64,000 nucleotides of DNA. Origin: Escherichia coli. Its GTDB lineage: Bacteria > Pseudomonadota > Gammaproteobacteria > Enterobacterales > Enterobacteriaceae. The stretch lies in the NCBI RefSeq assembly GCF_029227855.1, contig NZ_CP074357.1; one strand, 5' to 3'. This document shows positions 1 through 64,000 of this stretch, in pieces. The position numbers and the translations under genes were made by a program. How positions within the stretch are numbered: the stretch's first letter is position 1; every line of letters begins with the position of its first letter. The notes beneath the pieces were generated by a model. That model was given only the letters and a program-made list of their open reading frames with translations, was not told the origin of the DNA and made no database searches.

Positions 1-2
1 GC

Positions 3-2396
<2,394 letters not shown>

Positions 2397-2409
2397 AGGA
2401 GTTCGTTTG

Positions 2410-2422
2410 AAAAGTTACTTTT
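2410..2422. repeat. Copy of dispersed 13-bp palindrome AAAAGTTACTTTT
   Basis: Exact palindrome read directly in sequence. Confidence 0.6.
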
Positions 2423-2531
2423 TTGCACATTAAGCCGAGATGTAAGACCAGTAGTAAAAGAAGCACTAAGCATAGCACTGATAAATAACTTATTTTTCAG
2501 CATGTTATAACCAGTGCATACCTGGTAGCTT

Positions 2532-3407
2532 TCAACCTTGTTTGGCGAGGGCCAGCTTAGGGCTTCTTTTGAAGATCTGAAATTGTATGTCGCGACCTTT
2601 CTTAACTTCTTGATAATCGAGATATCCGATAGATTCAAGTTCCCGCATTGCTTTACGAATTATCTGGTTTTGCGTACGAATAGGGGTTGTAAGAAGCAAC
2701 CTTTCCCTCAACCGTTTCATATTAACGAACAACGTACCAGCTGGCATTGCTTCAAAATAAATATAGAGAGATTGCGCAGCTTCTTTTTTAGCCAAAATGT
2801 ATAGAACCTGAAGGCTTAACAATGTCTTATGGTCGTAACGATACAGTTCCCACATAGAAGGATCCCCAACCAACTCAACAGTATCGCTTTTTGGATCAAT
2901 CATAGCCTTCTGCACCAGATGCGTTACTGTGAACCGACCACTCCGAGAGTCTGAGAAGGCAAGCACTACCGATGCAAGGTTCATTAATGACTCTTTAAAG
3001 CGCGCACGAGTTCGTTTGTTGATGTTTGTTGAACTGATACCACACATCTTCGCAAACTCGTTAAAAGTCAGGGTAATCTTCTCGGAAGTAAAACCATATT
3101 TACTGAAAGCCATGATGATCCCGAGCCAGCACTTAAAGTCGGTAGACATAGATAGTTTGACACCAGTTATCTTGATGTCGTCATAACCCTCCGATCTTGC
3201 AATTTCCATACACGAAAGCTCATCAGAGGCATCAACTTCAAAGTTTCGGTCGCGGTTTTCTTTTGTGCCGACAGGGGTAAATACACTCAATCTCAACAGG
3301 GCCACGGGCTGAACCGACTTGGACGAGTTAGGCGTCAGTTGATAAGTCTTACCTGATTCATTACTGGTTACGTCAAAAGGATGGATTAACTCGTTGTTTT
3401 TAATCAT
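2532..3407 (-). CDS. repA: Iteron-binding replication initiator RepA (P1/RepFIB type)
   Basis: 291 aa; conserved blocks shared with recalled P1 RepA / F RepFIB RepA (TVQPVAL.RL.VF, DFK.W.GII, AQ.LY.YFE); iterons on both sides. Confidence 0.85.
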   Translation of the reverse strand: MIKNNELIHPFDVTSNESGKTYQLTPNSSKSVQPVALLRLSVFTPVGTKENRDRNFEVDASDELSCMEIARSEGYDDIKITGVKLSMSTDFKCWLGIIMAFSKYGFTSEKITLTFNEFAKMCGISSTNINKRTRARFKESLMNLASVVLAFSDSRSGRFTVTHLVQKAMIDPKSDTVELVGDPSMWELYRYDHKTLLSLQVLYILAKKEAAQSLYIYFEAMPAGTLFVNMKRLRERLLLTTPIRTQNQIIRKAMRELESIGYLDYQEVKKGRDIQFQIFKRSPKLALAKQG

Positions 3408-3464
3408 TAACTTAACTCGTCGGTGATAAGATTTTCATTTGGCAAACTGTTTATAACATATTCT

Positions 3465-3563
3465 TGCAAATGCTTTTTACGCATTAACCTAAATGCCATA
3501 AGCATTCCAGTAAATGCCTTCCTTATTCATTCAAATGCTTTTCGCATGCATCCGAATGCCGGA
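3465..3563. repeat. Iterons upstream of repA (opposite orientation), likely origin/promoter iterons
   Basis: Repeated AAATGCYTT / CATTCAAATGCTTTTC units, reverse complement of the 2141-2396 iteron family. Confidence 0.65.
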
Positions 3564-3606
3564 TCCTTTCATAAAGTCACTATAATCAATGAGTTAAAGA
3601 TGCCGT

Positions 3607-3654
3607 GATCTTTACTTGAACTCTATTGATCTTTAGTGATCTAAAGAATTGATC
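3607..3654. promoter_or_regulatory. Cluster of four TGATCT (GATC) repeats beside the origin iterons; P1 oriR-like Dam-methylation element
   Basis: GATC at 3607, 3628, 3638 and 3651 within 48 bp, each in a TGATCT context. Confidence 0.55.
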
Positions 3655-3883
3655 TATCCTGTTGAAAACAATGATAAGTCCATATAAAACAAGGAATAGC
3701 GCTCCTTTAACAATATCTACAGATCGCAAACGGAAATGAACGAGGGTCTACTATCATTGTTTTATTCAAGACAGTTTTTATTTTAATTTTATTAAGCAAA
3801 TTTTTTGAGTTTACCTTTTAGATGTATCAGCCCTATTTGGCAAATTTGAGGTTCATGTATCATGTAGTAAACAGGAGGAAGAT

Positions 3884-4939
3884 ATGAACAACAGCAAACA
3901 TACAGTCATTGAAGTGGATACTAATCTAGTTGAAATTGAAAAGGGATTTAATCCCCGAGAGGCGGTAATCGGAGATTTGTGTTACGAACAAGAACCTGTC
4001 AAGTCGATGATTGTGTCAATCAAACAAGCCTTTAAGGAAGGAAGGCAGGTTGATATGATCAAGGTCGTAAAAAGAAAAGGTAAATATTTAGTTCGTCAAG
4101 GTCATACTCGTTTTCATGGCTTAAAATTAGCAATTTCTGAAGGTGCTAATATTCCAAAATTATCTGTTATCCTAATCGATTATAAAAACGAAATTGAAGA
4201 ATACCTTGAGAACCTCGATGGTAACAGAAGCAATGGGCTAAATCCGGTTGGGCAAGCTCATGCATTAGCTCATGCTGTTAGTCTCGGGTATTCGGTTGAA
4301 GAACTAGCAATGCGATATCAACGATCAACTACCGCAATTCGTAATATGCTAAAAATCCTTGATATGCCATTAGAGCTTCAACATTTGATTAGCCTAAATC
4401 TAATCAAAAAAACGCTCGCCATTGAAATAATGTTAAAATATTCCAACGATCACAAAATGGTTTTAAAACATATAGAAGGTTTCTTACCTGGCGTTAAGAA
4501 TATTGAGACTACAACGAGCAAAATTGTAGGCATACCTGAACACAATGCAGCTGGAGCAGGACCAGACACCTTAAATAAAGGCGGACCAGAAAAGAAAAAT
4601 TCGGCAGTCACTCGTAAGACTTTGGGTATTAAGCGCCTCTCGCATAAGAAAACAGAACGGCTAAAATCTGAATTTCTTGAGCTTGTGGAAAGTACACATA
4701 CGGAATCTATAACGAATACTCAAACAGAACTAAAATTTGGTAGAGATAGTGCACACTTGTTCAAAAATGTTAATAGTAATAATGTAATATTTTCCAATGA
4801 TGGTGTTCAAATAATCTTGAATGATGAAAAGCTAAATATTTTATTGTCTTTACTTAACGACGAAAATACAGCAATCATTGTTTCTAAACCAAAATTAGAA
4901 GAGCTTCTGGAAATTCGAGATCTCCTTAAGGAATATTAA
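3884..4939 (+). CDS. ParB/KorB-like DNA-binding protein (ParB N-terminal domain plus HTH), paralog 1
   Basis: 351 aa; GFNPRE and VRQGHTRFHGLKLA (ParB-box-like) then HTH SVEELAMRYQRSTTAIRNMLKILDMPLELQ; RBS AGGAGG. Confidence 0.75.
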   Translation: MNNSKHTVIEVDTNLVEIEKGFNPREAVIGDLCYEQEPVKSMIVSIKQAFKEGRQVDMIKVVKRKGKYLVRQGHTRFHGLKLAISEGANIPKLSVILIDYKNEIEEYLENLDGNRSNGLNPVGQAHALAHAVSLGYSVEELAMRYQRSTTAIRNMLKILDMPLELQHLISLNLIKKTLAIEIMLKYSNDHKMVLKHIEGFLPGVKNIETTTSKIVGIPEHNAAGAGPDTLNKGGPEKKNSAVTRKTLGIKRLSHKKTERLKSEFLELVESTHTESITNTQTELKFGRDSAHLFKNVNSNNVIFSNDGVQIILNDEKLNILLSLLNDENTAIIVSKPKLEELLEIRDLLKEY

Positions 4940-4956
4940 AAACGAGGATTAGTTGA

Positions 4957-5157
4957 GTGATTAAACCTATAAAGCTGACTCTTATCGATAATTATAGTGA
5001 TTTGCTTCTAACTCATGAAGTCCTTAAACGCAACATGGAAGAGTTAGAACACGGTAAACGTTTTGATCAATTTCCTGAAGGGCATGACCACTATGAAAAA
5101 ACTGTGAAAGAAGCTGTAGCAATCGTAGAGGCACGTTTGGAGGTGTTTCGAAAATGA
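4957..5157 (+). CDS. Hypothetical small protein
   Basis: 66 aa, GTG start, immediately downstream of the parB-like gene. Confidence 0.45.
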   Translation: MIKPIKLTLIDNYSDLLLTHEVLKRNMEELEHGKRFDQFPEGHDHYEKTVKEAVAIVEARLEVFRK

Positions 5158-5870
5158 AATCTCTTTTCTTTACTCTTGATGGTCATATGGTACCAGCCTC
5201 AGTGAATGTATCACTTAACGGAGATGGAAATTATTATGCACCTATCGAAAGAGAATGTAACGAATGTGCGGGCACAGGCCACAAAGGGGCTGATTTATGT
5301 GAAAAGTGTCATGGGGTACAAACAGTTGGACCCATTATTGAAAAATTAGTGGCACTAGAGCCAATTACCTTTCTCGATAACATTCCGGAACTGCGTGTTA
5401 ACCCAACACTCGAAGCATGGAAATCCAGAAACCACGTCCTTATTGAGAAAGCAAAAAAGGCTAACACTAAGTTTTCTAATAGTATATTGGCGCAATTAGA
5501 CAATAACCGTTTCTTGACAGAACGCCAGCTGGATTGTTTCTTTACAACTTTTGATGTGATGTTGTCTGAAACTCCGGAAAATGAACAAGAAATTTTAAAA
5601 CATAGCTACAATATCGGCCAGGTCATAAGCATTGAACTAACATTTACTGAAGTCAGGGCCGCGTACGCAAAAAGTAAAGGGAGTTATTTTTTTACATTTA
5701 CTGGTAAAGTTAGAAATGACGGGATCGCTTTAACGGCCGATAAACAGGATCACATTTTATTGGGTGAACGTTATCATTTGACTGGAAAAGTCAGAAAATT
5801 CTATGAATTTGATTCGAAAAATTATGCTGCAATAACAGTTTTTAAGTTAAATAAACTCCAAGACAGTTAA
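5154..5870 (+). CDS. Hypothetical protein with DnaJ-like CxxCxGxG zinc-finger motif
   Basis: 238 aa; CNECAGTGHKG...CEKCHG; ATGA overlap with the upstream ORF. Confidence 0.55.
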   Translation: MKSLFFTLDGHMVPASVNVSLNGDGNYYAPIERECNECAGTGHKGADLCEKCHGVQTVGPIIEKLVALEPITFLDNIPELRVNPTLEAWKSRNHVLIEKAKKANTKFSNSILAQLDNNRFLTERQLDCFFTTFDVMLSETPENEQEILKHSYNIGQVISIELTFTEVRAAYAKSKGSYFFTFTGKVRNDGIALTADKQDHILLGERYHLTGKVRKFYEFDSKNYAAITVFKLNKLQDS

Positions 5871-6101
5871 ATGTTTTTGCTGCTTAAATATAGAGCCAAG
5901 ACTTTAACTGTCGTTAGGACTCACTCACGTAATATTGTTGCTTACGCAATGGGTTTTATCCCTCATAAAGATCTGCGAGTATAAATCTTTTACATTTAAA
6001 TTCTCCTCTATCAGAACCTTTTCTATTGTAAAAAAATGATAATCTTATTAATTATAATTTTAATTTTTTGTATACCAATACCATACAGTTAAGGCTAAAA
6101 G

Positions 6102-6959
6102 GTGATGATGGAGATGGACTTTAAAATGCACAATGATCTGGGTCTCGGTTTCATTTGTAAAAATGCAAGAACATCGTCAAAGCCAACGTTAAGAAAAGTT
6201 ACTTTTCCGGTAAGCGCATATGAAACGTCTAAGCTTTCTTTAACCGGTTTTCAATGCCCCACAGCCTGCCGTTTTCCTTTTTTTGTGCTATGCATGATAA
6301 TCCATAACCATCTTTCGTCTGCATGCCCTATCACCCAAAATGAATGTTCAAATCATATCTCGCAATTTTCTATCGACATTAAAGTACAAGATTGGCTTAG
6401 CCGTTCAAGAGTAGCGTTTATTGATTTCCATAATCTTAGAAATACAGATAAAGCCACTTTAATAACAGTGAACCATCTTGAAGCTTTACTTACTGTTATG
6501 TCGACTACTCTTGTCGCTTATGTTCCATATTCAAAAAAGAGACTAAACTTTAGCTTTCTAAACTCATTCACTTTGTCTAAAACTTCTCAAAGTTACACAT
6601 TAACTTTCCCGGTAGTTCTCAGTCCGCTTTTAGATGCTCTTGGCGACTTCATTCAGGAATGCATAACCGAAAAATTGTTAAAACGACGAAATTCGAATTT
6701 CATGGTTTACGAGTATCTTAAACGTTCAGGCCAGAGCTCTCATAAAGTGGAGGACATTAATAACGACTTACAGCTTAAAAGTCTAAATATAAGACTTATG
6801 AGCGTCCTTACTGGCCTTTCTCAGCAAGGACTCATTTCATTTATTTGCGAAGGAAAGAGGGGCGACCGGAGAATAGAAGAGCTTCAGTTTATACCTTATG
6901 TTCAACGAACTTACCCTGAGGTATTAACTTTTGAGGAATGGATTAGCCCAGTTGATTAG
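6102..6959 (+). CDS. Hypothetical protein; convergent partner of the Dam-like methyltransferase
   Basis: 285 aa ORF in an AT-rich region, RBS present; contains palindrome copy 6194-6206 so the true start may be internal (Met at 6294). Confidence 0.45.
   Translation: MMMEMDFKMHNDLGLGFICKNARTSSKPTLRKVTFPVSAYETSKLSLTGFQCPTACRFPFFVLCMIIHNHLSSACPITQNECSNHISQFSIDIKVQDWLSRSRVAFIDFHNLRNTDKATLITVNHLEALLTVMSTTLVAYVPYSKKRLNFSFLNSFTLSKTSQSYTLTFPVVLSPLLDALGDFIQECITEKLLKRRNSNFMVYEYLKRSGQSSHKVEDINNDLQLKSLNIRLMSVLTGLSQQGLISFICEGKRGDRRIEELQFIPYVQRTYPEVLTFEEWISPVD
6194..6206. repeat. Copy of dispersed 13-bp palindrome AAAAGTTACTTTT
   Basis: Exact copy, inside the annotated 5' part of ORF 6102-6959. Confidence 0.6.
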
Positions 6960-6967
6960 AATTTACT

Positions 6968-7801
6968 CTATTTCAGCACGGCCAGTATTTCTGTTTCCGT
7001 TTTCCGTGTATTCGGCTTACTTCCTACGGATCGGTAAGCGCTGAGTCTGTGTATGACGAATCCACGCTCTTCATAGAGGCCCAAAGTGAATGATGTCAGG
7101 CTATTTGATATCGCAACAGCAGCGCCTTTTCTGTGAGCGTCAACGAGCATATTTGCTAACAGCACGTGGTCGCTTTGGCTGAACGGTTTACCATCGTAAC
7201 TGACAAAACTAGTTTTGCTTGTTTTGTCATATGGCGGATCACAGTAAATCTGATCTCCTTCACCGGTTGCGGCCAGAGTCTCCTCAAAACCAGCGGTGAT
7301 CAGTTCAATACCTGAAAGACGAAATGAAAGGTAGTCTATTTTATTGAGGTCAAGCTTCAGTTCTGTATGTTTCCCCCACGGCACTGAATAGATTCTTTCT
7401 GAGTTATAGCGGCACATACCGTTATAGCCCAGGCGATTCAGGGAGTAAAACAAAGCCGCTCTTTGAAGCGATTGACCAGAAATACAGGTTTTGTTGAAAC
7501 GGTCCCTCATCTCATAGTAGTCCTTTTCGACAAAGGTTTTATCCGCCAAGTTTTGGACCTGATTTATAAAGTTAGTTTTCTGTCTTTGAATAGTCCTGTA
7601 TAGGTTGATCAAGTCTGGATTGCTATCTGCAAGCAATGCATTTTGTGCAAACATGTTCAGAAAAACGGCACCACCGCCTATAAAGGGTTCTACCCACCGG
7701 CAACTATGATCGTGTGGGTAGTGATGGCTGATGAAAGGCATCAGTTTCGTTTTTCCACCAGCCCATTTGATTATCGGCATGTGTCTGAGATGTCGAGTCA
7801 A
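6968..7801 (-). CDS. Dam-family N6-adenine DNA methyltransferase (alpha class)
   Basis: 277 aa; IIKWAGGK, EPFIGGGAVF (motif I), CDPPY (motif IV), NRLGYNGMCRYN; near-colinear with recalled E. coli Dam. Confidence 0.9.
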   Translation of the reverse strand: MTRHLRHMPIIKWAGGKTKLMPFISHHYPHDHSCRWVEPFIGGGAVFLNMFAQNALLADSNPDLINLYRTIQRQKTNFINQVQNLADKTFVEKDYYEMRDRFNKTCISGQSLQRAALFYSLNRLGYNGMCRYNSERIYSVPWGKHTELKLDLNKIDYLSFRLSGIELITAGFEETLAATGEGDQIYCDPPYDKTSKTSFVSYDGKPFSQSDHVLLANMLVDAHRKGAAVAISNSLTSFTLGLYEERGFVIHRLSAYRSVGSKPNTRKTETEILAVLK

Positions 7802-8056
7802 AGTGTCTATACCTGAGAGAGAAATTTAGGTGCTGGTATCGTACCTAACCACGGGCTTTAACTAATAACTTAGGGAGCAAAAAAAAGTTGTTTAAGACGC
7901 ACAGTTTTGACTTTCAGCATTTCGGATTTATAAGATTTTTCCTCACTTATACCTGAACTTTATGTTTTGGATTTATGTATTTGTTTATGAAGCGATTTTT
8001 ATGCCATCACAAGTAATGGGGAGCCACCTTTTTTTGTAAAAAATCAGAATAGGCTC

Positions 8057-8069
8057 AAAAAGTACCTTT
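8057..8069. repeat. Variant copy of dispersed palindrome (AAAAGTACCTTTT)
   Basis: One mismatch to consensus; 93 bp upstream of parB-like gene 8150. Confidence 0.45.
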
Positions 8070-8149
8070 TTTGCGAAAAATTATGAATTTTTTTTTCGGT
8101 AGTATCCCCGCTACGCAGAAAGTAAGCAGAAAAATGTAACGGAGCCCCT

Positions 8150-9313
8150 ATGAGTGTTTTACTGACAGAACCTACACAGCAAGCTAATGACAAGGTCTTT
8201 AAAACGGCCCATGTTGCCTTTTCAGTAGTTACTGGCACAGGCCGTTACGTCACTGGGCTTAAACAGTTCCGTGATGCAAACCCTGAACTTTGTACTGAAG
8301 TAAGTGACCAGAAAGCATGGGCTATCCACCCTTCAGTAATTCAGGTCACGCCAGGCTTCAACTCCCGCGAAATGGGAATGGGTGACGATTACTATAAGCT
8401 CCCTGAGGTTGAAGAACACATCTACAACATCAAGAATGCCTACATTCGAGGTGACTATGTAGACCCTATCCGAGTACGTGTCATTGATGGGGTACCTTTT
8501 GTTCGCCAGGGGCACTGCCGTTTAAAAGCCGCAATGATGGCATGTGATGAAGATCATGACATCACAATCCTTTGCGTTGAGATTAAAGAAGATGAAATTG
8601 GCTGTGAGCTCGCGACCATTGATGGTAACCGTGGTCTTGCGCTTTCTCCTGTTGCGCTTGGCGAGTCCTATCGTCGCCTACATTCTCTTGCTGGCTGGTC
8701 ACTCGAACGAATTGCTCAACGTGAAAATAAAAGCCCGACGACCATCAGTTCTCTTATCCGCCTGACAACCTGTTCTGTTGTTATCAAGAAATGGATTCAT
8801 GCTGACGCTATTTCGTATGTTAACGTGCTTTCACTGATCGATGAGCTCGGCGAAACAGAAGCAATTTCACGTATCAAGAAGATGATCGCAGAACTTGAGC
8901 AGGCCGATGCGAATGGCATCACGGTGAAAAAAACCCAACATGGTCAGGTACGAGTCAGACCTTCAGACTTCAAGCCAGCACGGATTCCGCCGGTTATTGC
9001 CACAAAAGCCGTAGAAGGCGTCAAACTCATCACCACCAGCTTATTACAGAAACTGGGGGATATTGAATTGCCGGAGCTGACAGATTCAAGTGCTGACGAA
9101 GAAATCAACATTACGTTGAACCGCAGTACTCTGGAGATGTTGAGAAATCTTTCAAAAGAGATCACAGAATCAGAGAACAAGCAGCTTCGCCGTGCGGAGA
9201 ATCGTCAGGCAAAACTTAATGGTGAGAAGCCAAAATACCCACGTAAAAAAAATGCTAAGAAGGCAGGGGAAGAGACCGATCAGGATACTGACCCACAGCC
9301 GGACGCAGAATAA
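8150..9313 (+). CDS. ParB/KorB-like DNA-binding protein, paralog 2
   Basis: 387 aa; GFNSRE and VRQGHCRLKAA, HTH LERIAQRENKSPTTISSLIRL; acidic C-terminus. Confidence 0.75.
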   Translation: MSVLLTEPTQQANDKVFKTAHVAFSVVTGTGRYVTGLKQFRDANPELCTEVSDQKAWAIHPSVIQVTPGFNSREMGMGDDYYKLPEVEEHIYNIKNAYIRGDYVDPIRVRVIDGVPFVRQGHCRLKAAMMACDEDHDITILCVEIKEDEIGCELATIDGNRGLALSPVALGESYRRLHSLAGWSLERIAQRENKSPTTISSLIRLTTCSVVIKKWIHADAISYVNVLSLIDELGETEAISRIKKMIAELEQADANGITVKKTQHGQVRVRPSDFKPARIPPVIATKAVEGVKLITTSLLQKLGDIELPELTDSSADEEINITLNRSTLEMLRNLSKEITESENKQLRRAENRQAKLNGEKPKYPRKKNAKKAGEETDQDTDPQPDAE

Positions 9314-9402
9314 TTTACTTTTGGCAAAGTGCTGGTTTTGTCAGAGTCATTAAGGATTCAGGCTTTTTGCCCGCCTTTTTTAAACCTCCATGTATCGTTC
9401 TT

Positions 9403-9429
9403 GCCCCGTTTATGCGGGGCTTTTTTTTT
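9403..9429 (+). terminator. Rho-independent terminator
   Basis: GC hairpin GCCCCGTTTATGCGGGGC followed by T9. Confidence 0.7.
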
Positions 9430-9560
9430 GCTTCTTTCTATGAGTTGACATCTTTAAGTTTTATTCAGAGACATAAAAAACTTTTTCGTGTCACTGAACC
9501 TATTAGGTTACTGAGCGACGTTGCTATCCTGGTAAAAGTTTTTTCTAAAGGACCGGTAAA

Positions 9561-11252
9561 ATGTCATCTCTTGATTCTGAAGCTAAACCCGATAATGCAG
9601 GTCACAGCGTACTGGCTTTAACAACCTCTCATAGCCTGGTGGTTAGCTCTCCTGAAACATTTCTTCCAGATATGCGCAAAGAGCTCGGCATTATCGCGGA
9701 TCTTGTTGAGTCCTATAATGATGAACTCTGCTTGTTGAAACTCATGGCTGTCCAGTTCAAAACCCACAATCACCAGAAACTTTATTCTTATCTCTCAGGC
9801 TACAACCACAGCATCTCAGAAGCGGATGCTTTGTTCGCAGAAAACGCTCTGAGATCAGAATACTGGAAACGCGTTATGGCACTCACTGATGTTTTGCCTA
9901 TCATGTCGGATGCCAAACGTAACGAATGGGATAAGCAGTTTACGGCCGACCGTTATATTATGCCGCCTCAGGTGATCCCTGATTTCACAGCTGACGCTGT
10001 AGTGGGCACAGTCGTTGCTTTGCTTAATGACCGCAATCAATTTATTAAAGAAAGGGTTTACGACGTCTTCCAGTCTCTGAGCCGCAGTCACAAGACAAAC
10101 AAAGCTTTTGGGTTCTCCACCCGCATGATCACTACCGGAGTTTGCGAGCCGTCTAAATACCCCTGGCAGAAATTAAGGGTGGATTTTAAAGAGTCTGGCA
10201 TTTCACCGCTGAGCGAGCTCCGCGTTATATGCGCATTCTTCCGTGGCGAACAGGTGAAGGCGATCCATAACACCAAATCATTGGTTGAGGCGTTGGTCGA
10301 ACATGAGGGGTTCAGAAAATGGATCTGCATCGATGGCAACAGTATTCGTTTCAGGGTTTACAAAAATGGATCAATGCATATTGACGTCCACCCTGATATC
10401 GCCGAGCGGCTTAACAATATTTTATCAGCTATCGTACCGCTGGCATTACCTGCCGACCGTATGGCTCATAGCAAGAAATCTTTGGAGGCATTCCCTGTAC
10501 TTAAGCAGTGCATCGACTTTGATACCCGGATGCAGCTTTCTGAACTGATGTTTAAAAATGACGGGGACAATAAATGGAGTTGCTGGACATCTTTAGGGTC
10601 TCTCGCCGAACGCAAATCTTCGAGTGTTGCCGCTGACACCCTTCGGTTCTTAGGGGCAACAGTAACAAAATACGATGTGACATTTTCCTATGATCCGTGT
10701 GAGGTTATTCGTTACATCGGCCAGATAGGGGAGATGCCTGATATTGTATCGCATCAGTTTTACCCTTCATCTTGCCGAATCAGCGAATATGTATCTTCCC
10801 TGCTTGGTGCAGGGGAAGGGGATACCCTCCTGGAGCCTAATATTGGCCATGCGGATTTGCTTAAATCATTCCCTGCCGGTGTGATCGTTACTGGCATCGA
10901 GCTTGATACTTTGAATTGCCTTATCTCCCGGGCTAAGGGATACGATACGACAGAAGCTGACTTCCTCACATGGTCTAAGTCTAATCAACAGAAGAAGTTT
11001 GATTATGTCGTGATGAACCCACCTTTTGCCGATAACCGGGCCAGGCTGCATCTCCAGGCAGCTGCATCTCATCTCGCAGCCGGGGGATCTCTAGCAGCCG
11101 TTCTTCCATTATCTCTTCAGGGGCTCGATAACCTTTTGGGGGAAGAATTCCGGACGGAATGGATGGACGTTTTTGAGAACGAGTTTGAAAACACGACCGT
11201 TTCGGTTCGCATCCTGTACGCCGAACGTATTCAACAAGAGGAAGTCCTATGA
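9561..11252 (+). CDS. N6-adenine-type DNA methyltransferase with large N-terminal domain
   Basis: 563 aa; C-terminal catalytic region with EPNIGHADLL (motif I-like) and VVMNPPF (motif IV); paralogous to the MTase domain of 28362-29186. Confidence 0.75.
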   Translation: MSSLDSEAKPDNAGHSVLALTTSHSLVVSSPETFLPDMRKELGIIADLVESYNDELCLLKLMAVQFKTHNHQKLYSYLSGYNHSISEADALFAENALRSEYWKRVMALTDVLPIMSDAKRNEWDKQFTADRYIMPPQVIPDFTADAVVGTVVALLNDRNQFIKERVYDVFQSLSRSHKTNKAFGFSTRMITTGVCEPSKYPWQKLRVDFKESGISPLSELRVICAFFRGEQVKAIHNTKSLVEALVEHEGFRKWICIDGNSIRFRVYKNGSMHIDVHPDIAERLNNILSAIVPLALPADRMAHSKKSLEAFPVLKQCIDFDTRMQLSELMFKNDGDNKWSCWTSLGSLAERKSSSVAADTLRFLGATVTKYDVTFSYDPCEVIRYIGQIGEMPDIVSHQFYPSSCRISEYVSSLLGAGEGDTLLEPNIGHADLLKSFPAGVIVTGIELDTLNCLISRAKGYDTTEADFLTWSKSNQQKKFDYVVMNPPFADNRARLHLQAAASHLAAGGSLAAVLPLSLQGLDNLLGEEFRTEWMDVFENEFENTTVSVRILYAERIQQEEVL

Positions 11253-11425
11253 GCAACCAACCCACCAGCCTGCCAGAAGAAGATATTGAGTTTGTTATGG
11301 ATACCTTTCAGAGGAGCATGGGTAAATCCAAGCCTGTCAGGGATACTCAACTAGAGGGTGAGAAACCGCAAAGTAAAGAGTCCGCAAACTCAACTGAAAA
11401 CCCCGGTTATGAAGAATTCTATTAA
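11249..11425 (+). CDS. Small acidic hypothetical protein, translationally coupled to the upstream methyltransferase
   Basis: 58 codons, ATGA overlap with the MTase stop; below the ORF-track length cutoff. Confidence 0.35.
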   Translation: MSNQPTSLPEEDIEFVMDTFQRSMGKSKPVRDTQLEGEKPQSKESANSTENPGYEEFY

Positions 11426-11647
11426 TTACGCTCATGATATCCTGGTGCAGTTATTTAGAATGATATTTGAGGGATGGGGGACATTGTGATTAAAAGGCGT
11501 AACATTCGACGATCAGTTTATGGATTGCTTATTGTTCTTATCGCCGGAAATGTGTGGTTAGGCCGTAAGCGTCGTCTGAGTACCGTCTGGTCCCGAATCC
11601 AGGATCCTGTAACTTAAGCACCCACTTATTTTGCAGGTGGACACCTC

Positions 11648-12031
11648 ATGCGCGCTAAAGAAAGACTTCCCCGGAAACACTATTCCCCTGAATTCAAAAT
11701 GGAACTGGTCAGGCTGGCTCTTGAAGAAGAAGGCAGTATTGCCGCACTGGCCCGGAAACATGACGTCAATGATAACCTGCTCTTTAAATGGATAAGGCTC
11801 TGGCAGCGTGAAGGGCGGGTCTGTCGGCCCCGAAAAAACTCATCGTCGCTTCCTGCCCTGATACCCGTGCAGCTTCAGGCGGGCTCTTCTCTCCCAACCT
11901 TCGAACTACCATCCTGCTCTCCTCCCGCTACCTGCCACATAAAATGTCGGGGAGGAGAAATAACACTGACTCATCCCTCTGCTGAACTCATGAGCACTGT
12001 CCTGCGCGAACTGATGCGGGGGCCTGTATGA
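11648..12031 (+). CDS. IS66-family accessory protein TnpA
   Basis: 127 aa; HTH-like N-terminus typical of IS66 orf1. Confidence 0.8.
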   Translation: MRAKERLPRKHYSPEFKMELVRLALEEEGSIAALARKHDVNDNLLFKWIRLWQREGRVCRPRKNSSSLPALIPVQLQAGSSLPTFELPSCSPPATCHIKCRGGEITLTHPSAELMSTVLRELMRGPV

Positions 12032-21097: not shown

Positions 21098-22727
21098 GTC
21101 AACGGTAATGAGTCAAAAGTCATTACCGTTGTCATTGTTCTCTACCACCCTATGTAGATCGAGATTGCGAAATTCAACGCTTTCTCCTGAGTCACCTGTT
21201 AACACCCGGTTTCTACGCTTTACTTCATTGGCCAGTACATCCAACGGAAAATATCGTAACGGGGTGACAATGGCAGTGAGTTGACCCACTCACTACCATC
21301 GACATTCAAATCCCGGCTTCTCTGGTAGCTATAGTGACAATGGTAATGATGTGTACCTTACTGGCATTGTCATTGTCCTCCGAGTGTGCGTTCAGCTTTG
21401 GGAGGACACCGGAACTTAATGCGGCGAGTCACGGCCATTGTGAATCTCGATTGGATTGGCGAATACGGCTTCCGGTTGGGCCAGATGTCAATGGTTATGC
21501 TTCATCCAGCTCATTACTGTAGTCATTGCCGTTCAGTTGAGCTGATGCTCCTCTCATTCTATATGGCGACAACGGTAGTGAGCCCAGAAAGTGACTACCG
21601 TTGTCATGGCCGTCCAGTAGAGCGGGTCAACCTCTTAACTCACAGGGTGACAACGGTAGTGAGCCCAGAAAGTGACTACCGTTGTCATGGCCGTCCAGTA
21701 GAGCGGGTCAACCTCTTAACTCACAGGGTGACAACGGTATTGAGCCCAGAAAGTCACTACCGTTGTCATGGCCGTCTGGTTAAGCAGATCATCCTCTCAA
21801 TTCACAGGGTGACAATGGTAGTGAGCCTATTAAGTCATTACCGTTGTCATTGCCATCCAGAAGAGCGGATGATCCTCTCAATTCATACGGCGACAATGGC
21901 AGTGAGCCCAGCAAGTCACTTCCGTTGTCATAGCCTTCCAGAAGAGCAGATGAGCCTCTTAATTAACAGGGTGACAACGGTAGTGAGCTCATTAAGTCAT
22001 TACCATTGTCATGGACGTACAGCTGAGCTGCTCATCCTCTCAATTCACACACCGACAATGGTAGTGAGCTATTAAAGTCACTACCATTGTCATATACGTC
22101 CAGTTAAGTGGACCATCCTCTCAATACACACGGTGACAACGGTAGTGAGCCATTAGAATCACTACCGTTGTCATTGCTTTTCAGGTGCACTGATAAGGCT
22201 CTCAATAGACACGACGACAATGGCAGTGAGCAATTAGAGTCACTACCGTTGTCATTGCTTTTCAGGTGCACTGATAAGGCTCTCAATAGACACGACGACA
22301 ATGGCAGTGAGCAATTAGAGTCACTACCGTTGTCATTGCTTTCAGCTGAGCTGATAAGGTACGTCATTTACACGATGACAATGGCAGTGAGCCAATCGAG
22401 TCACTACCGTTGTTAATGCCGACCAACCGAGGGAAGGGTCCGCTCAAAGAACTGAGTGACAACAGTAGTGAGATCATCCAATCACTACCATTGTCAGCTT
22501 AAACCTGTAGGACGAAGAGGCTTGTCCGATAAAATGACGACAATGGAAATGAGCCTATCCATCACTACCACTGTCATTAAAGTCCAGCGGTTCAACGTTA
22601 ATCAGTAGCTCCGGATGACAATGGTTGTGAGTCAGGCAATTCCCAAGCATTAGGTGACAGCAGCGTAACACCTCTAAGCTCACTTCTGTTGTCAGGGGTT
22701 AGGGTATTGAGTCTCTACCGTCGTCAG
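21098..22727. repeat. Tandem array of about 20 inverted-iteron units (GACAAYGGYAGTGAG-n8-CTCACTACCGTTGTC), period about 78 bp
   Basis: Read directly; the 21-bp iteron core appears as palindromic pairs separated by semi-conserved roughly 35-bp linkers. Confidence 0.85.
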
Positions 22728-22745
22728 TGTTGTGGTCAAATTTAA

Positions 22746-23986
<1,241 letters not shown>

Positions 23987-24030
23987 CCCTACCATCTGAT
24001 CGGCGTGTCCAAAAAAACTTGACCACAACA

Positions 24031-24325
24031 CAGTGTTTCTGAGACACCAGTATTGCAGATCACTACAATTGTCACTTAAATATCGACGGGGGAGTAGATG
24101 CAAGTGACTGGCTAACCAGTACCAGTTTAGATTCAAAACGATCCCATCTTTGTGGATGCGCTTGAGTAAGCTCGTATGACGATATGTCAGAGAAGTGACA
24201 ACAGGTGTGAGTTGCCGGACTCACTCCCGTTGTCATCCCCGGTTGAAGGAAGAGAATCCCCGGGGCTGTATATTTACCAAGTATCCTTACTCAAGGGGTT
24301 CGACACTCACTCCCATTGTCGTAAT
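24031..24325. repeat. Continuation of the inverted-iteron array beyond the IS3-family element
   Basis: Units at about 24040, 24205-24240 and 24295-24320 (e.g. GTGACAACAGGTGTGAGTT...ACTCACTCCCGTTGTCAT). Confidence 0.7.
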
Positions 24326-24373
24326 CAACGAGTATGCATTGTCTTTTGAAAGCATCGCTGGAAACGTACGATT

Positions 24374-24385
24374 AAAGTAACTTTT
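24374..24385. repeat. Copy of dispersed palindrome (AAAGTAACTTTT)
   Basis: Read directly. Confidence 0.55.
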
Positions 24386-24487
24386 CTTTCGGTTCTTCCT
24401 TGCGAATCTCTGAAGACGTACTGGCTGATCGGAGTCGAGGAGGGCAGTAAAATTGAAGCCGTCAGTTTTACTGTCGGCTCCGGGTAG

Positions 24488-26908
24488 TTACTTCAACTCG
24501 TCGATCTGAATCATGAATTCTGAGGTGCCAACTTTCCCATTTTCGGAAGGATAAACGGGTAACAGAAGATTATCCCCCTGGCCCATATCTATTTGCACCT
24601 CAACTGACTCGCCTGGAGCCGCCTGTGCCCCATTAAATTTAATACCGAAGGCTGCATCCTTCCGCACAGTCAGCGTTGCGTTCTGGACCCCTTTAGCAAT
24701 TTCTCCATTTGTCTTACGCAGAACGTTAGTGGACAGGTACGCAAGTGGTACGCCATCTGTCGTTTTGAGAGGTGAACTGACCGACAATGTGCGTAGATTA
24801 TGTAACTGCACAAGGTTATTCGGTAGATAACTGAACTTCTGAGTATAGGTTTTGGTATTCGACTGACTATCGGCAACTGTTACGCTAATTGAATAATTTT
24901 CAGATGGTTCGAAATTTGGGAACAGCCTCGGATACTCAGGCATGTATGTATCTTTGCCTGCCGGTGACCACGTAAGCTCAACGTTATCAGCTGTGGGGCC
25001 ACCTACGAGCTGAAGACGGGTTATCCTCGGGGTTGTCAGATTATCTGCCAGAGCGATCCTGAGGTTCTCCAGGCCGTACACTACCGTATCGTCTTTTACC
25101 GGCTTTCCGTCGAATGTTATGGCCACTGTCGGAGGAGTGTTATCCAGAGCAATTTCTCCGAAAGTTTTATTGGTCTGGTTCTGGAAGAAGTCCCTGATGT
25201 TGACCTCAACGTTGTATTTTCCTTCAGACTGACGGGATAAATCATAAGCAATCGTGTAGTTACCTGAGATACGAGATTTGATTACGCCTGTTGGTGACAT
25301 CCGGGTACCGGTGTTCTTATCGGAAAGATAAAATTCCCTCAATGAGACCGAGTCGAACCAGTTACCATCGCCTTCAAGTGACGCCAGTACATCCAGCTGC
25401 TTGTTAGTCTCGTCATATGATATCGAGTTTATTACCGGCAGTTGTTTATTGTTCCAGCGTGTCATAATCCATTGCTCAGACCGCAAAATGGGATTGCTGA
25501 TGCTGCGAACGAAGTAAAGGATTCTATTGTAGCCCTGGGTACCCAAGGCCATATCAAACGTCTCAGGCGCTTCACACGAGGTTTTTCCTGCCGGAATGGT
25601 GCAGGTCGCCTTACCGCCGATCTCCTGTGCAAAGGGCCGGGCTTCAACGTTAAAACGAAGTCGGGAAATTTTAATTGGCAGTCGTGATGAAGCCACACTC
25701 TCAAAATCCTTCCACTTAACCCAGTTCCCCTTATCATCGAGGAAATCTACCCAGGTACCCGCAAATGCAGGCGTTTGGTTTGCAGATGGGTTTAGAACGA
25801 GGCTGTATGACGGATAATACCCTCCCCACTGGCCAAAGTTCGCCATACGAGCCATATCCCCATTAATTGAGCCATAGGGAAGAGTCATTTCAACATAAGC
25901 ATAAGTGCTGTCTACAGCTATCTCTTTGGGGGCGGAATATTGATTGATGAACTGAAGCCCACCTTCTGAATAAGCACGGTAGTTAGATTTTGGGATCCGG
26001 TAGACTAATCGAATAGGGTTTTCGTTAACGACCATACCGGCTTTGTAAGCCGGATAATTAGAAACCCCGGGTACGACGCTGGAAGACGTATTTGGATCAT
26101 GAACGGCCCACAGTGTCATCTCACCCAGCGTGTTGTCGTAGCGAAATTTTTGAGTTGGCAGCGTTCGGCTATTACCTGCGTTATCGAAGATAACAACTTT
26201 TGCAGTAAAGTCTTCATCCAGGTTGCTGTCTGGTATTCCGGTTCCCTTAACTGAATTCTTAGAGTAAGTGTGGTACATCTTTTGGCCGGATACGTCATAC
26301 TGCATCTGTGTAGTGCTGTAGAGGCTACCGTCCTGCCTGTAAATATATATTAGGCCCTTATCAATACCATTTGCATCACTTACGCCCGAAGAGGTGAAGT
26401 CATACTGCCCCGTTGCCTCTAATCCAAGCTTCCACACGTCACCAGCGGTAGAGCCAGAACCAGTATTAGCGGTAAGAGCATTTGCCGCTGGAGGGGTGAC
26501 ATCAATTAGCCAGTTATAGTTATAGGTCGCTACAGGCTTCTGATTGAGATCTAACACGTTTATCTGAACGACAAATTTGCCTTCACCCAAAGCAGGCAAA
26601 GTTACTTTTTTGCCGTAGAACTCACTACCGTCAGCAGCTGTTAGTCGGTCTGATACACCCGTCCGTGTAGTCGTAGTATTAAGAATGACAGTTCCAGTGT
26701 CTTTCGTGACTTTGACATTAACGAAACGATCAAGACCTGAAATAAGTGTCAAAGTTACCGGTGATGCCGGATTAAGCATAAGACGAGAAGACGGGGCGTG
26801 GATCTCAATACCGTTCGTGTCCTTAAAGGCCGATTCATATATCTGAGCTGGGGCCTGAACAGACATACCGAGTCCGGCTACAGCAGTAATAAAAGCGAGA
26901 TGTTTCAT
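24488..26908 (-). CDS. Large secreted Ig-like-repeat protein, paralog B
   Basis: 806 aa; signal peptide; LIDVTPP and ALDNTPPTVAI motifs; conserved C-terminal block. Confidence 0.7.
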   Translation of the reverse strand: MKHLAFITAVAGLGMSVQAPAQIYESAFKDTNGIEIHAPSSRLMLNPASPVTLTLISGLDRFVNVKVTKDTGTVILNTTTTRTGVSDRLTAADGSEFYGKKVTLPALGEGKFVVQINVLDLNQKPVATYNYNWLIDVTPPAANALTANTGSGSTAGDVWKLGLEATGQYDFTSSGVSDANGIDKGLIYIYRQDGSLYSTTQMQYDVSGQKMYHTYSKNSVKGTGIPDSNLDEDFTAKVVIFDNAGNSRTLPTQKFRYDNTLGEMTLWAVHDPNTSSSVVPGVSNYPAYKAGMVVNENPIRLVYRIPKSNYRAYSEGGLQFINQYSAPKEIAVDSTYAYVEMTLPYGSINGDMARMANFGQWGGYYPSYSLVLNPSANQTPAFAGTWVDFLDDKGNWVKWKDFESVASSRLPIKISRLRFNVEARPFAQEIGGKATCTIPAGKTSCEAPETFDMALGTQGYNRILYFVRSISNPILRSEQWIMTRWNNKQLPVINSISYDETNKQLDVLASLEGDGNWFDSVSLREFYLSDKNTGTRMSPTGVIKSRISGNYTIAYDLSRQSEGKYNVEVNIRDFFQNQTNKTFGEIALDNTPPTVAITFDGKPVKDDTVVYGLENLRIALADNLTTPRITRLQLVGGPTADNVELTWSPAGKDTYMPEYPRLFPNFEPSENYSISVTVADSQSNTKTYTQKFSYLPNNLVQLHNLRTLSVSSPLKTTDGVPLAYLSTNVLRKTNGEIAKGVQNATLTVRKDAAFGIKFNGAQAAPGESVEVQIDMGQGDNLLLPVYPSENGKVGTSEFMIQIDELK

Positions 26909-27372
26909 TCTTATTCCCCTTTAGGTTTGGTGTTATTTTAAGCTTTTCCTAAAGGTCACTATGTTCGTAAAAGTATAAAAAACTTCTCCATATGGTGCTC
27001 GAAATTACAAATCTATAATTTGCCTTTCGACAAACCTTATTGTGCGTTCAGGACGTAAATCTTTCTTTTTGGAATTACATCTGACATTGCTGTGGTATCC
27101 AAACTGGCAACGATTGCAAAACTTATAACATTAGCCTGAAACTATCGGCATCCACATATCGCATTAAGTGATGCTTTTACTTTGTGTAAAAAAGAATCAG
27201 GATAAATTAGGTATGACAGATATAAATGCGTTAACGGACGGCATATATGAATCAAAACCTGGCGGTATTACGCCACCAGTCGAGAGGGGAGTGAACCTCA
27301 GTCAGTACGTCTACCTTCGTTCCGCAAGGCGCTTCTTGTTGTGAATTACAAACTGCCCTGGCGAGAACTGCA

Positions 27373-27984
27373 TCATTTCACCCCCAGCAACACACGTGCC
27401 TCTTCAACGGTTTGCCACGAAGGCATTGCTACGCCAGATTGACTGCCGTTGCCTCTGCGCTCACCGGTGTCACATTCTACATAAAGACGCATCAGCATCG
27501 CTTCTATTTCAGCGGCCCGGCTATTATCCATTACCAGTTCTGCTGCGCGTCGTAGCTGTTCTGGAATGTCATTCCACATTCCCGCACCACTTCTGTCTTT
27601 GTTAGTGAGCAAGTCTTCAATAGCAGATGAAGCCATGTTAAGCAGGTCAGCCGAAACTAAAGGCATCGGCGGGGCGGTATAGAGGATTCGACGTCTTCCG
27701 CGTCTGTCTGGATCGTATTTATCATAAAAAGCTTTGTTCACATCTTCCCAGTGCCACTGAAGTTGCCCGGTTGCGTCATGGTGGCAAAACTCGCACTGAT
27801 AAACAGGCGCAATCGACATAACTGCCTTTCCAATACGTGCCAGTACAGCAACTTCGTCAGCTCTAAGACTCATTGCTTCGCTTGGGTTACTACCCTCGGA
27901 AAATTCCAAAATTTGTTCAATACGTTCTGGTGTGAAAGTGGTCATAGGCTTTGAAAACATATTTTTTCCAGTTGTGCTTACCAT
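27373..27984 (-). CDS. Hypothetical protein
   Basis: 203 aa; last gene of a four-gene minus-strand block. Confidence 0.5.
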   Translation of the reverse strand: MVSTTGKNMFSKPMTTFTPERIEQILEFSEGSNPSEAMSLRADEVAVLARIGKAVMSIAPVYQCEFCHHDATGQLQWHWEDVNKAFYDKYDPDRRGRRRILYTAPPMPLVSADLLNMASSAIEDLLTNKDRSGAGMWNDIPEQLRRAAELVMDNSRAAEIEAMLMRLYVECDTGERRGNGSQSGVAMPSWQTVEEARVLLGVK

Positions 27985-28004
27985 ATCATCAGGCCTTAAG
28001 AGCG

Positions 28005-28268
28005 TTAGCGAATAATTAACAGGTCAGGACCAAAACTAAATCCTTCCCCCATACGGTCTTCATGACGGGAGACATATGCCTTACCGTATTTCTCCAGATC
28101 CTGTAAGCGATCTTTTGCCAGATTCCACGAGTATTCCTGGCCCCACACGGGGCCGTCACGCCCGTCAAAGCGGTCAGGTTTACAATTTGCTTTCAGAAGT
28201 GCGTAGACATGCTCCAGCGTGGGTAGCTGCAAAGCACTATTAGCCTGAGAAACGGCAGTATGCGTCAT
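28005..28268 (-). CDS. Hypothetical protein
   Basis: 87 aa. Confidence 0.45.
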   Translation of the reverse strand: MTHTAVSQANSALQLPTLEHVYALLKANCKPDRFDGRDGPVWGQEYSWNLAKDRLQDLEKYGKAYVSRHEDRMGEGFSFGPDLLIIR

Positions 28269-28361
28269 TTCTGTTCACTCTTTATTGATTTAGTCAGTTA
28301 AGCCGGTCAGGTAACTTTAACCGGCTACTCGTATTAAGATTTCTTTCCGGTTGCTTGTCAG

Positions 28362-29186
28362 TTAGCGGCGAAGATCAATTTCAAGGCGGGCTGTTTTGAC
28401 CTTTGTTCCGGACTCCCTAAATGTATCATCCGGAAGAGGCGAAATTTGTCCGCCAAGTTGTTTGACTCGCTCCCTGAGCGCTTTTGTCAGTGTGTCTTCC
28501 CGGAACAATACCCCAGCTGACAGAATGGCCTGTAAGCGACCTCGCTTAGCGAGCATTGCGATGGCATGCATGACATGTTTAACGTCAGAGCGTTTAAGGA
28601 ATGGTGGATTCATAACGATAACATCAAAAGTTTCATCGGGCTGGTACCCAAGAAAGTCGGTATGCACCAGCTCGGCCCCTGTGCTAAGGACACTATCGTT
28701 CTTCACTGCAAGGAATCGCTCATCGTTCAATTCGATCCCGGTAATCAATGCATCCGGAGCCGCCAGTTTTAAGGCTTTCAGAATGCGGCCATCACCAAAC
28801 TCAGGCTCCAGAACACGTTCCCCGGCAGCTGGTTCAGCGCGTAGAACCATATCTGTGACTAAATTCTCAGGGGTAGGGAAGAAATTGAACAAATCACGTG
28901 GGATGTCGACCGAACCTGTCAGAATGATTTGCTCGATACGCTCAGCTGCATCCGCCGTAAAAATATGTGCCTGCTCTTTTCGGTTCCATTTGCCACCGGC
29001 AGCTTCCAGCACTTTGTTTGTCTTAACATAAATGCTGCGGTCGAGCTGGTCGGCCAGGAAAAGAAAGTTCCCTTCAGCACGGCAGCGAGATAAGACGTTC
29101 AGAACTTCAGTTGAGATTTGCATTAAAACTCCATTAAGAGGATTTACCCGCCTGGCGGCAGCGGGTTGGTTACTTAAACAGGACAA
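28362..29186 (-). CDS. N6-adenine-type DNA methyltransferase (NPPF motif)
   Basis: 274 aa; LEPEFGDGRILK (motif I-like), DVIVMNPPF (motif IV); paralog of the C-terminal domain of 9561-11252. Confidence 0.78.
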   Translation of the reverse strand: MSCLSNQPAAARRVNPLNGVLMQISTEVLNVLSRCRAEGNFLFLADQLDRSIYVKTNKVLEAAGGKWNRKEQAHIFTADAAERIEQIILTGSVDIPRDLFNFFPTPENLVTDMVLRAEPAAGERVLEPEFGDGRILKALKLAAPDALITGIELNDERFLAVKNDSVLSTGAELVHTDFLGYQPDETFDVIVMNPPFLKRSDVKHVMHAIAMLAKRGRLQAILSAGVLFREDTLTKALRERVKQLGGQISPLPDDTFRESGTKVKTARLEIDLRR

Positions 29187-29203
29187 TTCAGATTTGGCCT
29201 TGG

Positions 29204-29968
29204 TTAGTCGGCAGACAACAGCAGGGATGGGCTGTTATAAGCGAAGCGGTCAACGGGAGCCTTCTCAAATCGCTGACCGCTTGCATCAGGGGTCAGAACG
29301 AGTCCGTTATGGGCGCAATGAATGTGGAGCAACATATCCCCGCCGGTGTTGATGTGTAAGGCAGGCACACCCTGATCGATTTCGAACATGACACCAAAAC
29401 AGGGGTTACCTTCCTTGTTAACAACTTCACAGTGGATGTTATGTTGGCCGGTAACGCTGACCTGATAGGCCTGACTGTCCTCTTCTCTCAGTGTTTCCTC
29501 CTCCAGGCGCCAGTCCTGAAGTGTGAGGCTAATTTCAGGGGTATCATGCTCCTTCTGAAGAGCCTGGATACCTTTACGGAACAGCTGCATCATTTCATGA
29601 GTAAGGCAGTCTTCCTCAGCTCCAAAATGTTCTTTCCAGCCTTCAGGATCTGCATACATCCAGACGTTTTTAGCGAGCGAAGGTAAGGAAGCATCAGGCT
29701 CTACAAGGAGGTGAGGGATGCTCTCTTTGATTCCGAGATAACGTACTGGCTGGCCGTTAAGCGGTAACCCATCCGGCACTGTAACTTCAGCTCCTGGCAA
29801 GACGACGCTGTTTACCAGACCTCCACAATGTTCTGCCACCACCCGGCCTAAATCTGCCATAAACATCCGATGCTTTTCTGGTGAGTCCAGCTCACCAAGG
29901 AGTTCAGGTTTAAGCAGTAAACCGGTAATAATCTCAGTCAGTTCACGAGGAGATACTAATTTATACAT
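29204..29968 (-). CDS. Hypothetical protein
   Basis: 254 aa; first gene of the minus-strand block. Confidence 0.5.
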   Translation of the reverse strand: MYKLVSPRELTEIITGLLLKPELLGELDSPEKHRMFMADLGRVVAEHCGGLVNSVVLPGAEVTVPDGLPLNGQPVRYLGIKESIPHLLVEPDASLPSLAKNVWMYADPEGWKEHFGAEEDCLTHEMMQLFRKGIQALQKEHDTPEISLTLQDWRLEEETLREEDSQAYQVSVTGQHNIHCEVVNKEGNPCFGVMFEIDQGVPALHINTGGDMLLHIHCAHNGLVLTPDASGQRFEKAPVDRFAYNSPSLLLSAD

Positions 29969-30196
29969 TTTGTTTTCCTTTTCTGTGTTGGCTTTATATT
30001 AACAATCCAGATGCACGAGCTAATAACCTCCAGACAACTTTTTCAAAAATTATATACTTAAAGCAGGGGCTAATATGCGCAAGAAATGAATTTAGGAAGG
30101 ATGGCTTCAAATTTAACTTTTTGGTTTTTTATTTTAGACGGACTTTAAAATAGCATCGCTGGTAAAATAATAAACATGGTTTATTTTTTGTTTGTA

Positions 30197-30225
30197 TTGA
30201 CAATCAAATGGGTAAAAATTAATTT
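30197..30225 (+). promoter_or_regulatory. Candidate sigma70 promoter (-35 TTGACA, weak -10)
   Basis: Perfect TTGACA at 30197-30202, TTAATT/TAATTT 16-17 bp downstream; about 65 bp upstream of ORF 30289. Confidence 0.3.
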
Positions 30226-30288
30226 ACTTACATGGCGTATATTTAATGCCACCGTCCCGGCGGCACCGGGCATAAAAGGAAAACCATC

Positions 30289-30813
30289 TTGAAACCGATG
30301 CTCAAAAAAGATTTTTTTTCAGCTATTGAAAACCTTCTCAAAGCTGGCTTTCAACCTCGCTTTTACACTGTTAACAGTGGACGAATCGGTCTCATTACAT
30401 TCACTGATAAAAATGGAACAAAACAGGTCGAACAGGTTTATTCCTGCACTTCTTTAGCCGCCAATACTTTTGGAAAGCGCTTCACCACATGGTTAGAAGA
30501 AATTTTTCAAAAGCATAATGAAAAAAAAGTAGCTGATTCCGGGATCGAGGTTGGTAGCCGTGTCTGGGATAAAATGATGTATACGGTGCGCACCATTTCA
30601 GAAATTCGTGCTGGGGGGGTGCTGGTGCTGGATAACGGTGCACAGCGTACTCTGGATGAAGTTCAAAAAACGGCTCCTGAAGCAAACCAGGTAGAGCCAA
30701 AGGAAATCTCTTCACTTAAGGAGCTGCTGAACGCTTCCAAAAATCTGGAGCCGACTTCGCCTGAACTAATTGCGGCTCTTAATGAGGCTCAGTCAACCGC
30801 CATAAAACGGTGA
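30289..30813 (+). CDS. Hypothetical protein
   Basis: 174 aa. Confidence 0.5.
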   Translation: MKPMLKKDFFSAIENLLKAGFQPRFYTVNSGRIGLITFTDKNGTKQVEQVYSCTSLAANTFGKRFTTWLEEIFQKHNEKKVADSGIEVGSRVWDKMMYTVRTISEIRAGGVLVLDNGAQRTLDEVQKTAPEANQVEPKEISSLKELLNASKNLEPTSPELIAALNEAQSTAIKR

Positions 30814-30916
30814 ATGCAACGGCAGTCTGGCACATCAGGCCTTGTCAGAGATTAGGCCTGAAAAGCACTTACGTACCGATATAACACCTAATTCCCCTTT
30901 AAGGAGATTGCCCTAA

Positions 30917-31354
30917 ATGGCGATGAATAAAAAAGAACAAGCCGCCTATGATGAGCTGGTGGCACAGGCCAGAATAAACCGCGCTTTACGCTGGTCTGAC
31001 TATAGCGTTGAACGCGATATGCCCGTACCAGAGGTCTCGGGGGAATACCAAAACGGCTGGAGCTTCAACACCGCCACTGGCACTGTTTATCCGACATGGA
31101 GCGGAACTACGGTTCACGGCACACGGGAAGAGGGAGAGGTTGTCGATGCAACCTCCCGCCGCATGCGAGGCATGAATGGTAGCCAGAACGGCATACCACA
31201 ATACAGCACCAAAGAACGCGCCCTGAAGGCATTACGCTGTTCGCTTGAAATCAAGTTTGCTATGCAGCTGGATGCCGTAGATAAAGCAATCGCAAAAGAA
31301 TTAGAGTCGTCCACCGCTCGCCGGGAGAGCGATACCTCAGATGCCAAACGGTAA
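30917..31354 (+). CDS. Hypothetical protein
   Basis: 145 aa; RBS AAGGAG. Confidence 0.5.
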   Translation: MAMNKKEQAAYDELVAQARINRALRWSDYSVERDMPVPEVSGEYQNGWSFNTATGTVYPTWSGTTVHGTREEGEVVDATSRRMRGMNGSQNGIPQYSTKERALKALRCSLEIKFAMQLDAVDKAIAKELESSTARRESDTSDAKR

Positions 31355-31598
31355 ACCATCAAATCAGGCCCGTGATCAGAGGGGCCTTAACGCCCTGAAA
31401 GAGGCGGTTCCAGCGACGGCACAACTACAGATGCGGGTTACCCCTGATCGGAAACTGCGTTACGTCAATCAGGCAAAGGCCGAAGGCCTGGGTCTAACAG
31501 ACTGGGTCCAAAAGCATATGGATAACGTGTGTGATCTGGCAGGCCAGCCCGACACAACCATGTACAAAGATGATGGAGAAACAAGTGGCCAAAAATAA
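31341..31598 (+). CDS. Hypothetical small protein; paralog of the N-terminal part of 57229-57585
   Basis: 85 aa; shared block QMR.T..RK.RYV.QA..EGL.L..W...H.D.VCD. Confidence 0.5.
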   Translation: MPNGKPSNQARDQRGLNALKEAVPATAQLQMRVTPDRKLRYVNQAKAEGLGLTDWVQKHMDNVCDLAGQPDTTMYKDDGETSGQK

Positions 31599-31805
31599 CA
31601 ACAGTCTCAAACAGCATGTCTTCAATATGCTGTCGGCTGGCAGCGAACTTAAAGAAGTGAAGCGTTTTCTCACCAGCAAGCGCCTTAAAGCCCGCCCAGC
31701 AGTGTTAATGATCCACGAACAGGCGATTGCTGTGCAGAACACTGAGTACCTGAATAAACCGGCTTATAGCTAACTGGTAACAACAATTAAAGAGAGATAT
31801 TTAAA

Positions 31806-32057
31806 ATGAGCGTAATCCCAGATTACACCAGGGTTCAGCATGTCCAGATTATTCGCGAGCGAGATGGGCAGAAGGAAGTTGTTCGAGTCTATGATGAAGA
31901 TGGCGACGTAGTTCTGTGTTTACCTGCCTACATTCAGGATGAGGAAATAAATCTTATTCTGCGCCGGTTGAATGACGTATATTCAGTCGGATATCGTGTA
32001 GGTGATGCAGCCCGCCGCCGCGCCATCAAAAAAGCGCTGGGGGATGATGAGGAGTAA
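31806..32057 (+). CDS. Hypothetical protein
   Basis: 83 aa. Confidence 0.45.
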   Translation: MSVIPDYTRVQHVQIIRERDGQKEVVRVYDEDGDVVLCLPAYIQDEEINLILRRLNDVYSVGYRVGDAARRRAIKKALGDDEE

Positions 32058-32313
32058 GGCCATTTTTACTGGCAAGATATCTGTATACCGGAGTCTTTAG
32101 AGTACGTTCTGATGGCTCCGGATTATTAATACTGTTTCACTCATGCAATAAAAAGCTAACCGAAATTCTTTCGCTAATTCAGTTTTAAATGCTCTAATCA
32201 TTAAATGTAATGAGCTTTATTTATCAATAGGCATGGCGTTTTTAATGGCTATTAAGCTAGTTCTGCTTTCGCTTGCTTCTGGAAATTGGGAAAACCTAAT
32301 TTTAACCCTATCA

Positions 32314-32326
32314 AAAAGTAACTTTT
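32314..32326. repeat. Copy of dispersed 13-bp palindrome (AAAAGTAACTTTT)
   Basis: 147 bp upstream of the likely start 32461. Confidence 0.6.
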
Positions 32327-32460
32327 CTTGTATTTTTGCATTTACGTAAACAAAACAAGTCCCGCCGGGCAGAAAAGAAAAACATTAAAATTAGCTATTT
32401 TCCCGAAAAGATCTCGAACACTGAAAAAGTATCATGGGGAACCTGATCAGGAGACAACCC

Positions 32461-42653: not shown

Positions 42654-42823
42654 TTTGCAAAAATGAATATTAATCCTGAACAATATTAATTTAAGATGAG
42701 GTGGTGTTCATATTCTTCTTAATATTTTTTCTAAAAAAACGACTTCAGGTTATTAGTTGGTAGTAGTGTGTTTGTTATGATCTTCTCATCAAATACATTA
42801 ATTAAATAATCAAGGAGTCAACT

Positions 42824-43615
42824 GTGGCAGATAATTATACTCTGGCGTCGTTTATTATTCCCTGCACTCAGGAGCAGGCTAAAATGGCACAAGAAGCAAT
42901 CACATTCGTTACCGAAGCAGAAATTGCAGAAGGTGAGCGTTTGCTTGATAAGCCACTGGCAGATTGTTCTCTGACTGAGAAGCTGATTCTCAGTATTATT
43001 GAGAACCACCCTGAGTATGACCCTTCAGAGCCGAGCTTTGGGCAACCATCCTGCCCAGACTGTAATTATGAACTGTCGTTCGCAACAGAAGTTAACAGCA
43101 GTGGGCTGTCAGTTTTTCATGGAGAGACTATTGATCTTGACCATGCAATTTGCCTCACAACTGCCGTGCTGTCGGTATTCGACCTCCCGGAAATGGTAAC
43201 AATTACTGCTGCATTTACATGCAGTAAAAGCCGGACAGATGAATTTGGGGGTATGACTATTCTGGTCACAAAGGATACCCACTATTACCAGGATGGCTGT
43301 CAGTTTTCTCGTCTCATGAATGAGGCTCACAAAGCCGGTATCCAGTATGCTCTGTGTAAAGTGACGCATTACCACGGTGAGAGCAGCTATGTGGCAAGCT
43401 ATGTCCTGAGCTGCGACGTAGCGGATTCAGCCCAGGAGGTCGTTAACAGACGACTGAAGGCATGTGCCGGAAAAGAGCCAGAAGACGGAATCTATATTCT
43501 GAGTGAAGAAGACAACACCAGTCTTTCGGTCGAACTCGTTACAGAACTGTCTCCGCTCGATTACGACAAGCTGAGCAAGCTTCTTCCTTCCCTTGACACC
43601 CTTTGCGGCGCATAA
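42824..43615 (+). CDS. Hypothetical protein
   Basis: 263 aa; RBS AAGGAG. Confidence 0.5.
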   Translation: MADNYTLASFIIPCTQEQAKMAQEAITFVTEAEIAEGERLLDKPLADCSLTEKLILSIIENHPEYDPSEPSFGQPSCPDCNYELSFATEVNSSGLSVFHGETIDLDHAICLTTAVLSVFDLPEMVTITAAFTCSKSRTDEFGGMTILVTKDTHYYQDGCQFSRLMNEAHKAGIQYALCKVTHYHGESSYVASYVLSCDVADSAQEVVNRRLKACAGKEPEDGIYILSEEDNTSLSVELVTELSPLDYDKLSKLLPSLDTLCGA

Positions 43616-43666
43616 GCCTGCCTGATAACCGTAGCCACCGGTTCCCCCGGTGGCCTGGAGCCTGCC

Positions 43667-44116
43667 ATGACCAATAAATTCATAGTATCTACCGTTGTTT
43701 GCATCAATGACTTTGCAAGTGATGTTCCGCAAAGTGTTTCCTTACGGATAGATACAATGCTTGAACAGCGTATCCGCAAATTGGCGACATACGTGAAAAA
43801 AAACGATCTTCAGTTAACTGAGTTTTACTTCTATGACGCTAACTGGTCATTTTGTGGTGAAGATGAAATTCAAGAAATAACAGACCAGGATGAATATAAG
43901 CATAGCGATAGCACAAGGCAGGAAGCGATGCTGCGGGAAGTAATGCCATCAGCACGTACGGAATGCCCGGTTATTAGGGTGATGAAAGATTCATTTCAGC
44001 TTTCTGCTCTACCACGCCATTGTGGTGATGACATGACTCTTAACACTCCTTCAATTCCGCTGTCTGAGTTGAAAACAAATGTCACGGCTTTTATTACACC
44101 ACCAACCTATATCTAA
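43667..44116 (+). CDS. Hypothetical protein
   Basis: 149 aa. Confidence 0.5.
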   Translation: MTNKFIVSTVVCINDFASDVPQSVSLRIDTMLEQRIRKLATYVKKNDLQLTEFYFYDANWSFCGEDEIQEITDQDEYKHSDSTRQEAMLREVMPSARTECPVIRVMKDSFQLSALPRHCGDDMTLNTPSIPLSELKTNVTAFITPPTYI

Positions 44117-44288
44117 TAGCTGTGCTGGGAGATTAAATTACAATGGGTTTTTATTTTAAATCTATTTAAGAATTAAATTTGCGTGATTTTGATTTAATAT
44201 AATTTCGCTAAATGGTTGCGCTGTAGTTATTTTAAAGTTCTAATAAAAATATCAGTGATGCAGCATATGCCGTGGTTCAGGAAAATAT

Positions 44289-46673
44289 ATGTTTATTGAA
44301 AAAAGTGACTCATTCCTTGAATTACCCTCAGAAGTTATTTTTCCTGAGGCGGCTAATGCTGCCATTTTGAAACATGATAAATGGGCTGATGTTTGGGAGA
44401 CCCTGACAACCGATGCCGATCTGAACTATACCGATGAAAAGGAGACTGTGAGTCTTTCTTCTCTGGTCACGTCAGCCACATCTGCTATTTATCAGGCTAT
44501 TACGGACGGATGGACGATGTGCGTGGGATACAGTGGCGGTAAAGACTCCCATTCTCTTCTTCACCTATTTCTGATGGCATTGATCAGGGCAGTACGTAAC
44601 GGCACAAATATCAGCGAACATCATTTCATTCAGATGTCCGATACGCTGATCGAAAACCCTGAGATGCACTATCAGGCTTCACAGGTTCTCAACCAGCTTA
44701 GAATGTTCATTGCTGAACACCAGCTACCGGTCACAGTCCTTGTCGCCCAACCGTCTCTTACGCAGAGCTGGGTAGGCCGCATTCTGACTGGACGTGGACT
44801 TCCGACCTGGACTAATTCTTCAACCCGTCAGTGCTCAACCGACTACAAAATCGCCCCCCTGCGCAAGGCCAAAGCTCGTTATCTAAAAAACGCCCCGGCA
44901 TCCGTACGAAGCAGGGTATGCCTGATGCTGGGCTCCAGGGATGATGAAAGTGCCCGAAGGGCCGGAAATATCCTCAAAATGGGAGGGCAGGCGAGGAAAG
45001 TAACCCTGACTGAGCACGGTGGTGAACTCTATCCAGTAAAGGAGTGGCGCACTCAGGACATCTGGTCTTTTCTAATGGCCTGTGGTTCCGAATCCCGCTT
45101 CCCTTTACCAAGCTTTATGCCGGATAACTTCAGCCTGGCAACGCTTTATAAAGACGCCACCGGAGAGTGTATCTGGTCGCCGGAGAAACCCACGCGAACC
45201 TCAGCTTGTGGGGCTAGATATGGGTGCTCGCTTTGCACAGCCGTAGGGGTTGACCATTCAATGGAAACGCTCCTTCGCACTGACCCTGAGAAATATGGTT
45301 ATCAGGCAGGCCTAAGTCGTCTTCAGCGATTTCTTTCTAAGATCCAGTACGACTGGAGCCTGCGGGATTATATCGGTCGTAAAGTGTTCGAAGGCGGGTA
45401 TGTGCGTCTTCAACCCAATATCTTTTCTTCGTCCCTGACTGAACGTCTTTTTCATGTCTGTTGCAGCCTTGATTATGTTGAAGCCAGACGTGCGGCAAAG
45501 CATCGCAGAAAGCTACTTTCCGGCGAGGTGGACGATACGGCTTATAACCGTCGTATGGCTGAGCCACAATTTCGGCTTGTACATGAAGCAAACGTGATCC
45601 ACGTTGATTTCCTCTGGTCGTTGCACTGTTTCAACCCTCGCCCGTTTCGGGCAATTGAGATCTATCGCAGAGTCTGGGAAGAGGCCGATCTGGACCTTCT
45701 TGAGGATGAGCCTGACATGCTGCCTGTGGCCCGTACACCAATGCCAGCTCCACTCTGGATGAAACTGCCCGGAGGCCGGTTCGGTACAGCTTATGATGGA
45801 CTGACTGATACGTTGCCGCTGATGACCTATTTTGACGGGCAGGCTGACCCCAGGGCTTCACGTAGCCTAAAGACCGGAGAGAGCAGTTCTGTCGTCGTGG
45901 CATTCGAGGAAGAGGATGAGCTGACTGTTGAAGAAGATACGGCGTCCTGGATTATCTGGCATGAATACGACGGGTTACGCCAGAGCATCGCTGACGGTGA
46001 GTTTACTCCAACGACTGCTGCTCAGTATCTTCTTCGTTATGGCGCGGTCCGAATTTCAAAAGGGAAGGGCGCTGTCTATCATCGTCTCGCACAACGGGGA
46101 CAAACCTTTTCCCGCCTGGGGATAGGCGAAAGAGTGTCGCTTCCAGAGCTGGTTGCCAGTCGGCGTTTTAAAATACTCAGCGATACTGCATACCGTCAGG
46201 TTGTAGCCCGGAAATTGCGTGGACAGATAAAAAAGTTCAGATTCTGGGCATGCGTAGCTGCCTGTGTACAGTTGCACGTACACAACAAGACGGCACTCGG
46301 AGAAAGAATCTTAACGTTACTCGAAGGTGAGAGGGAACAGCAACAAGGTGCGATCCAGGCGAAGCTGAAGGCGGGAATGATGGATGCAGTTCTAACTCTG
46401 TGTAACCAGCGACTCCGGGTGAAAGAAAATACTAACCAGCCAGAGGAGTTCCGCTATTACCGTGCCGTAAGAGCTCGTTTCATGCGCCATTTATCTGAAT
46501 GCCTTAAGCCAGAAAATGGCGGCGTTATCCGTGACGTTATCTGGGAACTGAGGGTGCTGAGCAGTGCTCACGGTACGACCAAAACAGGTTTTTACTATGT
46601 CGATAGCAATCGCCCGACAGCGAAAGGACTGTTAAACCGCCTTCTGATGAGGATGGTCAGGCAGGTCGTATAA
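44289..46673 (+). CDS. PP-loop ATP-pyrophosphatase superfamily protein (PAPS-reductase / DndC-like) with long C-terminal extension
   Basis: 794 aa; PP-loop CVGYSGGKDSH; Cys cluster ACGARYGCSLC; C-terminal roughly 450 aa unassigned. Confidence 0.7.
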   Translation: MFIEKSDSFLELPSEVIFPEAANAAILKHDKWADVWETLTTDADLNYTDEKETVSLSSLVTSATSAIYQAITDGWTMCVGYSGGKDSHSLLHLFLMALIRAVRNGTNISEHHFIQMSDTLIENPEMHYQASQVLNQLRMFIAEHQLPVTVLVAQPSLTQSWVGRILTGRGLPTWTNSSTRQCSTDYKIAPLRKAKARYLKNAPASVRSRVCLMLGSRDDESARRAGNILKMGGQARKVTLTEHGGELYPVKEWRTQDIWSFLMACGSESRFPLPSFMPDNFSLATLYKDATGECIWSPEKPTRTSACGARYGCSLCTAVGVDHSMETLLRTDPEKYGYQAGLSRLQRFLSKIQYDWSLRDYIGRKVFEGGYVRLQPNIFSSSLTERLFHVCCSLDYVEARRAAKHRRKLLSGEVDDTAYNRRMAEPQFRLVHEANVIHVDFLWSLHCFNPRPFRAIEIYRRVWEEADLDLLEDEPDMLPVARTPMPAPLWMKLPGGRFGTAYDGLTDTLPLMTYFDGQADPRASRSLKTGESSSVVVAFEEEDELTVEEDTASWIIWHEYDGLRQSIADGEFTPTTAAQYLLRYGAVRISKGKGAVYHRLAQRGQTFSRLGIGERVSLPELVASRRFKILSDTAYRQVVARKLRGQIKKFRFWACVAACVQLHVHNKTALGERILTLLEGEREQQQGAIQAKLKAGMMDAVLTLCNQRLRVKENTNQPEEFRYYRAVRARFMRHLSECLKPENGGVIRDVIWELRVLSSAHGTTKTGFYYVDSNRPTAKGLLNRLLMRMVRQVV

Positions 46674-46778
46674 GCGTCTGAAACGCGAAACACACGAAAA
46701 TGAAGGGGTTATACAAAAAAAACTTAGCTTTGATCGTGATGTAATGTGGACATCATGTCCAAGCGTTGCTGCATCCAG

Positions 46779-46791
46779 AAAAGTAACTTTA
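46779..46791. repeat. Copy of dispersed palindrome (AAAAGTAACTTTA)
   Basis: 144 bp upstream of gene 46923. Confidence 0.55.
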
Positions 46792-46922
46792 ATCCTGTTG
46801 ATACAGCCTTTGCATTACCTGTTTACGCATAGCCTGGAAACGTTCTAATTAAACCAGACAAATATAAATTTAAATTAATTCACTCACCCCCGGAATCGGG
46901 GAACTAAACAAAAGGATCATCA

Positions 46923-47162
46923 ATGCAAAATCAAAATACCCCCGCTCAGGAAAAACACACCGTATACCTTTTTAATGCTGAACATGCTGACAAGACAGCC
47001 GCCAAGCAAGCCGGGAAACTCTTCACGCTGGACATTGAACACCCAATGACCCTCAACGATCTCTCGCTGCTGTGTGAGTCGGTCGCGGACGCTGTGGGAG
47101 CACCTGGCGGTATTAAATATGAAATCACAACAGAGCCTAATGGGGTTCAGGAGGAATACTGA
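46923..47162 (+). CDS. Small conserved protein, family member 1 (paralog of 52127-52351)
   Basis: 79 aa; shared block D.E.PMTLNDLS.LC.S.A.AVG.PGG.KY. Confidence 0.6.
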   Translation: MQNQNTPAQEKHTVYLFNAEHADKTAAKQAGKLFTLDIEHPMTLNDLSLLCESVADAVGAPGGIKYEITTEPNGVQEEY

Positions 47163-47224
47163 ATCAGTGTGGTGTGAGTCCATTTTAATTTGAGGTTTCA
47201 TGAGTTCTATCGAGAGGCTGAAGT

Positions 47225-47536
47225 ATGACTTTGAAAATGGGAAGTCCCCGGACTTCCAAGCCTGAGGGGCCATTTGTATTAATCACTTTTGAGGGGGACG
47301 AATTTCTTTTTGATGACAGACATAATGTCGTCAAGATAAATGGCAGGCCTAAAAAAATGGATGTAAAGCGAAATTATTTTGAGTCCGATCTGGGAGAAGG
47401 GAAAGCGAAATACTGGACTTTAAATATCGAAGAGGCTCATCGGTTCAATTCGATTGATGAAGCGACAGAACAACTTTGTAAACTGAATCGCCCTCATCTG
47501 ATCAAAATTCGCAAAGTTGAGGGGGTATCTGAATGA
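47225..47536 (+). CDS. Hypothetical protein
   Basis: 103 aa; RBS GAGG. Confidence 0.5.
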   Translation: MTLKMGSPRTSKPEGPFVLITFEGDEFLFDDRHNVVKINGRPKKMDVKRNYFESDLGEGKAKYWTLNIEEAHRFNSIDEATEQLCKLNRPHLIKIRKVEGVSE

Positions 47537-47721
47537 CCAAAGAGATGTTTTTACGCATTTTAAATGAGGCACAGGCTCGTGTGGATAACGATTCGCTTCC
47601 GCTTGATGTTCGTATCCGGTCACGCACCACGGTAAATGATTGCGTCATCCGGGCAGATAAAGAGGGGTGGCCTATTGAGTATAAACAGAAGGTCTGGGTA
47701 GAGGCAGTCAGTGGCTGTTAA
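47533..47721 (+). CDS. Hypothetical small protein
   Basis: 62 aa; ATGA overlap with the upstream ORF. Confidence 0.45.
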   Translation: MTKEMFLRILNEAQARVDNDSLPLDVRIRSRTTVNDCVIRADKEGWPIEYKQKVWVEAVSGC

Positions 47722-47781
47722 CTTCAGCGGTTACTTAAGCCAGCTCCTGTGCCCGTGAGATTAGTAAAGGCGGAAAATGAT

Positions 47782-48315
47782 ATGGTCAAGGTGATAAATA
47801 TCAACGGGAATTTAGTTGAGTTACCTGAGCCCTCAGCAAAGTTATCCAAAGCGGAATCACCTGATGGTAGGTTCTCAAAACCTAAAAATAAGATCTCTAA
47901 AATACAGCGAGCTGAGCTGCGAATGAAATTTGGGGGGCGTTGTGCCTATTGTGGTTGCAAGCTTCCTGAAAAAGGGTGGCATGCCGATCATGTTGAGCCT
48001 GTTCGACGCGACTTTGAACTGGTGAGAGCCCCGGTCGGCAGCGGCGTAACTCATGTTGCCCGAAGTACGGGTAAGGTTATGCACCCTGAACTGCATGCAA
48101 TAGAAAACTTATTTCCATCATGCGCTCCCTGCAACCTTTTTAAAGGAGCTTTTAGTGTTGAAGGAATGAGAAATGAAATTACCAAACAGGTTGAACGGGC
48201 TCGCGCATATAGCGTGAATTTCCGTACCGCAGAACGTTTTGGTTTGCTTCATATTGTAGTAAAACCGGTCGTCTTCTGGTTTGAGCAGTATAACGAACAG
48301 AAACAAAACGAATAA
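47782..48315 (+). CDS. HNH endonuclease-domain protein
   Basis: CAYCGC...WHADHVEP...N...CAPCN; start chosen at the ATG with RBS AAAGG (the ORF track begins at GTG 47749). Confidence 0.65.
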   Translation: MVKVININGNLVELPEPSAKLSKAESPDGRFSKPKNKISKIQRAELRMKFGGRCAYCGCKLPEKGWHADHVEPVRRDFELVRAPVGSGVTHVARSTGKVMHPELHAIENLFPSCAPCNLFKGAFSVEGMRNEITKQVERARAYSVNFRTAERFGLLHIVVKPVVFWFEQYNEQKQNE

Positions 48316-48426
48316 TTTCTCAGAGACATAAAACAAGTCAATCAACAGTGGTTAACCAATTAAAAAAGTCTATTAACTATTTTGATGCTGCTGAGGATCT
48401 GCCAGTTATATCCATAAAAGGAGAAA

Positions 48427-49038
48427 ATGATGTATCTGCATCTTGTGCCACGTATTCTTCACCATATGAAAAACAAGTGTACTCTCATGTCCGTGTCTGT
48501 CCCTGAATTGTCACTTGAGCTTAAAGCTGATTCGCTGGTGGCAATGAAACCCTATCCCAACAAGACCTACCACGTTGGCATGCTGAAGGGGCGACGAGCA
48601 TTAAATGGCTTTCTGGTAAAGAGCCCACGAACTTTAGCTGAGTTCACAATGATAACGCTCTGGGAAATAGACGGCTTTGGGGAAATTAGTCATACCGTAA
48701 AAACGCTCGTTCAGGACAACGACTATGACCTGGTCTCCCACGATGTCCTTTTGGCACATGCATACCATCAGACGGAGGAGGGATTGGGGTACCGTGTTCA
48801 TCCATCCTATGACAGTTTAGCCCCTGTCGATTTTGAGCCAACAATGCAATCCCGGTACATAAAGGAATCCGACCTTTCTCACGACGTATGGGAAACCTAT
48901 TCATGGGGGGAATTTCTGCGTTCGCGTGAAGAGACATTTCTGGCGATGACCATTTCTTCTTCTCGTTTAAACCACCCTGCATTTATCAGAGGAAACCGGC
49001 TTCCTCAAACTGACCAGGCCATCATTATTAGTTCCTAA
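48427..49038 (+). CDS. Hypothetical protein
   Basis: 203 aa; RBS AAGGAG. Confidence 0.5.
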   Translation: MMYLHLVPRILHHMKNKCTLMSVSVPELSLELKADSLVAMKPYPNKTYHVGMLKGRRALNGFLVKSPRTLAEFTMITLWEIDGFGEISHTVKTLVQDNDYDLVSHDVLLAHAYHQTEEGLGYRVHPSYDSLAPVDFEPTMQSRYIKESDLSHDVWETYSWGEFLRSREETFLAMTISSSRLNHPAFIRGNRLPQTDQAIIISS

Positions 49039-49097
49039 CTCTGCCTGGAATAAAAGTCAGACGACGGGTCAGATTTCTAGCATCTAATTAAATGAAT

Positions 49098-49116
49098 GCC
49101 CGGTAAGCCGGGCTTT
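49098..49116 (+). terminator. Putative rho-independent terminator
   Basis: GCCCGG-TAAG-CCGGGC followed by TTTGTCTATT. Confidence 0.5.
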
Positions 49117-49265
49117 GTCTATTCAGCAATCAGCTTCTAAAATATAGTTGCTAACCGAAATTCACTCCTCCAGCTTGTTAGCTAAAGTGCTTACTTATGT
49201 ATAATAATTTACGTCTGGTTATAAATTTTTTTGAATCATTTAACACAACGTCTTAAGGATACATA

Positions 49266-49493
49266 ATGTATAAGTTCACTCCCGTCCAAATTATTGCTGA
49301 TTATATACTGAGGTTTCTTAAAAATAATGCGGATGCCAAGCTTTACGAGGCAATGCAGCGGCTTGAAACAAAAATCGGTCAGTTTATCGCTGATGGGGTT
49401 GATGAACATCAACTACGCTCTTCATTAAGCAAAGCCAGTCGATCTCGTTCCAGGGCGACTCTTATACAGGAGTGTGAGAAACTTATTTCGTAA
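49266..49493 (+). CDS. Hypothetical protein
   Basis: 75 aa. Confidence 0.45.
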   Translation: MYKFTPVQIIADYILRFLKNNADAKLYEAMQRLETKIGQFIADGVDEHQLRSSLSKASRSRSRATLIQECEKLIS

Positions 49494-49510
49494 AAAGAGC
49501 ATCATCCGGG

Positions 49511-49521
49511 AAAGTTACTTT
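49511..49521. repeat. Copy of dispersed palindrome core (AAAGTTACTTT)
   Basis: 162 bp upstream of gene 49673. Confidence 0.55.
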
Positions 49522-49672
49522 AACGATAAATGGCTCCCTTCTTATCGGTTTAAGTTGACGGCCATCCCTACTAAAGCCATCATAAAGCTTGATTAGCATT
49601 CGAGTGTAGCACAACTGATTTTCATAGAGTCTTTATCCATTCTCCAGTTCTCTAACTGTATAGGTTCTATTC

Positions 49673-49993
49673 ATGCCCAATAGCTTCGATAAGCCGCAGA
49701 CGCGCCCAGCACATAACTCTGATGCCGAACCCTTTTTTCCCAAAAACCTTGGTTCGTTTATAGAGCAGGTGTCCGGAAGAGATCTGGCAATGCTCACAGA
49801 ATCCGAAAAAGAACAGCTTGCGCACCTAATCAAAATTGGACGGAGATATGGAGTTTCTGTAGCTATCGTTCCCGATACAGACTCTGCTGAGCTTCATGAA
49901 TTACTGTCTAATGCCGGTTCCATTGAAAGGCAGTTTTCCATCTATGAACGCATCCAGACGAAGATTGCGTTCACACGGTGTCAGGAAGCATAA
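49673..49993 (+). CDS. Hypothetical protein
   Basis: 106 aa. Confidence 0.45.
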   Translation: MPNSFDKPQTRPAHNSDAEPFFPKNLGSFIEQVSGRDLAMLTESEKEQLAHLIKIGRRYGVSVAIVPDTDSAELHELLSNAGSIERQFSIYERIQTKIAFTRCQEA

Positions 49994-50208
49994 ACAAAGT
50001 GAGAAATACAACTACGTGGTATGACGTTGTACATGTTGAAATCATTACAGGCGAGCGAGACGGCAGGATATGGGTGCTGAAGCTCTCCTGTGGCCATACA
50101 GTATTTCGTCGAATACCTCCTCTTCGTCTTCATAGCCTCACCGCTTTTTCTCTGCGGGAGCCCCCAGAAAAATGTCGGTGCTCCCTTTGTAATTCGAATC
50201 CAAAATAA
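49978..50208 (+). CDS. Hypothetical small protein with Cys/His pairs (possible zinc ribbon)
   Basis: 76 aa; C..H...C.C..C spacing; overlaps the upstream ORF by 16 nt. Confidence 0.4.
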   Translation: MSGSINKVRNTTTWYDVVHVEIITGERDGRIWVLKLSCGHTVFRRIPPLRLHSLTAFSLREPPEKCRCSLCNSNPK

Positions 50209-50508
50209 AACCTTTTTAAGGCCCCAAACTGAATATCACTGGATAAATCAACCTCTACAGCGTTCAATCATAAACGCTAAATTTATATTTCATTCATTCT
50301 ATTTTAAAAGCGATATAAAAGACGGAATCCGATTTAGTCTGTTTGATGCTTAAATCATCTTTAGTGCCCTTTATCTTTTACACAGCGACTTTAACATTAA
50401 CCTGAGCAGAAAAGTTGTTTTCAAACAAAGTGCGAAAACTTTCTGCTCAGGTTATTAGCCGGGTAAGCCACTTTGTTATATTTGTTTCACATTAACAGAG
50501 GAGGCGAT

Positions 50509-50820
50509 ATGCAAATTGAAAAGGTGATGTCATTACTTGAAGTGCTTTCAAGCTGGCTTGAAGATAACATCAATATGGATTCTGAAATTATCTTTGATAA
50601 TGACGAAGATAATACCAACTCAGAAATTCTGTATCCTGCTGTAGAAAAGGCTAATGCCGTTTTGCGCAAAATGGCATCTTTATCTTCAGATTCTGTTCAT
50701 GCAATTCGACAGCGCTTGCAGCTTGCCGTAGAAGGCAAAGCTGAATTGTCCCTCAAGGATGTGGGAGAGCTTCTGCTGGCAACAAAGTATCTGATGTTGT
50801 CCACTGAAGAGGGAGAGTAA
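50509..50820 (+). CDS. Hypothetical acidic protein
   Basis: Start placed at MQIEK with RBS GGAGG (ORF track begins 50473). Confidence 0.5.
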   Translation: MQIEKVMSLLEVLSSWLEDNINMDSEIIFDNDEDNTNSEILYPAVEKANAVLRKMASLSSDSVHAIRQRLQLAVEGKAELSLKDVGELLLATKYLMLSTEEGE

Positions 50821-50824
50821 GCCT

Positions 50825-51316
50825 GTGACCACTCTCGTATTTGAAATGGCGGATATTAATAAACTGATCGAAGAAATTCGCACCGCAAAAACGTTTTCGG
50901 TCACCGCAGATCAGATCTATGACCCGGCATGCTATCCGGGGGGAGCCCTCCTTAACGCTGAGGGACAGACTGAAGAAGAGGCGCGTAAAGCTGGTAGGGT
51001 TTTCTTTCCCTCATCCTCAAAAATTGCCAGCACACATCTGGTGCCAAAAGTGCTTCTCGCGCACAGTCATGGTGTATACCTGATCACTAATGCTGAGCTT
51101 GAGGGCTCTCCCGCATCCCGCGATACTGTGGCTTACGCCCAGGGGATGAATCCAAAACTGGATGAGGACTGGGATTACGCTTGTGATGCCGCTTTGGGTG
51201 GGTCTGATTGTAGCTATACCATTCCCGTTGAGTGGCTGGAGTTAGCGGTAGAGCAGGGTTTTCAGGAGTTTCGACTTCGAATGAGTGAAACCAAGATCAA
51301 ACTTGTCACTAAATAG
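50825..51316 (+). CDS. Hypothetical protein
   Basis: 163 aa; GTG start with RBS GGGAGAG. Confidence 0.5.
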   Translation: MTTLVFEMADINKLIEEIRTAKTFSVTADQIYDPACYPGGALLNAEGQTEEEARKAGRVFFPSSSKIASTHLVPKVLLAHSHGVYLITNAELEGSPASRDTVAYAQGMNPKLDEDWDYACDAALGGSDCSYTIPVEWLELAVEQGFQEFRLRMSETKIKLVTK

Positions 51317-51395
51317 TATGTCCTTGCTGTTGCCAGTCAAACATTGTCCGCCAGTCGAGCTGCTGGCGGATTGTTTTATATAAGGAGGGGAAGGT

Positions 51396-51689
51396 ATGTC
51401 AGGTTTAAGCAGTTCCGCCCAGAAGCTTACAATGGCACAGATTTACGTGTTACGACGGATGGCATCCGGCACGGTCTATGATATCTCTGGCAATTTCAGA
51501 CGGGCCAGAGAACGGCGTACGTTTATGGGGAATCCTGATGATGTGACGTGCAGGAGCTCTCCGGTCCTGTTCCGGCTCGGCCTCGTGGAGTTATGCCAGC
51601 CAGCAAGCCATCTGGAGCCAGGTTTATACTATCGGCTCAAGTTGAGCTCCTCAGGGCATGAGGCTCTCAAGGCGAACGCACACCTCTAA
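51396..51689 (+). CDS. Hypothetical protein
   Basis: 97 aa; RBS AGGAGG. Confidence 0.5.
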   Translation: MSGLSSSAQKLTMAQIYVLRRMASGTVYDISGNFRRARERRTFMGNPDDVTCRSSPVLFRLGLVELCQPASHLEPGLYYRLKLSSSGHEALKANAHL

Positions 51690-51708
51690 CATTTGAGATA
51701 GTTCGTTC

Positions 51709-51719
51709 GCAGCCAGGAA
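51709..51719. repeat. Copy of dispersed palindrome core (AAAGTAACTTT)
   Basis: 160 bp upstream of gene 51869. Confidence 0.55.
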
Positions 51720-51868
51720 AGTAACTTTCACCTCAAGTGTGACCCTTACTACCTCATTTATGAGTAAACCCCCCCTCTGATATGTCGAAAATGCTCATTT
51801 ATACGAAAATAGTTTCTCTTCAGGTGTGATGTAATTACTGAGAATTCTCCCTGAATGGAAGGCAACCG

Positions 51869-52072
51869 ATGAAAATGTTTTTTACCCCTTATGTTCGTAT
51901 CGTTTTCTATTTTTGCGCATTGATTTTTATTGTTTACAGTTTCAGTGATTTTTTCCAGGGCGTCCCTGACAGCACCTTCTTCAGTGCGGTCATCATGCTA
52001 CTTGTTATCGGAACCATTGTTGCCCGGCATCTGGATCGCAAAAAATCTCTCAAAAATACTTCACAGATTTAA
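51869..52072 (+). CDS. Small membrane protein (two predicted hydrophobic helices)
   Basis: 67 aa. Confidence 0.5.
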   Translation: MKMFFTPYVRIVFYFCALIFIVYSFSDFFQGVPDSTFFSAVIMLLVIGTIVARHLDRKKSLKNTSQI

Positions 52073-52084
52073 GTTTCAACTCAG

Positions 52085-52104
52085 GCCACTCTCGGGTGGC
52101 TTTT
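52085..52104 (+). terminator. Rho-independent terminator
   Basis: GCCAC-TCTCG-GGTGGC followed by TTTT. Confidence 0.6.
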
Positions 52105-52126
52105 ATAATTTAATAAGGACCGGTTC

Positions 52127-52351
52127 ATGCATAACCACGAAATTCAGACCATTGCTATATTTAGTGCCCAGTATAAAAACATCGAAGATGCTGAAAATGC
52201 AGGTGCTTTATATTCTGTAGATATTGAATATCCGATGACACTAAATGATTTATCGCGGCTTTGCGACTCTATTGCCGAAGCAGTAGGTGTGCCTGGCGGC
52301 GTCAAATACCAGTTCGTGTCCCAGCCGGAAGCGCATGAAACCAGCTTCTGA
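52127..52351 (+). CDS. Small conserved protein, family member 2
   Basis: 74 aa; about 50% identical to 46923-47162 over the core. Confidence 0.6.
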   Translation: MHNHEIQTIAIFSAQYKNIEDAENAGALYSVDIEYPMTLNDLSRLCDSIAEAVGVPGGVKYQFVSQPEAHETSF

Positions 52352-52390
52352 TAACCAGTAACCAAACTGCCTAAAAGCAGGTGCAAAGCC

Positions 52391-52591
52391 ATGAAACAAA
52401 CAAAGTCTTCTATGTCACGTATTGTGCAGCTGTACGACGGGAGCCGATACGGAAACTGCGAGCAGGCTGATAACGAAGGAGAGCTTTTTACGGTGGTGTT
52501 GAATAAGCCTTCGCAGATCGATGACATCCGTAAAATCGTAGACACAACCGCCGAAGTACTTGGCAAAGCTTTGCCAGTACTCCTCTTATAA
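52391..52591 (+). CDS. Small protein, distant third member of the same family
   Basis: 66 aa; weaker shared pattern (LFTV.L..P....D....I.D..AEVLG). Confidence 0.45.
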   Translation: MKQTKSSMSRIVQLYDGSRYGNCEQADNEGELFTVVLNKPSQIDDIRKIVDTTAEVLGKALPVLLL

Positions 52592-52813
52592 AGCTTACAT
52601 CCGTGAAGGATAATTACGGTCTTACTACTTTCAGTTTTTCATTCCAGTGCCGTCCATTTTAATTTATCGATTTTAAGCGGTCGGCGCTATTTCATCGTTT
52701 CTTTTCCGACTGTAATTCCTTATATATAGGAATATTTCAAAGAATTTTTCTCAGGTTATTTGTGGCGGGATGCCAGTTGTTATAATGATTCCACATAATC
52801 TGGAGAGTTAATC

Positions 52814-64000: not shown

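Follow-up and report, generated by a model that had tools for sequence, protein, structure and literature searches.

The RepHI1A and RepHI2A replicons (R27, R478) share a Rep3-family initiator, iterons flanking its gene, and an AT-rich, GATC-containing region adjoining the iterons, and both adjoin the pilus-gene operon at its trhA end. Rep3-family initiators such as RepE, RepA, and pi adopt a WH1–WH2 fold. In the IncHI1 plasmid R27, the interval R0036–R0044 contains repHIA, four unnamed genes (including one named 'zinc-finger protein'), an adenine methylase, a partition protein, and a restriction methylase. ParA-less ParB-like proteins are found in other mobile elements, among them KorB of RK2, BisD of ICEclc, and VirB of pINV, and the AT-rich enterobacterial DNA silenced by H-NS/Hha includes the thermoregulated IncHI transfer genes.

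We analyzed a 64,000-nucleotide stretch of an Escherichia coli contig (NZ_CP074357.1; hereafter, the window), which is a 100% match to bases 32001–96000 of the 267-kb E. coli plasmid NZ_MZ152088.1, typed as IncHI2A, MOBH, and MPF_F. The window contains direct orthologs of R27 R0036–R0044 in common order and orientation. Four genes between the origin and a Dam methylase gene form a block whose products are 50–63% identical in amino acid sequence between IncHI2 and IncHI1, against 69–86% for rep, Dam, ParB-like2, and the DUF4942 protein; no other part of the locus evolves as fast. The dip in GC content is weaker in IncHI1 (GC 0.39–0.45 vs. 0.36–0.38 in IncHI2). The locus consists of the following features:

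63–2016, + strand: IS100 (IS21 family), 51% GC; annotation and junction comparison with plasmid L011
149–1171, + strand: istA of IS100
1168–1950, + strand: istB of IS100
2152–2394, no strand: distal iteron-like repeat cluster downstream of rep, ATTCAnnnAAATGCnTTT in both orientations; repeat search
2532–3407, − strand: RepHI2A initiator (Rep3_N + Rep3_C), GC 0.427; annotation and IncHI2A replicon typing
3459–3562, no strand: five tandem iterons of ~21 bp upstream of rep, core AAATGC; repeat search and three-way alignment
3605–3660, no strand: AT-rich putative DNA-unwinding element with GATC sites at 3607, 3628, 3638, and 3651
3884–4939, + strand: ParB-like1, 351 aa, R0037 ortholog; GC 0.356, GC3 0.287
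4957–5157, + strand: 66-aa protein, R0038 ortholog, GC3 0.299; syntenic in all relatives
5154–5870, + strand: zinc-finger protein, 238 aa, R0039 ortholog; DnaJ-type motif
5871–6104, no strand: 234-bp spacer, 29.5% GC, lowest in the tract
6105–6959, + strand: h284, 284 aa, R0040 ortholog, C-terminal winged helix; IncHI-restricted
6968–7780, − strand: Dam-family N6-adenine DNA methyltransferase, R0041 ortholog; convergent with h284
7781–8149, no strand: intergenic region from which Dam and ParB-like2 diverge, 36% GC
8150–9313, + strand: ParB-like2, 387 aa, R0042 ortholog, annotated 'partition protein'; GC 0.469, ordinary composition
9561–11252, + strand: DUF4942/N6-methyltransferase-like protein; Pfam DUF4942 (E = 3e-22), phrog_6263 (E = 2e-112)
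11249–11425, + strand: 58-aa protein, with the DUF4942 gene the right end of the conserved array

The origin shows no essential difference from the described RepHI1A/RepHI2A replicons other than the position of IS100, which here lies inside the distal iteron-like cluster. Repeats of this cluster fall into families D1, D2, and D5 and inverted pairs I2, I3, I6–I8, I10, and I11, and another iteron-like copy (39–57) lies across IS100 from them. IS100 is a simple, independent insertion, flanked by a 5-bp duplication of its target (ATTGG at 58–62 and 2017–2021), and is missing from most relatives. The initiator matches Rep3_N (30.3 bits) and Rep3_C (21.9 bits) above the Pfam cut-offs and is 86% identical in amino acid sequence to the IncHI1A-type Rep. 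The five iterons upstream of rep are near-invariant between IncHI2 and IncHI1A-type plasmids and also occur in a Photorhabdus relative. Next to them, the 3605–3660 element carries oriC 13-mer-like repeats (GATCTnT...) and the densest GATC cluster within the window, all four sites of which are invariant in an alignment of IncHI2 and IncHI1A-type loci and recur in the Photorhabdus relative. It is followed by a DnaA-box-like sequence, clear in IncHI1 (GTGGATAA) and degenerate in the present plasmid. From general knowledge of iteron origins, 3605–3660 is assigned a putative role in origin unwinding: Rep would bind the ~21-bp repeats on either side of its gene and open the adjoining GATC-packed, AT-rich element, and the plasmid-encoded Dam may hold the GATC cluster methylated.

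The initial annotation described 3600–8100 as an AT-rich island flanked by GC-richer replicon and IS sequence. The low GC content is real, with 37.28% vs. 46.9% in the remaining window, placing this stretch within the lowest 0.8% of all 4.5-kb intervals in the 64 kb (mean 46.2%, s.d. 3.2%). The proposed edges did not hold: the 4.5-kb interval of lowest GC starts at 2358, 1-kb GC is sustained below 40% only at 2751–7250 within the window, and the tract actually extends from the end of IS100 (2017) to ~6960. The left edge appears sharp because IS100 inserted there. In the uninterrupted IncHI2 plasmid L011, GC is ≤0.43 over ~7 kb from trhE to h284, and the tract runs on into the AT-rich trh genes. 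Nor is the replicon a GC-richer flank, as the origin spacer (3408–3883, 32.8% GC) is the most AT-rich piece on the left side. The Dam gene, previously counted into the island, lies outside the tract because its GC (0.445) and GC3 (0.465) equal the window average, and right of ~6960 we find a single further short dip, in the intergenic region at 7781–8149. The coding signal comes from the four block genes, with a GC of 0.356–0.378 and a GC3 of 0.287–0.340, compared with a mean GC3 of 0.458 (s.d. 0.065) for the 41 non-IS genes of the window. The tract stands out because its neighbors are GC-richer, with IS100 on the left and Dam, ParB-like2, DUF4942, and then IS66 on the right. Set against the entire 267-kb plasmid, 3600–8100 is less extreme (z = −1.7, 2.3rd percentile): 18 tracts with 1-kb GC <39% make up 20% of the plasmid, six of which span 3.7 kb or more, and similar AT-rich tracts include parM/parAB and the mobI–trhF region.

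The names ParB-like and Dam-like, assigned earlier from the sequence, both proved right by Pfam, TIGRFAM-type, and phrog matches. ParB-like1 consists of a ParB/Srx-type N-terminal domain and a ParB HTH, without a ParA partner. It matches Pfam HTH_ParB at 26.8 bits (cut-off 22.6), TIGR00180 at 33.6 bits, under the cut-off, and phrog_1033 (E = 7e-25); among PDB sequences, it matches Noc, Spo0J, and KorB (8qa8) weakly. The motifs GFNPRE, VRQGHxR, and ENLDGN are conserved in six orthologs. Judged by sequence, ParB-like1 appears akin to the ParA-less ParB-like CTPase-fold proteins, with which it has in common a plasmid location, Box I/II/III-like motifs, an HTH, and no adjacent ParA; HerB/YfjB of F is one such protein (PMC13370423). 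It differs from the characterized members in that Box II reads GHxR rather than GERR and the C-terminal half is unrelated, and the sequence similarity to them is marginal (E about 0.003–0.01). ParB-like relatives are also found in IncC plasmids and phages.

The gene for the 66-aa protein starts 17 bp past ParB-like1 and overlaps the next gene by 4 bp. That gene encodes the zinc-finger protein, whose DnaJ-type CxxCxGxG...CxxCxG motif spans residues 35–54 and matches Pfam DnaJ_CXXCXGXG under the cut-off (E = 8e-4). Only 10 homologs of at least 50% identity exist among 5.8 billion proteins, confined to IncHI-type elements, and the AF2 model is poor (pLDDT 60, pTM 0.35). The fourth protein, h284, is as little as 30% identical across relatives. 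Its model has RepA-WH1, RctB, MSBI1.176 Rep, and RepE as best structural matches by two methods, over at most 205 aligned columns. As modeled, h284 would resemble the WH1–WH2 initiators RepE (F), RepA (pPS10), and pi (R6K), and its gene adjoins an iteron origin.

To the right of the block, Dam is identified by Pfam MethyltransfD12 (E = 1e-48), TIGR00571 (228 bits; cut-off 114.85), and a DPPY motif in the translation. The divergent region beyond it contains a 25-nt direct repeat (8026–8050 and 8064–8088). ParB-like2 is a paralog of ParB-like1, 30% identical. The phrog_6263 family matched by the DUF4942 protein is a DNA methyltransferase, and 9561–11425 has a GC of 0.47.

The AT-richness had been taken as a sign of separately acquired cargo, which would mean that 3.6–8.1 kb entered a GC-richer plasmid horizontally and still has its donor's composition. 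Within the 64 kb, nothing has a lower GC than the block, the region is bordered by an IS element, and block codon usage is unlike that of the immediate right-hand neighbors (RSCU, r = 0.31). We nevertheless find acquisition highly improbable, as it is contradicted by prevalence, synteny, co-divergence, codon usage, and the absence of mobility signatures of the block's own. The four-gene block occurs at ≥95% identity in 1,114 plasmid records, and 1,115 have RepHI2A, placing the block in essentially every RepHI2A plasmid. It belongs to a syntenic array (trhB..trhA, Rep, ParB-like1–small–ZnF–h284, Dam, ParB-like2–DUF4942–small, Ig-like) kept in IncHI1A-type plasmids and in four more distant relatives, including the Photorhabdus contig and two metagenomic ones, further diverged still; the block is syntenic in six diverged lineages. 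Relative amino acid distances between lineages are the same for the block as for neighboring genes. No integrase, target duplication, or terminal repeats belonging to the block were seen at the locus, and the abutting IS100 has a target duplication of its own. Codon usage matches that of core parA/parB/parM (RSCU, r = 0.84; GC3 0.29–0.30 vs. 0.29–0.34 for the block) and is opposite to that of true cargo (MDR genes, r = −0.29; IS, r = −0.30). Inferring cargo from composition points the wrong way because on this plasmid cargo is GC-rich and the backbone AT-rich: the MDR region has 51.1% GC vs. 45.1% for the rest of the plasmid, the backbone, whose tracts have 37–38%. The tract is thus backbone, and very probably a native and ancient part of it, composed of the RepHI2A iteron origin and, close to it, four conserved, weakly expressed genes for DNA-binding-type proteins, with the codon signature of core partition and regulatory genes.

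A native block may also have become AT-rich by passive drift, in which weak expression and constraint let a GC-to-AT bias shift silent sites and even amino acid composition. Because the block evolves fastest at this locus, its AT-richness could reflect weak selection and AT-biased mutation rather than a regulatory role; second codon positions are low in GC as well (0.24–0.37), the R27 orthologs are barely expressed, and IncHI2 is more AT-rich here than IncHI1, as lineage-specific drift predicts. However, low constraint is not needed for the block's GC3, which is shared by the strongly conserved, well-expressed parA, parB, and parM. Purifying selection clearly acts on the ParB-like1 motifs, and six lineages share the gene boundary at which GC3 steps between the block and Dam/ParB-like2/DUF4942, which makes drift rather doubtful. 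This sharp step at the h284/Dam boundary might instead be a fossil junction at ~6960, if at least two sources contributed to the IncHI backbone before IncHI1 and IncHI2 split, one AT-rich (par, trh regulators, and the origin-proximal block) and one GC-richer (Dam, ParB-like2, DUF4942, and Ig-like genes). The two ParB-like paralogs differ in composition and codon usage correlates weakly across the boundary, and in one distant relative the Rep gene has been replaced and the array retained, indicating that modules at this locus are exchangeable. Such an ancient mosaic is still unlikely: given the divergence reached by h284, amelioration should erase a donor signature unless it were maintained, and no donor lineage was identified.

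Expression data are available for the R27 orthologs. R0037–R0041 reach 48–239 a.u. in the wild type and show hardly any expression at either 25 or 37 °C, and the ParB-like2 ortholog R0042 is very highly expressed (PMC7366339 supplement); highly expressed genes in that study exceed 600 a.u. (PMC7366339). In an htdA mutant, R0037–R0041 rise 4- to 19-fold at 25 °C only, with the h284 ortholog at 18.6-fold vs. 4–7-fold for the three upstream genes (PMC7366339 supplement). This response is not specific, given that the htdA mutation derepresses 106 of R27's 170 non-tra genes (PMC7366339). A further caveat is that the R27 orthologs of the block are no more than 50–63% identical to the genes studied here. 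The difference in response suggests that the 5871–6104 spacer probably holds a separate h284 promoter; a consensus scan of the + strand gave a good promoter for neither transcription unit.

Silencing of the native tract by H-NS is plausible and has indirect support. The tract (36% GC) contains 6-nt A/T runs at twice background density and near-matches to the published H-NS high-affinity motif at 2.6 times background density, and genes for an H-NS-family protein and an Hha protein are present on the plasmid. In another IncHI2 plasmid, the plasmid h-ns ranks among the genes with the highest expression (PMC13183382). We found no published H-NS ChIP or hns-mutant data on this region for IncHI2 or R27, and the low expression of the R27 orthologs may have other causes besides H-NS. 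The tract resembles H-NS/Hha-silenced enterobacterial DNA in that its GC content is far under the host's, A/T tracts and TpA steps are enriched, basal expression of the orthologs is low, and the plasmid carries hns and hha. Xenogeneic silencing in the classical sense acts on DNA of recent arrival, whereas the AT-rich DNA of this plasmid belongs to its own conserved core. The tract would be a preferred target of both chromosomal and plasmid-encoded H-NS/Hha, which may keep the four genes near-silent until the circuit that regulates IncHI conjugation is released from repression, in line with the behavior of the R27 orthologs.

What is new here is the possible Rep-like fold of the 284-aa protein h284, as suggested by its model. 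Our best guess is that the four block proteins regulate or organize the DNA near the origin as the plasmid becomes established or is transferred. The AT-rich tract itself is an ordinary trait of a well-known resistance-plasmid family, because it comprises the origin and old conserved genes of essentially every IncHI2 plasmid.

Positions 2000–9000 of the window match NZ_MZ152088.1, a conjugative E. coli plasmid of 267,429 bp typed IncHI2A/IncN, MOBH and MPF_F, at 100% over their full length, and the window corresponds to positions 32001–96000 of this record, an assignment checked by reassembly ("record" hereafter denotes its coordinates). The sequence has identical counterparts in hundreds of database entries. 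The annotated genes around the AT-rich stretch are arranged as follows, with four plus-strand genes between the replication initiator and the methylase forming what we call the block.

Directly left of the window: pilus genes trhB-htdO-trhK-trhE-trhL-trhA
2532–3407, minus strand: RepHI2A initiator
3884–4939, plus strand: ParB-like1 (GC 0.356, GC3 0.287)
4957–5157, plus strand: 66-aa protein (GC 0.378, GC3 0.299)
5154–5870, plus strand: zinc-finger protein (GC 0.374, GC3 0.318)
6105–6959, plus strand: h284, a 284-aa protein with a C-terminal winged helix (GC 0.377, GC3 0.340)
6968–7780, minus strand: Dam-family methylase
8150–9313: ParB-like2, a 387-aa paralogue of ParB-like1
9561–11252: DUF4942 methyltransferase-like gene, followed by a 58-aa gene and then IS66 and IS5 elements

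The genes trhA and trhL are members of the 'AC' operon, and parAB and parM lie close by; the trhA-trhC operon with its embedded par modules is what we take to be Tra2 in the nomenclature of the IncHI1 plasmid R27. Further to the right, the window carries three large Ig-like-domain genes (16370–18826; 24488–26908, minus strand; 32461–34851), and one class of Ig-like proteins is reported to be needed for conjugation of IncHI plasmids (PMC6764697). From ~28000 to 64000 extends a long run of small hypothetical genes, mostly co-directional, which resembles an establishment or anti-restriction region. It includes two DNA methyltransferases (28362–29123, minus strand; 39855–41105), a PAPS-reductase-family gene (44289–46673), an HNH endonuclease, DUF3085, DUF957, a RelE toxin and a Hok toxin. 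Outside the window, record 167190–169210 holds another DUF4942-domain gene, shorter than the first, with a hypothetical gene after it; a DNA cytosine methyltransferase (171060–172487) lies close by.

The stretch 3600–8100 has a GC content of 37.3%, against 46.9% for the remaining window, and falls in the lowest 0.8% of 4.5-kb windows. The initial annotation had called an AT-rich island at 3.6–8.1 kb by eye, and sliding GC bears out the dip itself, which was seen correctly since the tract holding the block is the only part of the window where 1-kb GC stays below 40%. Its edges, however, were misplaced. The flanking replicon had been taken as GC-richer, but the lowest 4.5-kb window begins at 2358 and the rep-proximal spacer (3408–3883) is, at 32.8% GC, the most AT-rich piece on the left side, so the replicon is part of the dip. 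The Dam gene (GC 0.445, GC3 0.465) matches the average of the non-IS genes of the window (GC 0.461, GC3 0.458), and the dip was thus partly misattributed when this gene was counted in. The AT-rich tract stops at ~6960, with one more short intergenic dip at 7781–8149. Genes of the block lie ~2–2.6 standard deviations below the genes of the window in composition.

The sharp left edge of the tract is an artefact of an IS100 insertion at 63–2016 (1,954 bp), delimited with its 5-bp target duplication, ATTGG, by comparison with L011, an IncHI2 relative that is uninterrupted here. IS100 is missing from most relatives, and the matches of most other IncHI2 plasmids begin only at window position 2017. 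In L011, GC stays at or below 0.43 without a break for ~7 kb, from trhE through h284, and the pilus genes htdO, trhK, trhE and trhL have a GC3 of 0.32–0.40. IS100, GC-richer than the tract, heightens the contrast on the left, and the genes and IS elements to the right, which are GC-richer too, do so on that side.

RepHI2A matches both Pfam Rep3 models (Rep3_N, 30.3 bits, cut-off 22.4; Rep3_C, 21.9 bits, cut-off 21.1) and is flanked on both sides by iteron-like repeats (ATTCAnnnAAATGCnTTT). Five tandem iterons of ~21 bp each occupy 3459–3562 and a distal cluster lies at 2152–2394, an arrangement conserved in IncHI1 and IncHI2. Directly beside the tandem iterons, four GATC sites (3607–3651) are embedded in GATCTnT... 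repeats. In an alignment of the rep–ParB spacer from IncHI2 and two IncHI1A-type plasmids, the iterons and GATC sites are essentially invariant, whereas the remaining spacer varies freely. This conserved AT-rich GATC-repeat segment (3605–3660) has the highest GATC density in the window, with four sites in 60 bp. A DnaA-box-like element (GTGGATAA) follows the GATC repeats, clear in IncHI1 and degenerate in the IncHI2 copy, and a Photorhabdus relative has the same iteron/GATC arrangement. Iteron origins normally consist of iterons and an adjacent AT-rich unwinding element, and the non-coding part of the dip has this anatomy, with the GATC-repeat segment as the putative unwinding element and a probable origin function. 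IS100 sits inside the distal iteron-like cluster, splitting the copy at 39–57 from those at 2152–2394. At RepHI2, the second replicon (19934–21022), clusters of at least three GATC per 60 bp lie upstream of rep (19000–19800). With GATC clusters at both, the two origins look Dam-sensitive, and the plasmid has its own Dam.

The stretch had also been read as separately acquired cargo, a view contradicted by distribution, synteny, co-divergence, borders and composition relative to the whole plasmid. RepHI2A occurs in 1,115 plasmid records and the block, at ≥95% identity, in 1,114, which shows no variable presence among close relatives. The block is also found outside IncHI2, in IncHI1A-type plasmids and in four relatives at greater distance. 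Two IncHI1A-type plasmids keep the full array at ~67% nucleotide identity; a Photorhabdus contig keeps it too, as do two metagenomic relatives, with h284 homologues that are 47% and 30% identical in the latter two. In L013, a Logan contig (SRR14012073), an unrelated 543-aa ORF between trhA and the ParB-like block replaces the Rep3 gene at 3962–5593, and the other array genes are intact; this ORF has no Pfam match and may represent a replicon swap or a novel initiator. Pairwise identities for all 14 of the 14 locus genes place an IncHI1 plasmid and pCFR-eb27 close together, with IncHI2 as the outlier. Amino-acid identity is 50–63% for the block versus 69–86% for rep, Dam, ParB2 and DUF4942, which indicates that the block evolves faster than its neighbours but without incongruence. 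A repeat search and junction comparison detected no integrase, terminal repeats or target duplication belonging to the block at its borders, and IS100, the sole mobile element in the vicinity, is self-contained and has a duplication of its own.

On the scale of the whole plasmid the dip is less extreme. Eighteen tracts with 1-kb GC below 39% make up 20% of the plasmid; six of them are 3.7–7.5 kb long, and these include parM/parAB and the mobI–trhF region. The lowest 4.5-kb GC window of the plasmid lies elsewhere, at record 246795, and 3600–8100 stands at the 2.3rd percentile (z = -1.7). GC3 is 0.285–0.299 in parA, parB and parM versus 0.29–0.34 in the block, and the IS26-bounded resistance region has 51.1% GC versus 45.1% for the remaining plasmid. 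Codon usage matches the plasmid core and is opposite to cargo.

RSCU correlation (r) of each gene set with the block
parA/parB/parM: 0.84
Other AT-rich core genes: 0.80
tra genes: 0.67
Dam/ParB2/DUF4942: 0.31
Resistance genes: -0.29
IS genes: -0.30

The backbone of this plasmid is the AT-rich DNA and its cargo the GC-rich DNA. The AT-rich stretch comprises the RepHI2A origin and a backbone operon for DNA-binding-type proteins that is old, conserved and weakly expressed, an ordinary feature of a well-known plasmid family. A leading-region role for the block was considered and rejected: the relaxase, mobI and probable oriT lie ~70 kb away (record 104–109 kb), so oriT and the block are not neighbours.

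ParB-like1 exceeds the Pfam cut-off for HTH_ParB (26.8 bits, cut-off 22.6), scores 33.6 bits against the ParB/RepB/Spo0J model TIGR00180, under its cut-off of 58.45, and has no match to the Pfam ParB N-terminal model. It matches the phage/plasmid family phrog_1033 (E 7e-25) and, weakly in sequence, the structures of Noc, Spo0J and KorB. Relatives of its N-terminal half, 28–34% identical, are encoded by IncC-type plasmids, by large Klebsiella plasmids and by lytic siphophages, 9NA among them. Six orthologues keep the motifs GFNPRE, VRQGHxR (in the position of the ParB GERR box) and ENLDGN, and by these motifs the nucleotide pocket of ParB type may be intact. ParB-like1 is flanked by the 66-aa and zinc-finger proteins rather than by a ParA; the real parA-parB and parM of the plasmid are at record 11.4–17.4 kb. 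Membership of the partition ParB family is not supported. Given its neighbours, domain matches and relatives, ParB-like1 belongs instead with the growing ParA-less ParB-like class of mobile elements, in which KorB and, described recently, HerB/YfjB of F are characterised examples. Weak inverted repeats lie nearby (3654–3676 with 3752–3774, and 4166–4189), but searches for a parS of ParB-like1, and for iterons or operators of h284, gave only weak two-copy repeats and nothing convincing. ParB-like2 is 30% identical to ParB-like1 and shares GFNxRE and VRQGHCR; the third motif, ENLDGN, is kept only in the ParB-like1 lineage, ParB-like2 having A/T-T-I/L-D/N-GN with 'EN' lost. The divergent promoter region between Dam and ParB-like2 contains, immediately before ParB-like2, a direct repeat of 25 nt (ACCTTTTTTTGTAAAAAATCAGAAT) at 8026–8050 and 8064–8088 (second copy 76% identical, 38 bp apart) that could be an operator.

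The zinc-finger protein and h284 have 10 and 13 homologues, respectively, among 5.8 billion proteins, and h284 forms 8 representative clusters among 1.84 billion; as far as these searches reach, both are confined to IncHI-type elements. Modelling suggests that h284 may adopt a replication-initiator-like (Rep-like) fold. At the sequence level, every approach to a Rep link was negative: none of 12 h284 family members matches Rep3 in Pfam, hhalign against RepHI2A gives a probability of 0.14, and a profile search of PDB sequences finds no Rep. A P-loop in h284 was likewise discarded (GvpD_P-loop, E 0.017, below cut-off, in one of 12 family members and unsupported by the model). The AF2 model of the zinc-finger protein is poor (pLDDT 60, pTM 0.35). 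For Dam, the scores for MethyltransfD12 (E 1e-48) and TIGR00571 (228 bits, cut-off 114.85), with the DPPY catalytic motif in 'CDPPYD', point to a bona fide Dam-family enzyme, presumably specific for GATC; its score against the E. coli Dam equivalog is 169, under the cut-off of 441. PHROGs recognises only ParB-like1 among the four block genes. A defence or anti-defence identity was dismissed, as PADLOC identifies none of the four and returns only methyltransferase models, for Dam and DUF4942.

Possible H-NS silencing, also proposed initially, is reasonable but unproven. Region 3884–6967 has a GC of 0.362, W6 runs at 61.9/kb versus 30.6 in the background (6-nt A/T runs at twice background density), TpA steps at 79.8/kb versus 55.0, and near-matches to the published H-NS high-affinity motif at 2.9/kb versus 1.1 (2.6 times). 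Both an H-NS-family protein and an Hha protein are encoded on the plasmid. The gene for the former (record 207753–208109, outside the window) starts within or abutting an IS26 end (207058–207762), so its 5' end or promoter may be altered in the plasmid studied. In another IncHI2 plasmid, the plasmid-borne h-ns has one of the highest expression levels of all genes (PMC13183382). A literature search returned no H-NS ChIP or hns-mutant data for IncHI2 or this part of R27. By order and annotation, the R27 orthologues are R0036 (repHIA), R0039 (zinc-finger protein), R0041 (DNA adenine methylase), R0042 (partition protein) and R0043 (restriction methylase). In wild-type R27 at 25 and 37 °C, R0037–R0041 reach only 48–239 a.u., and R0042 reaches 6132 and 2278 a.u., respectively (PMC7366339 supplement). 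The ParB-like2 orthologue is among the most highly expressed R27 genes and that of ParB-like1 is nearly silent. In a mutant of htdA, a regulator other than H-NS, R0037–R0041 rise 4.2-, 7.0-, 5.0-, 18.6- and 7.8-fold at 25 °C and not at 37 °C (PMC7366339 supplement); all these figures are for the R27 orthologues. This response is not specific to the block, since htdA affects most non-tra R27 genes (PMC7366339). The same paper notes repression of R27 conjugation by H-NS at the non-permissive temperature. Composition, the plasmid hns and hha genes and R27 orthologue expression are, as indirect evidence, consistent with H-NS silencing.

A consensus promoter and terminator scan gave fewer matches than shuffled sequence, with no good plus-strand promoter, and is uninformative in DNA so AT-rich. 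The best sigma-70-like match in 1.9–11.6 kb (6051–6078, minus strand, TTGGTA-16-TATAAT, 10/12) lies in a 29.5%-GC spacer and is directed antisense toward the zinc-finger gene, a type of spurious promoter to which AT-rich DNA gives rise.

The origin-proximal block has a higher AT content than the right-hand Dam/ParB2/DUF4942/Ig-like genes in each of the six lineages examined. GC3 is 0.25–0.42 for ParB-like1, the small protein and the zinc-finger protein versus 0.44–0.60 for the right-hand genes, and the h284 orthologue is intermediate, reaching 0.46–0.49 in three lineages. Since all six share it, this compositional step is older than the IncHI1/IncHI2 split. An ancient mosaic may have left it as a fossil, weak constraint on genes of low expression may account for it, or selection may keep it in place. 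The last of these enters a broader proposal that we consider improbable, namely that the block is an uncharacterised control module specific to the IncHI lineage. H-NS/Hha would silence the block on deliberately AT-rich DNA, it would be turned on along with the conjugation circuit, and its target during transfer or establishment would be either the neighbouring RepHIA origin or plasmid chromatin. In one version h284 could be a Rep-derived competitor for iteron binding and ParB-like1 a KorB/HerB-type sliding clamp, and the step would be maintained by selection, not history.

IncHI2 plasmids are major carriers of mcr, ESBL and multidrug resistance genes. The AT-rich finding itself says nothing new about the family, whose IncHI replicon and H-NS/Hha thermoregulation are established. 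The practical lesson is one of method. Low GC on these plasmids is a sign of the conserved backbone, with its origin, partition and regulatory genes, and it is the imported IS and resistance cargo that is rich in GC, so that a compositional 'island' call points the wrong way. More than 1,000 sequenced resistance plasmids carry the four backbone genes of the block, which are functionally blank, and the possible Rep-like fold of h284 and the putative pocket of ParB-like1, the only new leads, offer concrete targets for the study of plasmid maintenance.

Follow-up and report, generated by a model that had tools for sequence, protein, structure and literature searches.

A palindrome dispersed over the backbone of an IncHI2 plasmid, AAAAGTWACTTTT, is the candidate binding sequence for three orphan ParB-like proteins encoded there, and we tentatively propose that these proteins are KorB-style regulators of IncHI backbone genes acting through it. 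As judged from the sequence, the 42 plasmid copies of this palindrome would be the most plausible target of the three paralogues. We infer the link between protein and palindrome from their association, and likewise infer which paralogue binds, in which direction it would regulate, and whether a nucleotide is involved.

Replicon and relaxase typing by sequence assigned the window (the whole 64-kb stretch of DNA that was analysed) to the backbone of an IncHI2/HI2A (R478-type) conjugative resistance plasmid of type MOBH. An 8.2-kb query (window positions 3400–11600) matched many plasmids of Salmonella and E. coli at 100% identity. The three ParB-like genes all lie on the plus strand: paralogue 1 at 3884–4939 (351 aa), paralogue 2 at 8150–9313 (387 aa), and paralogue 3 at 60384–61568 (394 aa). 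The original prediction had described them as ParB/KorB-like paralogues sharing a variant ParB box and a ParB-type HTH, and our results agreed with this. Their pairwise identities are 22–25% by alignment, and all three have GFNxR and the variant box V/L-R-Q-G-H/A-C/T-R, which reads RQGHTR, RQGHCR, and RQGACR in paralogues 1, 2, and 3, respectively. Pfam HTH_ParB matched all three (E = 1.5e-5, 1.7e-4, and 1.5e-5), as did PHROG 1033, "ParB-like partition protein" (E = 1e-21 to 3e-28).

A Walker-A search of the whole 64 kb revealed no ParA, the only P-loops being in IstB and in a chance match within an Ig-like gene. The earlier claim that ParA is missing thus held for the window but not for the full replicon, since plasmids identical over the 8.2-kb query carry a ParA/ParB pair about 16–18 kb to the left of the locus, past the Tra2 genes. 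The actual ParB of the plasmid, a type Ia protein bearing EGSRRR, is distinct from the three paralogues and adjoins its own ParA; going by the IncHI literature, ParMR is presumably present besides ParAB. With this ParA/ParB pair encoded elsewhere on the replicon, the genes at 3884, 8150, and 60384 do not encode partition proteins, as their description as proteins without ParA had implied.

The AlphaFold model of paralogue 3 had a pLDDT above 90 across residues 13–255 and below 50 in a variable, disordered linker (residues 256–323). Its top PDB match was KorB-KorA (8qa9; E = 1.3e-7, TM 0.65 on the target), followed by ParB and Noc. These best matches span about 230 residues including the HTH domain, and there were also weak structural matches to sulfiredoxin, SbnI, and a serine kinase. 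The C-terminal halves had been reported to differ, which is true of the linker, but the last ~70 residues can be aligned among the three paralogues and with the rest of the family. From the N-terminus, the architecture is a ParB-like domain (GFNxR, R-[DQE]-G-H-C-R), a ParB-type HTH, the disordered linker, and a helical C-domain of ~70 aa common to all three. The recognition helices S-T-T-A-I-R-N of paralogue 1 and SEQH[LIV]R[QK] of paralogue 3 are each kept throughout their own clade, and the helices differ between the three clades. This would fit distinct DNA specificities, as had been suggested, but the shared C-terminal domain gives no basis for the different partners suggested along with them. 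The predicted CTP pocket is remodelled: other residues stand in place of the catalytic Glu and of one Arg of box II, and the Arg of box III is not conserved, so that a KorB-like CTP switch in these proteins is uncertain.

The three are members of a distinct orphan branch within the ParB/Srx-HTH superfamily (PHROG 1033) that is large and uncharacterised: at E ≤ 1e-30 it comprises 195 cluster representatives, and at E ≤ 1e-10 it comprises 2348. Box I of the family is G-F-N-x-R, and in box II (consensus [VIL]-R-[DQE]-G-H-C-R, with the G and the last R invariant) R-[DQE]-G-H-C-R replaces GERRxR. Two true but uncharacterised members, gp81 of Salmonella phage 9NA and WP_000268394 of IncC, are 30–33% identical to the IncHI2 paralogues, share their motifs, have no ParA, and often lie near a DNA methyltransferase. 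Unlike IncHI2, their elements do not contain AAAGTWACTTT. There was no copy across 66.5 kb of the IncC plasmid, nor any around family members outside IncHI-like plasmids. The proximity of ParB-like genes to methyltransferases noticed before does recur: orphan DNA methyltransferase genes often lie within 1–2 kb of family members, as in IncC, an island on another plasmid that also has PsiA, AcrVA2-like, and HigB genes, and phage 9NA.

In the window, paralogue 1 is followed after 17 nt by a 66-codon ORF (4957–5157, plus strand), whose stop overlaps by 4 nt the start of a 238-aa zinc-finger protein of the DnaJ/anti-TRAP type (CxxCxGxG; 5154–5870, plus strand). This series is as originally predicted, and IncHI1 and metagenomic IncHI-like plasmids have it in the same order. 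Next come a 285-aa hypothetical ORF (6102–6959, plus strand; RefSeq start 6105) and, divergent from paralogue 2, a Dam-family orphan N6-adenine DNA methyltransferase (6968–7801, minus strand; RefSeq start 7741). A one-mismatch palindrome, AAAGTACCTTT, lies at 8059–8069, 91 bp upstream of paralogue 2, and is identical in IncHI1, inside a conserved block ending in CGGTAGTAT. Paralogue 2 is an orthologue, by gene order, of the R27 "partition protein" R0042.

The 563-aa protein encoded downstream (9561–11252, plus strand) combines DUF4942 (E = 5e-22) with a C-terminal class I amino-methyltransferase domain, whose M.TaqI/HsdM-like core has motif I and then NPPF. It matched the PHROG 6263 profile end to end (E = 1.6e-112) and is 30–33% identical to the DUF4942-methyltransferases of SSU5-type phage-plasmids and of Pseudomonas and Aeromonas phages in that group. 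Unlike this fused protein, a stand-alone DUF4942 protein is encoded elsewhere on the IncHI2 plasmid. A 58-codon ORF (11249–11425, plus strand), kept in IncHI1, overlaps the methyltransferase stop by 4 nt (ATGA). Both of these predicted genes are present, but not in an operon with paralogue 2. A strong intrinsic terminator (9403–9430, plus strand; 7-bp GC-rich stem and T-run), which IncHI1 has as well, separates the two genes, and the promoter element ACCTATTAGG (9499–9508, plus strand), a variant of the recurrent plasmid element AGGTTATTAG, lies upstream of the methyltransferase and is kept in IncHI1. Owing to this conserved terminator and separate promoter, paralogue 2 and the methyltransferase are predicted to form separate transcription units. 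In pNDM-MAR-type plasmids and other IncHI-like ones, moreover, no such methyltransferase follows the orthologue of paralogue 2, and the functional ParB–methyltransferase module proposed earlier is therefore not supported. The Dam-family and DUF4942/NPPF enzymes would rather be independent orphan methyltransferases in the same conserved backbone block, with no mechanistic coupling to the ParB-like proteins, and probably shield plasmid DNA against restriction.

Paralogues 1 and 2 adjoin a replicon and Tra2, and lie ~75 kb from oriT/mobI, which is ~15 kb to the right of the window end. The window genes form a long co-oriented array pointing toward oriT. An establishment or anti-defence (leading) region, as originally suggested, is no more than a possible reading.

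Exact copies of AAAGTWACTTT (full form 11–13 bp, (A)AAAGTWACTTT(T)) numbered 14 in the window, against 0.02 expected, and 42 across the 266-kb plasmid, against 0.19 expected, with no copy in its 80 kb of resistance DNA. Twelve of the 14 window copies are intergenic, while 26% of the window DNA is intergenic (P = 6e-6); by manual mapping onto gene annotations, about one third of the 42 plasmid copies are inside genes. On the side of Tra2, one copy follows repHI2A (2411–2421), and another lies near the 5' end of the 285-aa ORF (6195–6205); both positions are kept in IncHI1. Several accompany Ig-like genes: two at 16138 and 16203 (16138–16213) upstream of the gene at 16370, one in the intergenic DNA beside the 3' end of an Ig-like gene (24374–24384), one within the gene at 24488–26908 (minus strand), ~310 nt from its start (26598–26608), and one upstream of the gene at 32434 (32315–32325). 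Others occupy intergenic gaps at an operon head (37519–37529), downstream of the DNA methyltransferase gene 39855–41105 (41731–41741), after a PAPS-reductase/DndC-like gene (46780–46790), and at 49511–49521 and 51718–51728. The last two, AAAGTAACTTT (60157–60167) and AAAGTTACTTT (60283–60293), are the distal and proximal copies upstream of paralogue 3, both kept in IncHI1. The proximal AAAGTTACTTT is ~21 nt upstream of a ACCTATTAGG element in the paralogue-3 promoter and outside the likely −35/−10, which makes simple steric repression unlikely. Copies also lie close to several tra operon heads: mobI has one at 187 bp upstream and the putative trhR one at 87 bp, another precedes trhF, and in L011 four precede a trhA-like gene.

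Between IncHI1 and IncHI2 the positions of the palindromes are kept while their flanks have diverged, and two copies precede paralogue 3 in both. The same palindrome was found in pNDM-MAR-type and metagenomic IncHI-like plasmids, where the orthologues are only 35–45% identical. A Klebsiella paralogue-3 orthologue (35% identical) has five copies within 500 bp upstream, and in L013 and L014 the paralogue-2 orthologue has a perfect copy 43 bp upstream. Plasmids without paralogue 1 still carry the palindrome. As all the palindrome-bearing plasmids examined carry both the paralogue-2 and paralogue-3 types or an unassigned family member, presence or absence does not assign the binder.

These findings resemble the KorB system of IncP-1 plasmids. 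In RK2, the sites of KorB are twelve odd palindromes of 13 bp, TTTAGCSGCTAAA, distributed around the plasmid. Like KorB of RK2/RP4, the IncHI2 paralogues are plasmid-encoded proteins with a ParB N-domain and HTH fold, and both the OB operators and the IncHI2 sites are odd 13-bp palindromes dispersed in or upstream of promoters, inside genes, and at the regulator's own promoter region. However, the IncHI2 palindrome is unrelated in sequence to the KorB operator, there are three paralogues and 42 putative sites instead of one protein and 12 sites, box II is RQG[HA][CT]R instead of GERR, and neither an adjacent ParA (IncC) nor a KorA-like partner was identified. Chromosomal ParB/Spo0J and Noc, dimers of which act on 14–16 bp palindromes, share the two-domain fold but gave weak sequence matches (E = 1e-4 to 3e-2); unlike them, the paralogues have no ParA, no GERRxR, and no conserved box III Arg.

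By analogy with KorB in RK2, dimers of the ParB-like proteins would bind DNA sequence-specifically and regulate IncHI backbone genes. At least one paralogue, most probably paralogue 3, may recognise (A)AAAGTWACTTT(T), and the copies scattered over the backbone, mainly intergenic at operon heads, would be the sites of action. Among these would be the promoters of paralogue 3 itself and of paralogue 2 (the latter with a one-mismatch copy that is conserved), the Ig-like genes, and the region of oriT/mobI. From there the proteins could repress or activate transcription at a distance, and a nucleotide-dependent clamp step may be involved. In an R27 htdA mutant 139 of 181 genes were derepressed, most backbone genes being co-regulated, and R0042 was highly expressed and induced along with conjugation (PMC7366339). 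We count this co-regulation and induction as a biological fit with a regulatory network. Points against our reading are the palindrome-free elements of family members outside IncHI-like plasmids, the copies within genes, the position of the proximal copy outside the likely −35/−10 of paralogue 3, the remodelled CTP pocket, and the failure to find a KorA-like partner.

The palindrome could instead serve the known TrhR/TrhY-HtdA circuit, or some other regulator of the plasmid, as its cis-element; the ParB-like proteins would then simply be regulon members that bind other DNA or bind non-specifically. We consider this unlikely. HTH dimers of the ParB family bind sites of this kind, an odd 13-bp palindrome; clusters like those upstream of paralogue-3 orthologues are typically seen at autoregulated ParB/KorB genes; and the putative TrhR, TrhY, and HtdA orthologues have no recognisable DNA-binding domain. 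The palindrome is also found 5' of the R operon, which is reportedly not HtdA-regulated (PMC7366339), although the circuit would agree with the plasmid-wide HtdA-dependent regulon, including R0042, seen in R27 transcriptomics (PMC7366339) and with the palindromes near several tra operon heads. Quite unlikely, too, are establishment factors like HerB (F YfjB), which would be made early in the transconjugant from a methyltransferase-rich leading-type region and, bound to the chromosome of the host, would redirect its transcription or oppose its defence. HerB, an orphan ParB-like protein of a leading region, has been found to bind the chromosome and remodel transcription in the host (PMC13370423); it likewise has an NTD and HTH and no partition role; the methyltransferase, PsiA, AcrVA2-like, and HigB neighbours of family members and the gene array pointing to oriT would suit such a role. 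However, HerB has 652 aa, D3/D4 domains, and a canonical CTP pocket, whereas the IncHI2 proteins have a non-canonical box II and, being 351–394 aa long, lack D3/D4. HerB bound many chromosomal regions, with neither plasmid binding nor a motif (PMC13370423), whereas the IncHI2 proteins are accompanied by a conserved plasmid palindrome. Paralogues 1 and 2 are also distant from oriT, and expression of R0042 is high in cells where the plasmid is already established (PMC7366339).

We regard as very unlikely that the paralogues are accessory centromere-binding or plasmid-organising proteins, with the palindromes serving as dispersed parS-like sites for compaction, pairing, or positioning, possibly with ParA in trans. 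The ParB fold, the R27 annotation of such genes as "partition protein", and the resemblance of the five-palindrome Klebsiella array to a centromere cluster argue for this, but the window has no cognate ParA, the plasmid already has ParAB and presumably ParMR, the sites are not gathered at one locus but lie at operon heads throughout the backbone, and the GERR spreading/CTP motif is lost. Enzymatic ParB/Srx proteins have the motifs GGCHR, DGQHR, or DGHHR, and the family D/Q-G-H-C-R, with its conserved His and Cys, is closer to these than to GERR. With the weak matches to sulfiredoxin, SbnI, and a serine kinase, this would agree with an N-terminal domain that is a nuclease, NTP-dependent transferase, or ATPase (cf. 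Srx, Osa, DndB, SerK-type) acting on DNA or defence components, and not a regulator. This, too, seems improbable: the best matches are the DNA-binding KorB, ParB, and Noc, and neither motif residue can be essential to every paralogue, since paralogue 1 has Thr where the family has Cys and paralogue 3 has Ala in place of His. The backbone-wide palindrome, absent from the original prediction, is the most informative feature and points to a regulatory role for the ParB-like proteins.

Three ParB-like ORFs were found where the original prediction had placed them, at 3884-4939 (paralogue 1, 351 aa), 8150-9313 (paralogue 2, 387 aa) and 60384-61568 (paralogue 3, 394 aa). They align over their full length with 22-25% identity, and the invariant residues common to them include G-F-N-x-R and R-Q-G-x-x-R. 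The ParB HTH domain PF17762 was the sole Pfam match in all three (with modest E values of 1.5e-5 to 1.7e-4), and each therefore possesses a ParB-type HTH DNA-binding domain. TIGR00180 (parB_part) also matched the paralogues, but under its cutoff. PHROG 1033, 'ParB-like partition protein', matched them with E values of 6.8e-25, 3.3e-28, and 1.6e-21, respectively, the match in paralogue 2 spanning nearly the whole protein. The three proteins gave no match in the PADLOC libraries.

In the AlphaFold model of paralogue 3, residues 13-255 are confident, residues 256-323 are disordered, and two to three C-terminal helices are moderately confident. The top Foldseek matches of this model were the KorB chains 8qa9_B and 8qa9_A (E 1.3e-7, TM 0.63-0.65 on the target), which belong to RK2 KorB complexed with KorA. 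The next PDB matches were ParB and Noc, and the model superposes on the DNA-binding domains of ParB, Noc, and KorB. Enzymatic ParB/Srx proteins were much weaker structural matches. With the HTH, the PHROG 1033 match, the alignment to Noc/ParB, and these best PDB matches, the description 'ParB/KorB-like' given in the original prediction is right. The prediction had also stated that the C-terminal halves differ. This is true of the low-complexity linker, which varies, but the last ~70 residues align across all three clades and an IncC homologue in an 11-sequence alignment, with column L363 nearly invariant.

The paralogues lack the canonical ParB motif. At the box II position they have RQGHTR, RQGHCR, and RQGACR instead of GERRxR, and pairwise alignment to solved Noc/ParB placed R-Q-G-H-T-R on the canonical A-G-E-R-R-W. 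Motif comparison of the nucleotide pocket showed retention of Arg in box I, of Gly and the last Arg in box II, and of one Asn in box III; missing are the Glu, the first Arg of box II, and the Arg of box III. A family profile was then built from the three paralogues and eight relatives and searched among 1.84 billion cluster representatives, of which 195 matched with E<=1e-30 and 2348 with E<=1e-10. The alignment of 145 members gives G-F-N-x-R for box I, in which N and R hardly vary, and [VIL]-R-[DQE]-G-H-C-R for box II, with G and the last R invariant, H present in 104 and C in 100. Two residues of GERR, the catalytic Glu and the first Arg, are therefore replaced family-wide. The box III Arg is not conserved in the PHROG 1033-type family. 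In box II, His is replaced in paralogue 3 and Cys in paralogue 1. The profile match and the GFNxR and R-x-G-H-C-R motifs place the paralogues in the PHROG 1033/'DGHCR' orphan subfamily, and this uncharacterised subfamily is the only one for which formal membership can be claimed.

Each paralogue forms a clade of its own that extends down to members of about 35-45% identity. IncHI1 carries all three (58%, 75%, and 65% identity), and pNDM-MAR-type IncHI1B carries only the paralogue-2 (36%) and paralogue-3 (35%) types. One family member (~30% identity) was found in IncC plasmids, and lytic phages, e.g. 9NA, also encode family members. A 21-kb metagenomic plasmid contig (L017) carries a 318-aa member in an island with an N6/N4 methyltransferase, AcrVA2-like, HigB, and PsiA, together with three copies of AAAGTnACTTT; of the contexts seen for the family, this one most clearly resembles a leading region. 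Our literature search found no experimental work on any family member and nothing on IncHI ParB-like proteins or the DGHCR motif.

No Walker-A ParA was found within the 64-kb window, in agreement with the original prediction, and the paralogues thus have no adjacent cognate ParA as in ParABS. The plasmids that are identical over the 8.2-kb query (window 3400-11600) carry ParA and ParB family genes 16-18 kb leftward, on the far side of the Tra2 genes. The ParB beside this distant ParA is of type Ia, with EGSRRR. The nearest ParA, ~16 kb off, is thus paired with a separate ParB, and the paralogues are not canonical partition proteins. Since this pair exists elsewhere on the plasmid, the three paralogues are orphans beside an existing partition system. 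They are very probably orphan ParB-like DNA-binding proteins unrelated to partition.

Paralogue 1 looks like the head of an operon, as predicted: the next ORF begins after a 17-nt gap, the following ORF overlaps by 4 nt, and this gene order is conserved in IncHI1 and metagenomic IncHI-like plasmids. Paralogue 2 had been described in the original prediction as followed by a cargo operon with the methyltransferase gene. A strong intrinsic terminator (9403-9420) lies between its stop at 9313 and the methyltransferase start at 9561. In IncHI1, the gap between the two genes also contains a terminator, with a conserved promoter-like element (ACCTATTAGG ... TATCCTGGTA) at the equivalent place. Therefore, paralogue 2 and the methyltransferase are neighbours, not an operon. 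Furthermore, the methyltransferase is missing after the paralogue-2 orthologue in pNDM-MAR-type and two other IncHI-like plasmids. Thus, the original observation was largely correct and its interpretation partly so: the orphan, non-partition, KorB-like character of the proteins is supported, and a functional ParB-methyltransferase module is unsupported.

A sigma-70 consensus scan of 3300-11700 gave 13 promoter-like matches versus 18 in shuffles and did not resolve real promoters. A recurrent promoter-like element was observed at 35222, 37642, 42747, and 50449 (plus strand) and 30029 (minus strand), with variants at 9499 and 60307. It consists of a T/A-rich stretch, AGGTTATTAG, and a -10-like hexamer (TATAAT, TTATAT, or CATGAT) 17-19 nt downstream. 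At least five window sites combine AGGTTATTAG with the hexamer, and the variants precede the methyltransferase and paralogue 3. The element lies just upstream of gene starts and looks like a plasmid-specific promoter family. A separate motif for paralogue 1, the conserved CATGTATCATGTA just upstream of its start, was rejected: it had 2 window matches at <=2 mismatches versus 1.4 expected, and it is lost in more distant orthologues.

The 563-aa methyltransferase (9561-11252) contains DUF4942 (PF13708, E 4.9e-22, residues 96-290) and matches to MTS and N6_Mtase at 445-532. In its C-terminal class I SAM domain, motif I (LEPNIGHA) precedes NPPF (486-489). An end-to-end match to PHROG 6263 (E 1.6e-112) identifies it as a DUF4942-type DNA methyltransferase, and proteins encoded by SSU5-type phage-plasmids and by phages of Pseudomonas and Aeromonas share ~30% identity with it. 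Its model has a Rossmann MTase fold and matches M.TaqI, HsdM, and M.BseCI, among others. Foldseek on the DUF4942 part gave nothing informative, solely generic Rossmann methyltransferase matches to the C-terminal domain, and we found no literature on DUF4942 function. No restriction endonuclease gene adjoins the methyltransferase in the window, where it is flanked by paralogue 2, a 58-codon ORF, and insertion sequences, or in IncHI1. The 563-aa protein is best read as a putative orphan amino-methyltransferase.

Outside the window, the collinear plasmid pESA136_1 encodes a stand-alone 272-aa DUF4942 protein (record 156689-158709; comparison sequence L007:16689-18709; PHROG 38825, E 4e-100). Its gene is translationally coupled to that of a 401-aa coiled-coil-like protein and lies near a DNA cytosine methyltransferase. 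This indicates that DUF4942 is a module able to exist without a fused methyltransferase. Within the window, a 794-aa protein at 44289-46673 has a PAPS-reductase/DndC-like N-terminal domain (PADLOC DndC E 4e-38; weak BrxP). Pairs of PAPS-reductase and ParB-like proteins of the IbrA/IbrB type are known, but in the window the two kinds of genes do not adjoin: the PAPS-reductase/DndC-like gene stands alone in a gene array, with a copy of the AAAGTWACTTT palindrome just downstream.

The 8.2 kb around the paralogues is 100% identical to more than 20 plasmids of Salmonella, E. coli, Klebsiella, and others (190-450 kb), and 1330 plasmid records matched the query at >=90% identity. The representative pESA136_1 was typed as IncHI2A, MOBH, MPF_F, and conjugative. 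The window is collinear with it (window coordinate = record coordinate - 19071) from the RepHI2A replicon almost to the Tra1/oriT region. The oriT/mobI region was located ~15 kb beyond the right end of the window. Insertion sequences of IS21/IS100-type, IS66-family, IS5-family, IS3-family, and IS150-like types break the backbone at 149-1950, 11648-13960, 14277-15245, 22746-23986, and 54935-56304. The IS21 copy at the left end sits between repHI2A and the Tra2 genes, which adjoin in pESA136_1. A large array of ~14 copies of an 81-bp unit (21259-22650, also 18949-19720 and 24190-24323) lies beside repHI2 (19934-21022), and an IS3-family element is inserted beside it. Each unit carries an inverted repeat, TGACAAYGGTAGTGAG...CTCACTACCRTTGTCA. 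These units are presumably RepHI2 iterons or incompatibility repeats.

Our repeat search revealed several small families that have AAAGT(A/T)ACTTT in common. The window contains 14 exact copies of this 11-bp odd palindrome, AAAGTWACTTT, whereas shuffles gave an expectation of 0.02; with one mismatch, there are 19 copies versus 1.7 expected. The whole 266-kb plasmid has 42 exact copies versus 0.19 expected by composition, and no copy was found in its ~80 kb of resistance/accessory DNA. Flanking bases extend the consensus to the 13-bp AAAAGTWACTTTT. Intergenic DNA, as annotated, accounts for 26% of the region but contains twelve of the 14 window copies (P = 6e-6), which occupy the larger gaps between gene clusters. 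Copies were located upstream of the three genes for Ig-like proteins, in the intergenic DNA of the oriT/mobI region, and, twice, upstream of paralogue 3. A subset (46771-46790, 49502-49521, 51709-51728, and 60148-60167) has the additional flank CC(A/G)G(A/G) immediately 5' of AAAGTWACTTT, which suggests two site classes or an adjoining second element. The Ig-like genes (about 805-818 aa) are at 16370-18826, 24488-26908 (minus strand), and 32434-34851, with a palindrome upstream of or within each; a paralogue-2-type gene followed by an Ig-like gene was seen in every IncHI-like plasmid examined.

IncHI1 and IncHI2 share palindrome positions behind repHI(1/2)A, in the 5' end of the ORF at 6102, and upstream of an Ig-like gene and paralogue 3. 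When the upstream regions are aligned, the palindromes stand out as conserved stretches amid diverged sequence. An identical one-mismatch version, AAAGTACCTTT, is kept upstream of paralogue 2 in both plasmid types, and more distant plasmids have a perfect palindrome 43 bp upstream of the paralogue-2 orthologue. AAAGTWACTTT, and no other palindrome, was enriched in pNDM-MAR-type plasmids and in metagenomic IncHI-like contigs, with five copies within 500 bp upstream of the paralogue-3 orthologue. As a negative control, 66.5 kb of an IncC plasmid with one orphan family member contained no copy. Full-text literature search for the palindrome sequence gave no plasmid-related match. A 12-bp palindrome unrelated to it, TTCACATGTGAA, was observed in IncC pNDM10505 (L003 985, 12029, and 15444), three times in 16.5 kb versus 0.1 expected. 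Each copy directly precedes a gene start, that of parA among them, and the palindrome is a possible IncC operator.

ParB-family HTH dimers recognise 13-16 bp palindromes, and KorB binds a 13-bp odd palindrome present in twelve copies on RK2. The recognition helix is conserved in the paralogue-3 clade (S-E-Q-H-[LIV]-R-[QK]) and in the paralogue-1 clade (S-T-T-A-I-R-N), and that of the paralogue-2 clade varies. The palindrome itself does not vary among the IncHI-like plasmids compared and persists where paralogue 1 is missing. Because of its conserved helix, this invariance, the persistence of the sites without paralogue 1, and their clustering upstream of paralogue-3 genes, we infer that paralogue 3 is the best candidate for binding the palindrome. 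In the paralogue-3 promoter, the proximal palindrome is ~21 nt upstream of the recurrent AGGTTATTAG-type element, which would make action from the palindromes at a distance, or by activation, likelier than simple occlusion. Six family loci outside IncHI-like plasmids (phages 9NA and fEV-1 and four metagenomic contigs) contained neither AAAGTnACTTT nor any other clearly repeated palindrome, and so they give no covariation evidence for a link between protein and palindrome.

KorB/OB is the closest working analogy. Like KorB, paralogue 3 is modelled with a ParB NTD and HTH fold, and a single palindrome has many backbone copies, including at promoters, a likeness that concerns the existence of the cis-element and not its binding by the paralogues. 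Unlike KorB, the IncHI paralogues have no ParA (IncC) in the window, no KorA-like gene is recognisable among their neighbours, where distant analogues may exist, and their nucleotide motif differs. As the newly described HerB (F YfjB) indicates, the host chromosome can be a site of action for orphan ParB-like proteins of plasmids. The four-domain HerB architecture (~650 aa; >=80% coverage required per domain), with its D3/D4 dimerisation core, was not found in the IncHI paralogues, which have 351-394 aa and, after the HTH, a disordered linker and ~70 helical residues. HerB also has a canonical CTP pocket, which is absent in the IncHI proteins.

Previous transcriptomics of R27 indicated that most backbone genes respond jointly to temperature and HtdA, and its authors concluded that HtdA controls most R27 genes 'directly or indirectly' (PMC7366339). 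R0042 and R0153, each annotated as 'partition protein' and distinct from parA/parB (R0020/R0019), were induced in all conjugation-promoting conditions, and R0042 was among the most highly expressed genes in the R27 table (PMC7366339). From the gene order (repHIA R0036 ... Dam ... R0042), R0042 is probably the counterpart of paralogue 2. No common cis-element for this co-regulation is mentioned in PMC7366339 or in the other literature found. No DNA-binding domain is recognisable in the putative IncHI2 orthologues of TrhR/TrhY/HtdA, which leaves room for the ParB-like proteins as a DNA-binding layer. TrhR/TrhY may instead bind the palindrome themselves, a reading compatible with the missing domain. 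As a specific mechanism, KorB-like global regulation by the paralogues via the palindrome is possible, at slightly below even chances in our judgement. A wider proposal is more doubtful: that IncHI plasmids (HI1, HI2, and pNDM-MAR-type) have a previously undescribed KorB-like global control, in which a triplicated GERR-less ParB-like family would act on ~40 AAAAGTWACTTTT loading/operator sites, perhaps with nucleotide chemistry (His-Cys-Arg pocket) unlike that of CTP-dependent ParB clamps, as the missing link that would let the HtdA-TrhR/TrhY circuit control most of the backbone.

IncHI plasmids are carriers of multidrug resistance in typhoid Salmonella and of mcr-1, ESBL, and carbapenemase genes in Enterobacterales. 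The backbone-wide palindrome, which the original prediction had missed, converts a vague annotation into a testable model of IncHI regulation. Together, the operon-head palindrome and three orphan ParB-like HTH proteins give a concrete, easily tested model of global control, and the altered nucleotide pocket may show how far the ParB CTP-switch paradigm reaches into the orphan ParB-like proteins of plasmids and phages.

What the first reader, a model, noticed from the sequence alone, without database searches (positions are those of the whole stretch)
6102..7801. Dam-family methyltransferase convergent with an unassigned 285-aa ORF: orphan anti-restriction methylase or cryptic GATC-type R-M pair?
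ORF 6968-7801 is an unambiguous Dam-family enzyme (KWAGGK, EPFIGGGAV, DPPY). Enterobacterial hosts already encode Dam, so a plasmid copy is likely either an anti-restriction/epigenetic orphan, possibly tied to the GATC-dependent origin nearby, or the methylase of a Type II system. The convergent neighbour 6102-6959, ending 8 bp from the methylase stop, is a long ORF in an AT-rich island with no recognisable family, and is about the size of DpnII/MboI-class endonucleases; that size match is recalled, not verified. A copy of the dispersed palindrome lies inside its annotated 5' end.
Basis: inference. Interest (0 to 1): 0.6.

Follow-up and report, generated by a model that had tools for sequence, protein, structure and literature searches.

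The report
Orphan Dam methylase beside Rep-fold protein
This gene pair on the backbone of IncHI2 resistance plasmids is not a restriction-modification system: it is a solitary GATC (Dam-type) DNA methylase next to a previously unclassified DNA-binding protein whose predicted fold is that of plasmid replication initiators, so the finding is mostly ordinary with one modest new annotation.

Summary
Both ORFs are real, at the stated coordinates, and convergent with 8 bp between their stop codons. The window is IncHI2 plasmid backbone, 100% identical to pAPEC-O1-R, and the stretch occurs in 1,113 PLSDB plasmids.

ORF 6968-7801 is a Dam-family methyltransferase (PF02086, TIGR00571). It keeps the GATC-contact and catalytic residues of E. 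coli Dam. Its likely start is ATG 7780.

The 285-aa ORF is a real gene under strong purifying selection, but it is not a nuclease. A confident AlphaFold model (pLDDT 83) matches tandem winged-helix replication initiators (RepA, RepE, RctB, TrfA) in three fold searches. No restriction-enzyme fold or profile matched.

The pairing is conserved down to 30% identity, but so is the whole surrounding block: Rep3 origin, two ParB-like genes and a second methyltransferase. Published data on the R27 orthologs (R0040, R0041) show the block can be deleted without loss of stability, and that both genes are induced in the transfer-derepressed htdA mutant.

The "dispersed palindrome" is real: AAAGTNACTTT occurs 15 times against 0.06 expected. 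One copy lies inside the gene and is its most conserved DNA segment.

Verdict: orphan Dam plus a cryptic Rep-fold DNA-binding protein; the R-M reading is rejected; the two genes' specific roles are unresolved.

The parts
6126..6959 (+). Gene for a 277-aa protein (the ORF extends to GTG 6102; PGAP start is 6105). Predicted tandem winged-helix (Rep-like WH1-WH2) DNA-binding protein. Ortholog of R27 R0040; WP_000970402.1.
   Evidence: ORF. Homologs at 28-88% identity. pN 0.24 against pS about 0.8. AlphaFold pLDDT 83.2, pTM 0.83. Fold matches to RepA, RepE, RctB and TrfA.
6193..6207 (.). Copy of the dispersed palindrome GAAAAGT-T-ACTTTTC, lying inside the coding sequence across codons R-K-V-T-F-P.
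   Evidence: 15 copies against 0.06 expected. It sits inside the longest nucleotide run identical in three orthologs, 17 nt at 6193-6209, next longest 11 nt. It is nucleotide-identical in L002 and L003.
6960..6967 (.). 8-bp spacer between the two convergent stop codons; no convincing terminator.
   Evidence: No terminator-like site here. Fold z-score is -1.24.
6968..7780 (-). Dam-family N6-adenine DNA methyltransferase, 270 aa from ATG 7780 (the ORF extends to TTG 7801). Ortholog of R27 R0041.
   Evidence: PF02086 at E 1.2e-48. TIGR00571 at 228 bits against a cut-off of 115. Matches E. coli Dam and DpnM structures at E 1e-40. K9, Y119, N120, R124, N126, P134 and DPPY are conserved.
3604..3658 (.). 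Context: array of four TGATCT repeats in the RepHI2A origin region, beside AAATGC iterons.
   Evidence: TRF period-10 repeat GTGATCTTTA x3.7. Six GATC sites in 476 bp against 1.4 expected, with the same spacing in the R27 RepHI1A origin.
2532..3407 (-). Context: RepHI2A, a Rep3/RepB-family replication initiator.
3884..4939 (+). Context: ParB-like protein 1 of the conserved block.
   Evidence: phrog_1033 at E 7e-25. PF17762 HTH_ParB.
5154..5870 (+). Context: protein with a DnaJ-type CxxCxGxG zinc finger, immediately upstream of the Rep-fold gene.
8150..9313 (+). Context: ParB-like protein 2, ortholog of R27 R0042, which is highly expressed.
   Evidence: phrog_1033 at E 3e-28. PF17762. R27 expression data.
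9561..11252 (+). Context: second solitary DNA methyltransferase (DUF4942, NPPF motif).
   Evidence: phrog_6263 at E 1.6e-112. Annotation.

Best explanation
The pair is not a restriction-modification system.

The minus-strand gene encodes a solitary (orphan) Dam-family methyltransferase that most probably methylates GATC. The plus-strand gene encodes a sequence-orphan protein built from two winged-helix domains arranged as in iteron-type plasmid replication initiators (WH1-WH2). It is a DNA-binding protein with no catalytic nuclease module.

Both genes belong to a larger block that is conserved on all IncHI-type plasmids, right beside the RepHI origin. The block reads: Rep3 initiator, then an origin with iterons and a GATC repeat array, then ParB-like gene, 66-aa gene, zinc-finger gene, Rep-fold gene, Dam (convergent), a second ParB-like gene, and a second methyltransferase.

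Shown here: family membership of the methylase; coding status of the partner; its predicted fold; the synteny; and a conserved operator-like palindrome inside the gene.

Shown by others for the R27 orthologs: the block is dispensable for plasmid stability, is expressed at low level in vegetative growth, and is strongly induced when the transfer regulon is derepressed.

Inferred: the module works around conjugative transfer and establishment. The methylase would keep plasmid GATC sites, including the origin array, methylated independently of the host. The Rep-fold protein would bind plasmid DNA, probably as a dimer, as an accessory regulator of replication or transcription and not as an essential initiator.
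For: - Methylase: PF02086 and TIGR00571 well above cut-off. 33.5% identity to E. coli Dam, with K9, Y119, N120, R124, N126, P134 and DPPY conserved.
- Partner is a real gene: homologs down to 28% identity; pN 0.24 against saturated pS, in the N-terminal part as well.
- No restriction-enzyme hit in Pfam, PADLOC, NCBIfam or PDB sequences.
- The whole block is syntenic in R27, L003, L005 and L007.
- R27 deletion Del1 removes R0037-R0042 and the plasmid is viable and stable (PMC4853401).
- In the R27 htdA mutant at 25 C, R0040 rises 18.6-fold and Dam 7.8-fold (PMC7366339 Table S4).
- Natural plasmids carry IS2 inside the Rep-fold gene, or an IS903B clipping the Dam 3' end.
- Orphan methyltransferases, some annotated as dam, are reported on all the large (>90 kb) conjugative plasmids in one study (PMC11602122).
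Against: - No biochemical data exist for either protein from this plasmid.
- No iterons lie beside the gene, so the DNA target is unknown.
- Derepression in the htdA mutant affects 139 of 181 expressed R27 genes, so co-induction is not specific.
- Enterobacterial hosts already methylate GATC, so the selective benefit of a plasmid Dam is unexplained. A dam knockout on another plasmid, pKAZ3 (which carries a second dam gene), had no protective effect against the restriction systems tested.
- The block is not adjacent to the relaxase end of the plasmid, so a classical leading-region anti-restriction role is doubtful.
Confidence: 0.72

Rival explanations
1. Cryptic Type II R-M pair. The 285-aa protein is a methylation-sensitive GATC endonuclease (DpnII/MboI-like or a new fold) and the Dam-family enzyme is its cognate methylase.
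For: Tight convergent arrangement, 8 bp apart, conserved from IncHI2 to relatives with 30% identity. DpnM, the methylase of the DpnII system, is among the closest solved relatives of the methylase. PADLOC scores 'MTase_II' and 'orphan MTase' models almost equally.
Against: - The confident model is fully accounted for by an N-terminal hairpin plus two winged-helix domains, and no nuclease fold appears among significant matches in three fold searches.
- No hit to DpnII (PF04556) or any restriction-enzyme model.
- The conserved linkage is that of a whole backbone block, not of the pair alone.
- Photorhabdus carries an intact partner next to a Dam with an in-frame TAG stop.
- One relative replaces most of the partner and Dam with an unrelated methylase.
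- GATC is not depleted in the plasmid: 236 found against 240 expected.
Confidence: 0.03
2. The Rep-fold protein is a true additional replication initiator, or a methylation-dependent origin factor in the manner of RctB on Vibrio cholerae chromosome 2. It would act on the GATC-array origin nearby, and the adjacent Dam would supply the methylation it needs.
For: The fold is that of iteron initiators, with RctB domains 2-3 as the top Foldseek-PDB hit. The gene lies 2.7 kb from the RepHI2A gene. A GATC repeat array is positionally conserved in the RepHI2A and RepHI1A origins and is present as 6 repeats in L007. Dam is always the convergent neighbour. That RctB binding depends on Dam methylation is established knowledge, recalled and not tested here.
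Against: No iterons flank the gene. There is no sequence homology to Rep3. Deletion of R0037-R0042 in R27 leaves a stable, replicating plasmid, although R27 has other replicons. L005 shows no GATC array near its rep gene. IS2 disruption of the gene is tolerated in a natural plasmid.
Confidence: 0.12
3. The Rep-fold protein is the transcription factor that recognises the dispersed palindrome AAAGTNACTTT. It would be a global regulator of IncHI backbone promoters and would autoregulate through the copy inside its own gene. Dam would be an unrelated neighbour.
For: The palindrome is about 250-fold over-represented. It sits mostly 90-220 nt upstream of gene starts, often in pairs. It is conserved in every IncHI-like relative. 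One copy is the most conserved DNA stretch inside the gene. Dimeric Rep proteins such as RepE act as repressors on inverted repeats; 2z9o is among the best matches.
Against: The motif sequence is unchanged in L007, where the protein is only 28-30% identical. Two ParB/KorB-like proteins with HTH domains in the same block are at least as good candidates for a compact 13-bp palindrome. In L013 the gene is destroyed yet palindromes persist. There is no direct binding evidence.
Confidence: 0.15

Closest known systems
E. coli Dam / DpnM (D12-class, alpha-group N6-adenine GATC methyltransferases; PF02086, TIGR00571), and solitary dam genes of large conjugative plasmids
   Same: Full-length match, catalytic DPPY, AdoMet-binding FxGxG, N-terminal KWAGGK, and the GATC-contact residues K9, Y119, N120, R124, N126 and P134. 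No adjacent nuclease, as for orphan plasmid methylases.
   Different: Only 33.5% identical to host Dam. It falls below the PRK10904 equivalog cut-off (169 against 441 bits), so it is a distinct plasmid lineage. L122 is Met. It is not in an obvious leading region. It is induced with the transfer regulon in R27.
Iteron-type plasmid replication initiators with tandem winged-helix domains (pPS10 RepA, F RepE, R6K pi, RK2 TrfA, V. cholerae RctB domains 2-3)
   Same: Predicted WH1-WH2 architecture of about 270 aa. The best structural matches in PDB and AFDB are these proteins. Plasmid-borne and close to a replicon.
   Different: No detectable sequence or profile homology. No adjacent iterons. An extra N-terminal beta-hairpin. 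The orthologous block is dispensable in R27. The family is confined to IncHI-type plasmids.
DpnII/MboI Type II R-M systems (GATC)
   Same: A Dam-family methylase next to a gene of about 280 aa; convergent genes are common in R-M systems.
   Different: The partner has no DpnII-family signature and no nuclease fold. Linkage is explained by backbone synteny. The partner persists beside a Dam carrying a stop codon.
KorB/OB operator network of IncP plasmids (relevant to the palindrome only)
   Same: A compact palindrome of about 13 bp dispersed at many promoter-proximal sites of a large conjugative plasmid that encodes ParB-family HTH proteins.
   Different: Different sequence. The binding protein is not identified. 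One copy lies inside a coding region. The analogy is recalled from knowledge of RK2 and was not tested.

Membership tests
Dam family (D12-class N6-adenine DNA methyltransferase, GATC) | Full-length match to the family profiles above the curated threshold | tested here: met
   PF02086 at E 1.2e-48 over residues 13-258. TIGR00571 at 228.1 bits against a cut-off of 114.85.
Dam family (D12-class N6-adenine DNA methyltransferase, GATC) | Catalytic DPPY motif and AdoMet-binding FxGxG motif | tested here: met
   D181-P-P-Y184, and EPFIGGGAV with F35 and D54 equivalents, are conserved in the alignment to E. coli Dam.
Dam family (D12-class N6-adenine DNA methyltransferase, GATC) | Residues that contact the GATC bases in the E. 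coli Dam-DNA structure | tested here: met
   K9, Y119, N120, R124, N126 and P134 are identical; L122 is Met. The list of contact residues is from memory of the published Dam-DNA structure.
Dam family (D12-class N6-adenine DNA methyltransferase, GATC) | Methylation of GATC demonstrated | not testable with these tools
   Needs a DpnI/MboI digestion or a methylome of DNA from a dam-minus host expressing the gene.
Type II restriction-modification system (DpnII/MboI type) | The adjacent gene encodes a protein with a nuclease fold (PD-(D/E)xK, HNH, PLD or GIY-YIG) | tested here: not met
   The model (pLDDT 83.2) consists of tandem winged-helix domains, and no nuclease appears among significant PDB or AFDB matches.
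Type II restriction-modification system (DpnII/MboI type) | Sequence homology of the partner to a known restriction-enzyme family | tested here: not met
   No Pfam (including DpnII), PADLOC or NCBIfam hit. The only PHROG hit is a non-significant 'HNH' at E 0.098.
Type II restriction-modification system (DpnII/MboI type) | The partner never persists without an active cognate methylase | tested here: inconclusive
   Photorhabdus has an intact partner and a Dam with an in-frame TAG stop. However, host Dam could protect the DNA, and a sequencing error is not excluded.
Iteron-type Rep initiators (RepA / RepE / pi / TrfA / RctB core) | Tandem winged-helix WH1-WH2 fold | tested here: met
Iteron-type Rep initiators (RepA / RepE / pi / TrfA / RctB core) | Sequence or profile homology to a Rep family (for example PF01051 Rep3) | tested here: not met
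   No Pfam hit for any of the 12 members. hhalign against the plasmid's own RepHI2A gives probability 0.2%.
Iteron-type Rep initiators (RepA / RepE / pi / TrfA / RctB core) | Iterons or an origin adjacent to the gene | tested here: not met
   Only chance-level two-copy repeats between 5600 and 8300.
Iteron-type Rep initiators (RepA / RepE / pi / TrfA / RctB core) | Required for replication of the replicon | tested here: inconclusive
   From the literature only: R27 lacking R0037-R0042 is viable and stable, but R27 carries other replicons.
Leading-region anti-defence orphan methyltransferases | Located in the first-transferred region next to oriT, on the strand transcribed early | tested here: inconclusive
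   The block lies beside RepHI2A and Tra2. The relaxase is about 54 kb away in the reference record. oriT was not mapped here.

The most novel reading that the evidence does not exclude
All IncHI plasmids carry a dedicated epigenetic replication or establishment module. In this reading a cryptic Rep-fold protein reads Dam-methylated DNA, for example the conserved GATC array of the RepHI origin, in the manner of RctB on Vibrio chromosome 2. The convergent plasmid Dam supplies that mark, and both are switched on with the transfer regulon so that replication is licensed in donor or new recipient cells independently of host Dam.
Probability: 0.1. Interest if true: 0.65.

Novelty: new member of a known kind. 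Interest (0 to 1): 0.3.

Why it matters
IncHI2 and IncHI1 plasmids are major vehicles of multidrug, colistin (mcr) and typhoid resistance, and about two thirds of their backbone genes have no assigned function.

Removing the R-M hypothesis prevents a mis-annotation. Assigning a replication-initiator-like fold to a hypothetical protein present on more than a thousand sequenced plasmids gives a concrete, testable handle on a conserved block next to the origin. The block also holds two solitary methyltransferases and two ParB-like proteins.

The palindrome found in passing may be the operator of an undescribed plasmid-wide regulon.

None of this overturns current understanding. The methylase itself is already correctly annotated.

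Tried and rejected
- Sequence searches of the 285-aa protein against Pfam, NCBIfam, PADLOC, PHROGs and PDB sequences, singly and as a profile, gave nothing significant.
- An exhaustive search of 1.84 billion representative proteins and a profile search of the 5.8 billion-cluster (90% identity) protein collection found only IncHI-type relatives.
- hhalign against the plasmid's own Rep3 initiator was negative.
- I looked for iterons and terminators around the pair and found none.
- No Rfam family lies between 3300 and 9600.
- GATC is neither depleted nor enriched across the window.
- I first read the Photorhabdus Dam as frameshifted from the ORF list. tblastn showed a single in-frame TAG stop instead, so I corrected this.
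- Full-text searches for the palindrome sequence found no relevant paper. The IncHI comparative-genomics preprint does not mention the methylase.
- I considered an internal start at Met65, as in some 221-aa database entries. I rejected it because the first 56 codons show the same purifying selection as the rest and fold into the model.

Full report
**What is there.** Two convergent ORFs occupy 6102-6959 (+, 285 aa) and 6968-7801 (-, 277 aa), with 8 bp between their stop codons. The stretch 5800-8200 is 100% identical to pAPEC-O1-R. It occurs at 95% identity or more in 1,113 PLSDB plasmids, typed IncHI2A / MOBH / MPF_F, from Escherichia, Salmonella, Enterobacter, Klebsiella and others. RefSeq annotates the pair as 'hypothetical protein' WP_000970402.1 and 'Dam family site-specific DNA-(adenine-N6)-methyltransferase'. 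The region is AT-rich as stated: the ORF is 37.8% GC, the upstream spacer 29.8%, and the window 46.2%.

**The methylase.**
- It matches PF02086 (E 1.2e-48), TIGR00571 (228 bits against a cut-off of 115), and the solved E. coli Dam and DpnM structures (E about 1e-40).
- In a global alignment it is 33.5% identical to E. coli Dam. It keeps K9, Y119, N120, R124, N126, P134 and D181-PPY; L122 is Met. GATC specificity is therefore the well-supported inference, but it is not demonstrated.
- Family profiles begin at residues 7-8 of the long ORF, and one PGAP record starts the gene at ATG 7780 (MPIIKWAGGK).
- Another PGAP call, at 7741, deletes the conserved KWAGGK motif and is probably wrong.

**The partner is a real gene.**
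- Homologs at 57-88% identity exist. An exhaustive HMMER scan found further relatives at 47%, 41% and 30% identity, and nothing else.
- Against orthologs in L002, L003 and L005, synonymous sites are saturated (pS 0.77-0.84) while pN is 0.24-0.39.
- The first 56 codons behave like the rest of the gene.
- Most homologs start at the Met corresponding to 6126.

**The partner is not a nuclease.**
- An AlphaFold2 model built on a 12-sequence alignment is confident: pLDDT 83.2, pTM 0.83.
- It consists of an N-terminal beta-hairpin, a helix/sheet domain, a long linking helix, and a C-terminal winged helix with a GKRG wing tip.
- Foldseek against the PDB ranks RctB domains 2-3 (E 1e-4), dimeric RepE on operator DNA (6e-4), MSBI1.176 WH1 and pPS10 RepA WH1 first.
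- Against AFDB50, after the family's own members, the hits (E 5e-7 to 2e-5; 211 hits at E 1e-3 or below) are mostly RepFIB RepA, RepA, RepB-family, RepC, TrfA and 'Initiator Rep protein WH1' proteins, the rest being uncharacterised proteins.
- No restriction-enzyme fold appears. No DpnII or other restriction-enzyme profile matches in Pfam or PADLOC.
- Similarity to Rep proteins is structural only. There is no Pfam Rep hit, and hhalign against the plasmid's own Rep3 initiator (2532-3407) gives probability 0.2%.
- No iterons flank the gene.

**Linkage.** The convergent pairing with a Dam gene holds in R27 (IncHI1), L003, L005, and the 30%-identity relative L007. But so does the whole block: Rep3 initiator, ParB-like gene, about-66-aa gene, zinc-finger gene, Rep-fold gene, Dam, ParB-like gene, DUF4942 methyltransferase, small ORF, Ig-like protein. 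The linkage is therefore backbone synteny, not evidence for a two-gene system. Natural variants decouple the two genes:
- IS2 interrupts the Rep-fold gene with Dam intact in pN18S0236-1.
- IS903B clips the Dam 3' end in pSSE-ATCC-43845.
- Photorhabdus has an intact partner beside a Dam with one in-frame TAG stop.
- In one metagenomic relative, the first ~89 residues of the partner are fused to an unrelated PF01555 methylase at the same backbone slot.

**Published experiments on the orthologs.** In R27 the genes are R0040 (partner) and R0041 (Dam).
- Deletion Del1 (40,355-46,955; R0037-R0042 and part of R0043) gave a viable plasmid with no significant loss of stability (PMC4853401).
- Microarrays show low expression in wild type: R0040 at 168 and 213 units, and R0041 at 80 and 144 units, at 25 and 37 C respectively.
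- The htdA (transfer-derepressed) mutant at 25 C shows strong induction: R0040 18.6-fold and R0041 7.8-fold. However, 139 of 181 expressed genes are derepressed in that mutant (PMC7366339).

**DNA features.**
- The 'dispersed palindrome' is real. AAAGTNACTTT occurs 15 times in the window against 0.06 expected.
- It lies mostly 90-220 nt upstream of gene starts and often in pairs.
- It is the top palindrome in every IncHI-like relative examined.
- The copy at 6193-6207 overlaps the invariant RKVTFP codons. It falls within the longest nucleotide run identical in three orthologs (17 nt, next longest 11), even though synonymous sites are otherwise saturated. This points to a DNA-level constraint on top of the protein-level one.
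- The RepHI2A origin has four TGATCT repeats (3607-3654) whose spacing is conserved in the R27 RepHI1A origin. L007 has six GATCT repeats at 11-bp spacing. L005 shows no such array.
- GATC frequency over the window is at chance: 236 against 240.

**Interpretation.** The R-M reading is rejected (about 3%). The best-supported account is a solitary Dam-family GATC methylase plus a cryptic Rep-fold DNA-binding protein. Both are members of a transfer-co-regulated, non-essential IncHI backbone module next to the origin.

What each does remains inferred. Two live alternatives for the Rep-fold protein are a methylation-linked origin factor (about 12%) and the binder of the dispersed palindrome (about 15%). 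For the palindrome, the two ParB/KorB-like proteins in the block are at least equally good candidates. The rationale for a plasmid Dam in Dam-positive hosts is unresolved. Orphan methyltransferases, some annotated as dam, are reported on all the large (>90 kb) conjugative plasmids in one study, and a dam knockout on pKAZ3 (which carries a second dam gene) showed no protective effect there (PMC11602122).

**Novelty and score.** The methylase is already known and correctly annotated. The fold assignment for the partner is new but modest: a sequence-orphan family, confined to IncHI plasmids, joins the winged-helix Rep-like structural class without passing the sequence, iteron or essentiality tests for being an initiator. 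Interest is low to moderate (0.3).

Noticed in passing
window 2411, 6195, 16138, 16203, 24374, 26598, 32315, 33350, 37519, 41731, 46780, 49511, 51718, 60157, 60283: The palindrome AAAGTNACTTT (often extended to GAAAAGTNACTTTTC) occurs 15 times against 0.06 expected. Most copies are 90-220 nt upstream of gene starts, and pairs lie upstream of an Ig-like gene (start 16370) and a 394-aa gene. The same motif is the top palindrome in R27-like and more distant IncHI-like loci. A sequence search of the literature found no relevant paper. It is a candidate operator of a plasmid-wide regulator (a ParB/KorB-like protein, TrhR/TrhY/HtdA, or the Rep-fold protein).
   Followed up: partly
window 3604-3658 (also L010 4554-4603; L007 2416-2480): An array of four TGATCT repeats lies beside AAATGC iterons in the RepHI2A origin. 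The spacing is the same in the R27 RepHI1A origin. L007 has six GATCT repeats at 11-bp spacing. This suggests a Dam/SeqA-sensitive unwinding region.
   Followed up: partly
window 7741-7801: Public start-site calls for the methylase are inconsistent. WP_001424501.1 starts at 7741 and lacks the conserved KWAGGK motif. WP_001121575.1 starts at ATG 7780 and keeps it. The ORF itself extends to TTG 7801.
   Followed up: yes
L013 1446-2645: A metagenomic relative carries a chimeric gene: the first ~89 residues of the Rep-fold protein are fused to a PF01555 (N6/N4) methyltransferase at the same backbone position. This suggests methylase swapping at this slot, but it rests on a single short-read contig, so an assembly artefact is not excluded.
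   Followed up: partly
L002 4773-5585: The Photorhabdus tasmaniensis contig has a full-length Dam ortholog (69% identity) with a single in-frame TAG stop at codon 160, next to an intact Rep-fold gene and an IS inserted just upstream. This is either a recent pseudogene or a sequencing error.
   Followed up: partly
window 9561-11252 (and a further 'methyltransferase' at L008 27056-27817, roughly window 28360-29120): The plasmid carries additional solitary DNA methyltransferases. The DUF4942 protein matches phage DNA methyltransferase family phrog_6263 (E 1.6e-112) and has an NPPF motif.
   Followed up: no
window 3884-4939 and 8150-9313: Two paralogous ParB-like proteins (HTH_ParB, phrog_1033) flank the gene pair. 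The R27 ortholog of the second (R0042) is one of the most highly expressed plasmid genes and is induced under all transfer-promoting conditions.
   Followed up: partly
window 63-2016: An IS100 (IS21-family istA/istB) copy abuts the backbone at 2017, where reference IncHI2 plasmids carry trhA/trhL/trhE. The IS100 copy present at another position in the reference is absent from the corresponding place in the window. This indicates an IS-mediated rearrangement that may affect the Tra2 operon.
   Followed up: partly

Follow-up and report, generated by a model that had tools for sequence, protein, structure and literature searches.

The window, a 64,000-nucleotide stretch of Escherichia coli DNA from contig NZ_CP074357.1, is part of an IncHI2 plasmid backbone and encodes an HNH protein that is very probably an intact nuclease. 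The explanation that we favour, with moderate confidence, is that this protein is a free-standing, horizontally mobile endonuclease of phage type which has become fixed in the IncHI backbone and which does not depend on the two small open reading frames, ORF103 and ORF62, that precede it. IncHI2 plasmids are important vehicles for resistance genes of the mcr, bla and heavy-metal types, and their backbone of about 200 kb is largely unannotated, including a long array of small genes. An intact, selected and apparently phage-derived nuclease is useful for the annotation of this backbone, and our results shift the focus to a single gene and away from the three-gene system supposed in the original prediction. 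The HNH nature of the protein is already known from RefSeq, which annotates it as "HNH endonuclease signature motif containing protein" (WP_000241454.1) and its neighbours as three hypothetical proteins. What the analysis provides is a distribution map and the removal of a speculative system; it reveals no new mechanism.

The layout of the locus (Table 1) only partly matches the tightly coupled three-gene operon, ending with the HNH gene, that had been proposed. The ATGA overlap between the 103-aa and 62-aa frames was confirmed in both the ORF listing and the raw sequence, with the ATG of ORF62 at 47533-47535 and the TGA of ORF103 at 47534-47536 (a gap of -4 nt), but ORF62 is separated from the HNH gene by 60 nt. 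The HNH gene is also not the end of the cluster, as a co-oriented DUF6012 gene lies 111 nt downstream, and the first terminator-like site is the hairpin that lies 3′ of DUF6012. ORF79 is likewise co-oriented, ends 62 nt before ORF103 and is possibly the first gene of the unit that contains ORF103. Because ORF79 and DUF6012 share the orientation of the three genes and a terminator-like hairpin is reached only after DUF6012, the transcription unit is likely to be wider than three genes and to extend from ORF79 or ORF103 through DUF6012; within it, ORF103 and ORF62 are probably co-transcribed with the HNH gene in IncHI2. Every gene from ORF79 to DUF6012 has its own Shine-Dalgarno (SD)-like sequence upstream. 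Promoter and terminator scans returned no more sites than expected from shuffled sequence, a repeat scan gave only short matches that are probably due to chance, and Rfam identified no RNA family anywhere in the 64-kb window. The base composition of the locus is unremarkable and thus gives no sign of recent acquisition.

Table 1. Features of the HNH locus, with positions in the window.
Feature	Position	Strand	Evidence
ORF79, small hypothetical gene, WP_001180999.1	46923..47162	+	SD-like aaaagga
ORF103, conserved protein, phrog_30913 family	47225..47536	+	ORF listing, sequence, homologues
ORF62, small conserved protein	47533..47721	+	ORF listing, sequence, homologues
HNH endonuclease, 177 aa, WP_000241454.1	47782..48315	+	PF01844, phrog_2118, model
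DUF6012 family gene	48427..49038	+	PF19475, E 1.1e-33
Terminator-like GC-rich hairpin GCCCGG-TAAG-CCGGGC, then T-run	49098..49113	.	consensus match only

Two starts are available to the HNH gene, a GTG at 47749 that gives the 188-aa mechanical ORF and an ATG at 47782 that gives 177 aa. The ATG is most likely the true start, since it is preceded at a suitable spacing by the SD-like sequence aaaggcgga, of which there is no equivalent before the GTG, since it is the start chosen by RefSeq, and since in the IncHI1 orthologue the reading frame is interrupted by a stop codon 11 codons before the equivalent start. The pattern CxxC...HADH...N...CxxCN on which the assignment was originally based is present in the sequence as C54xxC57, H67-A-D-H70, N109 and C114xxC117-N118 (177-aa numbering). 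In an alignment of 70 family members C54, C57, C114, C117 and K121 are invariant and D69, H70, N109 and N118 are conserved in at least 90% of sequences; the catalytic His and Asn residues are thus kept across the relatives, and the motif is not degenerate. The protein passes the gathering threshold of PF01844 (score 22.2 bits, threshold 21.4), although only the first half of the profile aligns because a beta-hairpin is inserted in the domain, and it matches phrog_2118 ("HNH endonuclease") with an E-value of 2.2e-55. An AF2 model built with this 70-sequence alignment as input has a pLDDT of 90.2, shows the beta-beta-alpha-metal fold and matches HNH nucleases only (Cas9 HNH, Cap5, McrA and Gme HNH). 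The assignment as an HNH nuclease, which had been made from the letters alone, is therefore borne out by profile, family, alignment and model. The protein begins with an extension of about 36 aa; its Cys4-zinc beta-beta-alpha-Me core, whose two CxxC pairs place it in the zinc-finger HNH subclass, contains the beta-hairpin insertion at residues 75-100, and a helical region at residues 126-176 forms the C-terminal part. No recognisable sequence-specific DNA-binding module was found in it, and no new architecture emerged. In comparison with the IncHI1 orthologue, pN is 0.147 and pS is 0.778, with synonymous sites saturated, and this large difference indicates purifying selection on the HNH gene.

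These features suggest how the enzyme might work. It is predicted to be a catalytically competent, zinc-stabilised beta-beta-alpha-metal DNA endonuclease, and the roles of its residues can be proposed from HNH enzymes that have been characterised: the general base that activates water would be H70 of the D-H dyad, N118 and D69 would hold the divalent catalytic metal, N109 would brace the fold and its hairpin, and the four cysteines would hold a structural zinc. The beta-hairpin insertion and the conserved C-terminal helices (R130, RFGL...VVFWFE) probably contact DNA. With one active site per monomer, the protein would be expected to nick a single strand unless it acts as a dimer.

On the basis of its sequence the protein belongs to the HNH superfamily and to PHROG 2118, a very large set of small, free-standing HNH proteins (about 135-180 aa) from phages and plasmids. 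An exhaustive search gave 1428 cluster representatives at 50% identity, mostly of 120-150 aa and aligning to residues 37-172. Phage members such as those of Salmonella phage BIS08P22 (UWV16638.1), Edwardsiella phage eiAU (gp20) and Escherichia phage Bas77 (gp1) are 55-64% identical to the plasmid protein over residues ~30-177 and have in common with it the Cys4 zinc, the D-H...N...N pattern, the beta-hairpin insertion and the C-terminal helices. They differ in that most of the phage members lack the N-terminal extension or have other N-terminal regions, and in that the plasmid protein is encoded in the backbone of a conjugative plasmid. We found no biochemical characterisation of any PHROG 2118 member in the literature, and a literature search returned nothing relevant on this HNH protein, whether from IncHI2/R478 or from the tra operon of IncF, nor on the function of the subfamily. 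Gme HNH (4H9D), a prophage nicking enzyme that is the closest solved sequence relative (E 5.2e-7), and GVE2 HNH (5H0O) are about 100 aa long and have neither the hairpin insertion nor the helical region and extension at the C- and N-terminus, respectively; both are associated with terminase, whereas the IncHI2 protein is not. The HNH regions of Cas9 and McrA, with 16-23% identity, are domains of large RNA-guided or modification-dependent enzymes, whereas the IncHI2 protein has no guide or reader domain. T4 endonuclease VII (PF02945) was rejected as a relative on both profile threshold and lack of close structural similarity, and a terminase-associated HNH of the HK97 gp74 type was rejected because the plasmid context contains no terminase and only some of the phage homologues adjoin one.

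The contexts in which homologues of the HNH gene are found are diverse. The protein matches 177 phage records. Among phages the family is located in P22-like ea regions, by terminase, in the DNA polymerase/helicase interval, beside genes for ParB or a methyltransferase, and in lambdoid nin regions. Outside IncHI, the nearest relative is 80% identical over its full length including the N-terminal extension; it belongs to a lambdoid nin region, where its gene overlaps an unrelated gene on either side. Among plasmids, the family is present in 2703 (IncHI2, IncHI1, IncHI1B, IncF and others). In IncF plasmids, including pSLT, the interval between trbC and traN is occupied by a form of 139-140 aa (WP_001229397.1 in pSLT; WP_001229309.1) with 57-60% identity over residues 38-175, whose gene overlaps the start of traN by ATGA. 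This form resembles the IncHI2 protein in belonging to the same subfamily, in being carried by conjugative enterobacterial plasmids and in its tight coupling to the next gene, but it lacks the N-terminal extension, lies inside a tra operon rather than in an accessory array and is variably present. The trbC-traN site contains the HNH gene alone in pSLT, a 123-aa ORF together with the HNH gene in pO26/pCombat2C1, and no HNH gene in pRM11060-2, in whose spacer no degraded HNH remnant was found. In classical F, trbC and traN are presumably adjacent.

A homing endonuclease was among the options originally listed for the HNH protein, and this option comes close to the reading that we favour. Sporadic presence between conserved flanks, the hallmark of homing, is seen at the polymorphic IncF site and at the scattered phage positions, but the IncHI2 copy is near-core. 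A homing-like or selfish lifestyle is in keeping with both the scatter of non-homologous insertion sites and the presence/absence polymorphism in IncF, and the gene probably behaves as an autonomous cassette, of the homing or selfish-accessory type, that has moved repeatedly between conjugative plasmids and the early or accessory regions of phages. That the biological role of the IncHI2 protein is homing-like mobility is nevertheless offered tentatively, as a possibility that falls somewhat short of probable.

The original expectation of a plasmid location was correct. A 1.5-kb block containing the HNH gene is present at 95-100% identity in 983 PLSDB plasmids, which are large (~200-370 kb) conjugative IncHI2 plasmids of the MOBH/MPF_F type from Escherichia, Salmonella, Enterobacter and Klebsiella. 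As repHI2 is found in 1125 plasmids, the block is carried by 87% of them (983/1125); among the 968 repHI2 plasmids typed as conjugative it is present in 896 (~93%) and missing from 72. The block is near-core in IncHI2 and not sporadic. The IncHI1 gene order, as seen in pHCM1 and in a related 244-kb contig, is a DndC-like gene ... an ORF79 homologue, an unrelated gene of 232-234 aa, ORF103, the HNH gene and DUF6012, so that the DUF6012-HNH synteny is common to IncHI1 and IncHI2; identity to the IncHI1-type proteins is 79% for HNH and 60% for DUF6012. In Klebsiella IncHI1B plasmids the HNH protein is 61% identical and has the N-terminal extension, the genes around it are unrelated, and ORF103, ORF62 and DUF6012 are all absent from the locus. 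The extended form has thus been kept across IncHI2, IncHI1 and IncHI1B at 61-79% identity. Given the near-core status of the gene and its deep retention in IncHI, the plasmid may itself gain from this copy, and a useful function fits the retention better than a purely selfish element.

A first alternative is that the HNH protein serves in plasmid establishment or anti-defence, perhaps together with ORF103. The array in which it lies would then be expressed early in the recipient, where the enzyme would act against nucleic acid of the host, of a competitor or related to defence. We regard this as unlikely, even though it is the alternative that survives best. It is consistent with the surroundings of the gene: over about 24 kb (window ~32.2-56.5 kb) all annotated genes other than those of IS elements lie on the + strand, among them those for a site-specific DNA methyltransferase, a 794-aa DndC/IbrA-like PAPS-reductase protein, DUF957, DUF3085 and a Hok toxin, and this one-strand array of phage-early-like genes points toward the Tra1/oriT side, with Tra1 (mobI, the mobH relaxase and traD) starting a few kb past the end of the window. 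However, the array is only a putative leading region, and the mobI-mobH-traD operon lies between the array and the presumed oriT. Homologues of all three genes come from the early or accessory parts of phage genomes, in which anti-host functions are clustered, but the IncF homologues of the HNH gene are in the late-entering tra operon and not in the leading region. Between IncHI2 and the IncHI1-type plasmids, conservation within the block is highest for the HNH protein (79%) and for the DndC-like protein (77%), with their neighbours at 51-74%; against this, 72 repHI2 plasmids typed as conjugative lack the block. In favour of this alternative, a preprint reports that no complete known anti-defence system was detected in PTU-HI1A plasmids. 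PADLOC, a library of defence rather than anti-defence systems, gave no significant match, all hits being sub-threshold and PtuB-like, and there was no anti-defence family among the matches in Pfam, NCBIfam and PHROGs. A more specific form of this idea, which we consider somewhat less probable again, is that the N-terminally extended HNH protein of IncHI2, IncHI1, IncHI1B and some lambdoid prophages has been domesticated to aid establishment or competition, with ORF103 as a lineage-specific partner and the ~24-kb array as the establishment or anti-defence region of IncHI plasmids. The findings would matter more if the nuclease did act in plasmid establishment or in inter-element conflict.

The two small frames deserve attention in their own right. 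ORF103, ORF62 and the HNH gene are, as judged by comparison with homologues, real genes and not chance ORFs, as indicated by the phrog_30913 match and invariant columns of ORF103, by the phage-context homologues of ORF62 and by the purifying selection on the HNH gene. ORF103 matches phrog_30913 with an E-value of 2.8e-38, has 46 cluster-level homologues in Enterobacterales and shows 28 invariant columns across 29 homologues, with the striking motif YFESDLGEGKAKYWT. Its relatives are found in Mu-like prophages between DUF3164 and GemA and also in lambdoid early regions; a tblastn search against GenBank phages gave no match, though prophage and IMG/VR relatives exist. ORF62 has fewer relatives than ORF103. 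Its homologues are 62-67% identical (alignment identity) and keep the N-terminal core MTKEM..I.NEAQ...D...PLD.R, and relatives at 66-72% (BLAST) adjoin lambda Kil and sit in the accessory region of another phage. The profile and structure searches that had been suggested for all three proteins yielded family and fold for the HNH protein but no function for the small proteins. Neither ORF103 nor ORF62 matched anything in Pfam, NCBIfam or PADLOC, profile searches of both against PDB sequences gave no match, and the phrog_30913 assignment of ORF103 carries no function. The AF2 model of ORF103 is of low confidence (pLDDT 63), and its Foldseek matches are meaningless, so that no fold was assigned.

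It has been proposed that the three genes form a functional unit, and in its most developed form this would be a module in which an HNH effector or toxin is held under two small proteins acting as immunity, regulator or specificity subunits, in the manner of a defence or toxin-antitoxin-like system. We consider such a module improbable, more so than a role in establishment. The ATGA coupling of ORF103 and ORF62, the short gaps, the common strand and the lack of a terminator-like site between the genes are all consistent with it, as is the conservation of the block at 95-100% in 983 plasmids. However, the linkage is not conserved outside IncHI2. ORF62 is present in 978 plasmids, all at 90% identity or above, and is restricted to IncHI2; it is absent from IncHI1 (pHCM1 and the 244-kb contig). 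ORF103 is present in 1200 plasmids, 975 of them IncHI2 and 225 at 60-80% identity, and is shared only with IncHI1-type plasmids (BLAST identity of 74% for the 244-kb contig; for pHCM1, 66% across the entire protein). Both occur in prophages away from the HNH gene. The expectation that the small frames would be conserved with the HNH gene therefore fails: the gene is found without either of them in IncHI1B, at the IncF trbC-traN site, in the lambdoid nin region and at all 80 of the viral loci sampled, none of which has ORF103 or ORF62 within 4 kb, and among 18 viral ORF103 loci only one has an HNH gene nearby, 1.6 kb away with several ORFs between. Since the 80%-identical nin copy overlaps its unrelated flanking genes equally tightly, tight coupling appears to be generic to the HNH family and is not evidence of partnership. 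A small defence system, also suggested originally, is not supported by the profile searches. The PtuB and retron HNH families (TIGR02646, NF041761) match the first half of the protein weakly, at the level of the motif; these hits lie far below the NCBIfam cutoffs (17.1 against 150 bits for PtuB, 21.6 against 52.15 bits for TIGR02646) and are explained by the generic HNH motif. With ORF79, ORF103, ORF62 and DUF6012 as neighbours and no PtuA, other partner ATPase or retron adjacent, membership in Septu, a retron or another defence system was rejected. We conclude that the HNH protein is likely to be independent of the small ORFs. On present comparisons ORF103 and ORF62 are probably separate accessory genes of phage-early type which are adjacent to the HNH gene together only in IncHI2. 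The ORF103-HNH adjacency is, however, conserved in IncHI1 and IncHI2, and these two genes may form a lineage-specific partnership.

Finally, the HNH protein could in principle be an accessory DNA-processing enzyme of conjugation or packaging, a nicking cofactor for the relaxase or terminase, as HNH proteins of the HK97 gp74 type assist terminase. We consider this very unlikely: although homologues are translationally coupled to traN inside IncF tra operons, some phage homologues (56-57% identity) lie directly beside terminase at the genome end, the closest solved relative is the nicking enzyme Gme HNH and Tra1 is no more than ~20-30 kb away from the IncHI copy, most homologues adjoin neither terminase nor transfer genes, the IncHI2 gene is outside both Tra1 and Tra2, at least one IncF-type plasmid (pRM11060-2) lacks the gene, and the 72 repHI2 plasmids without the block are still typed as conjugative. 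A free-standing, mobile phage-type endonuclease fixed in the IncHI backbone thus remains the reading that we prefer.

A minor observation concerns ORF79, which has a paralogue elsewhere in the window at 52127-52351 (51% identity) and is 70% identical to its IncHI1-type orthologue.

A full-length copy of the 177-aa HNH endonuclease encoded on the IncHI2 plasmid, including its N-terminal extension, is carried by a lambdoid prophage contig from IMG/VR, where it lies in the nin region with an Ea22-like coiled-coil gene on one side and NinB/NinG on the other. The prophage copy shares 80% identity with the IncHI2 protein, versus 61% for the orthologue on the Klebsiella IncHI1B plasmid, and this closer likeness to a phage-borne protein than to a plasmid-borne one implies that the HNH gene has been exchanged between phage and plasmid. 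HNH relatives are also found in IncF tra operons, in which the intergenic site between trbC and traN is a variable hotspot with differing contents in four plasmids (table).

Features of the window and of the compared replicons
Replicon	Feature	Position	Strand	Remarks
Window	Ig-like-domain protein gene	16370-18826	+	large (~800 aa)
Window	RepHI2 replication gene	19934-21022
Window	Ig-like-domain protein gene	24488-26908	-	large (~800 aa)
Window	Ig-like-domain protein gene	32434-34851	+	large (~800 aa)
Window	site-specific DNA methyltransferase	39855-41105	+	array member, by annotation
Window	DndC/IbrA-like PAPS-reductase-family protein	44289-46673	+	794 aa, stand-alone; PADLOC, NCBIfam
Window	ORF79, small hypothetical gene	46923-47162	+
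Window	ORF79 paralogue	52127-52351	+
Window	stretch upstream of HNH start	47750-47781		32 nt
Window	stretch upstream of DUF6012 start	48400-48431		32 nt
Window	RelE/ParE toxin, DUF957, DUF3085	within ~32200-56560	+	array members, by annotation
Window	Hok toxin	56442-56561	+	array member, by annotation
pSLT	HNH of the same family	trbC-traN junction		alone
pO26_10153_3, pCombat2C1-1	123-aa Cys/His-rich ORF + HNH	trbC-traN junction
pRM11060-2	unrelated ORF	trbC-traN junction	reverse	without HNH
L051 (prophage contig)	full-length HNH copy	3995-4531
pSTM6-275 (L016)	second HNH-motif protein, WP_001284752.1	181845-183134 (L016 29845-31134)		429 aa; outside the window

Between ~32200 and 56560 of the window, ~40 successive annotated non-IS genes all lie on the + strand and head toward the Tra1 transfer region (mobI/mobH/traD) past the window end, an arrangement that resembles a leading or establishment region and makes the array a candidate for that of the plasmid. 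The RepHI2 gene is flanked by the three Ig-like-domain genes. Of the 1125 PLSDB plasmids with repHI2, 1123 carry it at 99% identity or more, while the block from ORF79 to HNH falls into two identity groups, at least 99% (n = 576) and 95-99% (n = 407), so that between IncHI2 sublineages divergence is greater in the accessory array than in the replicon. Among the repHI2 plasmids in PLSDB that lack the block (n = 142), non-mobilizable types are over-represented (70 of 157 non-mobilizable plasmids are without it, versus 72 of 968 conjugative ones).

The 794-aa DndC/IbrA-like protein, among the best conserved of the block (77% identity with its IncHI1-type orthologue), matches PADLOC DndC (E = 4e-38) and NCBIfam PRK06850 (E = 1.2e-37) with scores far under the cutoffs, and no DndA, DndB, DndD or DndE is annotated beside its gene. 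It may be a plasmid-borne DNA-modification enzyme.

The 32-nt stretches directly upstream of the HNH and DUF6012 starts are 72% identical, with the consensus TGCC.GT.A.AT...TAAA.G.GAAAATGAT, and their likeness may reflect a common translation-initiation or regulatory element, or chance. The second HNH-motif protein, unrelated in size to the 177-aa HNH, directly adjoins a conjugal transfer gene with a TraG N-terminal domain (WP_000386159.1) in the IncHI2 transfer region. About 5 kb downstream of ORF79, within the array that contains it, lies a paralogue that is 51% identical to it across 63 aa, and the IncHI1-type plasmid also carries both copies.
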